The position numbers and the translations under genes are program-made. A DNA stretch of 64,000 bases from Candidatus Woesearchaeota archaeon (lineage in GTDB: Archaea > Nanobdellota > Nanobdellia > Woesearchaeales > WJKL01), in assembly GCA_019322435.1 (NCBI GenBank), contig JAHWIR010000005.1, positions 67,443 through 131,442 on the forward strand, read 5' to 3'. Below are positions 1 through 64,000 of this stretch, in pieces; the first letter of the stretch is position 1, and the number at the start of each line of letters is the position of its first letter. Under the pieces are notes generated by a model. That model was not told where the DNA came from. It ran no database searches and saw only the letters and a program-made list of their open reading frames with translations.

Positions 1-3000
1 GATTGGCTTTGAAGGCCCTGCTTTGGACTGGTCATGCCTGCTGTCTGCTCCGTAGCAGTCGCATTTTTCAATAGGCATGTCATTTCCTTGTGGTTCAATC
101 TCGCATCTTGCTCCTGGGAAAGACAAATCGTAATTTGTTGCGCAGACAAGCTCTACAGAATAGCTATCTATCTCGCATCCTGGAGCAAGCATCCATGCAA
201 CATCATACTGGTATGTTGCTATCTCTGTATCAGGGTTCCATGTTATATATCTTCTGCTGGCTGGATATGCTCTTGCTGAGGTCTTGTAAGGAACTGAATA
301 AGCTGTATCCAGGAATGCATCAAAGTCCCAGCCCCAGTCTCCTGTAAGCGCTCCTAGGCAGATCTTTTTTGCAATTGCTCCCTGGCCAACTCCGATAAAG
401 TCTTCTAATGCAGAGCTTGGATACTGGTCAAGCAAGTCAGATGTTGTTCCTGCAACTGCGTCTCTGATTGTTGCTGCTCCTGCTCTTATTCTGTCAGTTG
501 TAACATTGCTTATCTTTGCTCCTGTCCATGGGGTACAGCCTTTTATTAGGCTTGTCAATATTTCAGCAATCCATTCGCAAAGGTATTGAGTAAAGAATTC
601 CTTGCACACTCCTGCATCTGCTTCTCCTGTTGCTTTTATCTGCTCAAGGCAGTTGTAAAGCCCCTGCAGTATGTTTCTTAATAATAATATCCTGTTTCTT
701 ATCTGTGTTGTGCAAAGGCACTGGAATGCAGGCACTGTATTGGATGGATCTAGATAAGCCTCTCCTGGAGAGATAAAGCTGTTTGCTCCAAAGCAGGCAG
801 ACTGGTCTCTTCCTTCGTAATAGACATATTTATTATAAGAATAACCTAGCTTATCATAACGATAATCCCAGAAGTCTTTTAAGTCTCCAGCACTGACTGT
901 CTTTTCTACTAGATCTAATGTATCTTGCGGCGGGTTAGCAAGGGTATTTTCTGGATCCTTTTTTGTGCAAAGGCATATTTCATCTCTATCTAAACACTCT
1001 TTTGCTGTTGTTATTACCCTGCTGAATGGCTGTTTTACTAATCCAGTTACAGGGTCTTTTTCTCCTGCGATGATTTTTGATGCTGTTGTAGAATCTTTGC
1101 ATCCGCTCTCTTTTTCTTCATAGCCTTCTCCTTTACATAATTTCTTGCATGTTACTGTTTCTTCTTTGGATAACTGCACTGTTCTTCCTTTTCCTACAAC
1201 CTCTATTTCTTTTTTAGATACAGGAGATATATCATCATCTATTTTTAAAATTACATTTTCTCCTTTTGCATCTGCTTTGTAAGTATAATAATCTCCTTTA
1301 TAGATCCAGCAAAGTGGTTTTTTTGAGGCTGTTTTTTCCTTGCATTCTTCTGCAGAAGGCCTCATCAGAATTAGTCCTTCTGTTCCTTCTGTTTTTGAGC
1401 ACAGTATGCTTCGTTCTATCCTGACTGCTACCTCTTCTGGTGATTTTCCAGATGTCCATGCTGCTGGAGCTGAGCTGCACAAGAACCTGTCGCAAGACCA
1501 TCTGAAGAATTTGTAAGCAGATGCTTCATAATTCCAGCCTTTGAATGCTGATTTACATCTCTCCTCCAGCTCTGTGTTGGTGAGATCATCCTGGGTCATG
1601 CCTTTTGTCAATTTGCCGTCAGGAGTAAGCTTGTGCTTTGGATTTGCTTTTCCAGATCCTGGTGGAGGGCATTTTGTTCCGTCATCATCCTTCATCACTT
1701 TATCTAATCTGTAATCTGCCCAGGATTTCCATGTTCTTATTCCTCTTGCTATTATTCTTACTGCAAAGCCTGCAAAGCAGGCGATTGCGCTGATTCGTAC
1801 AGCCTGGTTGATCTTATCGAGGTTTTCGTTTATCCTGTTTATTGTCTTGTTGAGGATTTCTGGGCCTTCTTCTATCAGCCAGTCAACAAGAGGAACATCT
1901 CTTGGGTCAATCCTGCTTGTGTCAATTGCAAAAGCCAATGTTCTGCAGGTTGTCTGGCCTTCTGTTATCTGCTCATCGTCTATCTTGTGGGAATAGGTAA
2001 TCTTTATTTTAAATGGGAAAAGGATTTCATCTTCAATATCTCCTGGCTTTATAGGCCATTCAAGGAACTCCTCCTCATAGTCTGATAATGCATTAAGGTT
2101 GTATACAAGATACCACATGTTTTTCCTATCATTTGAGATTCTTACATTTGGAGGATCTTGAAGTATTCTGCAGCTTATTTCATATTTTCCTTTTTTCATC
2201 ATATCTGCTTCACAGGCTTTTACAAACTCAACATCTATTATGCTTGCATTTGAGCCAAAGCCTTGGTAAGAGAGATTGAATACTGCTGAGATTATTCCAG
2301 TGCCTTGCTTTAGTGATGCTGGATTAAGCATGGATGGAGATTGGTGTTCGATTAAATTTGCTATATCCCAGTTTGCTCCTCCTGCATAGCATGTTCCTAT
2401 TGTATAGCTTATTTCTTCCTGAGCAGTGTGGCCTGCCTGGTCTGTTACAACAAAAGTAACTTTAATTGTTCTTGCTTCCTGCTCTTCCAGGATCTCAACT
2501 TCTTCTTCAAGTTCTTCTGGGGAAACGGGAATGTATTCTCCATTTAATTCTCCTTTTATAGTTATAGGTCCAAAAGAGATTCCTTCTAAATCAACATAAT
2601 CAAATTCAAAACGTCCTGTTGAGCTTGCCTGGCCTTTTAGATGAGGATTGCCGTCTGGAGCTTTGTTTATATATACTTCAACTTTTGCGAATGGCTCTGT
2701 ATTTCCGCTTATATCCACTTGTGTTGCTCCTTCATAGAAGAAGGTTGTGTCTGCTGGCTTTAGGTTTTTCAGTTCTGGAGCAGTTGTGTCAAGTGTTATT
2801 GAAGCTGATTCTTCATCAACATTGCCTGCCTGGTCAATTGCCTTTAATCTTATTGTATTTTCTCCTTCCACCAGATTTATGGTTATTTCAAAATCTTTTA
2901 TTCTTCCTCCTGAAACCAGCTCCTCATTCCTGTAGATTTCCAAGAAAGATGTTTCTGAGATTGTTCCTGAAACCACTATAGATGGGTCTGTTGTCATAGA

Positions 3001-3654
3001 AGGCAATGCGTCAAGTGTTATTTCAGGGATAGTCAAGTCAACTGTTGTTGTGAATGTTTTTTCAGTTGTAAGGCCTGCTGAGTCTGTTGCTGCCAATCTT
3101 ATCTCATTTGGCTGGAATGCTGTTAATTCAACATTAAGGAAATTAAATTCTCTTCTTTCTTTTGGGTTGAATGTCCTTCTTAGTATGCCGTTGATATAAA
3201 GCTCTAGTCTTGTAAGAGGTTCTGTTGTTCCTACAATATCTATTCTTGGGCTGTTTATGTATTGCGGAATGTCAACATCAATATGAGGGGGGGTTGTGTC
3301 TCTCTGAGGTGTTTGGAAAGCGTACATTCCTCCATTGTTGTCATCTTCTTCTGTGTCTGTGCTTGACACTGATTTTACTTTGTAATAATAAGTAGTAGAT
3401 GGAGCAAGATTGCCTATGAAGATTGAATGATTAAATATCCTCTCAATATTTGTTTCTACATCAGAAGGGGCTGCTCTGTCTGTGCCGTAGAAGACTCTTG
3501 AGTCAGCAGGCTCGTCTGTCTGCCATGTGATGACTGCAAAGCTGTCTGTTATGTCTTCTGCTTTGATGCCTGATATTTGCAGAGCAGAGACTAGCGGCAT
3601 TGTTATCATTAGCTGAATCATCACTAATGCTATGATTGCTGTTATTTTTCTCAT
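1..3654 (-). CDS. Large secreted fibronectin type III (FN3)-domain surface protein with a Cys-rich C-terminal region. The C-terminus is cut by the window edge (>=1218 aa in window).
   Basis: Open frame on the minus strand from ATG at 3654 to position 1 with no stop; it is absent from the ORF track because it has no in-window stop. The N-terminus MRKITAIIALVMIQLMITMPLVSA is a Sec signal peptide. It is followed by an FN3-like segment (ITWQTDEPADSRVFYG...YYYKVKSVS), and the region toward position 1 is rich in Cys. The ATG overlaps the stop of the upstream gene (ATGA). Confidence 0.6.
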   Translation of the reverse strand, partial: MRKITAIIALVMIQLMITMPLVSALQISGIKAEDITDSFAVITWQTDEPADSRVFYGTDRAAPSDVETNIERIFNHSIFIGNLAPSTTYYYKVKSVSSTDTEEDDNNGGMYAFQTPQRDTTPPHIDVDIPQYINSPRIDIVGTTEPLTRLELYINGILRRTFNPKERREFNFLNVELTAFQPNEIRLAATDSAGLTTEKTFTTTVDLTIPEITLDALPSMTTDPSIVVSGTISETSFLEIYRNEELVSGGRIKDFEITINLVEGENTIRLKAIDQAGNVDEESASITLDTTAPELKNLKPADTTFFYEGATQVDISGNTEPFAKVEVYINKAPDGNPHLKGQASSTGRFEFDYVDLEGISFGPITIKGELNGEYIPVSPEELEEEVEILEEQEARTIKVTFVVTDQAGHTAQEEISYTIGTCYAGGANWDIANLIEHQSPSMLNPASLKQGTGIISAVFNLSYQGFGSNASIIDVEFVKACEADMMKKGKYEISCRILQDPPNVRISNDRKNMWYLVYNLNALSDYEEEFLEWPIKPGDIEDEILFPFKIKITYSHKIDDEQITEGQTTCRTLAFAIDTSRIDPRDVPLVDWLIEEGPEILNKTINRINENLDKINQAVRISAIACFAGFAVRIIARGIRTWKSWADYRLDKVMKDDDGTKCPPPGSGKANPKHKLTPDGKLTKGMTQDDLTNTELEERCKSAFKGWNYEASAYKFFRWSCDRFLCSSAPAAWTSGKSPEEVAVRIERSILCSKTEGTEGLILMRPSAEECKEKTASKKPLCWIYKGDYYTYKADAKGENVILKIDDDISPVSKKEIEVVGKGRTVQLSKEETVTCKKLCKGEGYEEKESGCKDSTTASKIIAGEKDPVTGLVKQPFSRVITTAKECLDRDEICLCTKKDPENTLANPPQDTLDLVEKTVSAGDLKDFWDYRYDKLGYSYNKYVYYEGRDQSACFGANSFISPGEAYLDPSNTVPAFQCLCTTQIRNRILLLRNILQGLYNCLEQIKATGEADAGVCKEFFTQYLCEWIAEILTSLIKGCTPWTGAKISNVTTDRIRAGAATIRDAVAGTTSDLLDQYPSSALEDFIGVGQGAIAKKICLGALTGDWGWDFDAFLDTAYSVPYKTSARAYPASRRYITWNPDTEIATYQYDVAWMLAPGCEIDSYSVELVCATNYDLSFPGARCEIEPQGNDMPIEKCDCYGADSRHDQSKAGPSKPI

Positions 3655-5552
3655 CTTATCAGTTCTGGAGTAGGCACTAATTTTGATTTTTTCTCAATAT
3701 TAGTTAGATATTGAAGCTGTTTTTCCTCATCTCTTGAGAATGGGAATTCAACAACATGGAATTTTATTTGTTTTGCTCTTCTTAAATCATTCCAGGCAGG
3801 TGTCCATTTTCCCATATATCCTCCGTATATTCCCCTGTCATCTGCCAAGTAAGCCTCAATCTCATATTCATAATCCCATTTTGCATGGAATTTTAGCTGG
3901 GATAGGATTTCTTCTTCTGAAGGATAGATTGCTGAGCTTTGCAGGCCTTTTCTTTTGATTGTTATTATGACTGACTGGTCATCATCCAGTGACTCTTCCT
4001 GCCTGACCAAATCTGAGTCAAGGAAGGCTTTGTGCTTTACAAAAGTGATATCTTTGAGTATTGTTGGAGTTAAGTAAATATCAACTGTCTTTTCTTTATC
4101 AGTTGTTGCAAAGACAAAGTTTTCTTCATAGCCTTGTTTTGTTCCTCTTACAACTCCGTTTACGCAGACTGGGAACAGCTCCTGGATAAATGCATCTTCA
4201 ATGCCGTGGAATTTTCTTTCAGTTACACCCATTGGGCAGTTGAATCTGATGCATGTAAAGGAGATATTAACACCTGGAAGCTCTTCATAGAAGTTAATGT
4301 CTGGTGTTGAAACGTTTTCCCATGACCTTACTTTTATAAGGGTTGTTGCTTCTTCTGCGCAGAACTCTTCTGAGGATGCTCTTTGCTGGAAGTCAAACTC
4401 TGTTATGCCAAAGCTTGTCTTATCCGGCTCATTGTGGTTGATGCTGACTTCGAATGCAAAGTTGAAGGTGTATTGGTTGTGGTTTCTGGCTGCATCGTCT
4501 GTTATTGTTACCATAACTGGATATTTTACATCATAGGTAAAGTGCCACATGTGTATGCAAAGGAAAGACATGAGGTCAGCGCTTCTTTGTGCATTTGATT
4601 TTAGGAATGTTCCTTGATTTGGCCTTATCTGCAGCTCAATAGGCCATGTTGGATCATAGTTGAGGTTGACATGCGTGTTTCTGTAGTTCAGGTCTGTTAC
4701 TGTCCAGATATAGTGGTTCTGGACATAAGGCCTTGTATCTGGAATATCTAAGTAATCTGTTTTTTCAATCCTTATTGAAGGAAGATTATAATGGAGCAGG
4801 TCTTTTATCCTTGCTTCTACATCATCAACATACCATATCTTTGGAGAGCAGGTGAATTCCATGTCTGTGTAAGGGACTCTTGGGTCTAAAGCAATAAGGT
4901 CTATTGTCCTTTCTTCCAAGAATTTATCATCTAGCTCCTGGAGCACTATCTCTTTTGCAAGCTCATATACTGTCTTTAATCTGACTGGAACATCTCCTAC
5001 AAACTGGTTTATCCTTGTTACCTTTTGTTCGGCTTTTGAAGTGAATTCCAATGGGTAATCAAGAGTGACTTTGACTGATTCGTCTGTCAGGTCAACGGTG
5101 ATAGCTCTTGGAGCCAGTTCCTGGATAGTGAACTGGTTTTGGAATGGTTCTAGGTTGCTGAGGCATTCATCAAGGTTTTGATCAATGTAATGGGCAAGGT
5201 CTTCCTTCATATAATCCTCAGAAGGATATCTTGTCTGGCCTCTGAAATGCCAGAGAGGGACCTTTATTGAAGGGAACAAGGGACTTCCTCCAAGATATGA
5301 CCTTTGGTCAGAACTTATTTCATCAGGGAACCTGATGAAGCCTCCATTAGCACCTAGAATATTAACTCCGTCTGTTGCTATATTATTAATGCAATCACTA
5401 ACAAAAGTATCAATTGGTTTCAGCTCGGGCGGGACAACGCGCTCTGGTGTAAATACTGTTGTTGCTTGTCTTAAATAAAGGAATAAACCTATTCCAAGAA
5501 GCAGAACTATACCTAAGATGATGAAAAGTGTTATCTGTCCTTTCTTTCTCAT
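3651..5552 (-). CDS. Surface protein with a prepilin-like (class III) signal-peptide N-terminus. Paralogue of 11511-13610.
   Basis: 633-aa ORF whose ATG (5552) overlaps the upstream stop in an ATGA. The N-terminus MRKKGQITLFIILGIVLLLGIGLFLYL has a [KR]G-Q cleavage-like motif followed by a hydrophobic helix. It shares the VxDCI....G..LG..GG[FY]I block with the 11511-13610 protein. Confidence 0.6.
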   Translation of the reverse strand: MRKKGQITLFIILGIVLLLGIGLFLYLRQATTVFTPERVVPPELKPIDTFVSDCINNIATDGVNILGANGGFIRFPDEISSDQRSYLGGSPLFPSIKVPLWHFRGQTRYPSEDYMKEDLAHYIDQNLDECLSNLEPFQNQFTIQELAPRAITVDLTDESVKVTLDYPLEFTSKAEQKVTRINQFVGDVPVRLKTVYELAKEIVLQELDDKFLEERTIDLIALDPRVPYTDMEFTCSPKIWYVDDVEARIKDLLHYNLPSIRIEKTDYLDIPDTRPYVQNHYIWTVTDLNYRNTHVNLNYDPTWPIELQIRPNQGTFLKSNAQRSADLMSFLCIHMWHFTYDVKYPVMVTITDDAARNHNQYTFNFAFEVSINHNEPDKTSFGITEFDFQQRASSEEFCAEEATTLIKVRSWENVSTPDINFYEELPGVNISFTCIRFNCPMGVTERKFHGIEDAFIQELFPVCVNGVVRGTKQGYEENFVFATTDKEKTVDIYLTPTILKDITFVKHKAFLDSDLVRQEESLDDDQSVIITIKRKGLQSSAIYPSEEEILSQLKFHAKWDYEYEIEAYLADDRGIYGGYMGKWTPAWNDLRRAKQIKFHVVEFPFSRDEEKQLQYLTNIEKKSKLVPTPELIR

Positions 5553-6295
5553 TTTATTTTTTCAACTTCTGATACAAAATATATCCTTGCCCATGCCATG
5601 TAAGCTGCATAGAGCAGGACAGAGATTATCAGTATCTGCGGTGCTAATGTGCTTAATAGTCTTATTATGTAGCCTGCTGCTAGTATCAGGATTCCTGGTA
5701 TTAACAGTTTTGGGATGTTTTTTGCTCCGAATTCCAAGGCATTTCCAATTGACTCAAAAACCTTGTTTGTTTTTGTTAGTTTTATGAAGATCAATGCTAT
5801 GAAATATATCAGTGCAGTTAATAATATTGTAGATGCGTACATCAATGCAATTATCTTTGTTTTTAATAATCCTGAGATGAAAAGCAAGATTGGGATTAAG
5901 ATGACTGCAAGAAACAGATTTAATCCAATAAGTTTTTTGAAGTATTTTTTTGTGAATTTCTTTTTCAGCAAAGTTGAATATATCATCCCTCTTGTGAAAG
6001 ACCAGGATAATAATAAGATTACTGCTAAAAGTATTCCAACTATTATTGTTGTGAACATTAATGTGTTTACATCTGCCATTAAGAGCTTTAGCTGGTCTGG
6101 TGTTATCTGAGCCATTGCTTCTTGGGTTAAGGACTCTGGACTGATCTTTGAGCCTTGTTTTGTGATTATTTTTCCTGCAAGATAGGTTGAAGGATAGACT
6201 ATTGCATAGAATAATAGGTCATAGAAGATTATCTGTATGAAATTGAACTTTAGCTTGAATGATTCTATAAATTGCTTTAGCTGTTTTTTAATCAT
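5549..6295 (-). CDS. Polytopic integral membrane protein, hypothetical.
   Basis: 248-aa ORF with 6-7 hydrophobic helices. It overlaps both neighbours by 4-8 bp and sits inside the surface-protein operon. Confidence 0.5.
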   Translation of the reverse strand: MIKKQLKQFIESFKLKFNFIQIIFYDLLFYAIVYPSTYLAGKIITKQGSKISPESLTQEAMAQITPDQLKLLMADVNTLMFTTIIVGILLAVILLLSWSFTRGMIYSTLLKKKFTKKYFKKLIGLNLFLAVILIPILLFISGLLKTKIIALMYASTILLTALIYFIALIFIKLTKTNKVFESIGNALEFGAKNIPKLLIPGILILAAGYIIRLLSTLAPQILIISVLLYAAYMAWARIYFVSEVEKIK

Positions 6296-8477
6296 ATTTT
6301 GGTATTGAAGTGCAAAAATATCTTTTGTTCTCTAATTCATTTTCAAACTCACTGAATGTTCCTCTTTGTATGAGATGTATGCATGCTTTGCTGAATTTTG
6401 TTTCATTGTAGATAAAGAGCATGCCAGGGCCTGCTGCTGACCATGATCCTCCTGGTTTTCTTGTTACATCCTCTTCTAGCAATTCAAGATAGGTTATTCC
6501 TTTTCTCAGCTCTATATTGAATACTGTGTCTTCTGCGCCTTCTTTGAAAGCAGGAGCTACATAAGCAGATACTTTATAGATATATTGTGTTGTGCCATCA
6601 GGCAGGATTACTTTTGAGCTTACTTTTGCCTCGATATGGGCTGCTGCTTTTTTCAATCCACCTGGTGTGTCTACAAACACTGTTCCTTTTGCATCTGGGT
6701 CCATGTCAAACCATCTTCCGCAGATCTCTGATTTCCAGTATTCTATATCCAGGCCAAGCTTTGCAAAGAACTTGTCCATATCTTCTCTCCATTTTGCCCA
6801 GTTCTCTGCTTTTGGCAGCAGGTTTGAGAAAGATCCTAGGTCGTATCTTCCTAATTGTGCCAGCTTTTGTCCTTCTGCTGACAGATAATTGATAATATCA
6901 AAGGTTAAACTTACTGTATATGCTGCATGATTCCTGTGTTGGCCTTGGTCTTTTAGTTTCTGTATAAGATCAGGATCTCCTCTAAACATAGGAGGATCTA
7001 ATGTTTTTCCGTTCTCATCTACAAAGACTACAGATGCTGACTTGTCTTTTTCTTTGATTACATACTCCCATGGTTCTCCTGAGTTCCGGTTTTTTAAATC
7101 TATATCATATGTATCAGGTTTTTGTTTTCCTGTTTCTTTGTCCACTTTATAGATTCTTTCAGCACTTATCGGTGTACCATCACTATCAAAGTTCATGATA
7201 TGATTAACTATTTGTCTTTCTAGTTTTGGATTTCCTTCTTTATCTTTTTCCTTTGTCTTTATATCCTGATATTCGATTGTTGTTGTGAACCAGTCTCCTT
7301 TGATAACTTCTTTATATGGTTCTCCTTTTTTGAAATCAGATTGTGTTATTCTTGCTTCTTCTTCTGCAACAATATCTTCAACAGTATCTTTGTATTGTTT
7401 TGCAATAACCATTCCATCTTTATCTTGAACTTCTAAAACACCTTCTTTTATGACTGGGTTTTTTACACCATCAATATTCTTTAGAGCATCTACTAAATCT
7501 TGATATCCTGCACGGGTTGTTGTATATTCCTTACGATCTGTATCTCTAATTAATACATTGTCTAATTTTTCTTTAGTAATTGGGTCAACTTGTATGAATA
7601 TGTCTGCATTTTTGTCAAATATTGCATCCCTTTTTGTCTGCTTTATATAAAGTTCAGGCGGATTCTTAACTAGTGCATTATTTTTGTAATAATAATAATC
7701 TCCTCCTCTCTCATAGACTGGCTTGCCAGTCCCGTCAACAAAGCTGGTAGGTTTATAGTTGGTTCCTGCAAGCCTTTTTGCATCGCTTACTTCAAGTTTA
7801 AAAATCTTTTTTCTTCCATCTAACACAGCATTTTCTCCAACAAGGGTTTCAACCCGTTTTCCATTTATTAACAGCCAGTATGCTTGACCTCCTGCCATTG
7901 GCCTTAATTCATATTTTTTAGGAGAGATTACTGCTACTTCTTTTGTTACTTCTTTAACAGAAACTAATTTGTAATCGGTTCCTTCTGCATCCTTTTTTAA
8001 TTGGGCTTCAAATTCTTCTTTTGAATCTTTAATGTTAGAATAAGTATCAGTAAATTTATCTTTTTCGTCTTTAACATTTTGATAAACTGCTTCGAATACA
8101 GTTGTTTTTTCTCTAGGCAGCTGTTTGGTTTCAATTCCAGTGTCAGTTACTAAAGTGTATTCCCCTTCTTTAGTTAGGATTCCTGCTGCTGTTTCTATTG
8201 AAGAATATTCTGTAATACCCCATGCAAGTGAATTTCTATTCCAAAAATATACCCTTTCTTTTTCTTTTTTAACATGGACAAGGCTTTCGTATTTATCATC
8301 AAGAGTAGGATCTTCTTTCTTGGTTGTGATAATATAACCTGTTGAACCTTCTGGTTTAACTTTTCCCTCAAGAACCAATTGTCTGAAAGCTGGATCTTTT
8401 TCGATTTGAGATAATATAGGAGGAATTACAACTAACAAAAACATCAACATTATTCCAATCAATATTTTCTTATTCAT
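6288..8477 (-). CDS. Large secreted protein, hypothetical.
   Basis: 729-aa ORF with N-terminal signal peptide MNKKILIGIMLMFLLVVIPPILSQ. It is K/E/T-rich and overlaps the downstream gene start by 8 bp. Confidence 0.55.
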   Translation of the reverse strand: MNKKILIGIMLMFLLVVIPPILSQIEKDPAFRQLVLEGKVKPEGSTGYIITTKKEDPTLDDKYESLVHVKKEKERVYFWNRNSLAWGITEYSSIETAAGILTKEGEYTLVTDTGIETKQLPREKTTVFEAVYQNVKDEKDKFTDTYSNIKDSKEEFEAQLKKDAEGTDYKLVSVKEVTKEVAVISPKKYELRPMAGGQAYWLLINGKRVETLVGENAVLDGRKKIFKLEVSDAKRLAGTNYKPTSFVDGTGKPVYERGGDYYYYKNNALVKNPPELYIKQTKRDAIFDKNADIFIQVDPITKEKLDNVLIRDTDRKEYTTTRAGYQDLVDALKNIDGVKNPVIKEGVLEVQDKDGMVIAKQYKDTVEDIVAEEEARITQSDFKKGEPYKEVIKGDWFTTTIEYQDIKTKEKDKEGNPKLERQIVNHIMNFDSDGTPISAERIYKVDKETGKQKPDTYDIDLKNRNSGEPWEYVIKEKDKSASVVFVDENGKTLDPPMFRGDPDLIQKLKDQGQHRNHAAYTVSLTFDIINYLSAEGQKLAQLGRYDLGSFSNLLPKAENWAKWREDMDKFFAKLGLDIEYWKSEICGRWFDMDPDAKGTVFVDTPGGLKKAAAHIEAKVSSKVILPDGTTQYIYKVSAYVAPAFKEGAEDTVFNIELRKGITYLELLEEDVTRKPGGSWSAAGPGMLFIYNETKFSKACIHLIQRGTFSEFENELENKRYFCTSIPKYD

Positions 8478-11400
8478 TTTAATAGCTTTTCTGCTGTTTT
8501 GCAGTAATCTTCTCCTGCTGTGTAGATATAGTTATCTGGCTCAAGGATTCCTACTACATCTTCGTATAGCTCAATTCCCATTATGAGTAACTCATATATT
8601 CTACATGCTGCGTTTCTTTTACGATTGGTTGCACAAAGATATAAACAAACAGCCTCTATACTGACTCCTATGACTGTCAATGGCTCTGATAGTGCTTGTT
8701 TTACTGAATTGATAATATTAGAGAATACGGCTGTTATTGGGCATGCATTAAACAATTCTCCTACAAGATATTTGCATATTTCATAGTGTTTTAATTCATC
8801 GCAGGCATGGGTTGAGACTCCTGTGTTGGCAGATCCTTTTAAGCAGATTATGTGCCTGCATCCTATCTGCCTGTATCTCTCAGCTGCAGCTAAGATTCCA
8901 GGGATGCAGAGTGTTGCAACAGCAACAAAAAGATTGTCTTTTGCATTCAGGTATTCATTTGGGTCTTTTGCTTTGTCTTTTGCTCCTCCAAACCATCTGT
9001 TTGCAATATCTCCACCGCATAAATTTAATATCCAATTTCCCGTTTCTTGCCATCCTCCAACAACACCCCAGGCTCCTTTTTCTTTTTCTGGGTCAGGGGA
9101 TAACCTGCAGTTCCAGAATTTGCAGAATTTTGTTACTTCTCCATACATGCCTTCCTTCGTTTCACCAACAAACTCCTCTGTCATGCATGCTGCTATAGAT
9201 ACTGCTTTTCCTGGTGCTCCTATGTCATCAACAGCTAATTTAACTGTACCTATTATTACTTCTAGATCCTGGAGAGCAAGTATCGCATCGCATATCTGCT
9301 CTGCCAAGCCCATATAATTTCTCCATTTGTCAATGTCTGCCCACCAAGAATCAATAAACTCATCTTTTGATTTTTTTATCTTCTCCTTGATTTCTGAACT
9401 TGCTTCTCCAAGGCGGTTTGAGTAGAGCGGGACAGCTATCTCTATAATTTCCTCTTCTATATAGGATAATTGGTTATTGTAAAGGGAAACAAGCTCGATT
9501 GTGCAGTTGAATTTCAATGGAGAATCTTTGATTGGATAGTCAGCATCGTCAAACTGGAATACAAGATAAGGATTGGTTGTTCCTCTTCCATTGTTGAATA
9601 TTCCTTCTCCCTCTACAAAAGTTTCGTAGTCGTCTCCTGTGCATTCCCTGATGCTGATGTCAACTATCTCTGCTTCTGAGTCAGTGCTTAAATCAACAAC
9701 TGCATAGACTCTTGGCTCAACTATCATAGCCAGCTGCGTGTCAATGCCTTTTGACGGCTGGATATTAACAGAATCAACTGTCCAGTAATCTGGATATTCA
9801 TCGTCTTCTAATGCAAATATTTCAATGGATTTATCTGCAGTGTCAAAGTTTCCAGCTGAATCAAGAATCTTGATATCCATTGTTGTGTTTACATAGCCTG
9901 ATTTAATAGAAGGGATATTCCAGTAGCATTGGAATTCATTTCCTGTTTTAGTGCACTCTGTTGCTGGAAGCTCATCTGCATCAATATGGTCATAGACTCC
10001 TGAGAAATTTCCTATAGCTCTTATTCCTGCTTCATCTGTTCCCTGTACAACAACAGCTAATGAATCATGGGAAACTGCAACGCCTTCTGGTCTTTGTGTT
10101 TCTTCAAATGCAACCCATTCAACAGAATCTATGATAGGATCTTGGGTGTCAACAATAATGTTTGCAGAGGTTGTTCCTGTTGCTATGTTTCCTGCATTAT
10201 CCCTGGCTGTTACAATAAATACACTAAGAGAGCTTCCATGGGATTTTGTGGTTGTTAGGTTATGCCATCTGCATGTCCATGTGCTTCCAGCCTGGTCGCA
10301 TCTGTCTGCTTTTACATCGTTTCCATAATCTGGATTTATCAAAGACAGGTAAAGGGATATCTGGCTGCTTGAGATTCCAGAGCCTGTTTCAGTAAGCTTA
10401 ACAATTATGTCAACTGGCTTGTCTCCGATATAGCTTTTGCCTTCAAAAGCATAATCTGTTCCAATAAAGGTTATCTCAGGAGCATCTGTATCAATGTTGA
10501 AGTCTCTTGTTACAAGTGCTGGAGCTGCTTGATTGCCGTATGCATCTGTTGCATGGAAGAAAAGATGAGCTGTTTTTCCAGCAGATATGTCAACATTTAC
10601 ATCGCTCCATGTGCAGGTTATATAGAATCCATCTTCAATGCAGTCAGTGGTTGTTATATCTGAGCCTGCTCCTATATCTGACAGATCAGCTCTTGCTTCA
10701 AGATTCTGAACAGTATCGTCTTCTATCTTTATCTTGATGACTGCCTTAAAAGGCTCGCCTGGAGCTGAGTTTCCAATAGGGATTCCATCTTTAAGAAGCT
10801 CAAAGGAATTTGGAAGTATTATTGGAGGATTGTTGTCATGGATAAAGCCTGTTATTGTCTCTGATGCAACAAAACCCATCCTGTCATATGCTTTTATCAG
10901 TATTGTATCTGAGTAAGAAAGTGAGACAATTGTTGTATTGGAAAAAATGCATTGTTCTGGAGAGTCAATAATTATTTCATGCAGTAATCTAGAGCCGTCC
11001 AGGAATTCTATTCTTGATATTCCAGAGCATCTTGTAAATTCATTTTCATTTGCCCTGTCTGTTACTTTAAGAGGGATTATAACTTCCTGCAGGTCCTGGA
11101 CAACATCTCCTGTCAGTGTTATTTCAGGAGCAAGGTTGTCAATTGTCATGTCTTTTTCAACTGTCTTTAACACAACTCCTGTATCTGAATGAAGTGTGAA
11201 TGTTGCTGGATATGTGCTAATAGGCAGTGTATAATATTCTCCTGTATAAGTGCATGTGAAGAGATTGCCTGCTGTTCTTGTGCATTCCTGGAATGGAAAT
11301 TCTTTATTTATCTTTACTTGGTTAGGTGTTATTTCAGAATCACCATCAACTTCTGCATTTGCTACAAGAAACCATCTGTCATATTCTTCAAAATAGCCGT

Positions 11401-11518
11401 TCACATCCTTGTCTCCGCTGTATTTGGTCATCTCAAAGGTTGTTGCTGCATAAGCTATAGGGAGAGATAGGATTAGCAAAATCATTACAATGGCTTGTGT
11501 TATTATTGTCTTATTCAT
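8474..11518 (-). CDS. Large secreted protein with a Cys-rich C-terminal domain, hypothetical.
   Basis: The ORF track starts at a TTG (11530). An in-frame ATG at 11518 (MNKTIITQAIVMILLILSLPIAYA, a signal peptide) is the more likely start and overlaps the upstream stop. The C-terminal ~300 aa carry >20 Cys. Confidence 0.55.
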   Translation of the reverse strand: MNKTIITQAIVMILLILSLPIAYAATTFEMTKYSGDKDVNGYFEEYDRWFLVANAEVDGDSEITPNQVKINKEFPFQECTRTAGNLFTCTYTGEYYTLPISTYPATFTLHSDTGVVLKTVEKDMTIDNLAPEITLTGDVVQDLQEVIIPLKVTDRANENEFTRCSGISRIEFLDGSRLLHEIIIDSPEQCIFSNTTIVSLSYSDTILIKAYDRMGFVASETITGFIHDNNPPIILPNSFELLKDGIPIGNSAPGEPFKAVIKIKIEDDTVQNLEARADLSDIGAGSDITTTDCIEDGFYITCTWSDVNVDISAGKTAHLFFHATDAYGNQAAPALVTRDFNIDTDAPEITFIGTDYAFEGKSYIGDKPVDIIVKLTETGSGISSSQISLYLSLINPDYGNDVKADRCDQAGSTWTCRWHNLTTTKSHGSSLSVFIVTARDNAGNIATGTTSANIIVDTQDPIIDSVEWVAFEETQRPEGVAVSHDSLAVVVQGTDEAGIRAIGNFSGVYDHIDADELPATECTKTGNEFQCYWNIPSIKSGYVNTTMDIKILDSAGNFDTADKSIEIFALEDDEYPDYWTVDSVNIQPSKGIDTQLAMIVEPRVYAVVDLSTDSEAEIVDISIRECTGDDYETFVEGEGIFNNGRGTTNPYLVFQFDDADYPIKDSPLKFNCTIELVSLYNNQLSYIEEEIIEIAVPLYSNRLGEASSEIKEKIKKSKDEFIDSWWADIDKWRNYMGLAEQICDAILALQDLEVIIGTVKLAVDDIGAPGKAVSIAACMTEEFVGETKEGMYGEVTKFCKFWNCRLSPDPEKEKGAWGVVGGWQETGNWILNLCGGDIANRWFGGAKDKAKDPNEYLNAKDNLFVAVATLCIPGILAAAERYRQIGCRHIICLKGSANTGVSTHACDELKHYEICKYLVGELFNACPITAVFSNIINSVKQALSEPLTVIGVSIEAVCLYLCATNRKRNAACRIYELLIMGIELYEDVVGILEPDNYIYTAGEDYCKTAEKLLK

Positions 11519-13610
11519 ATTCTGGCTCAATATGTTTTCTGAATTTTGCTGAAAGTTTTTCTATGTTAGGCACAGCTTCTTCTACTTTTCTTGGAAGGTT
11601 AGGGCTTATCACATAGAATATGATTTCCTTGCTTTCATAGAGGTCTTTAGGAGTTACTTCAAGAGGTCCTGTCTTTTCATTTAAGATTGCTCCTCCTGAA
11701 GGATATTCATCGAATACAACTTTTGGAATAGTGTACTCTTTCTTTGCGCCTAATTGCCGTGAAATCCAATCTGCTCCTGTGCTTCTTTTGTCTTTAGGAA
11801 TCACAACTTTTTGCTTGAGTATTACATTGCCAGTTAGTTCATAGGTTCCTGGAACTATTCTTTGCAGTACAGAAGGCTCTGTTTGGTTTCCCTTGAACTG
11901 CACTGCTGAGACTAACTCTGGATCTCCTGGTGTGCTTGGGATTCTTTCAAAGCCCAAGATGGCTATTTCTTTCTCTCTAAGAGGTATTGGCTGATCACTT
12001 AGTTTATTGCTCCTGATTGTGTATGGAAGGCTTTTTACTGTTATGTTTATATTAGCATAAGGATATGCTTGTGTTACAACAAATTCATTTCTGCCTATTC
12101 TTGTTGTTAGTGGTTTTGCAGGGATAAAATAATCATTATGTATAAAGGAAACAACACCCCCTAAACAGCCAGGAAGTTTTGTGGTTAATTCTCCGTTTTC
12201 ATCTGTCATTCCTGTGAAACAGCTCTCTTCTCCGCAAGTATATGTAACCTGGACTTTTGATATTCCTTTTGCAGGATCTAATGCATCTTCTATTTTGATG
12301 CTTATATCTCCGCTGTTTCTCAAGTCAAAATCACAGAACTGTGTTCCTGTAGGAACAAAGGATGTTTCATAGCCAGGGAAGTCTGCCACAATAGGCTGGT
12401 TGTTTCTTACATTGCCTTCCAATGCAAACTTAAAAGAATAGCCTCTTCTGTCAAATGCATAGGGGTCTGATATGTCAACAACAGTAGGGAAGGATATATC
12501 ATAGCTAAAGGAATACCTCTGGACCCCCACTAATGTAAGCAAGGGGTTGTTCATCTTTTCTGGCTCGCATATGTCGCCTTTGCAGTCAAGGTCAAAGTAG
12601 ATTGGCCACCATCCAAGATAGTCAAAGGTTGTTCCGAAATCATTGTATTTTTTATCATAGTTTAGAGGGACGTCCATTGCATAGAAAGCTGTTTTTACAT
12701 CATCTCCTGCAATGATTCTTGGGTCATGGTTTAGTGTGAAGGGGATTTGCAAGGCTCCTGTATAAGTCATCAAAAGGGACTGCACATCTTGTTTTACTAT
12801 TGTCTTTGACCAGATTGTGCCTCCTGCAAAATTAAATTCCATATCTGTCTTTGGAGGCAGAGCATCTGAGTCAGTAGAGGCAAATGCTGAGATAACATTT
12901 AGGATCTGGTTCTCAAGGAAATTGTATTCTACTTGTGTGTTTGTTATTTCTGTGGCAAAGTTGTAGATTCTTTTGAATTCAACTGGAAGGGATACATAGA
13001 AATCCTCAATCCTGTGGGAAATGTCTCCTCTTTTTATTTCAACAGGATAATTGACAAAGATGCTGATATCAAAATCTTCGATTCTGACTGTAGCTGATGC
13101 AGGGCTTTCTTGTATTTCAAAGCCCTGCTCTATAAATGATTCATAGTTCAAGCAGGAGATTAGTTTTTTATTGATATAATCCTTTGCCTGGGATTCAATC
13201 ATGGTTAAAGAAGGTCTCATGGAGCTGAAAGAGCAGTCTCCTGTGCATTTGTTTGGAGACTTAAGAAAATGCCAGTAAGGGATTGCCATATCTGAGCCTA
13301 GAGAGAATTTAAGGCCTTCTGCTTCTGTTGGATTGATAGAGCTTGTTACAATGCCGTAATCAGATGGGTTTATGTATCCGCCGCGGTCACCTATCTTTCT
13401 GAAGGCATCTTCTGATATTGCATAGATGCAGTCTTCAATAAAAAGCCTTACAGGCCTTACTTCAGAAGGTATCTCTGTTATTGCTGGAATTGCTTCTGGC
13501 TCTAGCTCTTTTTCAACTACAATTGAACGGATGTATAAGAAAGATGCGAATAACAACAGAATTACTATCCCTAGTATTATATATAGAGTTATCTGCCCTC
13601 TTTTTTCCAC
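11511..13610 (-). CDS. Surface protein with a prepilin-like (class III) N-terminus. Paralogue of 3651-5552, first gene of the operon.
   Basis: The ORF-track start (13625) is a TTG. A GTG at 13610, preceded by GAGGGGA 6-7 nt upstream, gives the N-terminus M-EKRGQITLYIILGIVILLL, which parallels MRKKGQITLFIILGIV of the paralogue. A TATA box (TTTATAAAGGG on the minus strand) lies about 40 bp upstream. Confidence 0.55.
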   Translation of the reverse strand: MEKRGQITLYIILGIVILLLFASFLYIRSIVVEKELEPEAIPAITEIPSEVRPVRLFIEDCIYAISEDAFRKIGDRGGYINPSDYGIVTSSINPTEAEGLKFSLGSDMAIPYWHFLKSPNKCTGDCSFSSMRPSLTMIESQAKDYINKKLISCLNYESFIEQGFEIQESPASATVRIEDFDISIFVNYPVEIKRGDISHRIEDFYVSLPVEFKRIYNFATEITNTQVEYNFLENQILNVISAFASTDSDALPPKTDMEFNFAGGTIWSKTIVKQDVQSLLMTYTGALQIPFTLNHDPRIIAGDDVKTAFYAMDVPLNYDKKYNDFGTTFDYLGWWPIYFDLDCKGDICEPEKMNNPLLTLVGVQRYSFSYDISFPTVVDISDPYAFDRRGYSFKFALEGNVRNNQPIVADFPGYETSFVPTGTQFCDFDLRNSGDISIKIEDALDPAKGISKVQVTYTCGEESCFTGMTDENGELTTKLPGCLGGVVSFIHNDYFIPAKPLTTRIGRNEFVVTQAYPYANINITVKSLPYTIRSNKLSDQPIPLREKEIAILGFERIPSTPGDPELVSAVQFKGNQTEPSVLQRIVPGTYELTGNVILKQKVVIPKDKRSTGADWISRQLGAKKEYTIPKVVFDEYPSGGAILNEKTGPLEVTPKDLYESKEIIFYVISPNLPRKVEEAVPNIEKLSAKFRKHIEPEYE

Positions 13611-13706
13611 TATTGTTCCCCTCAAGGTAAAAATATCTATTTACCCTTTATAAACTTTGCGATAAATTGAGATGGAAATTATGATACTCATATCATTTTG
13701 GGTAAA

Positions 13707-13741
13707 TTTTTTCTCCCCTTAACTTTCGTGGGGAGAAAAAA
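13707..13741. promoter_or_regulatory. Perfect 12-bp-stem hairpin (TTTTTTCTCCCC-N11-GGGGAGAAAAAA) in the divergent promoter region between the surface-protein operon and 13824.
   Basis: Read directly from the sequence. Flanked by TATA boxes facing both directions. Confidence 0.5.
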
Positions 13742-13823
13742 TTTAGTTTCCTTTGTAAATCGCGCATTTTTTAATCTAAATAGGTAGAAACTTTTATATA
13801 CAAATGAGTTTATCATTACTTAA

Positions 13824-14657
13824 ATGGCATTAAGATTAGAACCTTATGTTAGAAAGCAGTTGGCTGCTGGTTATGATATTAAGACAATTAGGGATTTTCT
13901 TATAAGAAGCGGTTATGATGTAAGGGATATTAATAAAGCGATTGATGCTGTTTATAAGAAAAAGCCTAGAAAACCAATTCCATTAAAAGGTGTTCTTGTT
14001 GCTGTGCTGATTATTGTTGTCTTGATTGCAGGGATATTGTTCATCTTCAACATAATGGGGGAGGAAGAGGTTGTTGAGACAGTCACTTTTGCCTATGAAA
14101 GAGAAGTAGAGGAAGTAAAGCCTTTGGTTAAAGAAGAGATTCCAGGAGGGGCTGTTGTTGTTGTGGAAGAGATAACATGCCCTGACAGCTGCGATGACAA
14201 GGATGCATGCACTATAGATTACTGCGGAAAGGAAACAAGCTATGTATGTGTTAATCAAAGAGTAAGGCCTTGCTGCGGAAATGATATCTGCGAAGGCGGA
14301 GAAACAAGTGATAATTGCAGGGCTGACTGCAAAGAAGTTGAAGTGTATATTGCTCCTGCTGCTGCAGAATCACTGACTGATGTTGTGCTGGAAGCAAAGG
14401 AACTGGCAAAGGCAAGTCCAGGCAGTGCTGCCAGCTACTGTTCAAGGCAGACAAAGCAGAATGTAAAAGACAGCTGCTATAAAGCTGTTGCTGAGAGTGC
14501 AAAGCAAAGCGTGTATTGCGATGAGATTGTATCTGAGCTAAAAGCTGACAGCTGCTATGTGACTGCTGCAACAGAATGGAATGATTTTAGTGTTTGCGCA
14601 AAAATAAATGACAAATATCTGCAATTAGCCTGCAATAATTTGGCTGAAGCTAGTTAA
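13824..14657 (+). CDS. Membrane-anchored protein with an extracellular paired-Cys repeat domain, hypothetical.
   Basis: 277-aa ORF with one TM helix (VLVAVLIIVVLIAGILFIF). The C-terminal repeats follow the pattern S.C..I......SCY...A and end in ACNNLAEAS. A TATA box (TTTTATATA, 13793-13801) about 25 bp upstream suggests a leaderless transcript. Confidence 0.5.
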   Translation: MALRLEPYVRKQLAAGYDIKTIRDFLIRSGYDVRDINKAIDAVYKKKPRKPIPLKGVLVAVLIIVVLIAGILFIFNIMGEEEVVETVTFAYEREVEEVKPLVKEEIPGGAVVVVEEITCPDSCDDKDACTIDYCGKETSYVCVNQRVRPCCGNDICEGGETSDNCRADCKEVEVYIAPAAAESLTDVVLEAKELAKASPGSAASYCSRQTKQNVKDSCYKAVAESAKQSVYCDEIVSELKADSCYVTAATEWNDFSVCAKINDKYLQLACNNLAEAS

Positions 14658-14895
14658 TTAATTCAAGTTCTTTTGCTCTTTTTTTTGAAACTTCTTCTAG
14701 AGGTTCTATTCCCCTCTCTTCAAGAATTGTTTCTTGTTCTGGTGTGAGATCTTTTTCTATATTATATCTCCAACGATAATCTCCAAGAGCTACTTTATAT
14801 TTTCCTGGCTCTTCAGTTATAGAACAGCCTAATAAATCAGAAATCTCTTCTATTCTATCTTCTGGTAAATGAAGTTTTGATAGATATTCCATCAT
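14650..14895 (-). CDS. Small acidic hypothetical protein.
   Basis: 81-aa ORF, last of four tightly packed minus-strand genes downstream of metG. Confidence 0.35.
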   Translation of the reverse strand: MMEYLSKLHLPEDRIEEISDLLGCSITEEPGKYKVALGDYRWRYNIEKDLTPEQETILEERGIEPLEEVSKKRAKELELIN

Positions 14896-14902
14896 TTATC
14901 AC

Positions 14903-15088
14903 CTATTGACATTTTATTTTATAATTTTTAAAATATTGATAAGATTCTTCGAGTATGTCTTCATATGTTGGAGCAATAAGTTTGGGTAAATCTGGCTTTT
15001 GATATCTGCATCGGGTTGCTCCTGATACTTTTGCAAGCCTGACATTTATTTTAGGTTTAGAGTCTTTACAGACAGTATCTATTGACAT
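14903..15088 (-). CDS. Small hypothetical protein with an NVRLAKV N-terminal motif.
   Basis: 61-aa ORF. Its N-terminal codons are duplicated, at nucleotide and protein level, in the adjacent 15090-15323 gene. Confidence 0.35.
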   Translation of the reverse strand: MSIDTVCKDSKPKINVRLAKVSGATRCRYQKPDLPKLIAPTYEDILEESYQYFKNYKIKCQ

Positions 15089-15089
15089 T

Positions 15090-15323
15090 TTATTTAATAT
15101 ATTTCAAATCTTGATTTCTATATGCTTCTGGAATTTCTTTGCCTGCTGCTTCCATTTCAGCTATTTTTCTTTGTTCAAACTTTATAGCATTTTCATTTAC
15201 TTGCTGCAATACTTCATCATCTGTTGGAGTGAATAAAAATTCTCTTGCTAAGCCTAATCTTTCTTCTAATTCTCTTCTTTCTCTTGATCCTTGTACTTTT
15301 GCAAGTCTAACATTTAGCGCCAT
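15090..15323 (-). CDS. Small hypothetical protein with an NVRLAKV N-terminal motif.
   Basis: 77-aa ORF beginning MALNVRLAKVQGS. There is a 1-bp gap to the next gene. Confidence 0.4.
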   Translation of the reverse strand: MALNVRLAKVQGSRERRELEERLGLAREFLFTPTDDEVLQQVNENAIKFEQRKIAEMEAAGKEIPEAYRNQDLKYIK

Positions 15324-15355
15324 AAAAGAAAGATAGAAGTTAGTTTATAAAAAGT

Positions 15356-16843
15356 TTATTTAATTCTCTGAAACAAAATCTCTGGCTTGCCAATCTTATG
15401 GTTTTTCAAATCAAAATTCAAATCTTTCCAAGTCAGTTTCTTAAGTTTTAATTGTTTCTGCAGTTTTTCAGCTGCTTCTGGTATGATTGGCTGCAGTAAT
15501 ATAGATAGGTTTTTTACAATATTAACACAGGTTCCTAGAACTTCATGAGAGGTTTCCAGGTTTTTCCATGGCTCTTTTTGCTGGAAGTATTGGTTGCCTA
15601 GAGCTGAGACTGCCAGGATGCCTTCAATTACTTTTTTGAAGTCGTATTCTTCATAGGATTTTTTTATATCATCGAATTTTGCAGTGATCTCAGTCACCAT
15701 TGGAGTTGGATCAGAATCTTTTATCTCAGATTTGTAGTTTTTCTCTGTGAAAGACAGAACTCTGTAGCAGAAGTTTGAGAAGTTTCCAACCAGTTCTGTG
15801 TTTATTCTTTCTCTTACCAAATCTTCTGAATATTCTCCGTCTCCGTCAATTGGCATTGAGTTCAGGATGTAGAACCTGTAAGGGTCAACTCCGAAGATCT
15901 TGATCTGATCAAAAGGTTCAATTACATTTCCTGTTGATTTGCTCATCTTGGCTCCGCCTTTTGCCAATACCCAGCCGTGTACAAACAGCTCTTTTGGCAG
16001 AGGAACTTTTCCTGATATCAGCATTGCAGGCCAGAAAGCTGCATGGAATCTTAGGATATCTTTTCCAATGACATGGATGTCTGCTGGCCAGTGTTTTTTG
16101 AATTCATCTTCTTCACGTCCATAGCCAACTCCTGTTATATAATTAGACAGAGCATCGCACCAGACATACATTATTTGTGATGGATCTCCTGGAACAGGAA
16201 TTCCCCAAGGCAGTGATGTTTTTGGTCTTGAGAATGAAATGTCTTTTGCTTGTTTTAACCAGGATAGAATTTCATTTTTTCTGATTTCAGGAACAACTTT
16301 GTATTTGTTCCTTTTGATGATATCTATGACTTGGTCTTTGTATTTTGAAAGTTTAAAAAAGTAATTTTCTTCTTCTATTGCTTCTATCTCTCTTGTTGGG
16401 TGTTCAGGGCATTTTTTATCAACCAGTTCTTTCTCTGTCTTGAATGCTTCGCAGCCAGTGCAGTACATTCCTTTGTATTTTTTCTTGTAGATGTCTCCTG
16501 CTTTAACTAAAGCTTCCCCTAGTTTTATTGCTCCTGGATAATGTGTTTTTTCATCTGTTGTTCGGATAAAATTATCATAATTTACATTAAGTAATTTGTA
16601 TAAATCCTTGAATACTTTTACATTTGCATCCAGGAAATCAATTACATCTTTTCCCTGCTTTTTAGCTGTCTGCCAGTTTTTAGTTCCATGCTCATCTGTT
16701 CCTGTCTGAAACCAAACATCTTTTCCTAGAAGCTTGTAGAATCTAGCTAAAGCATCTGCCTGGATTATCTCTAATGCATGGCCCTGATGCGGAGGCCCGT
16801 TTGGATATGCAATAGCTGTTGTAATGTAAAATTTTTTTGGCAT
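15356..16843 (-). CDS. metG: Methionyl-tRNA synthetase.
   Basis: HIGH-type motif (PHQGHA) near the N-terminus, a KMSKS motif (GAKMSKSTGNV), and Zn-knuckle cysteines (CTGCEAF...CPEH). 495 aa. Confidence 0.9.
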   Translation of the reverse strand: MPKKFYITTAIAYPNGPPHQGHALEIIQADALARFYKLLGKDVWFQTGTDEHGTKNWQTAKKQGKDVIDFLDANVKVFKDLYKLLNVNYDNFIRTTDEKTHYPGAIKLGEALVKAGDIYKKKYKGMYCTGCEAFKTEKELVDKKCPEHPTREIEAIEEENYFFKLSKYKDQVIDIIKRNKYKVVPEIRKNEILSWLKQAKDISFSRPKTSLPWGIPVPGDPSQIMYVWCDALSNYITGVGYGREEDEFKKHWPADIHVIGKDILRFHAAFWPAMLISGKVPLPKELFVHGWVLAKGGAKMSKSTGNVIEPFDQIKIFGVDPYRFYILNSMPIDGDGEYSEDLVRERINTELVGNFSNFCYRVLSFTEKNYKSEIKDSDPTPMVTEITAKFDDIKKSYEEYDFKKVIEGILAVSALGNQYFQQKEPWKNLETSHEVLGTCVNIVKNLSILLQPIIPEAAEKLQKQLKLKKLTWKDLNFDLKNHKIGKPEILFQRIK

Positions 16844-16866
16844 AACGGATTGAGTTAATTTTAAAT

Positions 16867-17235
16867 TTATAAACCTTTGTTTTTTCTTTCTTTTAGAATT
16901 GTCTCAAGTAATGAAATCTTTTTTTCTATTACTTGTTTCATAGATCTTCCTTGCTTGTCTTTGGTACTATAAGTTAGATAGAATCCATTTTTCCAATTGA
17001 GATGTTCAATATATTTTTGGATTGTATTTGAAGGTGTGTCTTCCAATATTTCTCTTGGATTATCACTATCTTCAATTGTAAATAAATAGAATAAGCATTC
17101 GCCTTCCTCTTCGCAGATATTACAAGGCAAATCATATTCCTCAAAACCTCTTTTCTCAGATTCTTCACTACAAGATTTAACATCTCCTGTCATGATCTTA
17201 TTATAATTATCTTCTGCAGAATCTTCTAAAGACAT
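16867..17235 (-). CDS. Hypothetical acidic protein.
   Basis: 122-aa ORF upstream of metG on the same strand. Confidence 0.4.
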   Translation of the reverse strand: MSLEDSAEDNYNKIMTGDVKSCSEESEKRGFEEYDLPCNICEEEGECLFYLFTIEDSDNPREILEDTPSNTIQKYIEHLNWKNGFYLTYSTKDKQGRSMKQVIEKKISLLETILKERKNKGL

Positions 17236-17267
17236 AACAAATATAAAAGAAAGAGCAATTTAAAAAG

Positions 17268-17669
17268 TTATTTCTTTGGCTTCTTCATCTTCTTGGTGAT
17301 GCCAATCTTTTCCCCGCATTTGTTGCAGGTGAAGACATACGCTTTGACTCCTCTCCAAGATTTTAATTTGTACTCAGTAGTTGCTTCTCCTTCATCACCG
17401 CAATGAGGACATTTGTATTCAATCTCTACTTTTAGATTTGGATCCATCTCTGCTTTATCTACTTCATATCCACATTCCTTGCATGTGTAGATTTTTGCTC
17501 TTGATTTTACTTTTCCTGTTTTTGGGTCAACTGGCTTTCCCATTTTTACTTTTTCGCATTTTGGACACATTGGCTTCTTGACCCATGCAATGATAGTCCC
17601 TTTTCCATCATCTATTGTTCTGTTAGTAAAGTAAAAACATTCATCCATTGATTCTGGCATTGTTACCAT
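17268..17669 (-). CDS. Zinc-ribbon protein, hypothetical.
   Basis: 133-aa ORF with four CxxC pairs (CPKC, CKEC, CPHC, CNKC) and a K-rich tail. Confidence 0.5.
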   Translation of the reverse strand: MVTMPESMDECFYFTNRTIDDGKGTIIAWVKKPMCPKCEKVKMGKPVDPKTGKVKSRAKIYTCKECGYEVDKAEMDPNLKVEIEYKCPHCGDEGEATTEYKLKSWRGVKAYVFTCNKCGEKIGITKKMKKPKK

Positions 17670-17670
17670 T

Positions 17671-18222
17671 TTAGTTTACCTCATACATATCTCCATGTCC
17701 TGGAACTATGAAATCTGCTTTTTCTTTAACTATTTTTCTGCTTTGTTCTAGTTTTTTCTTGTTAGATGCATAAGGATCATCTTCTGGTTCGTCTTCTTTC
17801 CAAAAAACATCTCCTGCAACAGCAACAATACCTTTTTCTGTTTTGACTAACAAAGTAATGGCATCATAATTATGTCCTGGTGTTTTTATTATTTCAATAT
17901 CCTCTGAAAATTTAGGATTCCAGTCATCAACTGTATCTTTTTCCCAGATTCCCCAGTAATCCAATGCTTTTGCATTTGGAAACATTCCAATGTTTCTATA
18001 ATGATCCATATGAGAATGGGTTATGCAGACATAGTTTATATCTTCTATTGATAATCCTTCTTTTTTCAATGCATTGATTAGAATTTGCCTGTCTTTTAAT
18101 GTTCCCGGGTCAACAACCATGTTGATATCTTTGTCTTGAATCAAGGTTATTGTGCATTGGGTTTTTTCCTCTCCTGACTCTTCAGATGTATATCCTTGAA
18201 CTAAGATTTTGACTTGTGCCAT
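17671..18222 (-). CDS. MBL-fold metallo-hydrolase.
   Basis: HxHxDH motif (ITHSHMDHY) with downstream His/Asp ligands (PGHNYD, GHGD). 183 aa. Confidence 0.7.
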   Translation of the reverse strand: MAQVKILVQGYTSEESGEEKTQCTITLIQDKDINMVVDPGTLKDRQILINALKKEGLSIEDINYVCITHSHMDHYRNIGMFPNAKALDYWGIWEKDTVDDWNPKFSEDIEIIKTPGHNYDAITLLVKTEKGIVAVAGDVFWKEDEPEDDPYASNKKKLEQSRKIVKEKADFIVPGHGDMYEVN

Positions 18223-18314
18223 AGTTAGAAAAATTAGATTGTTATTTATTAAGGTTACGTTTTTGAAAATTAAAAACGAAGTTAAAAAAGCTTCGCGTTT
18301 TTTAACTTGTGGTT

Positions 18315-19154
18315 TTATCGTACAGGAACTAATTTGTCTGATTTCTTTTTAGGTGATTTAAGCCTATACTGGTCATCTCCAACTTCTTCTAATTGTTGTT
18401 TCATGTTTTTTACAAAAGCATCTCTAGAAGGAAACTTGTTATAAGATAATAATAGCCCGTTATGCTTATAGAAAGTTTTTATTACATCTCCTATTGGAGA
18501 TTCTTCATCTTGAGCTTGTGCTTTTGTGCTATATAGGTCTGCTGATAATATATAGATAAATCCAATTTTCTTGCTATCAAAATAAATACCAAGAGGTTTT
18601 AATCTGCGGAAAAATTTTTGAGGTCTTAAGCGCTGCTTGGTTTTATTACCAACAGATCCTCTCCACGAACCTAATGTAAGTTCAACAAGAGTAAGTAATC
18701 CGCTTGTACCAATATGATCTTCGGGGGAAGTTCCAGTACGAAACACAAAATCATAATCATATACCCAATAATTTTCTGAATCCTTGTTTCCTTTTTCTAC
18801 GACAAGTCTTCCAGCTCCATTATATCCAACACCATCCATACCGCCGCGAGTCATTATAGGAGGTCTCAAATCAATCCTCAATTCTGGATGTTCATTTGCT
18901 ATATCTTCTATATCTAAGGTAACGTCAATTTCAGAAAAATGTTGTGCAAACTTCTCTTCTGTAAGAATGTCTTCTTCCTTGATTACCCCTTTAGATAGAA
19001 GTTCTGTTTTGCGTGTTCCCCAATCATAATCTTCTTGAAGTTTTTCCTCAAGCAACCCATGAAATCTTTTTAATTCAGGTGTGATAACTATATCAATTCT
19101 TTCTGAACGAGGTGCTACAAACCTTTTTCTTGGATTATGAAATCTTCTTACCAT
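18315..19154 (-). CDS. Hypothetical protein.
   Basis: 279-aa ORF with a clean ATG start. It is followed on the minus strand by a hairpin and T-tract in 18223-18314. Confidence 0.45.
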   Translation of the reverse strand: MVRRFHNPRKRFVAPRSERIDIVITPELKRFHGLLEEKLQEDYDWGTRKTELLSKGVIKEEDILTEEKFAQHFSEIDVTLDIEDIANEHPELRIDLRPPIMTRGGMDGVGYNGAGRLVVEKGNKDSENYWVYDYDFVFRTGTSPEDHIGTSGLLTLVELTLGSWRGSVGNKTKQRLRPQKFFRRLKPLGIYFDSKKIGFIYILSADLYSTKAQAQDEESPIGDVIKTFYKHNGLLLSYNKFPSRDAFVKNMKQQLEEVGDDQYRLKSPKKKSDKLVPVR

Positions 19155-19194
19155 TAAAACATATATAGCATATAGATATAAAAAGTTAATGGAA

Positions 19195-19986
19195 TTATAA
19201 TCGTTTTACTTCAACAGAAATAGCTTTCTCATTCACCCTGATATATCTAGGGCATTCTGTATATGCTAGTTTGTTCTCTTTGCAGTAATCGATGATTCTT
19301 TGCTTTACTTCTTCATCATCGAATTTGATGATTACATTGATTCCGTCTTTGTCTTTATGGATTATGCTGAATGACTGCAAGTCATCTAAGATCTGTGCTC
19401 TTGTTTTCTTGAAGTTTTCAAGTCTTGCTGGGAGCTCTTCGAATTTTTTAATTAAATCTTCATACATATGCTCATCAAAATAAGAGGCATCAAAGTTTTC
19501 ATAGAATTCATCTTCATCTGTTGCAATGAATCCGCCGTATTCCAAATTCAATGGCTTCCATTTTCCAAAAGAGCCTATTAATAGGTTGCCTACTTTTGCT
19601 GCATCTGTTCCTATGGAGCCGGAAACATCGTTTACAACCAAGCAGCCTTTTTTAGAGGCAATCTTCATTATCTCATCCATGTTGTCCACTGCAAAATAGC
19701 CCTGCATTGAAGATGTCAATAGGATTGAATCTTTTTTTGCATGCTTTTTTAAGTCCTCTAAATCCAGTAATCCTTGCTTTGTCTTTATTTCTTTTATTTT
19801 TAAATCGAATTTTTTTGGATATTTCTTGTATGTAAGCCAGCCGCCTTGGTCTGGAATCAGAACTGTTGTTTTTTCTAATTGAGAAGCTAGATCCAAAGCT
19901 ATCTGGATTGCTTTGTTTCCTCTTTCTGTCAACTGGATGTGTTTTTTTCCTGTTAACTTTTTTAGGTTCTCGAGTATTTCTTGCAT
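19195..19986 (-). CDS. Short PLP-dependent aminotransferase-like (DegT/class V-like) protein.
   Basis: The segment NDVSGSIG...GNLLIGSFGKWKPLNLEYGGFIATDE resembles the DegT/SepCysS-type PLP-lysine region. At 263 aa it is shorter than canonical fold-type I enzymes. Confidence 0.3.
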   Translation of the reverse strand: MQEILENLKKLTGKKHIQLTERGNKAIQIALDLASQLEKTTVLIPDQGGWLTYKKYPKKFDLKIKEIKTKQGLLDLEDLKKHAKKDSILLTSSMQGYFAVDNMDEIMKIASKKGCLVVNDVSGSIGTDAAKVGNLLIGSFGKWKPLNLEYGGFIATDEDEFYENFDASYFDEHMYEDLIKKFEELPARLENFKKTRAQILDDLQSFSIIHKDKDGINVIIKFDDEEVKQRIIDYCKENKLAYTECPRYIRVNEKAISVEVKRL

Positions 19987-20026
19987 AACCGTAAAGAATA
20001 TTAATGAATATATAAACCTTATCCAT

Positions 20027-20512
20027 ATGACATATTATGACGAGATATCTGAAGGATATGAAGAATTGCATAAAGAAGAGCAGATGAAGAAAGTCAAGTT
20101 AATAGCAGAGCATTTGAAGGTTAAGGCTTCAGATAAATTATTAGATGTTGGCTGCGGAACAGGGTTGACAACTGAAAGCTGGCAGTGCAAAAGATATGGG
20201 ATTGATCCTGCTCCTAAGTTATTGGAAAGGGCAAGAAAGAAAGATGAGATTGAATATAAACTGGCTCCTGCTGAGAAGATTCCTTATTCTGATGATTATT
20301 TTGACATTGTTATTTCAATTACAGCAATACAGAATTTTGAAGATATTGAAAAAGGATTGAAAGAGATAAAAAGAGTTGGAAAAGACAAATTTGTTTTGAG
20401 TTTTTTAAAGAAGAGTCCTAAAAGAGAGCTTATTGAAGATACTATTAATAGATTGTTTAAGGTAAACAAGATAATTGTTGAAGAAAAAGATGAGATTTAT
20501 TTTTGTTCTTAA
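20027..20512 (+). CDS. Class I SAM-dependent methyltransferase.
   Basis: Motif I LDVGCGTG is present. The ORF-track start (19913) is a non-ATG codon; the internal ATG at 20027 (MTYYDE...) lies in a divergent promoter region shared with 19986. Confidence 0.7.
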   Translation: MTYYDEISEGYEELHKEEQMKKVKLIAEHLKVKASDKLLDVGCGTGLTTESWQCKRYGIDPAPKLLERARKKDEIEYKLAPAEKIPYSDDYFDIVISITAIQNFEDIEKGLKEIKRVGKDKFVLSFLKKSPKRELIEDTINRLFKVNKIIVEEKDEIYFCS

Positions 20513-21816
20513 GGTTTTTTTATTAAAAGTTCTCCAAGATATAATCCTGGGTCCCATGCTATCTCAGTTGAAGTATCTAAAAATAAATTTGCAGGACATC
20601 CAGTCATTCCCCAATAATTTGAATCCCATCCATAATTAAGATCATAAGAAGTTAAAACATAACCTCTAGAAGACAAAGCTGATTCTAATTTTTTATTTAT
20701 TTTTGCTTCAATGTTCCTATCAAACTCTCTTCCTCTCAATATAGATATGTTAATTATTGTTTTTGAAGTCAATTTCATTCCTTGATCATCTATAAATTTC
20801 TTATACCACTTAATTGGTTCATGTTGATCTTTTGCTTTTTCTCTTTGTTCTTGTGTCAAACAAGTATCTAATCCTTTTACAATTTGCATATGAATCTCTT
20901 CTAAGTCAGAGGTTTCTTTAATTACATCTTCAAAAGCAGAAGCTAAGATCTTATTTATCTCATTGTAGATGGTCTTTATCTTTCTTCTATCTTCTCCTAT
21001 AAGTACCTGGCCATAAATATCTTTGCTGTCTTTATAACGCATTGCTTTAACAAATTGAGATCCCTTAATCTGCTTTTCCCCATAATAAGGTAGAAGATCT
21101 ATACTGCAAGCATCTTCATAATCTATGTGCTCGACTGCTTTTTCATCTTCACTAAGTTCATGTTTCAAGACATAGTAATCAATATTTGGATATTTGTCAT
21201 AGAGCATCACTCTTTTATCTCCTTTTGGCTTTTTTTCTATCTTATCTAATATATCCCATATTCCCTGTACTTGATCGTGAAAAACTATCTGTGTAAAATG
21301 AGCACTATCCCATTCTTTAAGTTCTTTTTCTGTTAATTTTCTTGCGTTGTTTAAGATAAATCTTTGATGGACTGTTCCATCATGAGAAAATATCTCAGAA
21401 TCTTCCATGTCAGTTATCTGATATGATTCAACTCTTCCAATCCAGCCCTGACATTTTCCTATTTTCTTTTCTGAGTTTAAAGTATCAAGAAAGGGTCTAT
21501 CTGACTGGACTACTGCAACAAGATCATCTGTAAGATCCCTTTTTTCTCTTTTATCTAACATTGGAAATGCTTCCATGAATCCTTGCTGAAAACCTATTGC
21601 TTGAATATATTTTTCCCAGTTAGGTCTTCCTTCACGTTTATGTTCTTCTTTAGAAGGAGAAGAATAAAGAAAATGTTTATATGTCATAAAGTTAGCTTTC
21701 CAGTTCATCAATGAAGCTAACTTATCTGAATACTCTGGAGATGCTAATTCTAATCTGTCTACAAGATTTTCTGGCTCTTCAACTAAATTGCCGTCTTCAT
21801 CTGCATGATATTTCAT
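20509..21816 (-). CDS. Hypothetical protein.
   Basis: 435-aa ORF. A divergent promoter pair lies in 21817-21896 (reverse-orientation and forward TATA boxes). Confidence 0.45.
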   Translation of the reverse strand: MKYHADEDGNLVEEPENLVDRLELASPEYSDKLASLMNWKANFMTYKHFLYSSPSKEEHKREGRPNWEKYIQAIGFQQGFMEAFPMLDKREKRDLTDDLVAVVQSDRPFLDTLNSEKKIGKCQGWIGRVESYQITDMEDSEIFSHDGTVHQRFILNNARKLTEKELKEWDSAHFTQIVFHDQVQGIWDILDKIEKKPKGDKRVMLYDKYPNIDYYVLKHELSEDEKAVEHIDYEDACSIDLLPYYGEKQIKGSQFVKAMRYKDSKDIYGQVLIGEDRRKIKTIYNEINKILASAFEDVIKETSDLEEIHMQIVKGLDTCLTQEQREKAKDQHEPIKWYKKFIDDQGMKLTSKTIINISILRGREFDRNIEAKINKKLESALSSRGYVLTSYDLNYGWDSNYWGMTGCPANLFLDTSTEIAWDPGLYLGELLIKKP

Positions 21817-21860
21817 AGAAAAAGATAATTAACTTTTTTTATAAACCTTCGTGAATTTAG

Positions 21861-21873
21861 GAAAATTTATATA
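21861..21873 (+). promoter_or_regulatory. BRE/TATA promoter for the 21897 gene.
   Basis: GAAAATTTATATA lies 24 bp upstream of the ATG. Confidence 0.4.
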
Positions 21874-21896
21874 ACCTTTTTTGTTCTTTATAATAG

Positions 21897-22400
21897 ATGA
21901 AAGTCAGCGATGTTTCAAAACCAATGCAGGCAATTCTTGTAAGTTCTAGAGCAGAGATCGAGGATAAGTTTTCTCCTGATAAAAAGATTAAGGATAATAT
22001 ATTTACTCTTTGCTGGCACATGCCTGTGAGCATGGACCCTCCGCTGTTTGCAATATCTGCTGGAAAGACAAGGTATAGTTCTAAGATTATCAAGGAAAGC
22101 AAGGTGTTTGTTGTTAATTTTATGGATCTGAAATATGAGAAAGAGGTTGTGTTCTGCGGAACACATAGTGGAGAGGATATGGACAAGTTCAAAGACAGCG
22201 GATTAGGGAAAGAAGAGGCAGATTCAATTGACTGCCCAAGGATAAAGCAGGCAGACGGTTATCTTGAATGCAGGGTTGTGCAGGAGATTGATGCTGGCGA
22301 CCATATCATCTTTGTTGGAGAGGTTTTAAAACAAGAAGTGAAGAAGACAAAGAACAGGATTTTCTCAGGAGCAGAAGGGTTTATAACAACCAAACCATAA
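21897..22400 (+). CDS. Flavin reductase-like (FMN-binding split-barrel) domain protein.
   Basis: Matches the flavin_reduct (NTA_B/DIM6-like) pattern. A TATA box (GAAAATTTATATA, 21861-21873) lies 24 bp upstream, suggesting a leaderless transcript. Confidence 0.65.
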   Translation: MKVSDVSKPMQAILVSSRAEIEDKFSPDKKIKDNIFTLCWHMPVSMDPPLFAISAGKTRYSSKIIKESKVFVVNFMDLKYEKEVVFCGTHSGEDMDKFKDSGLGKEEADSIDCPRIKQADGYLECRVVQEIDAGDHIIFVGEVLKQEVKKTKNRIFSGAEGFITTKP

Positions 22401-22487
22401 AAATCTGAAGGATTTTTAGGGTTCCAAACGGCTTTGCCGGTTAAGAATAAAAAAATATTTAAAAGAAAAGAAAAACTTTAGATTAAA

Positions 22488-23051
22488 ATGAGTATTGAAG
22501 ATATACAAAAAGTAAATAAATTGGCTCAGGAGTTATTAGACCAGGGATTTACTGAGTCAAGAGAAGATGCTGTTAAGAAAGCACAAGAGATGCTGAATAA
22601 GGAGATTACAGGAGCTCATATTGAAGTGAAAGAGACTGATGAGAAACAGAATGTTGCTGCTGTTGCAGATGACCCAGACAAACTAAGAAATATGATTGAT
22701 AGAACAAAGACATATCTTGAAAATCAACTTTCTGGTTATAAGAATGCACTGCTTGCTTTGGAAAAAGAGATCCGTGCTTTGAGGCAAGAGGTTGAAACGC
22801 TTAAAGCAAGAAAAGAGACAAACGCGGGAAAACCTGACCCTGCTGATATACCTCAAAAAGTTGATGATCCTGCTAATGAACCGCAGAAAGTAGAAGATCC
22901 TGCTGAAGAGCCTCAGAAGGTTGATGATCCTGCTAATGAACCGCAGAAAGTTGAGGAGAAGAAAGAATCTCATCCTAAAAGAGGAGAATATAATTCTGAT
23001 GATGTTAGTGTAGAGAAGATGTTTTATTACGGCAATAAAAGACAGGATTAA
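22488..23051 (+). CDS. Coiled-coil protein with DPANEPQKVE decapeptide repeats, hypothetical.
   Basis: 187-aa ORF with four in-frame 30-bp tandem repeats at 22840-22960. Confidence 0.5.
   Translation: MSIEDIQKVNKLAQELLDQGFTESREDAVKKAQEMLNKEITGAHIEVKETDEKQNVAAVADDPDKLRNMIDRTKTYLENQLSGYKNALLALEKEIRALRQEVETLKARKETNAGKPDPADIPQKVDDPANEPQKVEDPAEEPQKVDDPANEPQKVEEKKESHPKRGEYNSDDVSVEKMFYYGNKRQD
22840..22960. repeat. Four in-frame 30-bp tandem repeats encoding DP[AE][NE]EPQKV[DE].
   Basis: Seen directly in the 22488-23051 coding sequence. Confidence 0.6.
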
Positions 23052-23108
23052 ACACCGCAACTATTATATATTACTTCTATCTAAATTATACAAAAAGAGG
23101 TTGATAAT

Positions 23109-24374
23109 TTGCTAGAATATATTAATAGGAAGTATAGGCCAAAACCTAATGATTTGGTTGCAGAGTATAGAGTTGAGCCAAACAAGATTTCTATTGAAAA
23201 GGCTTGCGAGCATATTGCTGGAGAATCATCAATAGGGACGTGGACAACTATTGCAACTATGAATAAGCAGATTGCAACTAAGTTAAAGCCAAATGTTTAT
23301 TCTATCAATAGGCAGACAAAAGAGGTTAAGATTGCTTATCCTGCTCAGCTGTTTGAAGCTGGGAATATGCCTCAGATTTATTCTGCTGTTGCCGGGAATA
23401 TATTTGGGATGAAGGCTGTCAAAGGATTGAGGCTGCAGGATATTTCATTTCCTAAAGTAATCATGGACAAATTCTCAGGGCCTAAGTTTGGGATACAAGG
23501 AGTTAGAAGGGTGTTGAAGGTTCCAAAAAGGCCTTTGGTTGGAACTATTGTAAAGCCTAAAGTCGGGTTGACTCATAAACAGCATGCTAAAGTTGCTTAT
23601 GAATCCTGGTTAGGCGGCCTGGATATTGTGAAAGATGATGAAAATTTAAGTTCAATGAGTTTTAATAATTTTGAGAAGAGAGTAAAAGATACTTTAAAAT
23701 TAAGAGATAAAGCTGAATTAGAGACAGGAGAGATGAAGATGTATATGGCAAATGTCACTGCTGAGACTTCAGAGATGTTAAGACGGGCTAAATTTGTTAA
23801 GGCTAATGGCGGAGAATATGTCATGATTGATATTATTACAGCTGGATGGAGTGCTGTGCAGACTTTAAGAGAGGCAAATTTAGGGTTAGTTATTCATGCG
23901 CACAGAGCAATGCATGGAGCTTTTACTGAGAATCCTAAGCATGGAATCTCTATGCTGACAATTGCAAAGACAGCAAGATTGATTGGAGTTGACCAGATCC
24001 ATGTTGGAGCTATTGTAGGGAAGATGAAAGGCGGGGAAGAAGAAGTTGTTACAATTGGGGAAAATATTGAAGAAAAGATTATCAATCCTGATGCAGAGGA
24101 TCATGTTCTAGCGCAGAAATGGTATAATATCAAGCCGATTTTCGCTGTTTGTTCTGGCGGGCTGGAGCCAAGCAAGATACCAGAATTAATAGATGCAATG
24201 GGAAATGATATAATAATGCAGTTTGGCGGAGGCTGTCATGGACATCCTGATGGAACTTTTGCAGGAGCAAAGGCTATAAGGCAGGCATTGGATGCTGCAA
24301 TGAAGAAAATACCTCTTTCTGATTATGCTGAATATCACAGAGAATTGGCTCGAGCTTTAGAGAAGTGGAAATAA
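23109..24374 (+). CDS. rbcL: Ribulose-1,5-bisphosphate carboxylase/oxygenase large subunit, form III (archaeal type).
   Basis: Nearly collinear with Thermococcus-type RbcL. The carbamylated-Lys motif GGLDIVKDDENLSSMSF, IHAHRAMHGAF and FGGGCHGHPDG are all present. TTG start with AAGAGG 8 nt upstream. Confidence 0.9.
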   Translation: MLEYINRKYRPKPNDLVAEYRVEPNKISIEKACEHIAGESSIGTWTTIATMNKQIATKLKPNVYSINRQTKEVKIAYPAQLFEAGNMPQIYSAVAGNIFGMKAVKGLRLQDISFPKVIMDKFSGPKFGIQGVRRVLKVPKRPLVGTIVKPKVGLTHKQHAKVAYESWLGGLDIVKDDENLSSMSFNNFEKRVKDTLKLRDKAELETGEMKMYMANVTAETSEMLRRAKFVKANGGEYVMIDIITAGWSAVQTLREANLGLVIHAHRAMHGAFTENPKHGISMLTIAKTARLIGVDQIHVGAIVGKMKGGEEEVVTIGENIEEKIINPDAEDHVLAQKWYNIKPIFAVCSGGLEPSKIPELIDAMGNDIIMQFGGGCHGHPDGTFAGAKAIRQALDAAMKKIPLSDYAEYHRELARALEKWK

Positions 24375-24375
24375 A

Positions 24376-24547
24376 GTAAACATCGCAAGCTCGTTTACAG
24401 ACTTCGTAATTTTCGCTATGCTCAAGCTCCGAAGTAACTCTTATTTCTTGCTAAAACACTTAAAAAAACCATAAGTAAAGTCAACATCGTGAACTCGTTG
24501 ACAAACTTATGTTTTTTTCTTGTTAACACTCAAAAAAACCATAAGCT
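24376..24547. repeat. Imperfect tandem direct repeat (about 100 bp plus about 70 bp) between rbcL and the S-layer-like gene.
   Basis: Each unit has a 6-bp-stem palindrome (GTAAAC..GTTTAC in unit 1, GTCAAC..GTTGAC in unit 2, a compensatory change) and ends in CTTG.TAA.ACT.AAAAAAACCATAAG. Confidence 0.6.
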
Positions 24548-24635
24548 TTATAAACCACTGATACTACTCCGTAATAAATACAATAGGGGGATAGGTATTC
24601 AAGCTTGAAAATAAACTCCATGGAGGTATAGTAAA

Positions 24636-26108
24636 ATGAAAAAAGTATTAATAGCTATTTTAATGATTATAGCTTTAGTTCTTTGCGTCTCTAGTGCAAG
24701 TGCTGCTATTAATGCAGATACTCTGACAATAGGAGACAGCAACACAGACGCAGCAAACTCAGAAGGTGATGATGGAGATGGAGTGGATTCACATAAACCC
24801 GCAACATTGACATTGACAAGTTCTGGTGCTGGCGCTATTACAGGCCTGACATGTGTAGTTGAGTCTGTAGAAGACGGTTATAGGAATATCAACTCAGCTG
24901 ATGACAATGACTGGGAAGATGATCTTGACATAACTATCACAGTTCCAACAGACACAATTCCAGACAATGGCTCAGTAGATGTCACTGTTAATGCAAGAAT
25001 AGTCTCAAAACTAGATGCAGTTAACAGTGATGGAGAAGCAGGAGCATTCAAAGTTGCGACAATCAAATGCAGCGGAACAGAAGGCGGAAGCCCTATTGAG
25101 AAGCTGGTTGACGTCAAGATGCAAAGGGAGAATATGCTTACTCTTGAAGATGTAAGGATAACATCAGACGAGCATGATGAAAGCTCTTATGATATGAGTG
25201 ATGATGGAGACACTGTAGATGAAATAAAGCCAGAAGAGACTGTCACAGTCGAGATTGAAGCTGAAAATCAATACAATGATGAAGATGATGTAGAGATAGA
25301 CACAGAAGTTGCAATAGAGATTGATGAAGGAGAGATGGATGTTAGCGAAGATGAGGATATAGGTGATATAGACACTGAGGAATCTGACTCTGCAACACTT
25401 GAATTTGATGTAGAAGATGATGCTTCTGGAGAATACACAGCATACATCACAGTCATAGGAGAAGATGATCACGGAGCTAGACACGGTGAAAGACTTGAAC
25501 TTGAATTTGATGTTGAAAGAAAGAAGTATGAATTTGTGATCAAAGATGCTGATCTTGATTACAGCGAAGTAAGCTGTTCAAGAGGCAACACAATCAAGGT
25601 AAAGATAGCAAGTCTTGGAACTAGAGGAGATGACGAGGTTTTCTTGTACATCGAGAACAGGGCTCTTGGAATTGACTTTGTAAAAGAAGACTTGGAACTA
25701 GACGATTACGATGGAAGCGATGACACATATACAAAAACATTGATGTTCACAGTGCCAAGCAACCTGGCTGCAGGAAGTTATCCAATTTCAGTAAGTCTTT
25801 ACTACAGCGGAGATGAAGATGATGGAGTCCATGCTGATGAGAAAGATGTTGTATTAACTGTAAGGAACTGCGGCGGAACCACAACAACTGATGAGATTGA
25901 CATGCCGGATAATGTAGAGATAACTGACAGCGGACAGATTGAAGTAACTGTTCCTGAGAATGTTCTTCAAGAATTCGGAATAGTCGAGACAGTTGATGAA
26001 GGAGAAAGCTTTACAGACAGCACAGCATTCATCGTGCTATTGGCTATATTGGTTATAGCTGTATTAGGCGGAGAAGTTGCTCTGATTGTATTGCTAGCAA
26101 AGAAATAA
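24636..26108 (+). CDS. Highly acidic secreted surface (S-layer-like) protein with a C-terminal TM anchor.
   Basis: Signal peptide MKKVLIAILMIIALVLCVSSASA. The body is D/E-rich, and the C-terminal helix FIVLLAILVIAVLGGEVALIVLLAKK is followed by KK. GGAGGT ribosome-binding site. Confidence 0.55.
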   Translation: MKKVLIAILMIIALVLCVSSASAAINADTLTIGDSNTDAANSEGDDGDGVDSHKPATLTLTSSGAGAITGLTCVVESVEDGYRNINSADDNDWEDDLDITITVPTDTIPDNGSVDVTVNARIVSKLDAVNSDGEAGAFKVATIKCSGTEGGSPIEKLVDVKMQRENMLTLEDVRITSDEHDESSYDMSDDGDTVDEIKPEETVTVEIEAENQYNDEDDVEIDTEVAIEIDEGEMDVSEDEDIGDIDTEESDSATLEFDVEDDASGEYTAYITVIGEDDHGARHGERLELEFDVERKKYEFVIKDADLDYSEVSCSRGNTIKVKIASLGTRGDDEVFLYIENRALGIDFVKEDLELDDYDGSDDTYTKTLMFTVPSNLAAGSYPISVSLYYSGDEDDGVHADEKDVVLTVRNCGGTTTTDEIDMPDNVEITDSGQIEVTVPENVLQEFGIVETVDEGESFTDSTAFIVLLAILVIAVLGGEVALIVLLAKK

Positions 26109-26180
26109 AATTTTTATTTTCTTTTTCTTTATTGTTTTATATTAGTAAATCTTATATATTATATTTACTCTTAGTCAATT

Positions 26181-26750
26181 ATGGTGTATAAGTTAAATCT
26201 TAAGATAATGATTATTCTGCTTTTTATCATTATTTCTATTAATGGATGTAGGCAAGAAATTTCTCCAGAGCTTAAAGAAGCAATAGAATATTGCAAGGAT
26301 TTTCCTATAACTGGTCATACTAGAACAAAGAATTCCTGTTATGCAAGATTTGCAATTGACAAACTTAATTCGAATGTATGCAGTCTCATTGATGAAGATT
26401 CAGAGGAATTTAGAAATGGGTGTTATCAATTTTTAGCAAATGAATTAAATGATAGTTCTATATGTAATAATATTGAAAATAGCGACTTCGGCAAATTTTC
26501 TTGTATTGCTATTATTGAACAAAATTCGGCTCCTTGCAATAAGATTAAAAATGAGCAGAAAAAAGGGGATTGTCTTTATATCATTGCTAAAAATAATAAA
26601 GATCCCTCTCTATGTAAAGAGATTAAAAATGATGAGTCAAGATATTTTTGTTATCAAATATTGGCCTCTGCAAAAAATGATTCATCATTATGTTACAATA
26701 TAGAGGATGATATTCAAAGGAGTTCTTGCTTAAATAACTTAAAGACTTAA
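26181..26750 (+). CDS. Secreted or lipoprotein-like paired-Cys repeat protein, hypothetical.
   Basis: N-terminus ...IISINGC looks lipobox-like. About 7 repeats of S.C..I......[FS]CY...A end in SCLNNL. Same repeat type as 13824-14657. Confidence 0.5.
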   Translation: MVYKLNLKIMIILLFIIISINGCRQEISPELKEAIEYCKDFPITGHTRTKNSCYARFAIDKLNSNVCSLIDEDSEEFRNGCYQFLANELNDSSICNNIENSDFGKFSCIAIIEQNSAPCNKIKNEQKKGDCLYIIAKNNKDPSLCKEIKNDESRYFCYQILASAKNDSSLCYNIEDDIQRSSCLNNLKT

Positions 26751-26780
26751 TATCTCTAAAAGTTTTTTAATTCTTAATAT

Positions 26781-26850
26781 TCAAAAGGTTTATACAAAGT
26801 GCTTCTTTGTGAACCACAAGCATAAACCTTTTTTCAAAAGGTTTATATAA
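26781..26850 (+). promoter_or_regulatory. About 70-bp palindromic double BRE/TATA module (copy 1) upstream of the giant adhesin gene.
   Basis: TCAAAAGGTTTATACA, about 22 nt containing a small hairpin, then AGCATAAACCTTTTTTCAAAAGGTTTATA. Near-identical module at 49472-49540. Confidence 0.55.
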
Positions 26851-26884
26851 ATCAGACGCCTATATAGACGTAGAAGGGGAGTAT

Positions 26885-29800
26885 ATGGGCAAAAAACTAT
26901 TATTGGCGGTAGTTATAGTTCTCTTGTTTAGTTTTGAAGTTTATGCTTGCAGTGATGATTCTGATTGTGCTGATGACCAGAAATGTTCTTTAGGAAGCTG
27001 TCTGAATATTGAGGATTGTCTGCAAGATGCTGATTGTGAAATGATTGATGGCCATGTTAGGATTGTTGATGTAAGCCCTTCTATTTGTGACGGAGAGTTG
27101 GTTGATATAACTATTGAGGGAATCCTTCCTTTTAAGATGGTGGATTTCTTTGAGATTTTCGGGCATAGTATTGCTTATCCAAATGGCTGGATTCATGACT
27201 GTTTTATGAATTATAATATTGATCTGCAGCCTGGCTGGAGCTGGGATATTATTCATGGCGGAGAGACTGTTGCAATCGGTATAGGAATATATGATGATGA
27301 TGGTGTTGGATATGACGAGATAGACAGCGGATTGATGACTGCAGACACTAAAATCAATATGTATGATGATGTTAATGAAGGAAACTGTATTTCTGTTGCA
27401 TTTAAGCATACTTTCAATAACATAGATCTAAGTTCTTTTGCAGATGGTGTTGATGGAGATGTTGAACTTTATGCAGCTGCTGCTGGAGCAAGCAGTGAGC
27501 AGTTAGATGGAACAGATGATATTGATGAATTTGGAGCTGGATATGATGATGGGTATTATTCACCACAATATAATATAGATATTGATGATGATCCTCCTCC
27601 AACAACTGATCCAGAAGCTGATCCTAATACATGGACAACAGTTACAACACCAAACATATTAGGATATGCTGTTGTTGATTCTGGAAGCGGTGTTGATCAT
27701 TATGAATATCAGATTGACAGCACTGGCGGAAGCTGGACAGGTGTGGGAGAAGAAACTAGTTTTAATACGCCTTCCCAGTCAGACGGAACACATACTGTTT
27801 ATGTCAGGGCTGTGGACAGGTGTAATCCTGGAGATCCTGGTTCTGTAAATGTTTATATTAATTCACAAATGAACTGCGAGTGCGGAGGGGGGGAATGCTG
27901 CAGTGATGGGTGTAATTATGATGCTGCTGGAAGCTGGTGTAATGAGGTTGAGTTAAGCCAATATGATTGCCTGGATGGCCATGGCCTAGGAAGCGATGTT
28001 TATGTTAGGGAAAGGTATCAAAAATGCACTGGAAGCTCTGCTGCTTGCAGCGGGACATCTTATTATGACTGGGGAATAAAGAATGAGTGCGGGCCTGATG
28101 AGTATTGTGCAAGTGATGGAGACAGTTCCTGCACTTCTTGCTCAACAACATGCGACGATTCCTGCCAATCTTTAAAATGTCATGGAATAGACCCCGACTG
28201 CACTTCTGGCGGAGGAAGCAGCCAGTGCTCTGATCAGGGTGGAAGCTGTTCTGGTGGAAATTGTGTTGGTGTAAGCTGTATATATAACCCTGCTGATGCT
28301 TGTGTTGATTCAAGCGGCTGTTTGAGGCCTGGAACCTTTGCATGGTGGATGTGCGACCAAAATATTCAAGTGGAGTATGCATGCAAAGAAGGCAATATGG
28401 CTGGAGATGATGTTTGGGAAAAAGCAAAGAATCGTTTTTGTTCTGGAACAAGTCCTAATTGTGACGGACCTTTAGAATGGAGCTGGTCTCAGATTGAGGA
28501 TTGCGGGGCTAATGAAAGGTGTGCTAATGACGGAGATACTACATGCACACCAACGCCTGCTGAAACATGCAATGGAGCTGATGATGATTATGATGGTGAT
28601 GTTGATGAAGGCTTAAGCGGGAATTTATGTCCATTGCAGGATGGTGTTTGTTCTGGAGCAAGAGAGAAGTGTATTGGAGGAAGCTGGCAGAGCTGTAGTA
28701 GTTCAACATATGGAGGAGATTATCAGGCTGCAGAGACAAGATGTGATGGGCTGGATAATGACTGCGATGGAAGTGTTGATGGAAGCTTGAGCAGAAGCTG
28801 TGGCGTAACCTGGACAGGAGCATGCACAATGGGAACAGAGAGCTGCAGTGGGGGAGCATGGACTGGCTGCACTGCTGTGCTGCCAACAACAGAGGTTTGT
28901 GACGGCAGTGATAGTGACTGCGATGGAATAAAGGACGGCTCAGAAGGATTTGGAACTATGGACTGCTATGATGCTGCAAATTCAAGCTATGCTGGAACTG
29001 GCGTATGTTCTTATGGTTATTATGAATGCACTGATTCAGGATGGGGTTCAGATTGTGTGGGTGATGTTGGACCTGAGCCAGAAAACTGTGTAGATGGGCT
29101 GGATAATGACTGTGATGGATATACTGACGCTGATGATGATGACTGCAGATGTGATTTTGATTCTGACTGCGGAACAGATGGGGATTTTATTGAGAGTTAT
29201 TGCTCAGGAAATGATTTGCTTGATATTTACAGAAATTATAGCTGTATAAACCCTGGAGCAAATAATTCTTGTTGCAATTATACTGATTATGATGTTGTTC
29301 AAGAAACTTGTGGCAATGGCTGTGAGTATGGAAGATGTATTGAAAGCGGATATTTGTGGGTTGCTGATTATCTGAATGATAAGATCCACAAAACATCAAA
29401 GCCAGGAATGATATTGGAATCTATTGATATTTCTGGGGTTTATCTTTACGGGCTTACTTGGGATGGAGAGTATTTTTGGTATTCTGATGATGCAACTAAT
29501 AAAATATATAAATTAAGCAAAAACGGCACTGTAATATTTAGCTTTGCTTCTCCTGGTCCTAAACCAAGCGGGCTTGCTTGGGATGGGGAGTATTTATGGC
29601 ATACTGATTATGGAATGGATAGAGTCTATAAATTGACAGTGGATGGAGAGGTTGTGGATAGTTTTAGTGTGCCTTATGCTTATGCTTATGGTATTGAATG
29701 GGATGGAAATAATTTGTGGATTTCTGATTATGAAGGAAATATCAACAAACTGACTACAAATGGTACTGTTTTGGATAGTATAGGTGTTCCTACAGGAGTA

Positions 29801-32734
29801 TTTGGCGTGGCTTGGGATGGAGAGTATTTATGGTGTACTAGTCCCTCTAGAGGCAAGATGTACAAAGTTTCCACAGGAGGAACTATTTTAGACAGCTACA
29901 ACGATACAGGAGGCAGATTGTTTGACTTGGCTTGGGATGGGAAGTATTTATGGGCTTTAGATTATGATTGGGATGCTATACACAAACTAGAGAAAGACAG
30001 AATTGTGGTTTCTTTTGACAGCCCTGGAGGTAATCCAAGAGGTTTGACTTGGGATGGACAGCATATATGGAATGTAGATTCTAGTAGTGATAGATTATAT
30101 CAAATCACTACTAAAGGAGACGTTATAAGCAATTGCAATATCTTTGGTGGTGAACCTGTTGGATTGACTTGGGATGGAAATAATTTTTGGTATTCTGCTA
30201 CTGATACTGGTGGAATGTACAAGATAGATTCTAGCTGCAATATTCTTAATAGTTTTGGAAATCCTGGAGGACCAGATGCCAGTGGACTTACTTGGGATGG
30301 AAGTTATCTATGGAGTGCTAATAGTGGAAATGATAAAATCTTCAAATCTACTACTGGCGGAAGTGTTGTAGACAGCATTAATAGCCCCAATTCAAGCCCT
30401 GCTGGGCTAACTTTTGATGGTGTTTATTTCTGGAACTCGGATGGAAATGGTCAAATATATAGGCTTTTAACTGACGGGACAGTGCTTGAGAATTTTACAG
30501 GCCCTTCAACATTCATATTTGGCTTGGCTTGGCAGCCTACGGATGAAGTAATTGAATGTTATTCTGAGTCTGAGTGCGGAACAGACGAGTATGTTGGTGA
30601 AAATTACTGCATTGGAAATGATGTTTACAGGGATTATGGAGATTACAGCTGTTCTGATGCTGCAACACATAACTCTTCATGTGATTATACATCTACTCCT
30701 CAATTAAATGAAAGCTGTGGCAGCGGGGAAATTTGTTATAATGGGGGCTGCGTGGCTGTGAATTGCACTTCTGACCTGGAGTGTGGGCAGGATGTTTGGA
30801 TAGGAAATGGCTACTGCAGCAATGGAGATGTTTACCAGGTTCTTGGAAATCATAGCTGCGAAAATGTTGGAACTGTTAATGCAAGCTGCGGTTATAATGA
30901 ATATATTGCAGTAAAACTAGAATGCGGCAGTGGTTGTTCAAATGGAAAATGTGAAGGAGAAGGATATATGTGGCATTCTGATTCTGGTACTGACAAGATT
31001 TACAAGCTTGCAGAGGATTTTACTGTGGTGGAAAGCTTTGGCGCTCCTGGAGGTGCTCCTTATGATCTTACATATGACGGAGAATACCTGTGGCTTATTG
31101 AAAGTGACAGCGACAGGGTGTATAAGATAACAACAGAAGGGATTATAACTGATTATTTTAATTCTCCTGGAATAGCCCCTTTTGGACTGGAGTGGGATGG
31201 AAGCAATCTATGGCTGGCTGAGTCATCAAATGATATGATCTACAAGATGACAACTAACGGCAGTATTGTCTCTAATTTTAGCAGTCCTGGACCTTGGCCA
31301 AAAGGCTTGGCATGGGATGGCAGTTATTTGTGGCATGCTGACAATTATATAAATACTGAGATGATTTACAAGCTGGATACAAGCGGCAATGTTATTGACA
31401 GCTTTAGTTCTCCTAGTGATTCGCCGAGGGGATTGGAATGGGATGGAGAGTATTTGTGGAATGCTGATTCATATAGTGATAAGATATACAAGCTGACAAC
31501 ATCAGGGGCTGTTGTGGACAGTTTTGACAGCATTGGAGCAGTCCCAAATGGCCTTGCATGGAGTGAGGATATTAAGATAGTTTGTGTTGCTGATTCTGAC
31601 TGCGGAACAGACAAGTATATTGGAGACAAGTACTGCAATGGAAATAATGTTGTGCAGCTTTATAGAACTTATGATTGTGTGAATCCTGGAACTGTTAATT
31701 CTTCCTGCAGCCATGGTGATGCTGAAATTATCAGGGATACATGCAGTGGAAGCTGTGTTAGCGGAACATGTGATGATATTGCTTGTTATAGTGATGATGA
31801 CTGCGGAGATGATAGGTATGTTGGAAGCAAATATTGTCAATCAGGAGATGTATGGCAGGATTATAGAGAATATGATTGTGTAAATCCAAAAACTGTTAGT
31901 GCTGCCTGCTCAAGTTCTGATCAAGCTAAAAGAAGGAAAGATTGTGAATTTGGTTGTCAATCTGGTATTTGTTTGGATGAGCCGTCTGGATATGCTTGTT
32001 CAAGCAATGCTGGCTGCGGAACAGATGGTTATGTTGGAAGTCAGTATTGCAATGACGGAAATGAATGGCAGGATTGGAGAACATGGACATGCAATAATGC
32101 TGGAACAATTGATGCTTACTGCAGTTATGATGATAATCCACAGTTTAAGACAGGCTGTGCTGGAGGTTGCTTGGATGGGTGGTGTGTTGGTGCTGTATGC
32201 AATATAAATTCTGACTGCGGAACAGATGAATATATTGGAACTCCTTATTGCGATGGAAATGATGTTTATCAAGTTTATAGAGTGTGGAGTTGTGATGTTC
32301 CTGGAACTGACTCGTGCAGTTATACAGATGGCATTCAATTTAAAGAGGGTTGTGCTATTAACTGTTTGAATGGTGTTTGTGTTGATGATGACGGCAGGGG
32401 CAGCGGAGATGCTGACTTAGAAGTTTCATATTTCTTGCTGCAGTATCCTGATAATCCTGTTGCCGGAGATAGTGTTACTTTGACTTTCCATATACATAAT
32501 GTTGGCAATACTACTGTTGATGAAGCTGAGTGGAGATTAGACAGTGGAGCTGGATATTCTATTGGCGGTGTTGTAAGTGATTTAAAGGAAGGAGAAGGGA
32601 TGGGTGTTGGCAAGAAAATAACTTATTCAAGCGCTGGAACTTATTATGCAAAGGTTAAGGTTGACCCCAATAATAAAATTGAAGAATTTAATGAAGGAAA
32701 TAATGAAAAAGAATTGATTGTGGTGGTTTCATGA
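26885..32734 (+). CDS. Giant secreted adhesin-like protein (1949 aa).
   Basis: Signal peptide, then an N-terminal Cys-rich region. It carries MopE-type CDG-DNDCDG putative metal-binding motifs, ~14 ~42-aa GL.WDG.YLW..D...IYK beta-propeller blades in two blocks, ~9 ~60-aa Cys modules, and a C-terminal CARDB-like domain ending E.NEGNN. Confidence 0.7.
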   Translation: MGKKLLLAVVIVLLFSFEVYACSDDSDCADDQKCSLGSCLNIEDCLQDADCEMIDGHVRIVDVSPSICDGELVDITIEGILPFKMVDFFEIFGHSIAYPNGWIHDCFMNYNIDLQPGWSWDIIHGGETVAIGIGIYDDDGVGYDEIDSGLMTADTKINMYDDVNEGNCISVAFKHTFNNIDLSSFADGVDGDVELYAAAAGASSEQLDGTDDIDEFGAGYDDGYYSPQYNIDIDDDPPPTTDPEADPNTWTTVTTPNILGYAVVDSGSGVDHYEYQIDSTGGSWTGVGEETSFNTPSQSDGTHTVYVRAVDRCNPGDPGSVNVYINSQMNCECGGGECCSDGCNYDAAGSWCNEVELSQYDCLDGHGLGSDVYVRERYQKCTGSSAACSGTSYYDWGIKNECGPDEYCASDGDSSCTSCSTTCDDSCQSLKCHGIDPDCTSGGGSSQCSDQGGSCSGGNCVGVSCIYNPADACVDSSGCLRPGTFAWWMCDQNIQVEYACKEGNMAGDDVWEKAKNRFCSGTSPNCDGPLEWSWSQIEDCGANERCANDGDTTCTPTPAETCNGADDDYDGDVDEGLSGNLCPLQDGVCSGAREKCIGGSWQSCSSSTYGGDYQAAETRCDGLDNDCDGSVDGSLSRSCGVTWTGACTMGTESCSGGAWTGCTAVLPTTEVCDGSDSDCDGIKDGSEGFGTMDCYDAANSSYAGTGVCSYGYYECTDSGWGSDCVGDVGPEPENCVDGLDNDCDGYTDADDDDCRCDFDSDCGTDGDFIESYCSGNDLLDIYRNYSCINPGANNSCCNYTDYDVVQETCGNGCEYGRCIESGYLWVADYLNDKIHKTSKPGMILESIDISGVYLYGLTWDGEYFWYSDDATNKIYKLSKNGTVIFSFASPGPKPSGLAWDGEYLWHTDYGMDRVYKLTVDGEVVDSFSVPYAYAYGIEWDGNNLWISDYEGNINKLTTNGTVLDSIGVPTGVFGVAWDGEYLWCTSPSRGKMYKVSTGGTILDSYNDTGGRLFDLAWDGKYLWALDYDWDAIHKLEKDRIVVSFDSPGGNPRGLTWDGQHIWNVDSSSDRLYQITTKGDVISNCNIFGGEPVGLTWDGNNFWYSATDTGGMYKIDSSCNILNSFGNPGGPDASGLTWDGSYLWSANSGNDKIFKSTTGGSVVDSINSPNSSPAGLTFDGVYFWNSDGNGQIYRLLTDGTVLENFTGPSTFIFGLAWQPTDEVIECYSESECGTDEYVGENYCIGNDVYRDYGDYSCSDAATHNSSCDYTSTPQLNESCGSGEICYNGGCVAVNCTSDLECGQDVWIGNGYCSNGDVYQVLGNHSCENVGTVNASCGYNEYIAVKLECGSGCSNGKCEGEGYMWHSDSGTDKIYKLAEDFTVVESFGAPGGAPYDLTYDGEYLWLIESDSDRVYKITTEGIITDYFNSPGIAPFGLEWDGSNLWLAESSNDMIYKMTTNGSIVSNFSSPGPWPKGLAWDGSYLWHADNYINTEMIYKLDTSGNVIDSFSSPSDSPRGLEWDGEYLWNADSYSDKIYKLTTSGAVVDSFDSIGAVPNGLAWSEDIKIVCVADSDCGTDKYIGDKYCNGNNVVQLYRTYDCVNPGTVNSSCSHGDAEIIRDTCSGSCVSGTCDDIACYSDDDCGDDRYVGSKYCQSGDVWQDYREYDCVNPKTVSAACSSSDQAKRRKDCEFGCQSGICLDEPSGYACSSNAGCGTDGYVGSQYCNDGNEWQDWRTWTCNNAGTIDAYCSYDDNPQFKTGCAGGCLDGWCVGAVCNINSDCGTDEYIGTPYCDGNDVYQVYRVWSCDVPGTDSCSYTDGIQFKEGCAINCLNGVCVDDDGRGSGDADLEVSYFLLQYPDNPVAGDSVTLTFHIHNVGNTTVDEAEWRLDSGAGYSIGGVVSDLKEGEGMGVGKKITYSSAGTYYAKVKVDPNNKIEEFNEGNNEKELIVVVS

Positions 32735-33429
32735 TTAAGATAATAAGAAATGCTATTATTGGATTTTTGATAGCTTATATGTTAGGGGGCTGCGGAGATA
32801 GCGGAAGCAGTAAAAAGAAGAAAAATCCTGCGCCTAGCATAACTTTAGAGAGCATTGTGCAGGATGATTTTGAAAATAGCGGAACAGATATAACTCTTAC
32901 TGTTACTGATAATGGGGGAGTTGATTCTGTTAATGTTATTTATACTTCTATTAGCTATAATGATGTTGTAACTTTAACTGATATTGGAAATGACCAGTAT
33001 CAAACAACTTTGAATCTTGATTCTGAGACTTATAATATTTCAATAGTTGCTTATGATAACAAAGGGAAAGAAAGCACTTTGGATTTAGGGCAGGTTGTGA
33101 GATATGGAAATGAAGTTAATACTGATTCTGCATTAGATAATAAATTAAGTGATAATACTGATGGTGTAGATGTAACTATGCATTTTATGAATGACCAGTT
33201 TGATTTGGATGGTGTTATTATAAAGTATGATGCTGAAGCTGTTGTTAATGGAAAAACATATATTCTATGGGTTCAGGGAGAGAATGATGGAGAGCATTTA
33301 GTTGAGAAAGCAAAACTAGAAGAATATAATATTTATTGGATACAGATTAATCCTTTGCCTTTGCAAGATATTGATGGTGTTATAGATCAAATAGATTTAG
33401 ATGGGTGGATTCCTTATACAACTTATTAA
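32731..33429 (+). CDS. Secreted or lipoprotein-like hypothetical protein.
   Basis: N-terminus ...LGGCGDSGS. ATGA overlap with the giant gene. T/D/N-rich. Confidence 0.45.
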   Translation: MIKIIRNAIIGFLIAYMLGGCGDSGSSKKKKNPAPSITLESIVQDDFENSGTDITLTVTDNGGVDSVNVIYTSISYNDVVTLTDIGNDQYQTTLNLDSETYNISIVAYDNKGKESTLDLGQVVRYGNEVNTDSALDNKLSDNTDGVDVTMHFMNDQFDLDGVIIKYDAEAVVNGKTYILWVQGENDGEHLVEKAKLEEYNIYWIQINPLPLQDIDGVIDQIDLDGWIPYTTY

Positions 33430-34232
33430 ACTTCAATAAACTTCTGCATCCTGTTGACAAATTCTTCTGCTTCTTTGTATAATCTTTCGTATTCAGGGCC
33501 TTTTATTTCTTTTATTTCTCTATGGGTTATGCCTTTCATCAATTTGTAGAATTTGTCCATTGTTTTTGCATATTTTAGCTCCAGCTTGTGTTCTTTTACC
33601 AGCTTTTTTTCTAGTAAATCTCCTGCATGCTGCGGAGAAGGAGGGATTTCACCAATATGCATTAATGCTGCGTGTGTTGCATCGATTACAGCCCAGTAAA
33701 GGTCTAAGGCTGCCTGAAGAATATGCCATTTTGAGTTTAATAATGTTCGTGGGGCACGGCCGAAGTATACCCAGACAGATTCATTAGATGGGCGGATTCT
33801 GCCTTGGATTAGTAATGCCTGCAATGGGTCAAAGAAACCTGTGTCTATAATGGCAATTCCATCTCTTATTATGTTTATTGCAACTGGATCTCCTGCTCTT
33901 ACATATTCCCAGAAAGAGGTTATTGTCATTGAAGTTACATGCAGTCTGGTTGAGACTTTTCCAATTGTTCTTTCTATAATTAATCTATATGCTTCTATGA
34001 CATCTCTTGTCATCCTTATGGACAGGTCATCTACTACGATTAATACATCAACATCTCCTTTTTGGCCAACTGGTGTGCGTTTTCTAGCTGCTGAGCCAAA
34101 CAAGACAACTGCTTTTAAGAAATCTCCAAATTCTGTCTTAATCCTTTTTGCAAAAGACCTAGCTATTGTAAGGTCTTCATTTGGATAGTTTGTAATATTA
34201 GGACGAACTCCTTTTTTAACTTGAAATTTCAA
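33426..34232 (-). CDS. Nucleotidyltransferase-domain protein with a C-terminal helical (HEPN-like) region.
   Basis: The NTase motif GSAARKRTPVGQKGDVDVLIVVDD fits the GS...D.D pattern. The ORF-track TTG start (34295) lies inside a TATA box. A TTG at 34232, preceded by GAGGGGAG, gives the N-terminus MKFQVKKGVRP. Confidence 0.5.
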   Translation of the reverse strand: MKFQVKKGVRPNITNYPNEDLTIARSFAKRIKTEFGDFLKAVVLFGSAARKRTPVGQKGDVDVLIVVDDLSIRMTRDVIEAYRLIIERTIGKVSTRLHVTSMTITSFWEYVRAGDPVAINIIRDGIAIIDTGFFDPLQALLIQGRIRPSNESVWVYFGRAPRTLLNSKWHILQAALDLYWAVIDATHAALMHIGEIPPSPQHAGDLLEKKLVKEHKLELKYAKTMDKFYKLMKGITHREIKEIKGPEYERLYKEAEEFVNRMQKFIEV

Positions 34233-34280
34233 TATGTCTCCCCTCTTTTTAGTTAAAATAGAAAGAAATAGTATATAAAT

Positions 34281-34324
34281 GTTTGGGAATCCCAAACAAC
34301 ACTCAAAGAGCTTTGCTCTTTGAG
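34281..34324 (-). terminator. Two adjacent hairpins between 34339 and the NTase gene.
   Basis: CTCAAAGAG-CTTTG-CTCTTTGAG (9-bp stem) and GTTTGGG-AAT-CCCAAAC (7-bp stem). Confidence 0.35.
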
Positions 34325-34338
34325 CTAAAAGTTGCTAT

Positions 34339-34653
34339 TTAATATGTAACCTTCTGGATAGCTCCATACTTCTCTAATTGTTCTTCCAGCAGATGATAAT
34401 TTTTTTTGCCTACTACTGGTCCTTGAGTTAATTCTAAAGTAATAATGCAAAGACCCTCATCATTTGGCTCTGTAAACTTGGGATCATATTCTTTGTATTT
34501 ATATCCTGGTTTTTTCTCAGCAGTGACTTGGCCAGTGGCGCTAAAACCTAGTGTTATAGATATATCTTTTGGTCTAACACCTTTTTTAAGCTGTATAAAA
34601 TATGATGGGTCTACATCAAATACTGGTTCTATTAATTCCATTTTTTCTGACAT
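34339..34653 (-). CDS. Small hypothetical protein sharing an F-Q-[LV]-KKGVRP motif with the downstream NTase protein.
   Basis: 104-aa ORF immediately upstream, on the minus strand, of the NTase gene. The two are separated by two hairpins in 34281-34324. Confidence 0.4.
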   Translation of the reverse strand: MSEKMELIEPVFDVDPSYFIQLKKGVRPKDISITLGFSATGQVTAEKKPGYKYKEYDPKFTEPNDEGLCIITLELTQGPVVGKKNYHLLEEQLEKYGAIQKVTY

Positions 34654-34764
34654 AATTTATCCCTCTGATATATGAAGTTCTTTTGTTTTTTTTCAAGTTA
34701 TTATTTATATATTTTTTGTTTATTTCCATTAAGTTTATATATAAGTGAGACAAATTTATCATAT

Positions 34765-35412
34765 ATGGCAAAAGAAAGGTTAGAGGAAGTTTTGAAGAAA
34801 AAAGTAGAGCCTTTGCTAGAAGAAAGCATGCATAAGATTTTAGGGGTTACTATTTCTGAGTTTGGCAAAGATATATCTGACAAGATTGAAAGAAATCCAT
34901 TGATTGCATATGATATTGATACTGCTTTGGATTTTAAGGCTGCGAAGAAATTATTTAAGAAGCAGTTTTTGACAAGAATGCTGCAAACGCATTTTGGGAA
35001 TATATCTGCTGTTGCTCATATCACTGGATTAGATAGGAGGAGTGTCCACAGGGCTGTAAAAGAGCTGGGGATTGGCATTAAAGGGATTCGCAGGGATATG
35101 CTGAAAGCTGATTATTATAGAAAAGAAGCTGTTGGAGGCATATTGAAGAATACTCTTGAAAGTTATAAAGCAGTGATTAGGCCTGGGAAGCTGGAAGATA
35201 TGTATAAGAATGTTGATCAGATTAGTTCTGATATTGTGAAAGAACTGCCAACAATAGAGATGAGCTGGGATTCAGCTGAGAGGATGTTTGAAAAGCAGTA
35301 TTTTGAAAAGGCTTTGAAAGAGAATAAAGGCAATGTTTCTAAGACTGCAAGGAAGATTGGGTTAAGGTATGAGACATTGCATAGAAAGTTGAAGAAATTG
35401 GGGCTTAAATAG
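34765..35412 (+). CDS. DNA-binding protein with two Fis-type (HTH_8-like) helix-turn-helix motifs.
   Basis: GNISAVAHITGLDRRSVHRAVKELG and GNVSKTARKIGLRYETLHRKLKKLG both resemble Fis/NtrC C-terminal HTH. Start moved to the internal ATG at 34765 (MAKERLEEV). Confidence 0.45.
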   Translation: MAKERLEEVLKKKVEPLLEESMHKILGVTISEFGKDISDKIERNPLIAYDIDTALDFKAAKKLFKKQFLTRMLQTHFGNISAVAHITGLDRRSVHRAVKELGIGIKGIRRDMLKADYYRKEAVGGILKNTLESYKAVIRPGKLEDMYKNVDQISSDIVKELPTIEMSWDSAERMFEKQYFEKALKENKGNVSKTARKIGLRYETLHRKLKKLGLK

Positions 35413-35679
35413 TATGACTTTTTTGTCTCACTTTTAGCTATTTCTATACACGAATGTTTATAAGTCTAGAATGCTTATATATTATAGTGTGACCTATTTG
35501 TCATGCTGTAGAAATGTGATTAATATGGTATGGTTTGATTCAAGTTTAAGGTTTCAGCTGTGTGAAGCTGGAATCAGCGGTAATGTGGAACCAATAAAGC
35601 CTTGCAGTGGAAAATGCGGGCAATTAGAGATTCCATCTAGTTCTAGCTCTATTAGCGGGTTTACAGCAGGTGGGCAATA

Positions 35680-36462
35680 ATGGGATATTCAAGCGGATGC
35701 GGATATAGCTGCGGAAGTTCTGGCGCTTATTCTAGCTTAGAAAATATTGTTGGAAATTATAATGGTGGTTCTGGCGGAAGAGGCATTGATTATATGATTG
35801 CAGCAGAACCTGTTAAACAGTTTGAGCCAAGAGCAGATTATTTTGATGATGTTAAAAAAGAGGTTTATTCTGATAATTACAAAAGTGTAAAAAGAGTTTC
35901 TGAAACTTATAGTCACAGCATTTCTCATTTCCTTAATCCAGTAAGGCCTTTGAGTGTTTTTGTCGGAGAAGCTAAGGAGATAAAAGGCTTTGTAGAAGAG
36001 GCTTTTAAGGCCTTAACTGGACAGGAATTTCCAGATGATATAATTGTGAGGGTTGTTGAGGAAGAAGAGATGAAGAAGATGCATCCTGCAAATGTTTTGG
36101 GATTTGCAATAAACAGAAAACATCTTGGACTGCCTTCTGAGATTTTTGTTAAAAAGGATTTATTAGACAGATTGATGCTGACAATAGGGCATGAATTAGG
36201 GCATGTTTTGACAAGAAGATTAGCTGATAATAAAGATGAAGAAGCAAAAGCTTTTGCTTTTAGTCTGGCTTGGATGAAGAAGATCAAAGAAGAGAATATT
36301 GCTAATCTGTCCACTGTAATACAATTGGATAAGCCTGCTGAGAATGGTGTGCATAATGTTGCATTGGATTTTATTTTGAATTTAGTCAATAAAGGAAGGG
36401 AAGCAATAAAGGTTTGGATGGGGCTGGTTAAAGGTGAATTAAATGTATGTGAGTGGAGCTGA
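35680..36462 (+). CDS. ImmA/IrrE-family (M78-like) zinc metallopeptidase-like protein with a Gly/Ser/Cys-rich N-terminus.
   Basis: HELGH is followed 13 aa later by EEAKAFAFSLA, matching the HExxH...E-A-x-FA signature of ImmA/IrrE peptidases. Ribosome-binding site GGTGGG. Confidence 0.5.
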   Translation: MGYSSGCGYSCGSSGAYSSLENIVGNYNGGSGGRGIDYMIAAEPVKQFEPRADYFDDVKKEVYSDNYKSVKRVSETYSHSISHFLNPVRPLSVFVGEAKEIKGFVEEAFKALTGQEFPDDIIVRVVEEEEMKKMHPANVLGFAINRKHLGLPSEIFVKKDLLDRLMLTIGHELGHVLTRRLADNKDEEAKAFAFSLAWMKKIKEENIANLSTVIQLDKPAENGVHNVALDFILNLVNKGREAIKVWMGLVKGELNVCEWS

Positions 36463-36931
36463 AAAGGAATTAGAAGAATTGTTAAGGATGATGAGGATGT
36501 ATAGAGATTCTACTGTAAGTCCTGGAATCACTAGCAGTTTTCTTTTTGATAATATAAGGTCTTATACAAATGACAGCAAAAGTATCTCTGACAGTGTAAA
36601 AGGATTGTATGGAACAGATGGGGCAAATCATATTGATGGTTATAATTTCAGCAATAAATCTATAATGAATAGTTATGGAAAAGGAGATGTAATGAGTGTT
36701 TATGGAACAGATGGGGCAAATCATATTGATGGTTATATGAATATTAGCAATAAAGCTCTTTTAAAGGGCCTTTATAATGAAACAGGAGCTAATTATAGAA
36801 GCGATAAATCAGGAAAAAGTTCTAGTAGATTAGGTTCTGGTGGAAAGTCTGGTGGTGGAAAAACCTCTTCTAGTGGGAAGGGTTCTTCAAGCAGTTCTAG
36901 TTCTAGTGGTTCTTCTGGCGGCGGGAAATAA
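36443..36931 (+). CDS. Hypothetical protein with a duplicated GTDGANHIDGY motif and a Gly/Ser-rich tail.
   Basis: 162-aa ORF overlapping the previous gene by 20 bp. The C-terminus is GSGGKSGGGKTSSSGKGSSSSSSSSGSSGGGK. Confidence 0.35.
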   Translation: MYVSGAEKELEELLRMMRMYRDSTVSPGITSSFLFDNIRSYTNDSKSISDSVKGLYGTDGANHIDGYNFSNKSIMNSYGKGDVMSVYGTDGANHIDGYMNISNKALLKGLYNETGANYRSDKSGKSSSRLGSGGKSGGGKTSSSGKGSSSSSSSSGSSGGGK

Positions 36932-36967
36932 TTAAGTTTATTAACTATTTCTTTAATTTAATATAAA

Positions 36968-38143
36968 ATGGCTAAAAAAGATTTTGAAAGAAATATTTGG
37001 AAGTATTATATTTTTGTTTTTTTGAAGAATATGAATTTAATTGTGCCTATCTTTATGTTGTTTTTTCTAGAAAATGGATTAAGTTTAACTCAAGCAATGT
37101 TTCTGATTACAATAGCTTGTGTTATGGGGTTGGTATTAGAGATTCCTAGCGGAGTATTTGCAGATTTATGGGGCAGGAAAGGTTCAATGATATTAGGAGC
37201 ATTATGTTTAATAGGAGGGTATTTCATTAGAGCAGCCAGTACTAGTTTTATAGAATTTGCAGGATCTATGGTTATTTTGGCTACTGGCGCGGCATTTATT
37301 TCTGGAGCAGATAAAGCAATGATATACGATAGTCTAAAAGAGATTAAGAAAGAGCACTTATACAAGAAAATAGCTGGAACTGAGAATTTTTTTGCTTCTG
37401 GAGGAATGGCGATAGGCTCATTAATAGGAGGATCAATAGCAATATTTGGTTTAAGAAAAGCTCATTATGCTATGCTTATTCCAATGGGTTTGTTGCTGCT
37501 AATTTCTTTCACATTTAAGGAGCCTGAGATGTATAAAAAAGTAATTAAGAGAAATTATTTAGGACATTTAAAAGAAGGTGTTATATTTTCTTTTACTCAT
37601 AAGCGAGTAAGGAATTTGATTTTATTTTCAGGCCTTATGATTGGATTAATGATGACAAGCCATATGTTTTACCAGCCCTATATGAAACAGATTGGGGTTC
37701 CTTTGGAAGCATTCGGTGTACTGTATCTGTTATTTTTAGGAGTTGCTGCAGTTTCTGCAAAAGGAGCTTATAAAATAGAAAAAAAGTTAGGAGAGAAGAA
37801 ATCAATAATCATGATTCCATTATTATTAGCATTGCAATTATTTTTAATAGGAAAATTTTCATTTTATAATGCTTTCTTGTTCCTCTTTATAGGAGAATTT
37901 ATTTGGGGTTTTAACAGGCCTATACTTGCAAATTATATTAATGAACATGTTGAATCATATCATAGAGCAACAGTATTATCAGTAAATGCCATGGGTCATA
38001 AGATAGTTTGGGCTATTGCAGCTCCATTAATAGGCTTGTTTGCAGATCTTTGGAGTGTGCAAACTGCATTTTTAATTATGGCTGTAATTGTTGCTGTTAT
38101 TTCTATAGTGATATTAAGCGGATGGAAGCTTAGGAAAAGATGA
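36968..38143 (+). CDS. MFS transporter.
   Basis: 391-aa ORF with about 12 predicted TM helices. The loop 2-3 motif is MFS-like (ADLWGRKG). Confidence 0.7.
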   Translation: MAKKDFERNIWKYYIFVFLKNMNLIVPIFMLFFLENGLSLTQAMFLITIACVMGLVLEIPSGVFADLWGRKGSMILGALCLIGGYFIRAASTSFIEFAGSMVILATGAAFISGADKAMIYDSLKEIKKEHLYKKIAGTENFFASGGMAIGSLIGGSIAIFGLRKAHYAMLIPMGLLLLISFTFKEPEMYKKVIKRNYLGHLKEGVIFSFTHKRVRNLILFSGLMIGLMMTSHMFYQPYMKQIGVPLEAFGVLYLLFLGVAAVSAKGAYKIEKKLGEKKSIIMIPLLLALQLFLIGKFSFYNAFLFLFIGEFIWGFNRPILANYINEHVESYHRATVLSVNAMGHKIVWAIAAPLIGLFADLWSVQTAFLIMAVIVAVISIVILSGWKLRKR

Positions 38144-38161
38144 GATTCTGGCGGGAAATAG

Positions 38162-39136
38162 TTATTCTTTCTTTATACCAGGAAGCCATTTCTCTTTTGT
38201 TATGATTACGTTTTCATGATTCCTGATTATCTCGTGGAATTCTCTTCTTAAATCATCAATAATTTTATTCAGCTCTTGGTAATTATTTACAACTAATTCT
38301 AATTCAGCATCCCATGGTGCAATCATCTTTACATAATAAGTAGTTTGAGGAAGATTTTTTATATATTCTAATAATCTTTTTTCTTCTTCTGGGCTTATAG
38401 ATCTGTAATAAAGAATTATTTTAAAATATTCTAATCCAAGCTTGTTGTGGTCAATACTGGTTCTATAACCTATGATTATTCCTTTGTCTTCTAGATTCTT
38501 TATTTTGTTCCTCACAATCTTAACTGTAGATCCTGCTTCTTTTGCAAGCAGAGTGATTGGGATTCTTGCATTGTTTGCCAGAATATCCAGTATTTTTTGA
38601 TCGGTTTCATCTATTATATTCTTTACAATCTCTCCTGCAAAAGATTTAACTTCATAAATCTCTCCTGTCAGATATTTTTTAACATATTGCTTTGTTTCAA
38701 TCATAACACCAATTTCTTTTCTTATTATTAAGTGCTTGAATCTTGAAAAAATATCATTTTTAATCTTGTCAAACTCTATTGATGATTCTGCACTTACTCC
38801 TATTATATAATCCCATACTCCGCTGCAGATACCATGCCATGGAATTTTTTTATGGCTTCCAATATATGCAAATAGTTTGTCTTTTTCTTCAGGGATGTTT
38901 TCTAACTGCAGAAATATCTTGTAATATGTTATGCCTAGTTTTGCATGGTTGATAGATGTTATGAATTTCTCTAAAACACCCTTTTCCATTAACTGCTTTA
39001 TCCTGTATTTTGTTGCTTCTCTTGAACGTCCTATGCGTTTTGCTAATTGTGTGTTAGATATTCTTGCGTTTTTATCTAGCTCAAAAAGCAATTTTCGGTC
39101 AATTTTATCTAGTTTTACTATGTTATTATTGCCCAT
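38162..39136 (-). CDS. Lrp/AsnC-family transcriptional regulator with two tandem HTH-RAM modules.
   Basis: Two AsnC-type HTH segments (ISNTQLAKRIGRSREATKYRIKQLMEKGVL and IPITLLAKEAGSTVKIVRNKIKNLEDKGII), each followed by a RAM-like domain. The ORF-track start is a TTG; an ATG at 39136 is used here. Confidence 0.65.
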   Translation of the reverse strand: MGNNNIVKLDKIDRKLLFELDKNARISNTQLAKRIGRSREATKYRIKQLMEKGVLEKFITSINHAKLGITYYKIFLQLENIPEEKDKLFAYIGSHKKIPWHGICSGVWDYIIGVSAESSIEFDKIKNDIFSRFKHLIIRKEIGVMIETKQYVKKYLTGEIYEVKSFAGEIVKNIIDETDQKILDILANNARIPITLLAKEAGSTVKIVRNKIKNLEDKGIIIGYRTSIDHNKLGLEYFKIILYYRSISPEEEKRLLEYIKNLPQTTYYVKMIAPWDAELELVVNNYQELNKIIDDLRREFHEIIRNHENVIITKEKWLPGIKKE

Positions 39137-39305
39137 ATTAACCAATAATATCTTTTTCTTTATAAATATTGCTATTTTCGGTCAAAATATGATAGGAAGT
39201 TTGTTATATAGGTAATAACTACTAAATAGTAATAAATGAGGTGATACAAATGTTCAATCTTGCTGAATTCATAAGACAATGCGAAGTAAAATCTGTGGTG
39301 AGAAA

Positions 39306-40814
39306 ATGACAAAGAAGATTATGTTATTAAAACCGCCAATGTATACAGATGCTGTATTTGATCCAATCAGAACAACACAGCCGATTGGATTATGGTATAT
39401 TGGAAGCTATCTAAAAGAAAAAGGATACGATGTCAATATACTAGATACAGTTATGGAGGGCTTTGATAACAAAGTAATGCTAGACTCAGATGTTTGTTTT
39501 GAAGAGTTTGAAAAACAAAAATCAAAAGACTTGGAAGAACTTACTGCAGAAGAATTTGTAGACAAATATTCTCCATATGATTCAAAAGACAATATTAACA
39601 GATTTATTGTCAGGACTGGATTGTCTGATGAGGAAATCTTAGAAAGGATTAGAGAAGAGAAGCCAGACTATATTGGAATGTCTGTTTTTGCATCTTGCAA
39701 TCATGATCCTGCTGTAGATATAGCTAAGATCATTAAAAAGGAATTTCCAGATGTAAAGATAATTGCTGGAGGAGCTCATGCTACTGATATGGCTGAAACT
39801 CTGCTAAGAGATTCTGAAGGAGCAATTGATTTCTGCGGATTAGGAGATGGCCAGTATGTTTTAGAAGATATTCTTGAAGGAAGAATGCCAGAAATAGGAA
39901 TTGCTTATTTAGAGAACAATGAATTAATCTATAAAGGAGAATTCAGAAGGATGAAGATGGACGAGTTCTCATTGCTTGATCCAGATTTAGTCAAAGATAT
40001 AGAGTTACCTATGCCTGCTTCGCACACTCAAGATACTGAAGGAAGAAAATATGTTGATGTCATGTTTTCAAGAGGATGCAGAAAAAAATGTGAGTATTGC
40101 GTAGCTGGAAGCAAAGATTATGGCTATGACAAATTAAATCTGGAAACAATTGATGAGCAGCTTAAGAAACTGAAAAAAGCTGGTTATGAAGAGCTTGTTT
40201 TGCAGGATGATGATTTGCTTAGAGATAAAAATCATTTTTTCAGTGTGCTGGAATTGATGAAAAAATATGATTTCAAATGGCAGGATAATGGAGGAATAGC
40301 TATTGAAGACCTTGATACAGAAGTAGTTGACAAGATCATTGAAAATGGAAACTGCAATTCATTGTATATTCCTTTTAATCCAAGACATTTTAGAGTGAAG
40401 AGAGCTGCAAATACTGCTACTGAAAAATATTCAGGAAATGTTGAGCAGTTGAAGAGACTTAGAGATGCAGAAATCTATGTTTTTACTAGTGGCATCTATG
40501 GAACAGATGTGCAGACTAAAGAAGATATTGATGCTGAGATTGATATGTACAAACATTTGATAACAGAAGGTTATGTAGACCAAGCACTAGTGTTTGCAGT
40601 AGCCCACTTGCCTGCAACCAAGAACTATGAATTGTTTAGTGATGACATTATAAAGAAAGATGACTGGATAGGCTATTCTATATTTGTGCCTCAAGCGAAA
40701 ACAGAGACAATGAGTATAGAAGAAGTTGAAGTAGCTGTTGTAAAAGCTAATAAAGAATTCAACAAACTTCAGAAACAAGCAGGAGTATGGGGTTCAGCTT
40801 TCCCTAAAAAATAA
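39306..40814 (+). CDS. B12-binding-domain radical SAM protein.
   Basis: N-terminal cobalamin-binding-like region, then a CRKKCEYC (Cx3Cx2C) radical SAM cluster motif. An alternative upstream ATG exists at 39279; 39306 is preceded by GGTGAG. Confidence 0.7.
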   Translation: MTKKIMLLKPPMYTDAVFDPIRTTQPIGLWYIGSYLKEKGYDVNILDTVMEGFDNKVMLDSDVCFEEFEKQKSKDLEELTAEEFVDKYSPYDSKDNINRFIVRTGLSDEEILERIREEKPDYIGMSVFASCNHDPAVDIAKIIKKEFPDVKIIAGGAHATDMAETLLRDSEGAIDFCGLGDGQYVLEDILEGRMPEIGIAYLENNELIYKGEFRRMKMDEFSLLDPDLVKDIELPMPASHTQDTEGRKYVDVMFSRGCRKKCEYCVAGSKDYGYDKLNLETIDEQLKKLKKAGYEELVLQDDDLLRDKNHFFSVLELMKKYDFKWQDNGGIAIEDLDTEVVDKIIENGNCNSLYIPFNPRHFRVKRAANTATEKYSGNVEQLKRLRDAEIYVFTSGIYGTDVQTKEDIDAEIDMYKHLITEGYVDQALVFAVAHLPATKNYELFSDDIIKKDDWIGYSIFVPQAKTETMSIEEVEVAVVKANKEFNKLQKQAGVWGSAFPKK

Positions 40815-40831
40815 TTTTTTTCTTTTTTTTT
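40815..40831 (+). terminator. Oligo-T tract terminator after the radical SAM gene.
   Basis: T7-C-T9 follows the stop codon directly. A near-identical AAAAAATAATTTTTTTCTTTTTTTTAAATTC string recurs at 42310-42338. Confidence 0.4.
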
Positions 40832-41540
40832 AAATTCTTTCCCACAATGCATTAAAGAAATCTCTTTGTTTTTCTACAATGTGTTTTGAGTAGATTAAGA
40901 CGCCTCTTGGAGAATCTCCCCAAGAAATTATTGCCATCTTGCTGTTGCAGATGCCTGTATTTGCTGGAACAGGCATGTCTGTGTATTTCATCCTTAGATA
41001 TTTTCTTTTCTTGAACAAAGGTTTTAATGAGATTGGAGCAATTCCTTTTGTGATTAATCCTTTGTCTTTTCTCTTTGCATCGTATCTTTTGTAGAATTTC
41101 TGTATCTCCTTGCTTTTTTCCAGTTCAGGAGCAAAGAACAGGAACTGATCTGCTTTTTTAGCGTCTTCTATCAATGTGTTTAACAATGTCATAACTCCTT
41201 TTAATCCCTGGAACAGCTCAACTTCCTGCTTTTCTTTTGCCAGTTTCTGCTTTTCTTTTAGTTTTGGAAGCAGTTTTGCAACCTGTTTTTCCTTGTCCTT
41301 AAGATAAACCATGAAGTTGTTTGGATCTGCTGCCTGATATATCTTGAATTTGCCTTTTTTTGTGTATGAAACAAGGCCTTTTTCTATCAATCTGTTGATA
41401 TTAAAGTGAAAAACAGAGTTTTGGATGTCTGCTTTGTCTATTATGTTGCCTGCAGTGGATGGACCTAATTCTAGTAAAGCTAAATACACTTTAATTTCTC
41501 CTTGTGTCAGGCCAATATCCTCTAATATCTTTGTATCCAT
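40830..41540 (-). CDS. TrmB-family transcriptional regulator.
   Basis: N-terminal TrmB wHTH (LGLTQGEIKVYLALLELGPSTAGNI). ATG at 41540 is preferred over the ORF-track TTG because a BRE/TATA box (AAAGGTTTATAAACA on the minus strand, 41563-41578) lies about 25 bp upstream. Confidence 0.65.
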   Translation of the reverse strand: MDTKILEDIGLTQGEIKVYLALLELGPSTAGNIIDKADIQNSVFHFNINRLIEKGLVSYTKKGKFKIYQAADPNNFMVYLKDKEKQVAKLLPKLKEKQKLAKEKQEVELFQGLKGVMTLLNTLIEDAKKADQFLFFAPELEKSKEIQKFYKRYDAKRKDKGLITKGIAPISLKPLFKKRKYLRMKYTDMPVPANTGICNSKMAIISWGDSPRGVLIYSKHIVEKQRDFFNALWERI

Positions 41541-41657
41541 GGATATACTATACTTAAATTGTTTATAAACCTTTCTATTATCCTCCAATATTGTAGGATA
41601 AATATTGATATATGCCAAGTGTGATTACTATATTATAACAAAATGGAGGAAAATAAA

Positions 41658-42317
41658 ATGAAAAAACTCGAAATATTAATTGTGGAAGACAATCCAAAAC
41701 ATTTGGAAGATGTAAAGACATACATCAATGAAAAGTTAGAAGCTGGAGCTGAAATTAAAGTTGATTATGCAAGCAACTTAAAGGAAGCTGAAGATTGCAC
41801 TGCAGAGAAGAAGTATGATGGAATAATCTGTGATATATTCTTTCCAGCAGGAAATGAGAATGAAAAAGAAGTAAAGGATGATGCTTATGAGGTTCTAAAA
41901 GCAATGTATCCAGATTCTATAGGGAAAAAAAGATATCTTGGAGATCTTGCAACAGATGATGATTTTGGGCCTTTAGGAGTAATTATGGCAGAAAAAGTAA
42001 AGGATGATGTTCCTTTTGTATTCTGTACAAGTACCTATCATCATGGAGATAAAACCCACTTCGTAGTAGACTATGCTGAAAAACAAAAGATACCCTTAAT
42101 AGAAATATCGCAGAAAGTCATTAGACTTATTTCAAGTGGTGACCTTGATAAAAACGTAGAACATACAGAAAAACAATGGGACGAGGCTTATTATGAATTG
42201 ATAAAGAAAGTTGTTTGTGATAAGTTTGGAGTAAAAGATAGATATGACCTTAATGAAGAACAAGAAGCTGAATTCAAACAGTTAAGGGAAAAGTATTATC
42301 CTCCAAAGAAAAAATAA
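41658..42317 (+). CDS. Orphan CheY-like receiver-domain protein, divergent.
   Basis: ILIVEDN acidic pocket, the phospho-acceptor-like D in DGIICDIFFP, and the T/S position in FVFCTST. GGAGGA lies 7 nt upstream of the ATG at 41658. No kinase in the window. Confidence 0.45.
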   Translation: MKKLEILIVEDNPKHLEDVKTYINEKLEAGAEIKVDYASNLKEAEDCTAEKKYDGIICDIFFPAGNENEKEVKDDAYEVLKAMYPDSIGKKRYLGDLATDDDFGPLGVIMAEKVKDDVPFVFCTSTYHHGDKTHFVVDYAEKQKIPLIEISQKVIRLISSGDLDKNVEHTEKQWDEAYYELIKKVVCDKFGVKDRYDLNEEQEAEFKQLREKYYPPKKK

Positions 42318-42334
42318 TTTTTTTCTTTTTTTTA
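42318..42334 (+). terminator. Oligo-T tract terminator after the receiver-domain gene.
   Basis: T7-C-T8 follows the stop codon directly. Confidence 0.4.
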
Positions 42335-42358
42335 AATTCAAAACAAAGGTGATGAAAA

Positions 42359-42853
42359 ATGAAAGAACAATCAAAAATTATCTTAACAAAAGATTTTAAA
42401 GGTTATATGGATACGATAGAAGCGCTTAAAGTAGGTATTCCTATAGTGATTTGGGCAAAAGAGGATCCTTGTGAGCCTAATGATGTATACTTAAATGATG
42501 AAAGTTTTAGAGAAATCATAAAGAAGAGTGACAGCCAAGTATTATGGATAAATGCTTGTGATAAATGTATGGGAGATATGGATGGAAGGTGGAGAGAATT
42601 TGCTGAATACAATGGAATCTATGTACCTAATTTTAAATTTCCAAATAGTGGTTCAGCTGGAAAATTATCCTTATATGATAATTTGGGTGTGAGAAGAGAT
42701 ACTACAATAGCTTCATTAGACCTATTTGAAAAGATAAAAAAGATATCTTGTTTTAGGGATATAACAGATATCTTAGATAAGCAGAACAAGATAGAAGCAA
42801 TGGTTGAAAATTACAATGAAGCAAAAGATCTGTTCAACATAGTAAATAAATAA
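42359..42853 (+). CDS. Hypothetical protein.
   Basis: 164-aa ORF with ribosome-binding site AAGGTGA. Confidence 0.4.
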   Translation: MKEQSKIILTKDFKGYMDTIEALKVGIPIVIWAKEDPCEPNDVYLNDESFREIIKKSDSQVLWINACDKCMGDMDGRWREFAEYNGIYVPNFKFPNSGSAGKLSLYDNLGVRRDTTIASLDLFEKIKKISCFRDITDILDKQNKIEAMVENYNEAKDLFNIVNK

Positions 42854-42915
42854 TTTTTTCTCTTTTTCTTTCTAAACAATAAAACATTTAAAATCCATTT
42901 TCTTTGTCCTTGTAT

Positions 42916-43581
42916 ATGAACATCGATGCTTTGAAAGGGGTATTTGGCTCAACTACAAAGGCTTGCGAGATAATGTATCTGATGTATGGGAAGAAGCCTG
43001 TTGTTAGGCAGGGATTTTATGATAATGAGGTAGGCAGGGTAAAAGAGTTCTGCAGAAGGCATAATCTTGCTTATGAGACTGCTCCGTATAAAGTTATCTT
43101 GGCTGATACTCACAAGAGATATTCTAATAAAGGGCTGAAAGCAAGGATTGATGATCCTAGGAGAGGGATGTTTTTTATCTATATGTCAAAAGATGAGACA
43201 AAGGCAGCTGAGGCAAGGATTCATGAGATGAAGGATAATCATAGAGAGCTTGGATTTGACTTGGGATATCCTGAATGCTGTGTTGAATTCTTTGCTGAGA
43301 AGTGGGAAGAAAGAAGCAGGCTGGATAATGATTATATATTCCCTGCATTGCATAATTCAGATGGATTTAGGTTTTCATTTCATACAAATATTTTAAAAAG
43401 AAGCAAGGATGTTACTTTATTGAATCATTTTCCTCATTCTTTTCAGTGCGAAGAATCAATTGAGCTAGCTAAAAGACATCTGAAGATGCTGATGGAGTTA
43501 GAGCCTGGCCTGGCAATGAGGATTGTAAGGGAATTGAAGTGCAAGGTAAGGGTTGGAAGCAAGATTGTTGAGTTTTCTTAA
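42916..43581 (+). CDS. Hypothetical protein with a GYPECC motif.
   Basis: The ORF-track start is a TTG; an ATG at 42916 is preceded by a TATA-like box about 25 bp upstream. Confidence 0.4.
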   Translation: MNIDALKGVFGSTTKACEIMYLMYGKKPVVRQGFYDNEVGRVKEFCRRHNLAYETAPYKVILADTHKRYSNKGLKARIDDPRRGMFFIYMSKDETKAAEARIHEMKDNHRELGFDLGYPECCVEFFAEKWEERSRLDNDYIFPALHNSDGFRFSFHTNILKRSKDVTLLNHFPHSFQCEESIELAKRHLKMLMELEPGLAMRIVRELKCKVRVGSKIVEFS

Positions 43582-43653
43582 AAAAGCATCAGGTTTATAA
43601 AGTACTTTTCCTATAAATATTATAGTTGAGGGGGTTCTATATAAGTGGTAAAT

Positions 43654-44037
43654 ATGATTATGAAGAAAAATTTTCAAGATGCTGGAGGAATTAGTGATTT
43701 AGATCTTCAACATAAAACAAGGGAATTATATACTCTTCGGCATAGAATTATAAGATATAAAAGAAGATTATTAAAAGAGGGTTTTAGACAAGCAAGAGAA
43801 AAAGATGTATCTTTTGTTTTGCCAGAATATGCCTGGCCTCCTCTTGAGCAAGATCCTTCTAAAAGATATTTACATAAAGACCTTGAAGATGATGTTGATA
43901 TTACACCCATCCTAAATTTAGCAAAAGAAATCCTTCCTTCATTGTATAACAGATATAATTCTTTAATGGAAAAATATGAAATAGGATGTGATAATTTAGA
44001 AAGTATGTTAAACACATTAAGAAATCATTCTTCCTAA
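43654..44037 (+). CDS. Hypothetical protein.
   Basis: The ORF-track start is a GTG at 43645; the first ATG is at 43654. Confidence 0.35.
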   Translation: MIMKKNFQDAGGISDLDLQHKTRELYTLRHRIIRYKRRLLKEGFRQAREKDVSFVLPEYAWPPLEQDPSKRYLHKDLEDDVDITPILNLAKEILPSLYNRYNSLMEKYEIGCDNLESMLNTLRNHSS

Positions 44038-44703
44038 TGCCATTGACTTTATTATATTTCTTGCGGTTTCACGCTCGATTTGTGGATGTTCTGGTATTTC
44101 TGTTATTTTTCTTCCAGAAGCAGCTCTCACAATTGTATGATCGTTTTTTTCTAGTATATACCCGCATGCTCTTGCTAATGCTTTTAATTCTGTAGGTCTT
44201 GTTACAATTTTTCTTTGATTTAAGAATTTTTGAGCTTCATTTATTGTGGCTACAGTTGGCTCTTCTCCTTTTTCTACAGGCTCTTTCAAAGAAGACAAAG
44301 CTGTTTCAATTAAGTCTATATTAGTTAAAAGATTAGAATAATCTTCTGTAAAAGTGTCAACCCATGATTTTATAAATTTAGGGTCTTCCTTGCTAAGAGT
44401 CTTTAACTCAGCTTCGCTTTCAACTATTTCTTTTTTTATTCTTTCAAGGCCTTCCTCAATAGCTTCGACATTTGCTGTAATTTGTGGAAGTATACTTTTA
44501 TTGGCTGGTTCTTGTTCATAATGATGGATTTTTGTATAAAATATGTTTTTGAATCTGCCTAGCTTTCTTTCAACTGCTCTATTATATTTTTTAACTGATT
44601 CTACACTTCCTTGTTTTAATTTAACTTCTATATACCTTACAAGTTTGTCTGCTTTTTTTAGAATTCTTTTAAGCCTATGCAATGGGCTGAATAGTTCTAT
44701 CAT
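44017..44703 (-). CDS. Hypothetical protein.
   Basis: 228-aa ORF, convergent with and overlapping the previous gene by 21 bp. Confidence 0.4.
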   Translation of the reverse strand: MIELFSPLHRLKRILKKADKLVRYIEVKLKQGSVESVKKYNRAVERKLGRFKNIFYTKIHHYEQEPANKSILPQITANVEAIEEGLERIKKEIVESEAELKTLSKEDPKFIKSWVDTFTEDYSNLLTNIDLIETALSSLKEPVEKGEEPTVATINEAQKFLNQRKIVTRPTELKALARACGYILEKNDHTIVRAASGRKITEIPEHPQIERETARNIIKSMALGRMIS

Positions 44704-44727
44704 TTTAGTATATAATAATGTCTGATT

Positions 44728-45297
44728 TTATATATTTTTCCTATAACTTATAATAGGAATTCCTTCAAACCTATATGTCTTTCCTTTTTTCAAAAATCTT
44801 GGGAGAAAGATATTGTTATAGACAAATAAAACTGTTTCTGGTTGCATTTCTTTCAGTAATTTATCTTCTAATCCATATTCAAAGCCTTTGTCTGGGTTGA
44901 TGAAGATTGCATTGTATTTGGATATATCCTGTTTCAGAAAATCTCCTTTGATGAATTTTGCTTTTAAGCCAAGTGCATCTCTTATTCTTTCTCCTATTTT
45001 GATTAGTTTTTCATCAAATTCAATTCCTGCTGCTTTTGTGAACAAAGAAGCGATCAAGACAACTTTTCCATCTCCTGAGCCTAAGTCAATGAAGTTTTTA
45101 AAATTCTGTAATTTAATTTTCACAAAGAATTCATAGACATCTTGTGTTCCAGCTGGTCCCCAGATTCCTTTTTGAGTGTCTTGGATAGTAGGGGATCCTT
45201 TTGCATAAAAAGAAACATAGAATGCATCATATTTTTGTTTTATTTGGTGGAATGTGTCTAATCTGATTTTAATCATTCCATAGGAACCTGGCTCCAT
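44728..45297 (-). CDS. Small class I SAM-dependent methyltransferase.
   Basis: Motif I DLGSGDG followed by acidic loop-type motifs. 189 aa. Confidence 0.55.
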   Translation of the reverse strand: MEPGSYGMIKIRLDTFHQIKQKYDAFYVSFYAKGSPTIQDTQKGIWGPAGTQDVYEFFVKIKLQNFKNFIDLGSGDGKVVLIASLFTKAAGIEFDEKLIKIGERIRDALGLKAKFIKGDFLKQDISKYNAIFINPDKGFEYGLEDKLLKEMQPETVLFVYNNIFLPRFLKKGKTYRFEGIPIISYRKNI

Positions 45298-47291
45298 AGG
45301 CTCCAGTCTTGTGAAGGCGAGTACGGGCCAAAGATAAAGTAAGGCGGTGTTGTCTGGCCAAAATAAGAATATTGGATGCTGCCCCAGTTCTCCTTAGGTT
45401 TGTCTGTTCTTCCGACAGCACCATGTGCTCCATACACTGGAGAGCCGAATAACTTCCATGTTTTCATCAAGCCGTGGAAGTCAGAGACATCTGTTGTTGC
45501 TGCTGCTCCTGGTTCTACTGTCAGGGCCCCTTCATAACCGTGTTTTTTGAGTATTGCGACCATCTCTTTTATTGGAGTTGTGCCGTCTCCAGGAGTCAGA
45601 TGCTCGTCCTGATAGCCGTAATTGTCTGCCAAGTGGACATTGCCAACCATCCCTTTTTTTGCCATTGTCTCTACTTCATTTAACATCCATTTTTTGAAAG
45701 CAGCGTCATTATCTTGCGTTGTCTTGTTTGGGTCGTTCTGCCAGTATTTTCTCCAGGTATTCAGGTGGCCTGTGTCTAATGTTGCTTTTATATGTGTTTC
45801 TGCTAGTTTTTTTGCCTGGCTTGGGTCTATTTTTCTATCATGCACCAGTTTTTCAGCCATTTTTTTCCTGCTGTTCTCAATAAGGTTCATCAATTCTCTT
45901 GGATGGCCTCCATAGCTTTCTGGATAGATATTTTCCATTGTGACGAAGACTGGTTTTTCTAATTTTTTTGCTCTTGTCTGGTCATATGCATAGATTCCTG
46001 CTTGCGCATAAGAATCAAATGATTCAGTTAAAGCGTATTTTTTTACAGAAGCTACATTTTCCCTTGATTCTCTTGATTCTGCTGCCAGCTGTTCCTGGGA
46101 AACAGAAGCTTCGTGCTCATATTCCATTGATTTTTTTGTATCATTTATTGCCTTGTTTATTATTTCTGTTGGAGTCTTATATTCTGAAGGAGTTAGTCCT
46201 GCTTCTGACAAAGGACCAGGGACTTTCATTGAAAGTTTCCATCTTTCTGATTCTGGTGTTGCTGTTTCAAGTTTTTCATAGAATATCAATGCTTTTTTCA
46301 TTTTTTCAAGATTCTTTTTTTGCTGTTCAAAGCCTTGTGCATACTGCAAAGCCCAACCTCTTGCATGGCCCTCATTTGCTTCCAAGGTTGCCTGCAGGAA
46401 AGCTTCTTCTGGTTCAACATATTCACTAGGATGCTGTATTTGCAATTGTGTAACAGATAGTCCTTTTTGTCTTGCCAAGTCTTCATTTCTTTCTCTTGCT
46501 TCTGCTTCAAAGTCCTGCCATCCTTTTAATTCAACTTTAAATCTTCCTGTAGAAGGATCATATTCAGGGACTCTATTTTCAATGCCAACTACCTTATCTT
46601 CATAATTGATATATTCATTTCCTGGGTGTTTTGGTTTTTCGTCAGTTGTACGCCATATAGGCCTAGGAACTTTTTGGTTTTTTCTTACCTGGGTCATTAC
46701 CTGCCCTGTTCTTCTATCTACAACTCTTACTACTGCTTCTTCTGGCTCTTCTTCATAAGCTGCAAATTGCTGTTTTCCTGCTGGATCTCTTGCCCATTCC
46801 TCTTCTGAGATTGGTCTTTGGAATTCTCCTGTGTGGACAACAACAGAGCCTCCTTTTGCTGTGTCTGCTGCAAATTCTATTGCTCTTTTTATTTCATCTA
46901 CAGATGTTTTCTTTTGTTCTTTTGAGAAGTTTCCAGATCTTTGGTCCATTCCAGCCAATCCCATAACACCAAATCCTGCATGGGTTGTAAGATTTATTTC
47001 ATTGATTTCAGCAATCTCCCTTAGTGCCTGCCTTTGCTCTTCTCCATACATTCCTGGTGTTTGAGCTTGTCTTTGTCCTGTTCCTGCTCCTGGAAACTGG
47101 ATTTCAAGGCTTCCTGCTCCTGTTTTTAGTTTTGCTGCAACCCCTTGTACATTCTGTGCTGCAATTCCCATTGGAACTCCTTGTCCAATATCTTGGATTC
47201 CAATGCCTATGTCATTTGTTGAAGGTTCATCTATTGTAGGCTTTCCATAATCCCTGTCCATTGGTGTTACATAACTTGAAAATTCGACCAT
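45273..47291 (-). CDS. Xylose-isomerase-like TIM-barrel (AP endonuclease 2 / sugar-phosphate isomerase fold) protein with a large internal insertion.
   Basis: C-terminal HLADNYGYQDEHLTPGDGTTPIKEMVAILKKHGYEGALTVE matches the HxxDN...PG.G.ID......GY.G...E signature. N-terminal ...THAGFG...VVVHTGEF strands precede a ~350-aa charged insert. Confidence 0.45.
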   Translation of the reverse strand: MVEFSSYVTPMDRDYGKPTIDEPSTNDIGIGIQDIGQGVPMGIAAQNVQGVAAKLKTGAGSLEIQFPGAGTGQRQAQTPGMYGEEQRQALREIAEINEINLTTHAGFGVMGLAGMDQRSGNFSKEQKKTSVDEIKRAIEFAADTAKGGSVVVHTGEFQRPISEEEWARDPAGKQQFAAYEEEPEEAVVRVVDRRTGQVMTQVRKNQKVPRPIWRTTDEKPKHPGNEYINYEDKVVGIENRVPEYDPSTGRFKVELKGWQDFEAEARERNEDLARQKGLSVTQLQIQHPSEYVEPEEAFLQATLEANEGHARGWALQYAQGFEQQKKNLEKMKKALIFYEKLETATPESERWKLSMKVPGPLSEAGLTPSEYKTPTEIINKAINDTKKSMEYEHEASVSQEQLAAESRESRENVASVKKYALTESFDSYAQAGIYAYDQTRAKKLEKPVFVTMENIYPESYGGHPRELMNLIENSRKKMAEKLVHDRKIDPSQAKKLAETHIKATLDTGHLNTWRKYWQNDPNKTTQDNDAAFKKWMLNEVETMAKKGMVGNVHLADNYGYQDEHLTPGDGTTPIKEMVAILKKHGYEGALTVEPGAAATTDVSDFHGLMKTWKLFGSPVYGAHGAVGRTDKPKENWGSIQYSYFGQTTPPYFIFGPYSPSQDWSLWSQVPME

Positions 47292-47294
47292 ATT

Positions 47295-47909
47295 TTACCT
47301 CTTATACATTCCGTGTTTGAATTTCTCGATTAAAACCATCTCTCTTGCAACTTCTTTTGATAATTGTCCTTCTGGATAGTTTCCTGCTTCTATGTCCTGC
47401 ATCTTTTTTCTGTTTGCGTATTCAATGTTGCCGAATTCTTCCTGCTGCTCTGGAGTGAACTGGTTTCCTTGTTCTTTGAATTGGTTATATAATGTACCTG
47501 CCCTGCTATAGAGCTCTTCTGTTGGTCTTCTGCTAAGCTGATTAAGATATTCAATCTGCTGCTGCTCTTCTGCGGGTGTAAGCTTAGGAGCTGTTTCTGC
47601 AATTGATTCCAGTTCCCCTGGCTTTTCTTTTTTCTCTTCTGCTTCTTTTTTTGGCTTTTCTGTGACAAATCTTTTTGCTTTGAAAAGCTCTTTTTCTGCT
47701 GGTGAAAATAATTCGTCAATGTCTACTGCTTTTAGCTGGGGAATTGGAATGTCTTTTAATTCTTCTTCAATCTCTGCTTCTTCTTCTGCCTGCTTAAGAA
47801 GCTTTTGCGCTTCTTCGATTTCTTCTTTGTCTTTTTCCTGAAGCTCTTTTAGTCTTTTTATTCTTTCTTTTGGTGAAAGCTTCTTTAATTCATCAATATC
47901 TTCTGCCAT
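47295..47909 (-). CDS. Coiled-coil E/K-rich hypothetical protein.
   Basis: 204-aa ORF, 3 bp downstream of the previous gene. Confidence 0.4.
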   Translation of the reverse strand: MAEDIDELKKLSPKERIKRLKELQEKDKEEIEEAQKLLKQAEEEAEIEEELKDIPIPQLKAVDIDELFSPAEKELFKAKRFVTEKPKKEAEEKKEKPGELESIAETAPKLTPAEEQQQIEYLNQLSRRPTEELYSRAGTLYNQFKEQGNQFTPEQQEEFGNIEYANRKKMQDIEAGNYPEGQLSKEVAREMVLIEKFKHGMYKR

Positions 47910-47964
47910 ATTAATGTGTTAATTGAAGTAATATATAAACATGAGGTGAATTTGCGTAGCTTGT

Positions 47965-49416
47965 TTACCACATAATCATTCCATGGTTTTTTTTGAAATT
48001 CTTAAAAGCAACAAACATGTCCTCCTTTGCAATGCCTACTGCTTTGCCCCTATTTGCTTTATCTTTTATAGGGCTTAGTTTTGGTTTTTTTGGCTTTTTA
48101 GGTTTTTTTGGCTTTTTAGGGCCTAAAAATTCTGCTTTTAATCTCTGCACCATACCTGGCGGGCCTTGTTTTTCTTCTTCTTTTTCCTTGCCTTCTGCTT
48201 CTTCAAGATATGATTCTAGGTCTCCTCCCATTGCATCAATTGCTTCTGATAATGTATCTGATATTGATTTTACAAGTTCAAGGTCTTCTTTTTCTCTTAG
48301 TTTTTGGAAATTATCGATTTGATCCTGGGTCCAGACATAAGCTCTCAAATCAAGGTCAAGCTTTCCGACATGGATAGGGCCTCTTTGGTATCCTTCCTGC
48401 TGGAATGACATTGAAGGTCTTGTTCTGAAAAGAAAGCTGGCTAATATGCAGGAATGCCATCTTCCTAATGGTTGTTTTGCTGCTAGGAATTCAACTTCAA
48501 CCATTGAGCCTTCAAAAGCACTTACCATGTCAGGTGTAAGGACCTTTTCTTCATCTAATGTCAGTCTTCTTATATGTTTCAGATAAGGCTTGACCCATGT
48601 CATGTACATCTTTATGATTGTGTAATGCTGCCTCAGGTATTTTAATGTGAAGTTTCTTCTTACCTTAAGCTCTTCAAAGGTCTTTTCTTTCCAGATTATG
48701 AACATCTTTAGTTTTCTTTTAAGGGCATTTTTTACTGCTACGTTGAACTGGCCTCTTTGTGTTTCAACAACATCATCAACTTCTGCTGATGTTTTTGGAT
48801 GTGTTGAAAAGAATAAATCTGGAAGGGATGTAAACTGGACTTCACGGGCCATGCCAAACACAGAAGATGGATTTTTAGCTCCGCCTTCTACCATGTCTAT
48901 CCAGATTCCTTTTAGGGTGATTTCAGCAGACTCTTTTCCAGCAAAGCTGTCTACATAATATTCTTCTCTTTCATCAATGATTCTTAGTTCTCTTACTAAT
49001 TGGAAGATCTCTTTTACCATCTTTCCAACTGTTGCTAAGAACTGGCTTACTTTATCCTGCTGGAGGCCTATTCTTTGCTGCGAGACTCCGAAAAAAGCAG
49101 AGTTTTCAGATGCTGAGAACACATCTATTGTCTTGTAAAGGTGAGGATAGTTTATGTCTTTGTTTATGTAGTTTAATGTCCAGAAATATGCTGATTCCAT
49201 TGACAGGTTAGGAGCTTCCAAGCTGATTCTAAATCTTTTAATTGGCTGAGGGTAACCTGTTTTGAGGTATTGGTCTCTTACTTCTTCCCATTCTTCTTCA
49301 TCAGCATGCTCGGGTTTTGCTGTTTTTTCTATTTCAGCATCAGATTTATCCTTATATAAATCTGCATACTTCTTCTTAATAAAACCCTGCTTAACTAAAA
49401 GAATGCTTTTTGACAT
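47965..49416 (-). CDS. Hypothetical protein with a KPKKPKKPKKPK tail.
   Basis: 483-aa ORF. Confidence 0.45.
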   Translation of the reverse strand: MSKSILLVKQGFIKKKYADLYKDKSDAEIEKTAKPEHADEEEWEEVRDQYLKTGYPQPIKRFRISLEAPNLSMESAYFWTLNYINKDINYPHLYKTIDVFSASENSAFFGVSQQRIGLQQDKVSQFLATVGKMVKEIFQLVRELRIIDEREEYYVDSFAGKESAEITLKGIWIDMVEGGAKNPSSVFGMAREVQFTSLPDLFFSTHPKTSAEVDDVVETQRGQFNVAVKNALKRKLKMFIIWKEKTFEELKVRRNFTLKYLRQHYTIIKMYMTWVKPYLKHIRRLTLDEEKVLTPDMVSAFEGSMVEVEFLAAKQPLGRWHSCILASFLFRTRPSMSFQQEGYQRGPIHVGKLDLDLRAYVWTQDQIDNFQKLREKEDLELVKSISDTLSEAIDAMGGDLESYLEEAEGKEKEEEKQGPPGMVQRLKAEFLGPKKPKKPKKPKKPKLSPIKDKANRGKAVGIAKEDMFVAFKNFKKNHGMIMW

Positions 49417-49471
49417 CTAATTCCCTCTTTTTTAATAAATTGTCTTGCTATATTTAAATATATTTCGTTTA

Positions 49472-49540
49472 TCAAAAGGTTTATACAATAATCGGCAAAG
49501 CCGCTTAAGCATAAACCTTTTTTCAAAAGGTTTATAAATA
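49472..49540 (+). promoter_or_regulatory. About 70-bp palindromic double BRE/TATA module (copy 2) upstream of rps6e.
   Basis: Same outer 16-mer and inner 30-mer as 26781-26850. The central hairpin differs but is still self-complementary (CGGCAAAGCCG). Confidence 0.55.
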
Positions 49541-49615
49541 AAGTTAAGTTTTTGATGTATATTCTTAGCTGAGCCGTAGTTACTGAATACGCGCTCGGAA
49601 TGGAGGACGTTTACA

Positions 49616-50149
49616 ATGGCAGAATTTAAATTGACAATAGCTGACCCTAAAACAGGAAAATGTGTTCAAAAGACTGTTGGAGGAGATGCTGCAAAGGGTT
49701 TTATTGGATTAAAGATAGGTGATACTGTAAAAGGAGAAGTCATGGACCTGACTGGTTATGAGTTTATACTAACTGGTGGAAGTGACTACTGCGGATTTCC
49801 AATGAGAAAAGGGATTTCAGGAGCAAGGAAAAGAGTGCTGGTCTTGAAAGGTGTTGGATTTCGCGGTGGGAAGAAAGGTATCAAGAGAAGGAAGACAGTG
49901 TGTGGAGAAGCAATAAATGAAAATATTGTTCAGATAAATCTTAAGATTGCAAAGAAAGGAAAAGCTGATCTAACTGCTGAAGCTCCTAAAGAGGAGAAGA
50001 AGGAAGAAGCAAAAGAGGCTCCGAAAGAAGAGAAAAAAGAAAAAGCAAAGGCAGAAGAAAAGCCTAAGGAAGAAGCTCCGAAAGAAGCTCCTAAGGAAAA
50101 AGCAAAGGCAGAGGAGAAGCCAAAAGAAGAAGCTAAAAAAGAAGGTTAG
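49616..50149 (+). CDS. rps6e: Ribosomal protein S6e with a K/E/A/P-rich C-terminal extension.
   Basis: N-terminus MAEFKLTIADPKTGKCVQKTV...GGSDYCGFPMRKG is S6e-typical. GGAGGA ribosome-binding site. Confidence 0.85.
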   Translation: MAEFKLTIADPKTGKCVQKTVGGDAAKGFIGLKIGDTVKGEVMDLTGYEFILTGGSDYCGFPMRKGISGARKRVLVLKGVGFRGGKKGIKRRKTVCGEAINENIVQINLKIAKKGKADLTAEAPKEEKKEEAKEAPKEEKKEKAKAEEKPKEEAPKEAPKEKAKAEEKPKEEAKKEG

Positions 50150-50153
50150 ATAA

Positions 50154-50303
50154 ATGGCATTCAAAAATAAACTAAACCAATTAAATGCGAAGATCAATCA
50201 ATTGATTGCGCAGATTAAGGCCTGGCCTCAATACAAGAAGATTGGAGTTGGAATCATAGTGCTTGGCTTTATATTATTGGTAATCGGAATATTGCTGTAT
50301 TAG
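50154..50303 (+). CDS. Small (49 aa) single-pass membrane protein between rps6e and the aIF2-gamma gene.
   Basis: MAFKNKLNQLNAKINQLIAQIKAWPQYKKIGVGIIVLGFILLVIGILLY. Below the ORF-track size cutoff. Packed 4 bp after the rps6e stop and 4 bp before the next gene. Confidence 0.3.
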   Translation: MAFKNKLNQLNAKINQLIAQIKAWPQYKKIGVGIIVLGFILLVIGILLY

Positions 50304-50307
50304 ATAA

Positions 50308-51537
50308 ATGGCAGACAAAGATAAACTACAACCTGAGATAAACATCGGAATGGTTGGTCATGTTGATCATGGCAAGACCACTTTAGTTAAGGCTCTTTCT
50401 GGGATATGGACTGATACGCATTCTGAAGAGATTAAAAGAGGGATTACAATAAGATTAGGGTATGCTGATGCTGTTTTTTACAGATGCGAGAAATGCAAGA
50501 AGTTTGTTGTTTCAAAGAAATGTTCTTGCGGTGGAAAGGCTTCAGTTGTCAGGAAAGTAAGTTTTGTTGATGCTCCTGGACATGAATCGTTGATGGCAAC
50601 AATGCTGTCTGGAGCTACTATAATGGATGGAGCTATATTGCTGATTGCTGCAAATGAAACATGCCCGCAGCCGCAGACAAGAGAGCATCTGATGGCACTG
50701 AAGATAAGCGGGATAAAGAATGTGGTTGTTGTGCAGAACAAGATCGATACTGTGAGCAAGGAAGATGCTGTTAAAAATTATAAAGAGATCAAGGCATTTT
50801 TGAAAGGAACTGATTATGAAAAATCTCATGTCATCCCTGTCTCTGCCCAGCAGAATATCAATGTAGATGTCTTGATTGAAGGTATTGAAAAGACAATTCC
50901 TACTCCTAAAAGAGATCCTAAAGCAAATCCACTTATGTTTGTTGCAAGAAGCTTTGATATCAACAAGCCTGGAGCTGCTCCAGATAGCCTTGTTGGAGGA
51001 GTGTTAGGTGGGGCTCTTAAGCAGGGAGTGCTAAGGGTTGGAGAAGAGATTGAGATAAAGCCTGGATTGGGCATAGAAGATAAAAACCAAAAGAAATGGA
51101 TCCCTATAAAGACTGTGATTGCTGATTTGAAGACAGGCGGGAAAAGCGTGAAAGAAGTTGGTCCTGGCGGAAGCATAGGTGTGATGACAGCACTTGACAA
51201 TACTGTTGTCAAGTCAGACAGCTTGGCTGGCAGTGTTGTTGGCTTGCATGGACAATTGCCTCCTGTATGGAATGATCTTAGCCTGGATGTTCATCTGCTT
51301 GAGAGGGTTGTTGGAGCTGAAGAAGATCTGAAAGTTGAAGCCATCAAAATGAAAGAACCATTAATGCTTAATGTTAACTCAGCTGCAACTGTTGGTGTTG
51401 TTACAGAGCTTGGAAAGGATTCTGTTAAATGTATTTTAAAATTGCCTGTCTGCGCTGATGTCGGAAGCAATGTGACTATTTCTAGAAGGATTGGGACTAG
51501 GTTTAGATTGATTGGTTATGGTGTTATTAAAGAATAA
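50308..51537 (+). CDS. eif2g: Translation initiation factor 2 subunit gamma (aIF2-gamma).
   Basis: G1 motif GHVDHGKTT, zinc ribbon CEKCKKF...CSCGG, and NKID G4 motif. 409 aa. Confidence 0.9.
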   Translation: MADKDKLQPEINIGMVGHVDHGKTTLVKALSGIWTDTHSEEIKRGITIRLGYADAVFYRCEKCKKFVVSKKCSCGGKASVVRKVSFVDAPGHESLMATMLSGATIMDGAILLIAANETCPQPQTREHLMALKISGIKNVVVVQNKIDTVSKEDAVKNYKEIKAFLKGTDYEKSHVIPVSAQQNINVDVLIEGIEKTIPTPKRDPKANPLMFVARSFDINKPGAAPDSLVGGVLGGALKQGVLRVGEEIEIKPGLGIEDKNQKKWIPIKTVIADLKTGGKSVKEVGPGGSIGVMTALDNTVVKSDSLAGSVVGLHGQLPPVWNDLSLDVHLLERVVGAEEDLKVEAIKMKEPLMLNVNSAATVGVVTELGKDSVKCILKLPVCADVGSNVTISRRIGTRFRLIGYGVIKE

Positions 51538-51539
51538 GT

Positions 51540-52040
51540 TTATAGGTTCATCTTGTCTATAGTTACTTTGAACCAATAAGCGTATTTGTCTGGGTTGGAT
51601 TTTATGTCTTGTTTTAGATCTTCTATAGAAATCCATTTGTAATCTTCAACTTCTTCTTTGTTGATAGTCACTTGAGGATTTGCTTTTCCTGTGAAAACAT
51701 AAAGATATTCATTCTCTGTTAGACCATTGTCGAATTCTACTCTGTAGGTAAATTTCATTATCTCTTTTAGTTCAGTGTCAAAGCCCATCTCTTCCTGCAA
51801 TCTTCTGTGTGTTGCTTGATTAATGTCTTCATTAGGTCTTGGATGAGAACAGCAGGTATTTGCCCATAATCCTGGGCAATGATATTTGTGCTTTGCTCTT
51901 TGATGAATTAGTAGTTCACCTTTGTTGTTGAAGATATAGATAGAGAACGCTCTGTGGAGTTTTGCATCAATATGCGCTTTTTGCTTTTCTTCTGTTCCTA
52001 TTTGGTTGTTGTTTTCATCTACTAGAATAACTTGTTCCAT
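51540..52040 (-). CDS. idi: Isopentenyl-diphosphate delta-isomerase, type 1 (Nudix-fold).
   Basis: Collinear with E. coli Idi: VILVDEN..IG, HRAFS, PGLWANTCCSHP, RRLQEEMG, TENEYLYVF. ATG at 52040 is preferred over the ORF-track TTG. Confidence 0.8.
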   Translation of the reverse strand: MEQVILVDENNNQIGTEEKQKAHIDAKLHRAFSIYIFNNKGELLIHQRAKHKYHCPGLWANTCCSHPRPNEDINQATHRRLQEEMGFDTELKEIMKFTYRVEFDNGLTENEYLYVFTGKANPQVTINKEEVEDYKWISIEDLKQDIKSNPDKYAYWFKVTIDKMNL

Positions 52041-52075
52041 ATACAATGGAGTTTAGAACTTCTTTTTAAAGATTA

Positions 52076-52540
52076 TTATTTTTTGAATATATTTTTGATC
52101 CAGTTTACTATTTTTTGGAATATTGTTGGTTGTTTTATCTCAGGAGCAATCTCTTCTGCTGCTTTTTCAATCTCTTCATATTCTTCTTTAGTTGCTTCTT
52201 CCAAAGGAGGTTCTTGTTCTGTTGTTGCTTCACAGACTGAGGGATAGAATCTTATCTCAACTCTGTCTGGACCTTCTTTTGCTTCTTCTTCTAAGATTTC
52301 CCTTACAAATATTGCAGAGCCTTGCTTGAATCTGTAGTAATCATGGTAGCCTAGTATTTTTGAAGTATCATTGTTTAATCTGAATTTTACTTCATTGCCT
52401 GAGATGTAGATTGCTTCTAATTCATAGGTGTTGTTGCAGTAGGATTTAGGGATTGCCTGAGTTAAGGTATCTGTGATTCTGCAGGCAGCTGCTGTGGTTA
52501 TCAAGAGCAGGAATATTAGTAGATAAATTAATTTTTTCAT
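52076..52540 (-). CDS. Secreted hypothetical protein.
   Basis: Signal peptide MKKLIYLLIFLLLITTAAA. ATGA overlap with the upstream PolX gene. Confidence 0.45.
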   Translation of the reverse strand: MKKLIYLLIFLLLITTAAACRITDTLTQAIPKSYCNNTYELEAIYISGNEVKFRLNNDTSKILGYHDYYRFKQGSAIFVREILEEEAKEGPDRVEIRFYPSVCEATTEQEPPLEEATKEEYEEIEKAAEEIAPEIKQPTIFQKIVNWIKNIFKK

Positions 52541-53493
52541 CTTTCTCTCTGCTCTGGTTTTAGATATTTTGTTCCTAATTTTTTACAGATGCTTTGCTCT
52601 GTTCTTCCTGCAATCATTTTGCCTGTTTTCTTATCAAATAATCCGTATTCACTTAGTTTGTAGCCTTTTTTTATGGCTATTTTTCTCATTTCAATATTGT
52701 AGTTTTTGCTTCCTGTCAGATAGAACAAGCCTGCTCCATATGATTTTGGTGGAAGAACTCTCAAATCTGCCTGCACTCCGTTTGTTAATATGATTGTTGC
52801 TTTTGTCGGGCCTTTAGCCAATACCTTTTGGATGTCTCTTATTTTTGTGAAAGCATTGATTACTTTTTCTGGCTGAGTTGAGGAAGCAATTATATCAATA
52901 TCTCTAATTAATGGTTTTCTTCTTCTAAGAGAGCCGGCAATAGAAATCTTGTTAATGAATGGTTTTCCTTCTAATTGCTTGATTATTCTTCTTGCAATTG
53001 TTATTGCCTGTTTGTAAGGAATCCTTCCTTTTGATTTTCTCAGCAATGCAATGCCTTCCAGGATGTCCTGCTCTGATTTCTCTCCAAATCCAGGAAGCTT
53101 TGATATCTTTTTCTGGAGTGCTGCTTTTTCCAGCTGCTTTATTGTCCTTATGTTCAGTTCTTTGTTCAGCTTTTTTACTTTTTTTATGCCCATGCCGGGG
53201 ATTTTTGTAAGGACAGATATGTGGAGAGGTATTGATCTCTTTAGTTTTTCATATTCTTTTATCTTTCCTGTCTTGATGTACTCAATAATCTTTTTTCCGA
53301 TTGCATCTCCTACACCAGGAATCTCTTTCAGAAGTTTTAATCCTCCTTTTTTGTAGACTGATCTTAAGTCTTCCGGGGTTGCGTCAATTGCACGAGCTGC
53401 CTGCCTGAAAGCACGAGGCTTCCACTCAACATTTTTCATATCAAGAATATCAGCTATTTCAAAAAAGATTGCAGCAAGCTCTTGGTTGATCAT
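52537..53493 (-). CDS. DNA polymerase family X (Pol beta-like), polymerase core only.
   Basis: HhH motifs (IPGVGDAIGKKI, IPGMGIKKVKKL, LPGFGEKSEQ) and the NTase motif GSLRRRKPLIRDIDII. No PHP domain. ATG at 53493 abuts the GNAT-gene stop; an alternative TTG is at 53520. Confidence 0.8.
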   Translation of the reverse strand: MINQELAAIFFEIADILDMKNVEWKPRAFRQAARAIDATPEDLRSVYKKGGLKLLKEIPGVGDAIGKKIIEYIKTGKIKEYEKLKRSIPLHISVLTKIPGMGIKKVKKLNKELNIRTIKQLEKAALQKKISKLPGFGEKSEQDILEGIALLRKSKGRIPYKQAITIARRIIKQLEGKPFINKISIAGSLRRRKPLIRDIDIIASSTQPEKVINAFTKIRDIQKVLAKGPTKATIILTNGVQADLRVLPPKSYGAGLFYLTGSKNYNIEMRKIAIKKGYKLSEYGLFDKKTGKMIAGRTEQSICKKLGTKYLKPEQRER

Positions 53494-53927
53494 TTTAATT
53501 TTTTCTTCAATATGACCCAATTTGTCTTATTATATCCCTTCTTTTGGTATATTTTATACGCCTTAGACCTCATATCTGATTCTAGTATGATTGTTTTTGC
53601 TTTTTTCTTGTTTAGAAAAGACTCTGCATTTGAAATTAATGCTTTTCCAATGCCTTTGCCTTGATAACTAGAAGTCACAGCTATATCAATGATAAATCCT
53701 CCAGGTGCAAGGTGGTCTGTATAAAGATAAAATGCTATGAATCCTATAATCTTCTTATCCATCTCAGCAACAAGAAGATAGTGGCTATCTCTTTTATAAT
53801 ACTCATTAATTCTTTTGAGAGCTCGTTGATTGCTCCACTTTTCTTTGTAAGGTGGTTTACTAAATTCAACCATAAGAATTTCAGCAATCTTTCCAATATC
53901 TTTTTTAGTAGCTTTCCTTATTCTCAT
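53490..53927 (-). CDS. GNAT-family N-acetyltransferase.
   Basis: Acetyl-CoA-binding motif QGKGIGKALI. 145 aa. Confidence 0.7.
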   Translation of the reverse strand: MRIRKATKKDIGKIAEILMVEFSKPPYKEKWSNQRALKRINEYYKRDSHYLLVAEMDKKIIGFIAFYLYTDHLAPGGFIIDIAVTSSYQGKGIGKALISNAESFLNKKKAKTIILESDMRSKAYKIYQKKGYNKTNWVILKKKLK

Positions 53928-54072
53928 TTATACCTCTTTTTGTTAGAATGTGGTTTGTTAGTATAAAAACTTTTTGCTCGACTTAAAATTTTTGTTTTAG
54001 AAACGTTTAAATAGTTCAAAAATAAGAATTGATTTGCGGATTTTCCGACTAAAAAATAAAGAGGTAGAAAAA

Positions 54073-54261
54073 ATGAAGATGCCAAAATCAGTTAAAGCGT
54101 GCAACAAGGCAATAATGTCTTTGAAGAAGAAGCTAAATATTCTTGAGAAAAGGAAAAAGCTTTTAGCTATGCCAAAAAAGGCTGTTAAGAAAGTTAAGAA
54201 AGCAGCAAAGAGAGTTGCTAAGGTTCCTAAGAAAGCTGTAAGAAGGAAGAAAAAGAAATAA
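54073..54261 (+). CDS. Small very basic Lys-rich protein.
   Basis: MKMPKSVKACNKAIMSLKKKLN...KKAVRRKKKK with AAGAGGTAG ribosome-binding site. The ORF-track start at 54034 is a TTG. Confidence 0.35.
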   Translation: MKMPKSVKACNKAIMSLKKKLNILEKRKKLLAMPKKAVKKVKKAAKRVAKVPKKAVRRKKKK

Positions 54262-54262
54262 A

Positions 54263-54442
54263 TTATTTTTCTTTTAATTCTTGTTTTTTCTTGAGATTAG
54301 GTATTATGTAGTATGCAATTAATGCTATTGCTAAAATTATAATCCAGAAAAGAAATGGTGTTATCAAGCCGAATGAAAATAAAACTAGGTTAGCTATCAC
54401 CACAATCAACAAAATTATTGCAATGGTTTTGAGATAATTCAT
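54263..54442 (-). CDS. Small (59 aa) two-helix membrane protein.
   Basis: MNYLKTIAIILLIVVIANLVLFSFGLITPFLFWIIILAIALIAYYIIPNLKKKQELKEK. Its ATG overlaps the stop of the upstream wHTH gene (ATGA). Not in the ORF track (<60 aa). Confidence 0.35.
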   Translation of the reverse strand: MNYLKTIAIILLIVVIANLVLFSFGLITPFLFWIIILAIALIAYYIIPNLKKKQELKEK

Positions 54443-54633
54443 CTTTTGAATTTGTACTCAAATTGGTTTCTGTGGTCAGAATTTCTAAAGTTTACTGATC
54501 TGCTTAATCTTAGTTTTCTTAAGCAGTTAGTCACAGAACCAATGGAAACAAGAAGTTCTTTACTGATATGTTTGCTTGTAAACCATTTCCTTTTATTATC
54601 CTTCAAAAAATCGTATATATCTTGTTGTCCCAT
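54439..54633 (-). CDS. Small winged-helix DNA-binding protein.
   Basis: 64-aa ORF with an HTH-like segment (ISKELLVSIGSVTNCLRKL). Confidence 0.4.
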   Translation of the reverse strand: MGQQDIYDFLKDNKRKWFTSKHISKELLVSIGSVTNCLRKLRLSRSVNFRNSDHRNQFEYKFKR

Positions 54634-54730
54634 GTTATAATAAGAAATGTGTAGTCATTTATAAACGTTATGGAAAAGTTTTAAATAGTGGGATATTGTA
54701 TATAATAGTTATTATAGGAGGTTTTTAGAC

Positions 54731-54937
54731 ATGAAAGCAAAAAAAGTTAATGTAGGCAAGTGCTTCTATCCAGCAGGGATAGGATTTCCTTTATTGGTTA
54801 TACTGATTGGACTGTATTTTCTGTTGAAAGCAATGGGTTATATCCAAGAAAGCGCTATTTTTTGGCCTGTTGTGATAATCTCAATCGGTGTTTATTGGCT
54901 TGTGCAAAGGATCTATAGAAGTTCATCTATGAAATAG
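54731..54937 (+). CDS. Small membrane protein.
   Basis: 68-aa ORF with two hydrophobic helices. Confidence 0.3.
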   Translation: MKAKKVNVGKCFYPAGIGFPLLVILIGLYFLLKAMGYIQESAIFWPVVIISIGVYWLVQRIYRSSSMK

Positions 54938-54950
54938 ATTTATCATACTC

Positions 54951-55139
54951 ATGGCGGATTGCAATAATAAGATAGAATGTCCATGCACTTATCCTGGCTG
55001 TTCAAGAAAAGGGAAGTGCTGTGAATGTCTTAGATATCATTTGGATAATAATGAGCTTCCAGCATGTTGTTTTCCTGAAGATGTTGAGAAGAATTTTGAT
55101 AGGAGTTTTGAATTATTCTGTCAGATCAATAATAAATGA
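54951..55139 (+). CDS. Small Cys-rich (9 Cys) protein.
   Basis: MADCNNKIECPCTYPGCSRKGKCCECLRYHLDNNELPACCF. 62 aa. Confidence 0.35.
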   Translation: MADCNNKIECPCTYPGCSRKGKCCECLRYHLDNNELPACCFPEDVEKNFDRSFELFCQINNK

Positions 55140-55148
55140 GGTGGAAAT

Positions 55149-55976
55149 ATGAAGAAAATAATCTGTTTGTTGATTGTTCTTAGTTTGATTAATATTGCTT
55201 ATGCACAGGAGGAGCCTCCTAAGTGGCCTGGTGCAGATGAATGGTGGCTTGATCTAGAAAATAAGGAAGAAAGTGTTGATCCTAATGAAGTTCTAGGAGA
55301 TGCTAATATTGGTGTGTCAGGGCTTTACTATTTTTTCAATTTGCCTACTGAAGGTTTTGCAAATCCATATCTTTATGTGAGGATTCGTTTAGAACCAACT
55401 GATGCTCCTGATGAAGAATTAGAACCAATGGGCTGGGCTATAGAGCTAGATGAAGAAGAAGGGGATTATCATTTAGAATTAGAGTCTTTGACAGAAGATG
55501 GAATTAAGCTAAAGGTTAATGATGAAAGCACCAAAGTCATGAAACAAGGAGAATCTGATACTCTTTCTGATGGAACTGTTATTGGTGTTATAGACCTGGA
55601 AATTCCTAAAAAAGTTGATTTTGAATTAGATGAAATTGGAAGCTTGATAAAAGAGAATCTTGATTCAATTGACCTTGGCAAAGCTCCAAAAGCTCTGAAA
55701 TGGGTTCTTGGAAAGCCTAAGATAAATATTGAAGTCAATGGTCATGTTTATGGGTTTAAGATTGCTGGGAATACTATTAAAGAATTTACAGAAGGAGGAT
55801 TAGACAATCCTCATTACAAGATATTCATTGCAGAGAATGTTCTTAGAGATATTTTTGATTCAGAGGATCCTGCTTCTGCTGTTGGAGAGGCTTATAAGAA
55901 CGGAGATATTAAAGTAGAGCCGCAGAGATTAGGAGCTAAGATTAAGTTTTGGGTTGCAAAGAAATTTATGAAATAA
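55149..55976 (+). CDS. Secreted acidic hypothetical protein.
   Basis: Signal peptide MKKIICLLIVLSLINIAYA. GAGGTGGA ribosome-binding site. Confidence 0.45.
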   Translation: MKKIICLLIVLSLINIAYAQEEPPKWPGADEWWLDLENKEESVDPNEVLGDANIGVSGLYYFFNLPTEGFANPYLYVRIRLEPTDAPDEELEPMGWAIELDEEEGDYHLELESLTEDGIKLKVNDESTKVMKQGESDTLSDGTVIGVIDLEIPKKVDFELDEIGSLIKENLDSIDLGKAPKALKWVLGKPKINIEVNGHVYGFKIAGNTIKEFTEGGLDNPHYKIFIAENVLRDIFDSEDPASAVGEAYKNGDIKVEPQRLGAKIKFWVAKKFMK

Positions 55977-56225
55977 TCAATATTTTGTATTTATTTTTAC
56001 TTCTTCTCCCCAGTCTAGAGAATGAGCTTTGAACAGCTGTTTTATGCTTAGATGCTTGCTTATCTTTCTTCTTGCTTCTTTGCCGCAGCCAAGGCAGAGG
56101 TTTATTCTTCTTTCCAGGCCGTCTATAATCCTTATTGTCCACTGCTGTTCAAACTTTGTTCCGCAGTAGATGCAATTCTCTTTTTGGTGCTCTTCTTTTA
56201 TCACTGCTGATGTTGCTGGTCTCAT
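55977..56225 (-). CDS. Zinc-ribbon hypothetical protein.
   Basis: CIYCG...CLGCG. Confidence 0.4.
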   Translation of the reverse strand: MRPATSAVIKEEHQKENCIYCGTKFEQQWTIRIIDGLERRINLCLGCGKEARRKISKHLSIKQLFKAHSLDWGEEVKINTKY

Positions 56226-56279
56226 AGTATTTTTGGGTTAAGAACTAATATATAAGTATTATGTTTGATTAGGAAGTAG

Positions 56280-56708
56280 TTAAGAACTGATTTCTACAAC
56301 CTTAATCTTAAACTTCAGAACTTTTCCAGCTAGTGGATGGTTCAAGTCAATAGTTATTTCCTTATCAGTCACTTCTGCAATCTTTGCTGGGAACTGCCTT
56401 CCATCTGGTGTATTTAGCATTAACATCATGCCTGGCTTTGGTTCTTTGTCTGCTGGCAGTTTATCTCTTGGTATTTTTTGAACTCTTTTAGGATCAGGAT
56501 CTCCATAAGCATCTGCTGGCTGCAATGTGATTTCTTTTTCCTCTCCTTTTTCCATTCCAATGACTGCTGCATCAAACCCTTTTATCAGTTTTCCAGCACC
56601 AACTTCAAATTCCAGCGGCTGTTTACTTTCAGAAGTATCAAATACAGTTCCATCTTCTAGTGTTCCTGTATAATCAACTTTTACTTTGTCTCCTTTCTTG
56701 ATTGGCAT
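56280..56708 (-). CDS. FKBP-type peptidyl-prolyl cis-trans isomerase (SlyD-like).
   Basis: GDKVKVDYTGTLEDGTVFDTS...LEFEVGAGKLIKGFDAAVIGM. The ORF track extends to 56777, but the ATG at 56708 (MPIKKGDKV) is preceded by GAGGAG and a TATA box. Confidence 0.8.
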   Translation of the reverse strand: MPIKKGDKVKVDYTGTLEDGTVFDTSESKQPLEFEVGAGKLIKGFDAAVIGMEKGEEKEITLQPADAYGDPDPKRVQKIPRDKLPADKEPKPGMMLMLNTPDGRQFPAKIAEVTDKEITIDLNHPLAGKVLKFKIKVVEISS

Positions 56709-56811
56709 TAGTATCAACTCCTCGTTGTTTATAGAATAAGGGTTATATAATCTTTTATAAGTGTTAGGGTTTTTCACGAAACTTTTTAAATAAACTTAGA
56801 TTCACAGACTT

Positions 56812-57450
56812 ATGCAAACAGCAGAAGAAGTTAGAAGAGATGTAATGGAAGAACAGTTTGGATTAAATGAAAAGAATCTCAACAGAGAATGGTATTTAAT
56901 GCATTCATACTTAACTAAAGGAAATCTTGAAGATCTGAAAGAACAGTCAGTTGAAGCAACTCCTATATCTTATTATCCTGATTTTTCTAGGCCTGAAGCA
57001 GTAAGTGTTGAGCAATTAATAAGTAATGATGAAAGGCTTAAAATCAAACTGATCGAGAGAGTGAGAAATGAGATAAAGATGCTTAGAGATGAACAGCATT
57101 CACTCCGAAGATTAAGATATACAGGACCGCTTAGAAGCATAACCAATATAATCAATTATTCAAATATTCCTAAGTCAAAGGGATTTAAAATTTTTCAGAA
57201 AGCTTATGATGGATTTTATGAAAAATTTATTAAACCAAATTACAAGAATAGAAATTGGCTTATAAAAGGGATCAAACGAATTGGTAAAGAGATGCATTTA
57301 TTGTCTAATTTTCTTGAAGCAGAAGAACAGTTAAAGATGAAAATCCGTGATGAAGCTGACACAACTGCAGGCATAGAATATAAGATATCTATGAAGATGA
57401 TCCGTATATATGCTGAGGCTGTTCCAGCTGTTCTGACATCTGGATTGTAA
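56812..57450 (+). CDS. Hypothetical protein.
   Basis: 212-aa ORF. Confidence 0.4.
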   Translation: MQTAEEVRRDVMEEQFGLNEKNLNREWYLMHSYLTKGNLEDLKEQSVEATPISYYPDFSRPEAVSVEQLISNDERLKIKLIERVRNEIKMLRDEQHSLRRLRYTGPLRSITNIINYSNIPKSKGFKIFQKAYDGFYEKFIKPNYKNRNWLIKGIKRIGKEMHLLSNFLEAEEQLKMKIRDEADTTAGIEYKISMKMIRIYAEAVPAVLTSGL

Positions 57451-57497
57451 ATATTTTATTAGAAACTTATTTATACTATTTCTTCTGAATAAGTTGT

Positions 57498-57998
57498 ATG
57501 GCAAAAAAGAAGAGCGTGTTTAACAGCAAGGCAAAGACAAAGGGATTTAGCTTTGGACTGACTTCTGGGATTATCACTACATTGGGAATGATTGTTGGAT
57601 TAGAGTCTGCTGTCCAGGATAGTTTTGTGATTATTGCAGGAATATTGTCCATTGCAATTGCAGATGCTTTTTCAGATGCTTTAGGAATACATATTTCTGA
57701 AGAAGCTGAGGCAGAGCATACCAAAAGGAGCATATGGACTGCAACAAGGTATACATTCTTATCTAAATTTGCTTTTGCACTGGTGTTTATTATTCCTTTT
57801 TTGATGCTTGATATTGCTAATGCGATGATTATCAGTGTTGCTTTTGGATTGGTTGCTATTTCAGTCTACAGTTATATCATTGCAAAGAAGCAGAATAAGA
57901 AACCTTTCAAGGTCATTGGAGAGCATCTACTGATTTCTGTTATTGTGATAATTGCAACGCATTATGTTGGAGATATAATTAGGATTGTGATTGGTTAG
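57498..57998 (+). CDS. VIT1/CCC1-family-like membrane protein.
   Basis: GLTSGIITTLGMIVGL...IAGILSIAIADAFSDALGIHISEE resembles VIT-family helix pairs. 166 aa with 4-5 TM helices. Confidence 0.45.
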   Translation: MAKKKSVFNSKAKTKGFSFGLTSGIITTLGMIVGLESAVQDSFVIIAGILSIAIADAFSDALGIHISEEAEAEHTKRSIWTATRYTFLSKFAFALVFIIPFLMLDIANAMIISVAFGLVAISVYSYIIAKKQNKKPFKVIGEHLLISVIVIIATHYVGDIIRIVIG

Positions 57999-58773
57999 AA
58001 TTATAATAGATAGCTGGTTTCAAAACCTCAAGCCTGTTCCTGCCTTGTTTTTTTGCTTTAAGCAATGCTTCATCTGCTTTTTCAAACATATCAAACATAC
58101 CAAAAGAATCTTCATTATAGTGGCACAAGCCCATGCTCAGTGTGATTCTATGGTTATTCTTTATCTTTTTATCTCGAATCCATATTTCTATGTCCCTATT
58201 GAAATCTGATCTTACGCGTTCTCCTACAACAACTCCTTCTTTGGGTGTTGTATTGGGTACTGCTGAGATAAATTCATCACCACCCCATCTGCCTAAGAAT
58301 AATCGGTCATAGGGCCTTAATGTTCTTTGAATTGTTTCAGCTGATTTTATAAGCAATTCATTTCCCCTAAAATGCCCGTAATTATCATTTATGAGTTTAA
58401 GGCCGTCTATGTCTATAAAAAGACAGGCAACACCTTTTGGTTCTTCCTTTCTTAATTGCAGTTTATATGATCTATATTGTTTTTCATATTCTTTAATTAA
58501 CTCTTGCGTGTTTTCTTCGAATCCTGTTTTATTCAGAAGTCCTGTCAGGGAGTCTATGATTATTTTTTCTTTTAGATCCTTATTCTGTTCTTCTAATTCT
58601 TTTTTCTGTTCTTCTAATTCTTTTTTCTGTTCTTCTAATTCTTTTTTCTGTTCTTCTAATTTTTTAAGGTACGCATTCTCCTCTTCTAATTGTTCAACAT
58701 ACTTAGAAAGAAAACTTCTTTCTTCGTTATTAGCAATGTATCCAATGAGTTTTTCTATTGTCGCTGGCGCCAT
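57979..58773 (-). CDS. GGDEF-domain diguanylate cyclase with an N-terminal coiled-coil.
   Basis: LTGLLNKTGF...FIDIDGLKLINDNYGH..GNELL...RLFLGRWGGDEFISAV...SMGL...ADEALLKAKKQGRN matches a complete GGDEF domain with the GG[DE]EF signature intact. The N-terminus has KKELEEQ heptad repeats. Confidence 0.85.
   Translation of the reverse strand: MAPATIEKLIGYIANNEERSFLSKYVEQLEEENAYLKKLEEQKKELEEQKKELEEQKKELEEQNKDLKEKIIIDSLTGLLNKTGFEENTQELIKEYEKQYRSYKLQLRKEEPKGVACLFIDIDGLKLINDNYGHFRGNELLIKSAETIQRTLRPYDRLFLGRWGGDEFISAVPNTTPKEGVVVGERVRSDFNRDIEIWIRDKKIKNNHRITLSMGLCHYNEDSFGMFDMFEKADEALLKAKKQGRNRLEVLKPAIYYNSNQSQS
58580..58665. repeat. Four in-frame 21-bp tandem repeats inside the GGDEF gene, encoding (KKELEEQ)n.
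   Basis: TTCTGTTCTTCTAATTCTTTT repeated four times on the plus strand. Confidence 0.6.
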
Positions 58774-58813
58774 ATAGCAAGGAGAAAGGAGTAATAATAT
58801 TTAAATGTTTTTT

Positions 58814-59251
58814 TTAAGATGAGATTTTATATTCGTGTTTTGCTATATCTTTTACTAATGTAACTTCGTGTAATTGTTCACTTAATTTCATAACCTTATT
58901 AAATATTTTTAATGCATCATCCAGCTGTTTGTCAGTATGGATGTTCTTTCCTGTTTGTTTGTGATAGGCCATTTCCAAGCTGCCTCCTCCGATAAATACT
59001 TCTTTTACAACTTTGTTTTCAATAATTACCTGGACAGAAACAATATGCGAAGGTTTTACTTTAGCTAAATCTTTTTCTTTTATGCCGAGATATTTAAGAG
59101 CTTCCTGTATATGGTGTTTTTTTGAAAGAACATGATGGACTTCTTTCTTTTTTATATCAATCAATAATTTAAGCTTGTTTTTATTCAGCATATCCCTTAA
59201 TTCAATTTCATCAAAATGCTTTACTTCTCTTAATTCAACTTTTCCAAGCAT
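58814..59251 (-). CDS. Hypothetical protein.
   Basis: 145-aa ORF. Confidence 0.4.
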   Translation of the reverse strand: MLGKVELREVKHFDEIELRDMLNKNKLKLLIDIKKKEVHHVLSKKHHIQEALKYLGIKEKDLAKVKPSHIVSVQVIIENKVVKEVFIGGGSLEMAYHKQTGKNIHTDKQLDDALKIFNKVMKLSEQLHEVTLVKDIAKHEYKISS

Positions 59252-59283
59252 AGAATATAGTTTATGCTAATGGTATAAATAAT

Positions 59284-59550
59284 TTATTCTAATTCAACAA
59301 CATTTGTTGTCTTTAACTTAATCCCGTATTTTCTTAGGTCAACAATTGATTCAATGTGTTTTCTTTCCAAGGCCATGTAATCTTCATAGCTGGCTGGCTT
59401 TAGTTTTTTGATTATCTTCTTGAATGCTTCTGTGTTTGTCCTGAAGACTAGGCCTAAAATCTTGTGCTTTTGGATGCATCTATGGCAGTAGAAATTTGCT
59501 CCAATCATTTCAAGCCATGTTTGCTCTTTGTTGCAGTTGTCGCATTTCAT
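59284..59550 (-). CDS. Zinc-finger hypothetical protein.
   Basis: CDNC...CHRC. Confidence 0.4.
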   Translation of the reverse strand: MKCDNCNKEQTWLEMIGANFYCHRCIQKHKILGLVFRTNTEAFKKIIKKLKPASYEDYMALERKHIESIVDLRKYGIKLKTTNVVELE

Positions 59551-59660
59551 GTTTTTGGAAGGAAATTATATGGGTTTTTAAGGGTTTTGGTTAATTATAT
59601 AGTGATTTAGCAAAAAAATTATAAATAGGACTATAATCTTGGTTTTGGGGGGTAATTGAT

Positions 59661-59843
59661 ATGGCTGGAAAACATAAGGGATTCCATTTATTTACTGAAT
59701 TTTTAGGGGTGTTGTTGGGGACATACTTGTTTGTTTTAGGGTTGTTTTTAGAGGTGCATTACATGATAAAATTGTCCTTGATACTAACTGGCATAGGCGG
59801 AATGCTGATAGATTCTTATTGTATAACAACCTGGCTGAAATAG
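59661..59843 (+). CDS. Small membrane protein.
   Basis: 60-aa ORF with two hydrophobic helices. Confidence 0.25.
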   Translation: MAGKHKGFHLFTEFLGVLLGTYLFVLGLFLEVHYMIKLSLILTGIGGMLIDSYCITTWLK

Positions 59844-59854
59844 AGTTTTGACAA

Positions 59855-59869
59855 AGGTTTATAAACTTC
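59855..59869 (+). promoter_or_regulatory. BRE/TATA promoter for the 59888 gene.
   Basis: AAAGGTTTATAAACT lies about 25 bp upstream of the ATG. Confidence 0.4.
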
Positions 59870-59887
59870 TTTAGTTTTATATATAGT

Positions 59888-60319
59888 ATGAAGAAAATAT
59901 ATCTAATCTTAATATTATTGATATTGATAACTGGATGCAAATCTTCTTCGGTTGTAACGTCTGTTAAAGTAGTTGAAGAATCCAAGCCAATCATTATTGG
60001 GATTGATATCATAGAGAAATCTGTCCATAATTACATTGTCGGAGCTGAAGCAGAAGGAAAGTATCTTGCATTCAATGTGGAGGTTGCAAATGCCGGAGCA
60101 GGGGCATTTGATATAACAAAAGGGGATATTGAATTAAAAGACAAAGAAGGGAACAGGTATTTTATAGATGAGACTGTCTCTTATTACAGAGAAGACAGGT
60201 TTTCTGAAGTTACGATTCAGCCAAATGGAGATGTCAGTCTGAGGCTGGTCTTTGATGTGCCTGACCCTAACAAGGATTTCACTTTAATTATAAAGGGGAA
60301 ATCTGTTAAAGTAGAATAA
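59888..60319 (+). CDS. Lipoprotein-like secreted protein.
   Basis: ...LILITGCKSSS looks lipobox-like. A BRE/TATA box (AAAGGTTTATAAAC) about 25 bp upstream suggests a leaderless transcript. Confidence 0.45.
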   Translation: MKKIYLILILLILITGCKSSSVVTSVKVVEESKPIIIGIDIIEKSVHNYIVGAEAEGKYLAFNVEVANAGAGAFDITKGDIELKDKEGNRYFIDETVSYYREDRFSEVTIQPNGDVSLRLVFDVPDPNKDFTLIIKGKSVKVE

Positions 60320-60350
60320 GATTTAAATATAACAAATTCTTGCTAATCCT

Positions 60351-60653
60351 ATGAGTGTTTTAGAAGTTACTGCAGAAGAAGAAAAAGGATTAAGTGCTTT
60401 TTATCAGGATGAAAGATATAGGGAAACTGGAAGATGCACTAAGAAAGGTATTCTAATTTTTTTTAAACCTGTGGATAGGGAACCAAGTTTTGGTGGATTG
60501 AATGAAATAATTCTTATGGCTTTTGATGGTTTTTATAAGGCAATAGGAGTTTCTGAGTATGTCAATGGAAAATTTAAATTTGTTGATGGTGTTTTAGCTG
60601 CAGATGTTTATGTTGAGCCTTTGGCTGACGTGGTTATAAGAAGTTTTGGATGA
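60351..60653 (+). CDS. Hypothetical protein.
   Basis: 100-aa ORF. Confidence 0.3.
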   Translation: MSVLEVTAEEEKGLSAFYQDERYRETGRCTKKGILIFFKPVDREPSFGGLNEIILMAFDGFYKAIGVSEYVNGKFKFVDGVLAADVYVEPLADVVIRSFG

Positions 60654-61004
60654 TTATCTGGATTCTCTTTTTTTCTTCATGAATACCAGCAATAACCAGG
60701 CCAGAACAAATGCAGGAATAGGAGCAATGATCAAGAATATAGGGATGTGCCAGAAAACTTTTTCTGTTCTTATGAAATTAAAGTCTATAGCAAACCATAT
60801 CATCACTATTATGCCGATTGTAAAAGCAAATATTGCTGCTTGTTTTTCATACTTGTAAGCAAGATAAGGCCATACCAGGATTGGAATCAATATGATAAAT
60901 GCAATTATCTTGTTTTGGCTTTCAACTAAAACGAGAATTAGGTATAATAGGATAATTGCTGTTCCTATGTTTAGGATAATTCTTTTTAATGTCTCTGGCT
61001 TCAT
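60654..61004 (-). CDS. Small membrane protein.
   Basis: 116-aa ORF with 3-4 TM helices. Confidence 0.4.
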   Translation of the reverse strand: MKPETLKRIILNIGTAIILLYLILVLVESQNKIIAFIILIPILVWPYLAYKYEKQAAIFAFTIGIIVMIWFAIDFNFIRTEKVFWHIPIFLIIAPIPAFVLAWLLLVFMKKKRESR

Positions 61005-61056
61005 ATTACTGAGAAATGAGAAAACTACTATTTAAAAGTTTGTATAGAACAAACAG

Positions 61057-61081
61057 ACTTAGAAAATTTTTAATTTTCTAA
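61057..61081 (-). terminator. Perfect 10-bp-stem hairpin overlapping the stop of the nuclease gene.
   Basis: CTTAGAAAAT-TTTTA-ATTTTCTAAG. Confidence 0.35.
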
Positions 61082-62457
61082 GTATTCTTTTCGATAAAAT
61101 TTTTGACAACAACTTCTGCTTTACAGTCTTCTTTGTTGTATCTTAGGATTTCTTTCAGATAAGATTTTTTTCCTGTCTCAAGCCATCTGTCATACCATAT
61201 CATTGACTGGCCTCCAGAGGCTTTTTCAGAAGTCCATTTAAATCCTAGGAAAGAGGCAATGTCTTTTATTCCATAAGAATAGACAGGGAATATTGTTGTT
61301 TTCCTTACAACTGACAATAAATCAATCATGTTATTGATGATCTTATTGTATGTCTCTTTGTCTCCTTTGTGTTTTTCATAGAGTTTTTTCAGCATTGATT
61401 TCTCATGCCCTGAATAGACGTACAGCTTGAAGTTGTCTTTGTCTTTGAAGAAAGAGAGGAAGGATTTCCATGCCTGTTTTTCTTTAGAAGGCTTGTCTGC
61501 AAGGAAATATTTGTATTTTCCATTGATGACTATGCCAAACAAGTAGACAACCTTATCCTTGTTGACCTGCGTGTCTTCAACATCAAAATATATGTCTTCT
61601 GCTTCTGGAAAGCTGTAATCAGATATCTTTATGGGTTTCTTGGTTATTAATGCTTGGGCTTGTAATTTCCATCTTTCTAAAGAAGCTCTTCCAAAGCCTT
61701 TTACTTTTGACAATTCTTCGATATCCATTTTAGAAGCATCAATAAGATTTTTTATTCCCAGTCTTTTCAGCTTATCTGCATTGTCTCTTGATATATTGAA
61801 GACCAAGCTGAGGTCATTTGCTTTTTCTGCAATTGAAAAGCAGAAGTTTTTCCACTGGCATTCTTTGCATTCTCCGCAAATGTGGATATTCTCTTCTTTG
61901 CCTTTTGCAATGTCTTTAATCTTTACGAACATGTCTGAGAATCTGTTGAAGTAATCCTGTGTTTCTAGTTCTTTTATTGTTCCGTCTCCAAGCCACAGCT
62001 TGAATTTTAAAGGGCAGAATCCCTGTATTTTTTCTAATAGATAGCAATAGAAGCAGACCTGCATTGTGTATGTGTCTTTTGCTGACAATCCTGATTTGAT
62101 GTCCATTGGCTGATAATAATAATTGCCTAATTTGCTTTTTCCTTTCTTTTTTTCCAGGAAGTCTGGGATTCCAATCAGGTTCTTGTCTATTAAAACAGCC
62201 TGATAGATGAGTTTTTCTCCTTTTTTCATGAAGTCTAATGTTTGCTTGGCTGCTTGTTCATAAGAAATATCTTCTTCTGGCTTGGCAAATGTGAATTTTT
62301 TGATGACTTCTGCTTCATATTCCCTGCCTTCTTTCATCTTTTCCCTCATGAATTCAGAAAAAGGGATCCTCTTGGAAGGGTCTCCAAAGAAATGCAGATA
62401 GACTTTTCTAGGGCATTTTACAAATTCATAGAAGTTTGTTGCTCTGATTGGTTTCAT
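61078..62457 (-). CDS. RecB/Cas4-like PD-(D/E)xK nuclease domain with a 4-Cys cluster, fused to a C-terminal RNase H-like domain (TM0106-family-like).
   Basis: N-terminal ATNFYEFVKCPRKVYLHF and a mid-protein CGECKECQWKNFC cysteine cluster, typical of Fe-S Cas4/RecB-type nucleases. Family assignment is by pattern only. Confidence 0.45.
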   Translation of the reverse strand: MKPIRATNFYEFVKCPRKVYLHFFGDPSKRIPFSEFMREKMKEGREYEAEVIKKFTFAKPEEDISYEQAAKQTLDFMKKGEKLIYQAVLIDKNLIGIPDFLEKKKGKSKLGNYYYQPMDIKSGLSAKDTYTMQVCFYCYLLEKIQGFCPLKFKLWLGDGTIKELETQDYFNRFSDMFVKIKDIAKGKEENIHICGECKECQWKNFCFSIAEKANDLSLVFNISRDNADKLKRLGIKNLIDASKMDIEELSKVKGFGRASLERWKLQAQALITKKPIKISDYSFPEAEDIYFDVEDTQVNKDKVVYLFGIVINGKYKYFLADKPSKEKQAWKSFLSFFKDKDNFKLYVYSGHEKSMLKKLYEKHKGDKETYNKIINNMIDLLSVVRKTTIFPVYSYGIKDIASFLGFKWTSEKASGGQSMIWYDRWLETGKKSYLKEILRYNKEDCKAEVVVKNFIEKNT

Positions 62458-62789
62458 TTTCCATTATAAATAACAGAACTTTTTTCTGTTTCCCATAATC
62501 TCAATAGATGCAGGTTTAAGGGTTTTAGTTTATTCCAGATGTATTTTACAATGTTTTCAGCTGTTGGATTTTTTATAGTGTCATTAAGATAAGAGTGGTC
62601 TAGGATAGAAATAACTTTTTCTTTAACAATTGAATCTAGTTCACGAAAATCAATAACCATTCCGTTTTTAACTTTTCCTTTGACAGCAACTTCTAATTTA
62701 TAAGAATGACCATGCAGTTTGCTGCAGTTTCCGTTGTAATTTGGCAGTTTGTGCGCTGCTTCAAATCTAAATTCTCTTATTACAATCAT
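62454..62789 (-). CDS. queD: 6-carboxy-5,6,7,8-tetrahydropterin synthase (QueD/PTPS family).
   Basis: REFRFEAAHKLP...CSKLHGHSY (CxxxHGH) then DHSYLND. ATG at 62789 is preferred over the ORF-track TTG at 62807. Confidence 0.75.
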   Translation of the reverse strand: MIVIREFRFEAAHKLPNYNGNCSKLHGHSYKLEVAVKGKVKNGMVIDFRELDSIVKEKVISILDHSYLNDTIKNPTAENIVKYIWNKLKPLNLHLLRLWETEKSSVIYNGK

Positions 62790-62852
62790 ATGAAGAGAAA
62801 CATCCAAGAGCTATAAAAAGGTTTTTATACATTGAGGTAAATTGCTGTTATA

Positions 62853-63950
62853 ATGAAGAAATCGATAAAGCTTTTCAAGTTATTGGGAATTGATGTTGAG
62901 CTGCATTACAGCTGGTTTTTGGTGTTTTTGCTATTGGCGTGGGGACTGTCAGCAGACTTTTTTCCTTATTATTTTCCTGACCTGACAGCAGCAGAGTATT
63001 GGGGAATGGGTATTGCGAGTTCTGTCTTGCTGTTTGCATCTGTATTGGCTCACGAGTATTCACATTCATTGGTTGCAAGAAGGAATAATATCATGGTTAA
63101 CAAGATAACCCTGTTCTTCTTTGGAGGGATAGCTCATCTTGCTGGAGAAGAAAGACTGACAGCAAAAAAAGAGTTCAAGATGGCTATTGCAGGGCCTTTG
63201 CTAAGCTTGGCATTGGCTGGACTGTTTTTTGCAGTATACAAATTAAATGGTTTTCTTTATCTCAATGCAGTCAGTTATTACCTGTACAGGCTGAATTTTA
63301 TACTTGCCATATTCAACATGGCTCCTGGTTTTCCATTGGATGGAGGAAGAGTGCTGAGAGCAATTGCATGGGGAATTACAAAGGATCTGAAAAAAGCAAC
63401 AAAGATTGCCTCTACAGGAGGAAAGATAGTTGCTGGATTCCTGATAGGAATTGGATTTTTAGGGATGATGTTTGGATTAGGAACAGTGTGGTTTGTGGTG
63501 CTGGGATTTTTCCTTTATTTTATTGCAGGAGCAAGTTATGAACAATTGATCCTAAAGGATGCTTTGGCAAAAGTGAAAGTAAAGAATGTTATGGTCAAAG
63601 ATGTCAAGGCAGTAAGCCCTGATATCACTCTAGCTAATTTGTTTCAGAACTATTTCTTGAGGTATGGAGCAGAGGGTGTTTTAGTGGCTAAGGACAAGAC
63701 ATTTTTAGGAGTTGCAACTGTTGCTTCGTTAAAAGGGATTCCTAAGCAAGAATGGCCTAAGAAGAAAGTAAAGGATATATTGATTCCTGCCAAGAACATA
63801 CAAACTGCAAAAGAAACAGATGATGCTTTTCATGTTCTGGAAAGAATGGGCAGAGCTAAGGTGAATGTGATGCCTGTCATAAAGAACAAGAAAATGATTG
63901 GTGTTGTCAGTGTCAGGAGCCTGCTAAGATATGCCAAGCTAAGCAGTTAA
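62853..63950 (+). CDS. Site-2 protease (M50 family) with tandem C-terminal CBS domains.
   Basis: Intramembrane HExxH (AHEYSHS), the LDGG motif (FPLDGGRVL), and a CBS pair at the C-terminus. Confidence 0.8.
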   Translation: MKKSIKLFKLLGIDVELHYSWFLVFLLLAWGLSADFFPYYFPDLTAAEYWGMGIASSVLLFASVLAHEYSHSLVARRNNIMVNKITLFFFGGIAHLAGEERLTAKKEFKMAIAGPLLSLALAGLFFAVYKLNGFLYLNAVSYYLYRLNFILAIFNMAPGFPLDGGRVLRAIAWGITKDLKKATKIASTGGKIVAGFLIGIGFLGMMFGLGTVWFVVLGFFLYFIAGASYEQLILKDALAKVKVKNVMVKDVKAVSPDITLANLFQNYFLRYGAEGVLVAKDKTFLGVATVASLKGIPKQEWPKKKVKDILIPAKNIQTAKETDDAFHVLERMGRAKVNVMPVIKNKKMIGVVSVRSLLRYAKLSS

Positions 63951-64000
63951 TTTAAACTTGTCAAAACACATGTCTCTTATTGATTCTACCTTGATATAAT

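What the first reader, a model, noticed from the sequence alone, without database searches (positions are those of the whole stretch)
34765..36931. Double Fis-type HTH protein + ImmA/IrrE (M78)-like metallopeptidase + Gly/Ser-tailed protein: an unusual three-gene module
Gene 1 (34765-35412) carries two HTH_8-like motifs, which are sigma-54-activator/Fis style and uncommon in archaea. Gene 2 (35680-36462) has HELGH-13 aa-EEAKAFAFSLA, the ImmA/IrrE signature. Such peptidases usually pair with an HTH repressor that they cleave in response to stress or phage signals. Gene 2 starts with a Gly/Ser/Cys low-complexity N-terminus. Gene 3 overlaps it and ends in a long GS-rich tail with a duplicated GTDGANHIDGY motif. 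The arrangement suggests a sensor/derepression switch, possibly of horizontally acquired origin. It sits next to an MNT/HEPN-like gene and the giant adhesin.
Basis: partly seen in the sequence, partly recalled or inferred. Interest (0 to 1): 0.55.

Follow-up and report, generated by a model that had tools for sequence, protein, structure and literature searches.

The report
Fis-type regulator plus orphan zinc peptidase
In this Woesearchaeota (DPANN archaeon) chromosome, a regulator built from two bacterial-style Fis/NtrC DNA-binding domains and a zinc peptidase of an undescribed family carry the same conserved DNA control site in their promoters, so they probably form a small lineage-wide regulatory circuit and not a mobile ImmA/IrrE-type module.

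Summary
The HELGH-to-EEAKA spacer is 11 aa, not 13. An annotated 51-aa gene lies between genes 1 and 2.

Gene 1 (215 aa) is a tandem of two HTH_8 modules. Gene 2 (260 aa) has a disordered Gly/Ser/Tyr/Cys-rich N-terminus and a confidently modelled zincin core (HELGH helix, Glu helix, PAxNGxH). It matches no curated family. Similarity to ImmA/IrrE (M78) is only sub-threshold: hhalign probability 44%, Foldseek E 0.04-0.12. The family is sharply bounded (413 representatives among 1.84 billion proteins), confined to Woesearchaeota/Nanoarchaeota and absent from viral contigs.

The trio is not a conserved unit. Gene 1 lies within 700 nt of gene 2 in 5 of 61 loci, and gene 3 evolves fast.

A new result links genes 1 and 2. 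An 18-bp dyad (TATGAC-N6-GTCTCA) has three strong matches in the 64-kb window: one between the TATA box and ATG of gene 1, and two flanking the gene 2 TATA box. Across 790 kb of related loci, 80 of 85 strong sites lie upstream of these genes or their operon partners.

Best reading: gene 1 is an autoregulated transcription factor controlling the peptidase operon. Proteolytic derepression is possible but untested.

The parts
34734..34745 (+). TATA-like box (TTTATATATAAG) of the gene 1 promoter
   Evidence: Sequence read. It lies 19 nt before the ATG, which fits a leaderless transcript.
34744..34765 (-). Dyad operator copy in the gene 1 promoter (core TGAGAC-AAATTT-ATCATA, 34746-34763), between the TATA box and the ATG
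   Evidence: PWM hit of 20.7 bits. The PWM was built only from sites upstream of gene 2 in other genomes. The same site at the same position occurs upstream of gene 1 orthologues in L011, L012, L014, L020, L023, L090 and L092; in L091 it lies upstream of the TATA box instead.
34765..35412 (+). Gene 1: 215-aa protein made of two Fis/NtrC-type HTH_8 modules (about residues 57-103 and 168-214). Proposed operator-binding regulator.
   Evidence: Pfam HTH_8, E 8.7e-16, two stretches. Internal repeat, E 7e-11. NtrX/NtrC DNA-binding domains in the PDB. There are 356 homologue clusters at 51-89% identity, all from Woesearchaeota.
35411..35432 (+). Dyad operator site 1 of the gene 2 promoter (core TATGACTTTTTTGTCTCA, 35413-35430), upstream of the TATA box
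   Evidence: PWM hit of 28.0 bits and pattern match. Conserved in orthologous promoters.
35457..35487 (+). Two TATA-like elements (TTTATAAG at 35457-35464; CTTATATATTATAG at 35474-35487) between the two dyads
   Evidence: Sequence read. The position is conserved in the promoters printed.
35486..35507 (+). Dyad operator site 2 (core TGTGACCTATTTGTCATG, 35488-35505), directly downstream of the TATA region and 19 nt before the small ORF
   Evidence: PWM hit of 19.1 bits and pattern match. In L012 both copies are perfect palindromes, TGTGAC-N6-GTCACA.
35525..35680 (+). Small gene of 51 aa (MVWFDSSLRFQLCEAGISG...SISGFTAGGQ). Its stop codon overlaps the ATG of gene 2 (TAATG).
   Evidence: Annotated as KY332_01700. 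Homologous 37-53-aa ORFs occupy the same position in 10 related loci. Substitutions follow a coding pattern: differences at codon positions 1/2/3 are 362/267/431, with TCA/AGC serine switches.
35680..35904 (+). Gene 2, N-terminal Gly/Ser/Tyr/Cys-rich region (residues 1-75), predicted to be disordered
   Evidence: pLDDT is below 50 over most of residues 1-68. The composition and several Tyr residues are conserved across the family.
35905..36462 (+). Gene 2, zincin core (residues 76-260). HELGH at 36190-36204, E187/E188 at 36238-36243, PAxNGxH at 36334-36354.
   Evidence: AlphaFold2 model with pLDDT 90.1 and pTM 0.88. Topology: helix, three strands, HExxH helix, Glu helix. Invariant residues are G170 H171 E172 G174 H175 E187 E188 A189 K190 A191 W198 N222 H225.
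36443..36931 (+). Gene 3: 162-aa protein with an N-terminal EKELEELLRMMR helix, two copies of YGTDGANHIDGY and a Gly/Ser tail ending in GGGK. It overlaps gene 2 by 20 nt.
   Evidence: Translation. The word-indexed database search finds only the protein itself. tblastn finds 34-38% identical ORFs downstream of gene 2 in L012, L013 and L017. Analogous ORFs with the same N-terminal helix and a Gly/Ser tail occur in L004 and L018.

Best explanation
This is a chromosomal regulatory circuit found across the Woesearchaeota. It is not a mobile three-gene module.

Gene 1 encodes a transcription factor made of two non-identical Fis/NtrC-type HTH_8 modules in one chain. I infer that it binds, as a built-in pseudo-dimer, an 18-bp dyad (consensus TATGAC-W6-GTCTCA; perfect form TGTGAC-N6-GTCACA).

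One dyad copy lies between the TATA box and the ATG of gene 1. A bound protein there would block initiation, giving autorepression (inferred). Two copies flank the TATA region of the operon made of the 51-aa gene, gene 2 and gene 3. In more distant relatives a single copy sits 14 nt upstream of the TATA box, which is the position expected of an activator or of a protein that occludes the BRE element.

Gene 2 encodes a cytosolic zinc metallopeptidase of a previously undescribed gluzincin family. I infer that H171 and H175 bind zinc together with E187 or E188, that E172 is the catalytic base, and that H225 is a likely transition-state residue. The core is preceded by a disordered Gly/Ser/Tyr/Cys-rich N-terminus.

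Shown here: the domains, the predicted fold, the operator and its specificity, and the phyletic distribution. Inferred: that gene 1 is the protein that binds the dyad, the sign of the regulation, the peptidase activity and its substrates.
For: - HTH_8 occurs twice in gene 1.
- A 22-nt PWM built from 51 sites upstream of gene 2 in other genomes gives only three hits of at least 12 bits in the 64-kb window: the gene 1 promoter and two in the gene 2 promoter. All three score at least 19 bits, where shuffled windows give a mean of 0.025 such hits.
- In 790 kb of related loci, 85 sites score at least 17 bits. Eighty of them lie directly upstream of gene 2 (47), of small proteins co-transcribed with it (29), or of gene 1 (6).
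- Site density is 1.40 per kb within 350 nt upstream of gene 2 and 0.039 per kb elsewhere.
- 45 of 73 species-level loci have at least one site within 1.1 kb upstream of gene 2.
- The dyad lies next to the ATG of gene 1 orthologues in 8 further loci, including loci where gene 2 is 3-10 kb away.
- In a second clade, larger HTH_8 proteins (309-391 aa) are encoded within gene clusters that begin with a dyad and lie next to gene 2.
- The half-site spacing is 12 bp centre to centre. From my own knowledge, this is close to that of NtrC/Fis-type dimer sites.
- The zincin core is modelled with confidence and has invariant HExxH, EE and H residues.
Against: - There is no direct evidence that the gene 1 protein binds the dyad. 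Another regulator could bind it, with gene 1 as one more target.
- Gene 1 is within 6 kb of gene 2 in only 12 of 61 loci, and within 700 nt in 5.
- 28 of 73 loci lack a strong site upstream of gene 2.
- Peptidase activity is inferred only from motifs and a predicted structure. No solved structure matches significantly.
- The biological role of the regulon is unknown.
Confidence: 0.55

Rival explanations
1. Proteolytic derepression switch, working like ImmR/ImmA, DdrO/IrrE or CapH/CapP. The gene 1 protein represses its own promoter and the gene 2 operon. On a stress signal the gene 2 peptidase cleaves it, perhaps in the linker between the two HTH modules, and the regulon is induced.
For: - Regulator and peptidase share one operator and are adjacent here and in some relatives.
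- In ICEBs1-type systems the peptidase gene is also under the repressor's control (the family is described in 10.1101/2022.04.27.489752).
- Profile-profile comparison with 11 genuine phage ImmA proteins gives probability 43.6% and P 2.4e-4 over 92 columns, in the correct order of structural elements. An unrelated control profile gives 0.3%.
- There are weak but recurrent hits to CapP (10 of 26 members, best E 1.4e-3) and to the phage metallo-protease families phrog_87 and phrog_2439.
- Foldseek gives probability 0.89-0.93 to 'IrrE N-terminal-like' viral proteins.
Against: - PF06114 gives no hit at E<=1 in any of 26 members.
- PDB searches by sequence and by fold do not find IrrE or CapP.
- The spacer from HExxH to Glu is 11-12 residues, against 23 in phi105 ImmA and 28 in CapP (H100 to E129).
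- There is no GAF or other sensor domain.
- The partner is HTH_8, not XRE. In my sample of 10 phage M78 genes, 7 had a gene annotated as a regulator or HTH protein directly upstream. Gene 1 is directly upstream of gene 2 in only about 8% of loci.
- In single-site promoters the dyad lies upstream of the TATA box, a position that suits activation as well as repression.
Confidence: 0.17
2. Genes 1 and 2 are both targets of a different, unidentified regulator that binds the dyad. Gene 1 is a transcription factor or nucleoid protein with other targets.
For: - The evidence that gene 1 binds the dyad is purely associative.
- Gene 1 is unusually conserved for a specific regulator (up to 89% identity, mean column identity 64%). 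That level would also fit a general DNA-binding protein like Fis.
Against: - No other DNA-binding gene recurs next to the dyad-controlled genes. HTH_8 proteins do, in two independent gene arrangements.
- A site in a factor's own promoter that overlaps the initiation region is the classic mark of an autoregulated factor.
Confidence: 0.15
3. The peptidase mainly processes the small low-complexity proteins transcribed with it: the 51-aa Cys-containing peptide, gene 3, and in other clades the sp and p120/p147 proteins. This would be peptide or protein maturation, for example trimming at Gly-aromatic or C-terminal GG-K/Q/R sites. Gene 1 would only set the expression level.
For: - Gene 2 is almost always flanked by small, fast-evolving ORFs with Gly/Ser/Tyr-rich tails or repeated [IS]-x-G-[FYW] motifs.
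- The overlapping TAATG stop/start suggests translational coupling with the 51-aa gene.
- The peptidase's own N-terminus has a similar composition.
Against: - The partner proteins differ between clades and share no single conserved motif.
- No maturation-type enzymes are consistently linked.
- The idea rests on composition only.
- It is compatible with the best explanation rather than exclusive of it.
Confidence: 0.1
4. Chance neighbourhood: three unrelated genes that happen to be adjacent in a syntenic chromosomal region.
For: - Adjacency of gene 1 and gene 2 is uncommon (5 of 61 loci).
- The order of neighbours varies widely.
Against: Both promoters share the dyad, the window has no other copy in 64 kb, and 80 of 85 strong sites in related DNA lie at this gene set.
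Confidence: 0.03

Closest known systems
ImmR/ImmA (ICEBs1, phage phi105), DdrO/IrrE (Deinococcus) and CapH/CapP (CBASS): M78/COG2856 metallopeptidase plus the HTH repressor it cleaves
   Same: - An HTH DNA-binding protein and a small HExxH zinc peptidase are encoded near each other.
- The regulator's palindromic operator lies in its own promoter and in front of the peptidase operon.
- The Glu-helix motif is similar: EEAKAFAFSLA here, EVEANTFAVELL in phi105 ImmA.
- Profile and fold similarity are weak.
   Different: - No match to the curated M78 model.
- The spacer between HExxH and Glu is 11-12 residues, against 23-28.
- No GAF or sensor domain; instead there is a disordered Gly/Ser/Tyr/Cys-rich N-terminus.
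- The partner is a tandem HTH_8 protein, not an XRE repressor.
- The genes are usually not adjacent.
- The system is chromosomal and lineage-wide in an archaeal group, and is absent from viral contigs.
- Cleavage has not been tested.
Fis and the C-terminal DNA-binding domains of NtrC/NtrX-type sigma-54 activators (Pfam HTH_8)
   Same: - Each half of gene 1 matches HTH_8, including the preceding helix used for dimerisation in NtrC-type domains.
- The proposed target is a dyad whose half-sites are about one helical turn apart.
   Different: - There is no AAA+ or receiver domain.
- Two HTH_8 modules are fused in one 215-aa chain.
- The host is an archaeon, which has no sigma-54. A 2010 survey listed HTH_8 among DNA-binding domains restricted to Bacteria (PMC2937223).
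Minimal zincins: SprT-like proteases, M48/M56 catalytic cores and 'minigluzincins'
   Same: - Compact fold: helix, three-stranded sheet, HExxH helix, and directly following helix that carries a Glu.
- The best Foldseek matches in BFVD are a SprT-like protein and small unnamed zincins (E 0.011-0.016, TM 0.41-0.54).
- Weak Pfam M48 hits in 9 of 26 members.
   Different: - All matches fall below family thresholds.
- No membrane segments, unlike M48/M56.
- SprT-type zincins use a third His, not a Glu (my own knowledge).
- The family has its own invariant PAxNGxH motif.
Autoregulated archaeal transcription factors whose operators overlap the initiation site, for example Lrp-, TrmB- or Phr-type regulators (comparison from my own knowledge)
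   Same: - Operator between the TATA box and the start of the factor's own gene.
- Operators upstream or downstream of the TATA box at target promoters.
- Small regulon.
- Leaderless transcripts.
   Different: The DNA-binding domain is of the bacterial Fis/NtrC type and is duplicated in one chain. No ligand-binding domain is evident.

Membership tests
Peptidase M78 / ImmA-IrrE (Pfam PF06114, COG2856) | Match to the curated family model at its gathering score | tested here: not met
   PF06114 does not appear even at E<=1 for gene 2 or for any of 26 diverse homologues. NCBIfam gives no hit.
Peptidase M78 / ImmA-IrrE (Pfam PF06114, COG2856) | HExxH followed by a Glu zinc ligand in an E-x-EAN-x-FA helix about 23-28 residues later | tested here: inconclusive
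   HELGH and EEAKAFA are present and invariant, and hhalign aligns them with the ImmA motif. The spacer is only 11-12 residues, against 23 in phi105 ImmA and H100 to E129 in CapP.
Peptidase M78 / ImmA-IrrE (Pfam PF06114, COG2856) | Profile-profile or fold similarity to genuine members | tested here: inconclusive
   hhalign against 11 phage ImmA proteins gives probability 43.6% and P 2.4e-4; the unrelated control gives 0.3%. Foldseek against the PDB gives no hit with E below 0.1 and no IrrE or CapP among the 50 matches listed. In BFVD, 'IrrE N-terminal-like' proteins score E 0.039 and 0.12 with probability 0.93 and 0.89, no better than SprT-like proteins.
Peptidase M78 / ImmA-IrrE (Pfam PF06114, COG2856) | Gene directly next to an XRE-family HTH repressor that is its substrate | tested here: not met
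   The neighbouring protein is HTH_8, and its only Cro/C1-type hit has E 0.11. Gene 1 lies within 700 nt of gene 2 in 5 of 61 loci. By contrast, 7 of 10 sampled phage M78 genes had a gene annotated as a regulator or HTH protein directly upstream.
Peptidase M78 / ImmA-IrrE (Pfam PF06114, COG2856) | Signal-dependent cleavage of the partner repressor | not testable with these tools
   This needs an in vitro or in vivo cleavage assay.
Fis/NtrC-type HTH (Pfam HTH_8, PF02954) | Match to the curated model above the gathering score | tested here: met
   57.8 bits against a cut-off of 22, with two stretches. All listed homologues carry PF02954. PDB hits to NtrX/NtrC DNA-binding domains have E 2.9e-5 to 3e-3.
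Sigma-54 enhancer-binding proteins (NtrC family) | Central AAA+ sigma-54 interaction domain and usually a receiver or sensor domain | tested here: not met
   The protein is 215 aa. NCBIfam NtrX/NtrC/NorR models match only their C-terminal 50-80 positions, far below the cut-offs. Pfam gives no AAA+ hit.
Peptidase M48 (PF01435) | Match to the curated model at its gathering score | tested here: not met
   Gene 2 scores 12.4 bits against a cut-off of 20.3. Nine of 26 homologues give weak hits, the best at E 6.5e-4.
Zincin/gluzincin metallopeptidase fold (broad class) | HExxH on a helix that follows a small mixed sheet, with a Glu ligand on the next helix | tested here: met
   The AlphaFold2 model (pLDDT 90.1, pTM 0.88) has helix 98-113, strands 121-126, 139-144 and 153-158, HExxH helix 162-176 and Glu helix 184-205. 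The recognisable weak Foldseek PDB hits are gluzincins of families M2, M3, M4 and M32. Metal binding itself was not tested.

The most novel reading that the evidence does not exclude
Woesearchaeota run an archaeal counterpart of the ImmR/ImmA, DdrO/IrrE and CapH/CapP proteolytic derepression switch, built from different parts. A single-chain double Fis-type HTH repressor would be cleaved by a very divergent, shortened ImmA-like zincin. Together they would control a small, lineage-wide stress regulon of low-complexity small proteins. This would be the first such switch in DPANN archaea and the first to use an HTH_8 substrate.
Probability: 0.15. Interest if true: 0.72.

Novelty: new variant of a known kind. 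Interest (0 to 1): 0.5.

Why it matters
Gene regulation in DPANN archaea is almost unexplored, because these organisms are mostly known only from metagenomes. This analysis supplies three testable items:
- An operator sequence with exact positions.
- A candidate regulator of a type thought to be bacterial, fused into a pseudo-dimer.
- A conserved target: an orphan zinc-peptidase family with 413 representatives at 50% identity, no Pfam model and no structural relative.

If the regulator binds the dyad, this would be one of the few defined regulons in Woesearchaeota. If the peptidase also cleaves the regulator, the ImmA/IrrE-type logic would extend to archaea with non-homologous or extremely diverged parts. 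The peptidase family merits its own family model either way.

Tried and rejected
- **M78 membership by curated models and solved structures: rejected.** Pfam and NCBIfam give no M78 hit. PDB sequence and profile searches give nothing. Foldseek against the PDB, with the full-length model and with the trimmed model, gives no match with E below 0.1.
- **Mobile, defence or viral origin: rejected.** PADLOC and PHROGs give only sub-threshold hits. IMG/VR holds one partial hit, which is the unrelated zincin domain of a phage polyvalent protein. Composition across the window shows no island.
- **A conserved three-gene unit: rejected** by the contexts of P0002, P0024, P0062 and P0088 and by 78 species-level loci.
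- **A structured RNA in the 268-nt spacer between genes 1 and 2: not supported.** Rfam gives no match. The conservation is explained by the operators plus a coding 51-aa ORF.
- **A RiPP-like biosynthetic cluster** (small Cys peptide, peptidase, MFS transporter, B12-radical-SAM enzyme): considered and not supported. The flanking genes are a mixed chromosomal neighbourhood that includes RuBisCO and several regulators, and it is not conserved with gene 2.
- **Function of the partner genes: no result.** Literature and PDB searches for DUF483 were uninformative. Pfam and NCBIfam name none of the small partner proteins.
- **Gene 3 homologues:** the word-indexed search found only the protein itself.
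Full report
**Source and observation.** The window is part of a 139,878-bp contig of a Candidatus Woesearchaeota archaeon, a DPANN lineage. The products of genes 1, 2 and 3 are 100% identical to KY332_01695, KY332_01705 and KY332_01710. The ORFs are at the stated coordinates.

Gene 1 (34765-35412, 215 aa) matches Pfam HTH_8 at 57.8 bits in two stretches. Its halves align with each other (E 7e-11). Its closest solved relatives are the DNA-binding domains of NtrX and NtrC-family activators.

Gene 2 (35680-36462, 260 aa) contains HELGH (171-175) and EEAKAFAFSLA (187-197). The spacer between them is 11 residues, not 13.

Gene 3 (36443-36931) overlaps gene 2 by 20 nt. It has two copies of YGTDGANHIDGY and a Gly/Ser tail.

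Its stop codon overlaps the ATG of gene 2.

**What gene 2 is.** It matches no curated family. Pfam gives only M48 at E 0.14, and NCBIfam gives nothing. Searches of PDB sequences with the single protein and with a profile find nothing meaningful.

It has 630 homologue clusters, all unnamed and all from Woesearchaeota or Nanoarchaeota. All 120 best hits carry HE..H-x(8-16)-EEAKA. In a 107-sequence alignment the invariant residues include G170, H171, E172, G174, H175, E187, E188, A189, K190, A191, W198, N222 and H225.

AlphaFold2 leaves most of residues 1-68 at pLDDT below 50. It models residues 76-260 with pLDDT 90.1 and pTM 0.88 as helix, three strands, HExxH helix, Glu helix, a PAxNGxH loop and two further helices. 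That is a compact gluzincin-type arrangement.

Foldseek finds no PDB structure with E below 0.1. The weak hits that are recognisable are gluzincins of families M2, M3, M4 and M32, and neither IrrE nor CapP appears among the 50 matches listed. Against predicted viral structures the best matches are small zincins:
- an unnamed 136-aa protein and a SprT-like protein, E 0.011-0.013;
- two 'IrrE N-terminal-like' proteins, E 0.039 and 0.12, probability 0.93 and 0.89, target-normalised TM-score 0.45 and 0.59;
- an M48 protein, E 0.098.

**Direct test of the ImmA/IrrE idea.** I took the ImmA protein of phage phi105 and ten phage homologues annotated as ImmA/IrrE, DUF955 or metallo-protease, or left unnamed. 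I compared their profile with the gene 2 family profile.

hhalign gives probability 43.6% and P 2.4e-4 over 92 columns. The structural elements line up in the right order, and EEAKAFA aligns with E-x-EAN-x-FA. An unrelated profile gives 0.3%.

Sub-threshold hits to CapP (10 of 26 members) and to phage metallo-protease families also recur. A very remote relationship to M78 is therefore possible. Membership by any curated criterion is not met, and the HExxH-to-Glu spacer is roughly half the M78 length.

An exhaustive HMMER profile search of 1.84 billion representatives finds only 413 proteins at E<=1e-3, of which 293 are at E<=1e-30. The family is small, sharply bounded and isolated in sequence space.

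**Distribution and synteny.** Relatives of gene 2 occur in 306 species-representative genomes, all Woesearchaeota or Nanoarchaeota. Some records are labelled 'uncultured Methanosarcinales' but sit among Woesearchaeota sequences. The family is absent from 2.9 million viral contigs, apart from one unrelated polyvalent-protein zincin.

Gene 1 has 356 homologue clusters at 51-89% identity. The trio is not a unit:
- Gene 1 is within the fetched locus in 12 of 61 cases and within 700 nt of gene 2 in 5.
- The most frequent neighbour is a DUF483 protein downstream, in 28 of 68 loci. In the window this gene lies 6 kb away at 42904-43581.
- Gene 3 has recognisable relatives only in close genomes.

A horizontally acquired module is therefore not supported.

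**The new finding: a shared operator.** The 268-nt spacer upstream of gene 2 is conserved in relatives. It contains two copies of a dyad, TATGAC-W6-GTCTCA. In L012 both copies are perfect TGTGAC-N6-GTCACA palindromes. The copies flank TATA-like elements.

The dyad is 36-fold enriched within 350 nt upstream of gene 2 across 83 loci: 1.40 per kb against 0.039 per kb elsewhere. I built a 22-nt PWM from 51 such sites in other genomes and scanned the 64-kb window. It gives only three hits of at least 12 bits:
- 35411-35432, 28.0 bits;
- 35486-35507, 19.1 bits;
- 34744-34765, 20.7 bits.

The third hit lies between the TATA box and the ATG of gene 1. Shuffled windows give a mean of 0.025 hits at 19 bits or more.

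The gene 1 site recurs upstream of the orthologues in L011, L012, L014, L020, L023, L090, L091 and L092. In seven of these it is at the same position; in L091 it lies upstream of the TATA box. The set includes genomes where gene 2 is 3-10 kb away.

In 790 kb of related DNA, 85 sites score at least 17 bits. Eighty of them lie directly upstream of gene 2 (47), of a conserved 70-96-aa protein, here called sp, that is co-transcribed with or next to gene 2 (20), of the p120/p147 small proteins that head p120-sp-gene 2 operons (9), or of gene 1 (6).

In many distant relatives a single site ends 45-46 nt before the ATG of gene 2. It is followed after 14 nt by a TATA box and about 27 nt later by the ATG, which implies leaderless transcripts and a site just upstream of the BRE/TATA elements.

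In another clade the dyad precedes a cluster of sp, a 221-aa protein and a 309-391-aa protein that contains HTH_8, located beside gene 2. An HTH_8 gene is thus under dyad control in two independent arrangements.

**Mechanism.**

*Shown:* the domain content, the predicted zincin fold with an intact catalytic motif set, the operator with its positions and specificity, and the lineage-wide chromosomal distribution.

*Inferred:*
- The gene 1 protein, a single-chain pseudo-dimer of two non-identical HTH_8 modules, binds the slightly asymmetric dyad. The half-sites are about 12 bp apart, as for NtrC/Fis-type dimers (my own knowledge).
- It represses its own promoter, because the site overlaps the initiation region.
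- It controls the operon of the 51-aa gene, gene 2 and gene 3.

I give this model a confidence of 0.55.

Whether gene 2 in turn cleaves the gene 1 protein, as ImmA cleaves ImmR, is possible (about 0.17) but untested. The missing sensor domain, the non-XRE partner and the loose linkage count against it. Two further alternatives remain open: an unknown regulator binds the dyad (0.15), or the peptidase processes the co-transcribed low-complexity proteins (0.10, and compatible with the main model). Chance adjacency is essentially excluded.

**Novelty.** HTH_8 was listed among DNA-binding domains restricted to Bacteria in a 2010 survey (PMC2937223). Full-text searches found no paper that combines Woesearchaeota, a metallopeptidase and a transcriptional regulator.

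The parts are of known kinds: a zincin, a Fis-type HTH and an autoregulated operator. The combination is a new variant. It consists of a fused double HTH_8 factor in an archaeon, an orphan peptidase family, and a defined DPANN regulon that may work like the ImmA/IrrE switch. I score interest at 0.5. This is a solid and testable comparative-genomics lead, not a categorical surprise.

Noticed in passing
window 35525-35680: A 51-aa gene (MVWFDSSLRFQLCEAGISG...SISGFTAGGQ; KY332_01700) lies between the operator and gene 2, with a TAATG stop/start overlap. Homologues of 37-53 aa with repeated C-x-x-G-I-[SD]-G-[FW]-like motifs occupy the same position in 10 related loci. More distant clades lack it.
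   Followed up: partly
L023, L025-L029, L037, L040, L049, L053, L057-L089 (for example L059 2784-3071; L066 613-840): A strongly conserved 70-96-aa protein (..DEQIGFHKGALsTLAKEREE..IVEQLMQMH..LKELGVDLE..) lies next to gene 2 homologues in 23 of 83 loci and is preceded by the same dyad. It matches no Pfam or NCBIfam family. The 64-kb window has no copy.
   Followed up: partly
window 42904-43581; L001 5826-6416; L004 6262-6921: A DUF483 (PF04467) protein with GYPxCC and HFPCSxxCxxS motifs is the commonest downstream neighbour of the peptidase (28 of 68 loci). In the window it lies 6 kb downstream. Its function is unknown, and no PDB or literature lead was found.
   Followed up: partly
window 33426-34295 (-) and 34339-34653 (-); L066 1764-3620; L072 6858-8789: A nucleotidyltransferase-domain protein of 266-289 aa, up to 83% identical between genomes, is transcribed divergently from gene 1 in the window and in five related loci (L011, L012, L014, L090, L092). 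In another clade a 620-640-aa protein with a similar nucleotidyltransferase domain follows the peptidase gene directly. The gene 1 dyad lies about 80-113 nt from the divergent gene's start and may also affect it.
   Followed up: partly
L029 4157-5086; L075 2744-3919; L025 8398-9453: Larger proteins (309-391 aa) that contain HTH_8 are encoded at the end of dyad-preceded gene clusters next to the peptidase in a distant Woesearchaeota clade. They may be alternative forms of the regulator.
   Followed up: partly
window 38162-39145 (-), 40830-41618 (-), 41643-42317 (+): Several other regulator genes cluster nearby: a tandem double Lrp/AsnC-type HTH protein (327 aa), a TrmB-family regulator and a protein with a partial receiver domain. 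None has the dyad in its promoter.
   Followed up: no
window 26885-32734: A 1949-aa secreted Cys-rich protein has many repeated NHL/YD-like 'WDGxxLW' blades and Cys-knot-like modules. Giant surface proteins also flank the regulator or peptidase genes in other genomes, for example a product of over 5,400 aa in L091 and one of 1,859 aa in L008.
   Followed up: no
window 23109-24374 and 39279-40814: A RuBisCO large-subunit homologue (E 7e-93) and a B12-binding radical SAM enzyme lie in the same neighbourhood. This fits a core chromosomal region rather than an island.
   Followed up: no
L013, L017, L021 and many other loci: Many GTDB representative records that carry these Woesearchaeota-specific genes are titled 'uncultured Methanosarcinales archaeon'. 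The label is probably a taxonomic mislabel from the submitting pipeline.
   Followed up: no
L093 (IMGVR_UViG_3300008267_000498) 2395-2607: The only viral-contig match is a zincin domain (TLGHELGHIV...DEKTRTAVFDEYLAWL) inside an ORF of more than 1,868 aa that runs off both ends of the fetched DNA and resembles a phage polyvalent protein. It is not a member of the gene 2 family.
   Followed up: yes

What the first reader, a model, noticed from the sequence alone, without database searches (positions are those of the whole stretch)
57979..58773. Intact GGDEF diguanylate cyclase in an archaeal genomic context
The C-terminal 170 aa have every hallmark of an active GGDEF domain: GG[DE]EF as RWGGDEF, an upstream RxxD-like I-site region, and the DxLTGL, NRR-equivalent and ...KxxGRN motifs. 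They follow a KKELEEQ coiled coil. c-di-GMP signalling domains are essentially absent from cultured archaea, so this is either a rare archaeal c-di-GMP or related cyclic-dinucleotide signalling component or a bacterial acquisition. The flanking genes look native: an archaeal-type promoter architecture and AT-rich codon usage like the rest of the window. No EAL, HD-GYP or PilZ effector is in the window. A CheY-like orphan receiver is encoded at 41658-42317.
Basis: partly seen in the sequence, partly recalled or inferred. Interest (0 to 1): 0.65.

Follow-up and report, generated by a model that had tools for sequence, protein, structure and literature searches.

The report
Bacterial-type GGDEF cyclase in an archaeon
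A gene for a GGDEF-type cyclic-dinucleotide synthase, a signalling enzyme regarded as almost exclusively bacterial, sits inside a DPANN (Woesearchaeota) archaeal chromosome with an archaeal promoter, but the residue that normally selects GTP is changed, so its product is uncertain.

Summary
ORF 57979-58773(-) encodes a 264-aa protein (NCBI MBW2996026.1) with a 57-residue helical stalk and a complete GGDEF domain (Pfam 107 bits; AlphaFold pLDDT 92).

The contig is archaeal (S6e and archaeal aIF2-gamma 6-8 kb away), and nothing suggests the gene is an assembly artefact:
- No tetranucleotide or codon-usage break.
- A perfect archaeal TATA box (TTTAAATA) at -32 with no Shine-Dalgarno, in the position where TATA boxes cluster for the window's genes.
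- An independent assembly reproduces the right flank, the promoter and the first 47 codons at 99.96% identity.

The gene is of bacterial ancestry. Among 5.8 billion proteins it has one close relative (62% identity in the domain), and that gene has a sigma-70 promoter and a Shine-Dalgarno. All other relatives are 40% identical or less, and those with names or context are bacterial. dN/dS of 0.22 indicates purifying selection.

The Asp that reads the guanine base (PleD D344) is Asn138 here, through one G-to-A change. Asn occurs in 2 of 238 nearest homologues and 0 of 155 other GGDEF domains. Activity and product (c-di-GMP, or a relaxed-specificity product) are therefore unproven. No EAL, HD-GYP, PilZ or riboswitch partner is in the window.

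It is a well-authenticated new member of a known family in an unusual host. Archaeal GGDEF hits in metagenome bins have already been noted in the literature.

The parts
57979..58773 (-). Gene for the 264-aa stalk + GGDEF protein (NCBI MBW2996026.1)
   Evidence: ORF; Pfam GGDEF 107 bits; AlphaFold pLDDT 92.3; Foldseek top hits are coiled-coil-linked diguanylate cyclases; accession.
58033..58560 (-). GGDEF catalytic domain (residues 72-247), with DSLT hinge, DxD/K, N129, Asn138 at the base-specificity position, RPYD I-site-like motif, 7-residue spacer, GGDEF and KxxGRN
   Evidence: Pfam envelope; residue-by-residue conservation in 238 homologues; PDB alignments.
58360..58362 (-). Codon AAT for Asn138, where canonical enzymes and the sister gene have GAT/GAC (Asp, PleD D344 equivalent)
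   Evidence: Asp in 155/155 other GGDEF domains.
58558..58728 (-). N-terminal stalk: one predicted continuous helix (residues 16-72) leading into the DxLT hinge, with Leu at heptad position a (-7, -14, -21, -28 and -35 from D74)
   Evidence: AlphaFold secondary structure and pLDDT 92-98; heptad phase compared with 160 homologues.
58583..58665 (-). 21-bp x 4 near-perfect tandem repeat encoding KKELEEQ heptads. It accounts for most of the exact 35-aa (5-heptad) length difference from the sister protein
   Evidence: Tandem Repeats Finder; the repeat finder D1, D3; pairwise alignment gap of exactly 35 residues.
58798..58805 (-). Archaeal TATA box TTTAAATA, 8/8 match, starting 32 nt upstream of the ATG, preceded by an A-rich stretch. 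No Shine-Dalgarno, implying a leaderless or very short-leader mRNA
   Evidence: Sequence; positional enrichment of TTTAWATA at -33..-27 across the window's genes.
57498..57998 (+). Convergent neighbour, a VIT1-family membrane protein whose 3' end overlaps the GGDEF 3' end by 20 bp (context, no demonstrated functional link)
58814..59251 (-). Co-directional upstream neighbour, 145 aa, from a tiny family of unknown function (context only; linkage is not conserved next to the sister gene)
   Evidence: No Pfam/NCBIfam hit; 16 representatives in 1.84 billion; absent next to P0002; single-sequence model unusable.

Best explanation
This is a genuine chromosomal gene of a DPANN (Woesearchaeota) archaeon. 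It encodes a stand-alone GGDEF-family cyclic-dinucleotide synthase descended from a bacterial gene and has been domesticated in the archaeal host.

Shown:
- The domain is complete and predicted to fold as a GGDEF domain.
- The gene shares the host's composition.
- It has the host's TATA-box and leaderless promoter layout.
- It has evolved under purifying selection relative to its only close relative, which sits behind bacterial expression signals.

Inferred mechanism: the 57-residue N-terminal helix pairs with a second copy as a parallel coiled coil. This brings two catalytic domains, each holding one nucleoside triphosphate and Mg2+ (D121, D123, GGDEF D166/E167, K126, R162, K241, R245), face to face so that two phosphodiester bonds form a cyclic dinucleotide. 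The RPYD motif may give product feedback inhibition.

The protein has no sensor domain. Output would therefore be set by expression level, by a partner binding the stalk (as SiaC does for SiaD), or be constitutive. The last heptad has Lys at d and Ile at e, which would favour the a/e register described as the active one for DgcR.

The product is most likely c-di-GMP. However, the guanine-reading Asp is Asn138, so reduced activity or relaxed purine specificity is a real possibility. Downstream receptors are unknown.
For: Domain and fold:
- Pfam and NCBIfam domain calls.
- All catalytic residues except one are invariant or near-invariant positions in 238 homologues, and are kept.
- AlphaFold pLDDT 92.3, with helix 16-72 followed by the GGDEF core.
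- Top Foldseek hits are 3i5c (GCN4 zipper-WspR), 7e6g (SiaD-SiaC), 6et7 (PadC), 3bre (WspR) and 6ttr (DgcB coiled coil + GGDEF).

Archaeal host:
- aIF2-gamma passes the archaeal equivalog TIGR03680 (617 bits against 514.5).
- Ribosomal protein S6e and type III RuBisCO.

Not chimeric:
- Tetranucleotide z from -0.78 to +0.06 across the gene.
- Codon-usage z -0.60.
- TTTAAATA at -32. The consensus is enriched at -33..-27 in the window: 20 of 46 matches against 5.1 expected, P=2.5e-8.
- Independent Logan assembly of run SRR14699983 matches window 61384..58632 at 99.96% over 2,753 bp. It includes the promoter and codons 1-47, and stops inside the tandem repeat.
- Flanking genes on both sides have relatives at 90% identity or more in another Woesearchaeota MAG.

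Bacterial ancestry:
- One close relative, P0002, then a drop from 377 to 118 bits. All named hits are bacterial.
- The top 80 hits among GTDB species representatives are all bacterial, at 27-37% identity.
- P0002 has TTGACA-16-TACAAT (11/12) plus GGGAGA before the ATG, and a pectate-lyase fragment as neighbour.
- The next-nearest relatives sit beside ClpB, or beside a bacterial-type LeuRS and TsaD.

Selection: dN/dS 0.22 against P0002.

Stalk:
- The length difference from P0002 is exactly 35 aa, or 5 heptads.
- Leu lies at -7k from DxLT, matching the homologues' hydrophobic phase.
- This fits the multiples-of-7 rule and register-switch model of PMC8041772.
Against: - Asn138 replaces the Asp that contacts the Watson-Crick face of guanine. 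Asp-to-Ser changes at this site inactivated 4 of 5 canonical enzymes (PMC6456294). Asn is seen in only 2 of 238 nearest homologues and 0 of 155 other domains, and the sister gene keeps Asp. The change could therefore be recent and damaging.
- The RxxD-to-GG spacer is 7 rather than 5 residues, so I-site function is uncertain.
- The repeat heptads carry only one hydrophobic residue each and are E/K-rich. They may form a single stable helix rather than a dimeric coiled coil.
- No phosphodiesterase, receptor or riboswitch is in the window, and c-di-GMP has not been detected in any archaeon (PMC10249747).
- The left-hand junction was not reproduced by an independent assembly.
- dS is saturated (about 1.5), so dN/dS is only a rough average and says nothing about the period since the Asn change.
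- The bacterial origin of P0002 rests on expression signals and one neighbour fragment on a 1.3-kb contig.
Confidence: 0.6

Rival explanations
1. Degenerate or impaired domain. The gene is genuinely archaeal, but Asn138 abolishes or cripples GTP binding. The protein would then be a nucleotide-binding receptor or scaffold (through the RxxD site or half-active site), or be on its way to loss.
For: - Asn at the guanine-reading position is very rare (2/238; 0/155).
- The sister gene keeps Asp, so the change is a single recent G-to-A transition.
- Asp-to-Ser at this site inactivated most canonical enzymes (PMC6456294).
- No partner genes lie nearby.
Against: - Every other catalytic residue, including the GGDEF motif itself, is intact. 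Known degenerate GGDEF receptors usually lose the signature motif (own knowledge).
- The ORF is full length with an intact promoter.
- Asn is isosteric with Asp and can still hydrogen-bond a purine Watson-Crick edge (inference).
Confidence: 0.22
2. Altered-specificity (Hypr-like) cyclase. Asn138 relaxes or switches purine selection, so the enzyme makes c-di-AMP and/or 3',3'-cGAMP, possibly feeding the c-di-AMP signalling that archaea are known to use.
For: - The same position (Ser348 in GacA) is the determinant of promiscuity in Hypr GGDEFs.
- Natural Ser/Thr variants always carry GGDEF rather than GGEEF, as this protein does (PMC6456294; cross-tabulation).
- The Asn amide can pair with either adenine (N6-H/N1) or guanine (O6/N1-H) (inference).
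- c-di-AMP is established in archaea while c-di-GMP is not (PMC10249747).
Against: - No experimental data on Asn at this site were found.
- Hypr enzymes also depend on other residues such as the cross-dimer Tyr, which was not examined here.
- The many Ser/Thr variants among the nearest hits may simply reflect shared GGDEF words in the index search.
Confidence: 0.13
3. Assembly or binning artefact. A bacterial fragment carrying the GGDEF gene was joined to, or binned with, archaeal sequence.
For: - Published caution that archaeal GGDEF and HD-GYP ORFs from MAGs may be contamination (PMC5847659; preprint 10.1101/2021.11.05.467447).
- The left junction is not independently reassembled.
- All non-sister relatives are bacterial.
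Against: - The gene lies on the same contig as aIF2-gamma and S6e, 6-8 kb away, so binning is irrelevant.
- No composition or codon break.
- The gene's own promoter is archaeal and it lacks a Shine-Dalgarno, whereas its bacterial-context sister has a sigma-70 promoter and a Shine-Dalgarno.
- The right junction is reproduced at 99.96% identity.
- Its 3' end overlaps the neighbouring gene by 20 bp.
- There is no repeat at which a chimeric join could form apart from the internal heptad repeat.
Confidence: 0.03
4. Cargo of a virus, plasmid or defence island, rather than a chromosomal signalling gene.
For: - The surrounding 54-61 kb holds many small ORFs of unknown function and a RecB/Cas4-like nuclease.
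- GGDEF shares the palm fold with Cas10, and weak PADLOC hits reflect this.
Against: - No PADLOC system.
- No integrase, tRNA or att-like flanking repeats.
- IMG/VR relatives are 36% identical or less, no closer than bacterial ones, and there are none for the 145-aa neighbour.
- Composition is the same as the rest of the contig.
- The nuclease is a TM0106-family protein conserved in another Woesearchaeota MAG.
Confidence: 0.02

Closest known systems
SiaD (Pseudomonas aeruginosa; PDB 7e6g), a stalk + GGDEF diguanylate cyclase activated by the small protein SiaC
   Same: - Same two-part architecture, a long N-terminal helical stalk followed directly by GGDEF, with no sensor domain or membrane segment.
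- The matched PDB chain is also 264 residues.
- Best NCBIfam hit (118.8 bits) and third-best Foldseek hit.
   Different: - The score is far below the SiaD equivalog cutoff of 290 bits, with about 23% identity, so it is not an orthologue.
- No SiaA, SiaB or SiaC genes are nearby, and the 145-aa neighbour has no detectable similarity to SiaC.
- Archaeal host.
- Asn at the base-reading site.
Coiled-coil-linked GGDEF cyclases WspR, PadC, DgcR and C. crescentus DgcB (PDB 3i5c, 3bre, 6et7, 5llx, 6zxb, 6ttr)
   Same: - GGDEF fold and catalytic residues.
- A helix running into the DxLT hinge, with Leu at position a, 7 residues before DxLT.
- Linker length varying in whole heptads.
   Different: - Those enzymes carry an input domain (receiver or phytochrome) that drives the register switch. 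This protein has none.
- Position d of the last heptad is Lys instead of the usual hydrophobic residue (84% hydrophobic in homologues).
- The RxxD-to-GG spacer is 7 rather than 5 residues.
Hypr GGDEF enzymes (GacA of Geobacter, Bd0367 of Bdellovibrio; PDB 5VS9/6d9m)
   Same: - A non-Asp residue at the base-selectivity position.
- GGDEF, never GGEEF, as the signature.
   Different: - The residue is Asn, not Ser or Thr.
- No receiver domain.
- No cGAMP riboswitch nearby.
- Promiscuity is untested.
Methanocella arvoryzae RCIX2274 (CAJ37382), plus GGDEF hits in Asgard and DPANN metagenome bins
   Same: GGDEF domains attributed to archaea. They are discussed in the literature as the only or doubtful archaeal cases.
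   Different: - The Methanocella protein is a large REC-PAS-PocR-GGDEF-HD-GYP fusion, while this one is a minimal stalk + GGDEF.
- The MAG hits were reported only as BLAST counts, without authentication. Here contiguity, promoter type, composition and an independent assembly were tested.

Membership tests
GGDEF domain family (Pfam PF00990 / TIGR00254) | Full-length match to the family profile above the curated threshold | tested here: met
   PF00990 107.3 bits against 23.8, profile positions 2-161 of 161; TIGR00254 105.8 bits against 37.4.
GGDEF domain family (Pfam PF00990 / TIGR00254) | GGDEF alpha/beta palm-like fold | tested here: met
   AlphaFold pLDDT 92.3; 123 PDB matches at E<=0.001, and the top 50 listed are all GGDEF-domain (diguanylate cyclase family) structures, with probability 1.00.
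Catalytically active diguanylate cyclase | Signature GG[DE]EF with metal- and phosphate-binding residues (DxD, Lys of DxxK, Arg before GG, KxxGR) | tested here: met
   D121, D123, K126, R162, G164-F168, K241 and R245 are all present at columns that are invariant or near-invariant in 238 homologues.
Catalytically active diguanylate cyclase | Guanine recognition by Asn (PleD N335) and Asp (PleD D344) | tested here: not met
   N129 is present, but the Asp position is Asn138. At this position the counts are Asp 190, Thr 24, Ser 22 and Asn 2 of 238, and Asp in 155/155 other domains.
Catalytically active diguanylate cyclase | Ability to dimerise so that two GGDEF domains meet | tested here: inconclusive
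   A 57-residue helix in the heptad phase of known coiled-coil linkers. However, there is only one hydrophobic residue per repeat heptad, and only a monomer was modelled.
Catalytically active diguanylate cyclase | Synthesis of c-di-GMP from GTP | not testable with these tools
   Requires an enzyme assay or LC-MS of extracts.
Product-inhibited DGC (I-site) | RxxD exactly five residues before GG[DE]EF | tested here: not met
   RPYD aligns with RxxD (R in 231 and D in 226 of 238), but the spacer is 7 residues. Only this protein and P0002 differ from the 5-residue spacer seen in the other 236.
Hypr GGDEF (cGAMP/c-di-AMP-producing) | Ser or Thr at the selectivity position, combined with GGDEF | tested here: not met
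   The residue is Asn, not Ser or Thr. The GGDEF central Asp is present.
SiaD equivalog (NF038266) | Score above the equivalog cutoff, with a siaABC neighbourhood | tested here: not met
   118.8 bits against a cutoff of 290. No SiaA, SiaB or SiaC-like neighbours.
Native archaeal gene (as opposed to contaminant) | Physical contiguity with archaeal marker genes, host-like composition, and archaeal promoter layout | tested here: met
   S6e and aIF2-gamma on the same contig; no composition or codon break; TATA at -32 and no Shine-Dalgarno; right junction reproduced in an independent assembly.
Complete c-di-GMP signalling module | A cognate phosphodiesterase (EAL or HD-GYP) and a receptor (PilZ, MshEN or riboswitch) in the genome | tested here: inconclusive
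   None in this 64-kb window. The rest of the 139.9-kb contig and of the genome could not be read.

The most novel reading that the evidence does not exclude
A DPANN archaeon has captured a bacterial GGDEF gene and, through a single Asp-to-Asn change at the base-selectivity position, repurposed it to make a different cyclic dinucleotide (c-di-AMP or 3',3'-cGAMP). This would be a third natural selectivity class of GGDEF enzymes and the first GGDEF-based second-messenger synthase operating in Archaea, possibly acting on unknown archaeal receptors or on a host cell.
Probability: 0.1. Interest if true: 0.8.

Novelty: new member of a known kind. Interest (0 to 1): 0.5.

Why it matters
Whether any archaeon uses GGDEF-based cyclic-dinucleotide signalling is still open.
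- c-di-GMP has not been detected in archaea.
- Specialists have said that the GGDEF and HD-GYP ORFs seen in archaeal metagenome bins still need to be shown not to be bacterial contamination (PMC5847659, PMC10086821, 10.1101/2021.11.05.467447).

This locus passes every in-silico authenticity test available here. It is a small (264 aa), soluble, sensor-less protein, so it is a practical candidate for cloning and a product assay.

The Asn at the selectivity position adds a second testable question: what determines nucleotide choice in GGDEF enzymes beyond the known Asp/Ser dichotomy.

The contrast between the archaeal copy (TATA box, leaderless) and its sister (sigma-70 promoter plus Shine-Dalgarno) is also a clear example of how a gene transferred between domains is re-fitted for expression.

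Tried and rejected
1. RNA markers. Rfam and tRNA scans of the whole window found nothing, so no RNA-based taxonomy and no c-di-GMP or cGAMP riboswitch.
2. Source contig. Fetching the NCBI contig around the gene failed because the product is not indexed. The other 76 kb of the contig could not be searched for partners.
3. Hallberg 2016 (PMC4763787) is not held. No data on Asn at the selectivity position were found in held papers.
4. The JGI metagenome scan gave only one distant hit at 33% identity.
5. The GTDB scan gave only bacterial hits at 37% identity or less. The source genome itself did not appear among the 80 hits kept.
6. The P0002 contig is too short (1.3 kb) for a firm taxonomic call. 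Its neighbour's only relative lies on a 60%-GC contig from a different organism, so that gives only weak support.
7. Left-junction test. The 212-aa neighbour is not in Logan, and the Logan contig with the 275-aa gene is only 990 bp.
8. The 145-aa upstream neighbour as a SiaC-like activator. It has no family hit and belongs to a tiny family. The single-sequence AlphaFold model was unusable at pLDDT 48 and was not fold-searched. The linkage is not conserved next to P0002, so the idea was dropped.
9. Defence or mobile-element reading. PADLOC, viral scans and repeat searches were all negative.
10. The enrichment of Ser/Thr (Hypr-type) variants among the nearest hits (46/238) is probably a word-index effect of the shared GGDEF string. 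It was not used as phylogenetic evidence.
11. No formal phylogenetic tree was built. At 40% identity or less to everything but P0002, a donor lineage could not be resolved.
Full report
**Observation**

The ORF at 57979-58773 on the minus strand exists as described and encodes 264 residues. It matches the Pfam GGDEF model end to end (E=8.9e-31, 107 bits against a 23.8-bit threshold; residues 72-247) and the TIGR00254 domain model. The first 70 residues contain KKELEEQ heptads encoded by a 21-bp x 4.0 tandem repeat with 98% matches at 58583-58665. An AlphaFold model built on 70 homologues is confident (mean pLDDT 92.3). It shows one continuous helix (residues 16-72) running into the DxLT hinge, followed by the GGDEF core. 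Its best matches among solved structures are all coiled-coil-linked diguanylate cyclases: the GCN4-zipper-WspR fusion 3i5c, SiaD-SiaC 7e6g, PadC 6et7/5llx, WspR 3bre and DgcB 6ttr.

**Is the context archaeal, and is the gene really part of it?**

The window encodes ribosomal protein S6e (49616-50149) and aIF2-gamma (50308-51537). The latter passes the archaeal equivalog model TIGR03680 (617 bits against 514.5). Both lie 6-8 kb from the GGDEF gene on the same contig. A type III RuBisCO, PolX, and TrmB/AsnC-type regulators fit a DPANN archaeon. NCBI holds the identical protein as MBW2996026.1, 'GGDEF domain-containing protein [Candidatus Woesearchaeota archaeon]', on a 139,878-bp contig.

Four tests argue against a chimeric or contaminant origin.

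1. Four-kb tetranucleotide windows over the gene are within -0.78 to +0.06 SD of the window mean. The only outlier in the window is the 27-33 kb interior of a giant surface-protein gene.
2. Synonymous codon usage of the gene has z = -0.60 relative to 52 genes.
3. The archaeal TATA consensus TTTAWATA (7 of 8 matches or better) is concentrated 27-33 nt upstream of start codons in this window: 20 of 46 matches, 5.1 expected, P=2.5e-8. This is the layout of leaderless archaeal genes. The GGDEF gene has a perfect TTTAAATA at -32 and no Shine-Dalgarno.
4. An independent assembly of run SRR14699983 (Logan contig, 2,753 bp) is 99.96% identical to window 61384-58632. It carries the same five right-flank genes, the intergenic promoter and the first 47 codons of the GGDEF gene, and ends inside the 21-bp repeat, where a short-read assembler would be expected to break.

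Flanking genes on both sides (the DUF6485 gene at 54951 and the RecB-like nuclease at 61078) have relatives at 90% identity or more in a different Woesearchaeota MAG. The left junction could not be reproduced independently because the Logan assembly is fragmented there. However, the gene's 3' end overlaps the neighbouring VIT1-family gene by 20 bp.

**Where did it come from?**

In a 5.8-billion-protein database the full protein and the domain alone each find one close relative, P0002 (50% identity overall, 62% in the domain). Scores then fall from 377 to 118 bits. All other hits are 40% identical or less, and every named one is bacterial. The 80 best hits among 185,579 GTDB species representatives are all bacterial at 27-37% identity. 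A JGI metagenome scan found nothing close, and IMG/VR hits are no closer than bacterial ones.

P0002 and the window protein share a unique 7-residue spacer between RxxD and GG; the other 236 of 238 homologues have 5. They therefore form a real two-member lineage. P0002 lies on a 1.3-kb, 43%-GC contig behind a near-perfect sigma-70 promoter (TTGACA-16-TACAAT, 11 of 12 matches) and a GGGAGA Shine-Dalgarno 2 nt before the ATG. Next to it is a fragment of a periplasmic pectate lyase gene. The next-nearest relatives sit beside ClpB, or beside a bacterial-type LeuRS and TsaD.

The simplest reading is a transfer from bacteria to the archaeon, old enough for synonymous sites to saturate (dS about 1.5) and for composition and promoter to be re-fitted. 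dN/dS is 0.22, so the protein has been under purifying selection over most of that time.

**Is it active, and what does it make?**

Alignment with 238 homologues and with solved structures shows that the following are all present: the metal ligands (D121, D123, D166/E167), the transition-state Lys (K126), N129, R162, the GGDEF signature, and K241/R245.

The exception is the residue equivalent to PleD D344 / GacA Ser348, which contacts the Watson-Crick face of the substrate base (PMC6456294). Here it is Asn138 (codon AAT), whereas P0002 has Asp (GAT), a single transition. Asn occurs in 2 of the 238 nearest homologues, one of them this protein, and in none of 155 GGDEF domains from the fetched GTDB and IMG/VR loci.

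The literature held here describes Asp (GTP-specific) and Ser/Thr (promiscuous 'Hypr' enzymes, always with GGDEF rather than GGEEF). It also reports that Asp-to-Ser changes inactivated four of five canonical enzymes. I found no data on Asn. By inference, the Asn amide could pair with guanine (O6/N1-H) or adenine (N6-H/N1). The outcomes range from a normal or weakened diguanylate cyclase, through relaxed specificity, to loss of activity.

**Mechanism of control**

The protein has no sensor, receiver or membrane segment. Teixeira et al. (PMC8041772) showed that GGDEF linkers vary in steps of seven residues, carry Leu at heptad position a, and switch between an a/d (inactive) and an a/e (active) register.

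In 160 homologues of this protein, hydrophobic residues peak at -7 (93%), -14 (74%), -21 (62%) and -4 (84%) from the DxLT Asp. The window protein has Leu at -7, -14, -21, -28 and -35, Lys at -4 and Ile at -3. Its stalk is exactly 35 residues (five heptads) longer than P0002's, largely through the near-perfect 21-bp repeat.

I infer a parallel dimeric stalk that presents two catalytic domains. It would be biased toward the active register, with output set by expression or by an unknown stalk-binding partner as in SiaD-SiaC. The caveat is that each repeat heptad has a single hydrophobic residue in an E/K-rich background, which could instead form a monomeric stiff helix. The RPYD motif aligns with the inhibitory RxxD site, but the longer spacer makes feedback inhibition uncertain.

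**Partners**

No EAL, HD-GYP, PilZ or MshEN protein and no riboswitch was found in the window. There is no defence-system context.

The co-directional 145-aa and 88-aa upstream genes have no family assignment. The 145-aa protein belongs to a family with 16 representatives in 1.84 billion, and it is not linked to P0002.

The 'CheY-like receiver' at 41643-42317 is plausible from its motifs but scores below threshold (26.2 bits against 30.2). It lies 16 kb away with no evidence of a link.

**Comparison with what is known**

By sequence and fold the protein is a member of the GGDEF family. It works like the stalk-linked cyclases (SiaD, WspR, PadC, DgcR, DgcB), but it is not an orthologue of any of them (SiaD model 118.8 bits against a 290-bit cutoff). 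It fails two canonical sub-features, the Asp at the base-reading site and the 5-residue I-site spacer, and it does not meet the Ser/Thr definition of Hypr enzymes.

**Novelty**

Reviews state that c-di-GMP has not been detected in archaea and that GGDEF proteins are almost absent there (PMC10249747). Galperin and colleagues knew one archaeal GGDEF (Methanocella arvoryzae) and warned that MAG-derived ones may be contamination. Römling wrote that their presence on archaeal contigs 'needs to be confirmed'. Braun et al. reported more than 300 BLAST hits in archaea, many in Asgard and DPANN bins.

The existence of such ORFs is therefore known, and this one is already annotated in GenBank. What is added here:
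- authentication of one case, through same-contig archaeal markers, an archaeal promoter, matching composition and an independent assembly;
- identification of a bacterial-context sister gene;
- the Asn138 and 7-residue-spacer peculiarities.

I rate it a new member of a known kind, of moderate interest (0.5). There is about a 10% chance that the Asn variant defines a new product specificity in an archaeon, which would be much more interesting.

Noticed in passing
window 3651-13625 (minus strand): Five co-directional genes with overlapping or abutting ends (633, 248, 729, 1018 and 704 aa). None has a hit in PADLOC or NCBIfam (both E<=1e-3), and none in Pfam (searched at E<=1e-5 for the four large genes and E<=1e-3 for the 248-aa one). 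A large operon-like block of entirely unknown function.
   Followed up: partly
window 26885-32734 (+): A giant 1,949-aa ORF with Vgb_lyase-type beta-propeller repeats, a CARDB domain and a MopE-like metal-binding motif. It is the only strong compositional outlier in the window (tetranucleotide z up to 3.4, GC up to 0.47). Probably a DPANN surface or adhesion protein, but a foreign origin was not excluded.
   Followed up: partly
window-wide, upstream of start codons: The TATA consensus TTTAWATA starts 27-33 nt before the start codon in 20 of 56 genes (P=2.5e-8). About 15 of 56 genes have a Shine-Dalgarno-like GG-containing 4-mer instead. This suggests a mixed but predominantly leaderless transcriptome in this Woesearchaeota lineage.
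   Followed up: yes
window 34672-35412 (+): A 246-aa protein ending in a bacterial Fis/NtrC-type HTH_8 domain (57 bits; best NCBIfam similarity is to the C-terminus of NtrX/NorR/NtrC) but lacking the AAA+ module. This is another bacterial-type signalling or regulatory domain in the archaeal window.
   Followed up: no
window 41643-42317 (+): A 224-aa protein whose N-terminal half looks like a divergent receiver domain (ILIVEDN, IICDIFFP with a candidate phospho-acceptor Asp, and a later K-IP). It is below the Pfam threshold (26.2 bits against 30.2) and has an unassigned C-terminal half. No histidine kinase was seen in the window.
   Followed up: partly
window 23109-24374 (+): A type III RuBisCO (TIGR03326, 591 bits against 497), typical of the archaeal and DPANN nucleoside-salvage pathway. 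Its start codon is TTG in the ORF list.
   Followed up: no
L001 (Logan ERR10503262 contig, 1,283 bp), 2-421 and 431-481: The only close relative of the GGDEF gene sits behind a textbook sigma-70 promoter and Shine-Dalgarno. Its neighbour is an ORF matching only positions 315-386 of a periplasmic pectate lyase profile, starting 68 residues before the match, so it is apparently truncated or a pseudogene.
   Followed up: partly
window 59577-59613 and 62515-62551: A 37-nt imperfect direct repeat (73% identity; TTTAAGGGTTTTGGTTAATTATATAG...) lies upstream of two minus-strand genes, the 88-aa zinc-ribbon gene and the RecB-like nuclease, at different distances from their starts. It may be a shared regulatory element or a chance match.
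   Followed up: no
window 61078-62457 (-): A TM0106-family RecB-like nuclease with Cas4-like and RNase H-like domains (TIGR03491, 320 bits) and no CRISPR array or cas genes nearby. It is conserved at 90% identity or more in another Woesearchaeota MAG and in several metagenome assemblies.
   Followed up: partly
protein P0199 (JGI, 175 aa, 2,261-bp contig): The only other natural GGDEF domain among the 238 nearest homologues with Asn at the base-selectivity position, also with GGDEF rather than GGEEF. Its context was not examined. It could serve as a second test case for the Asn variant.
   Followed up: no
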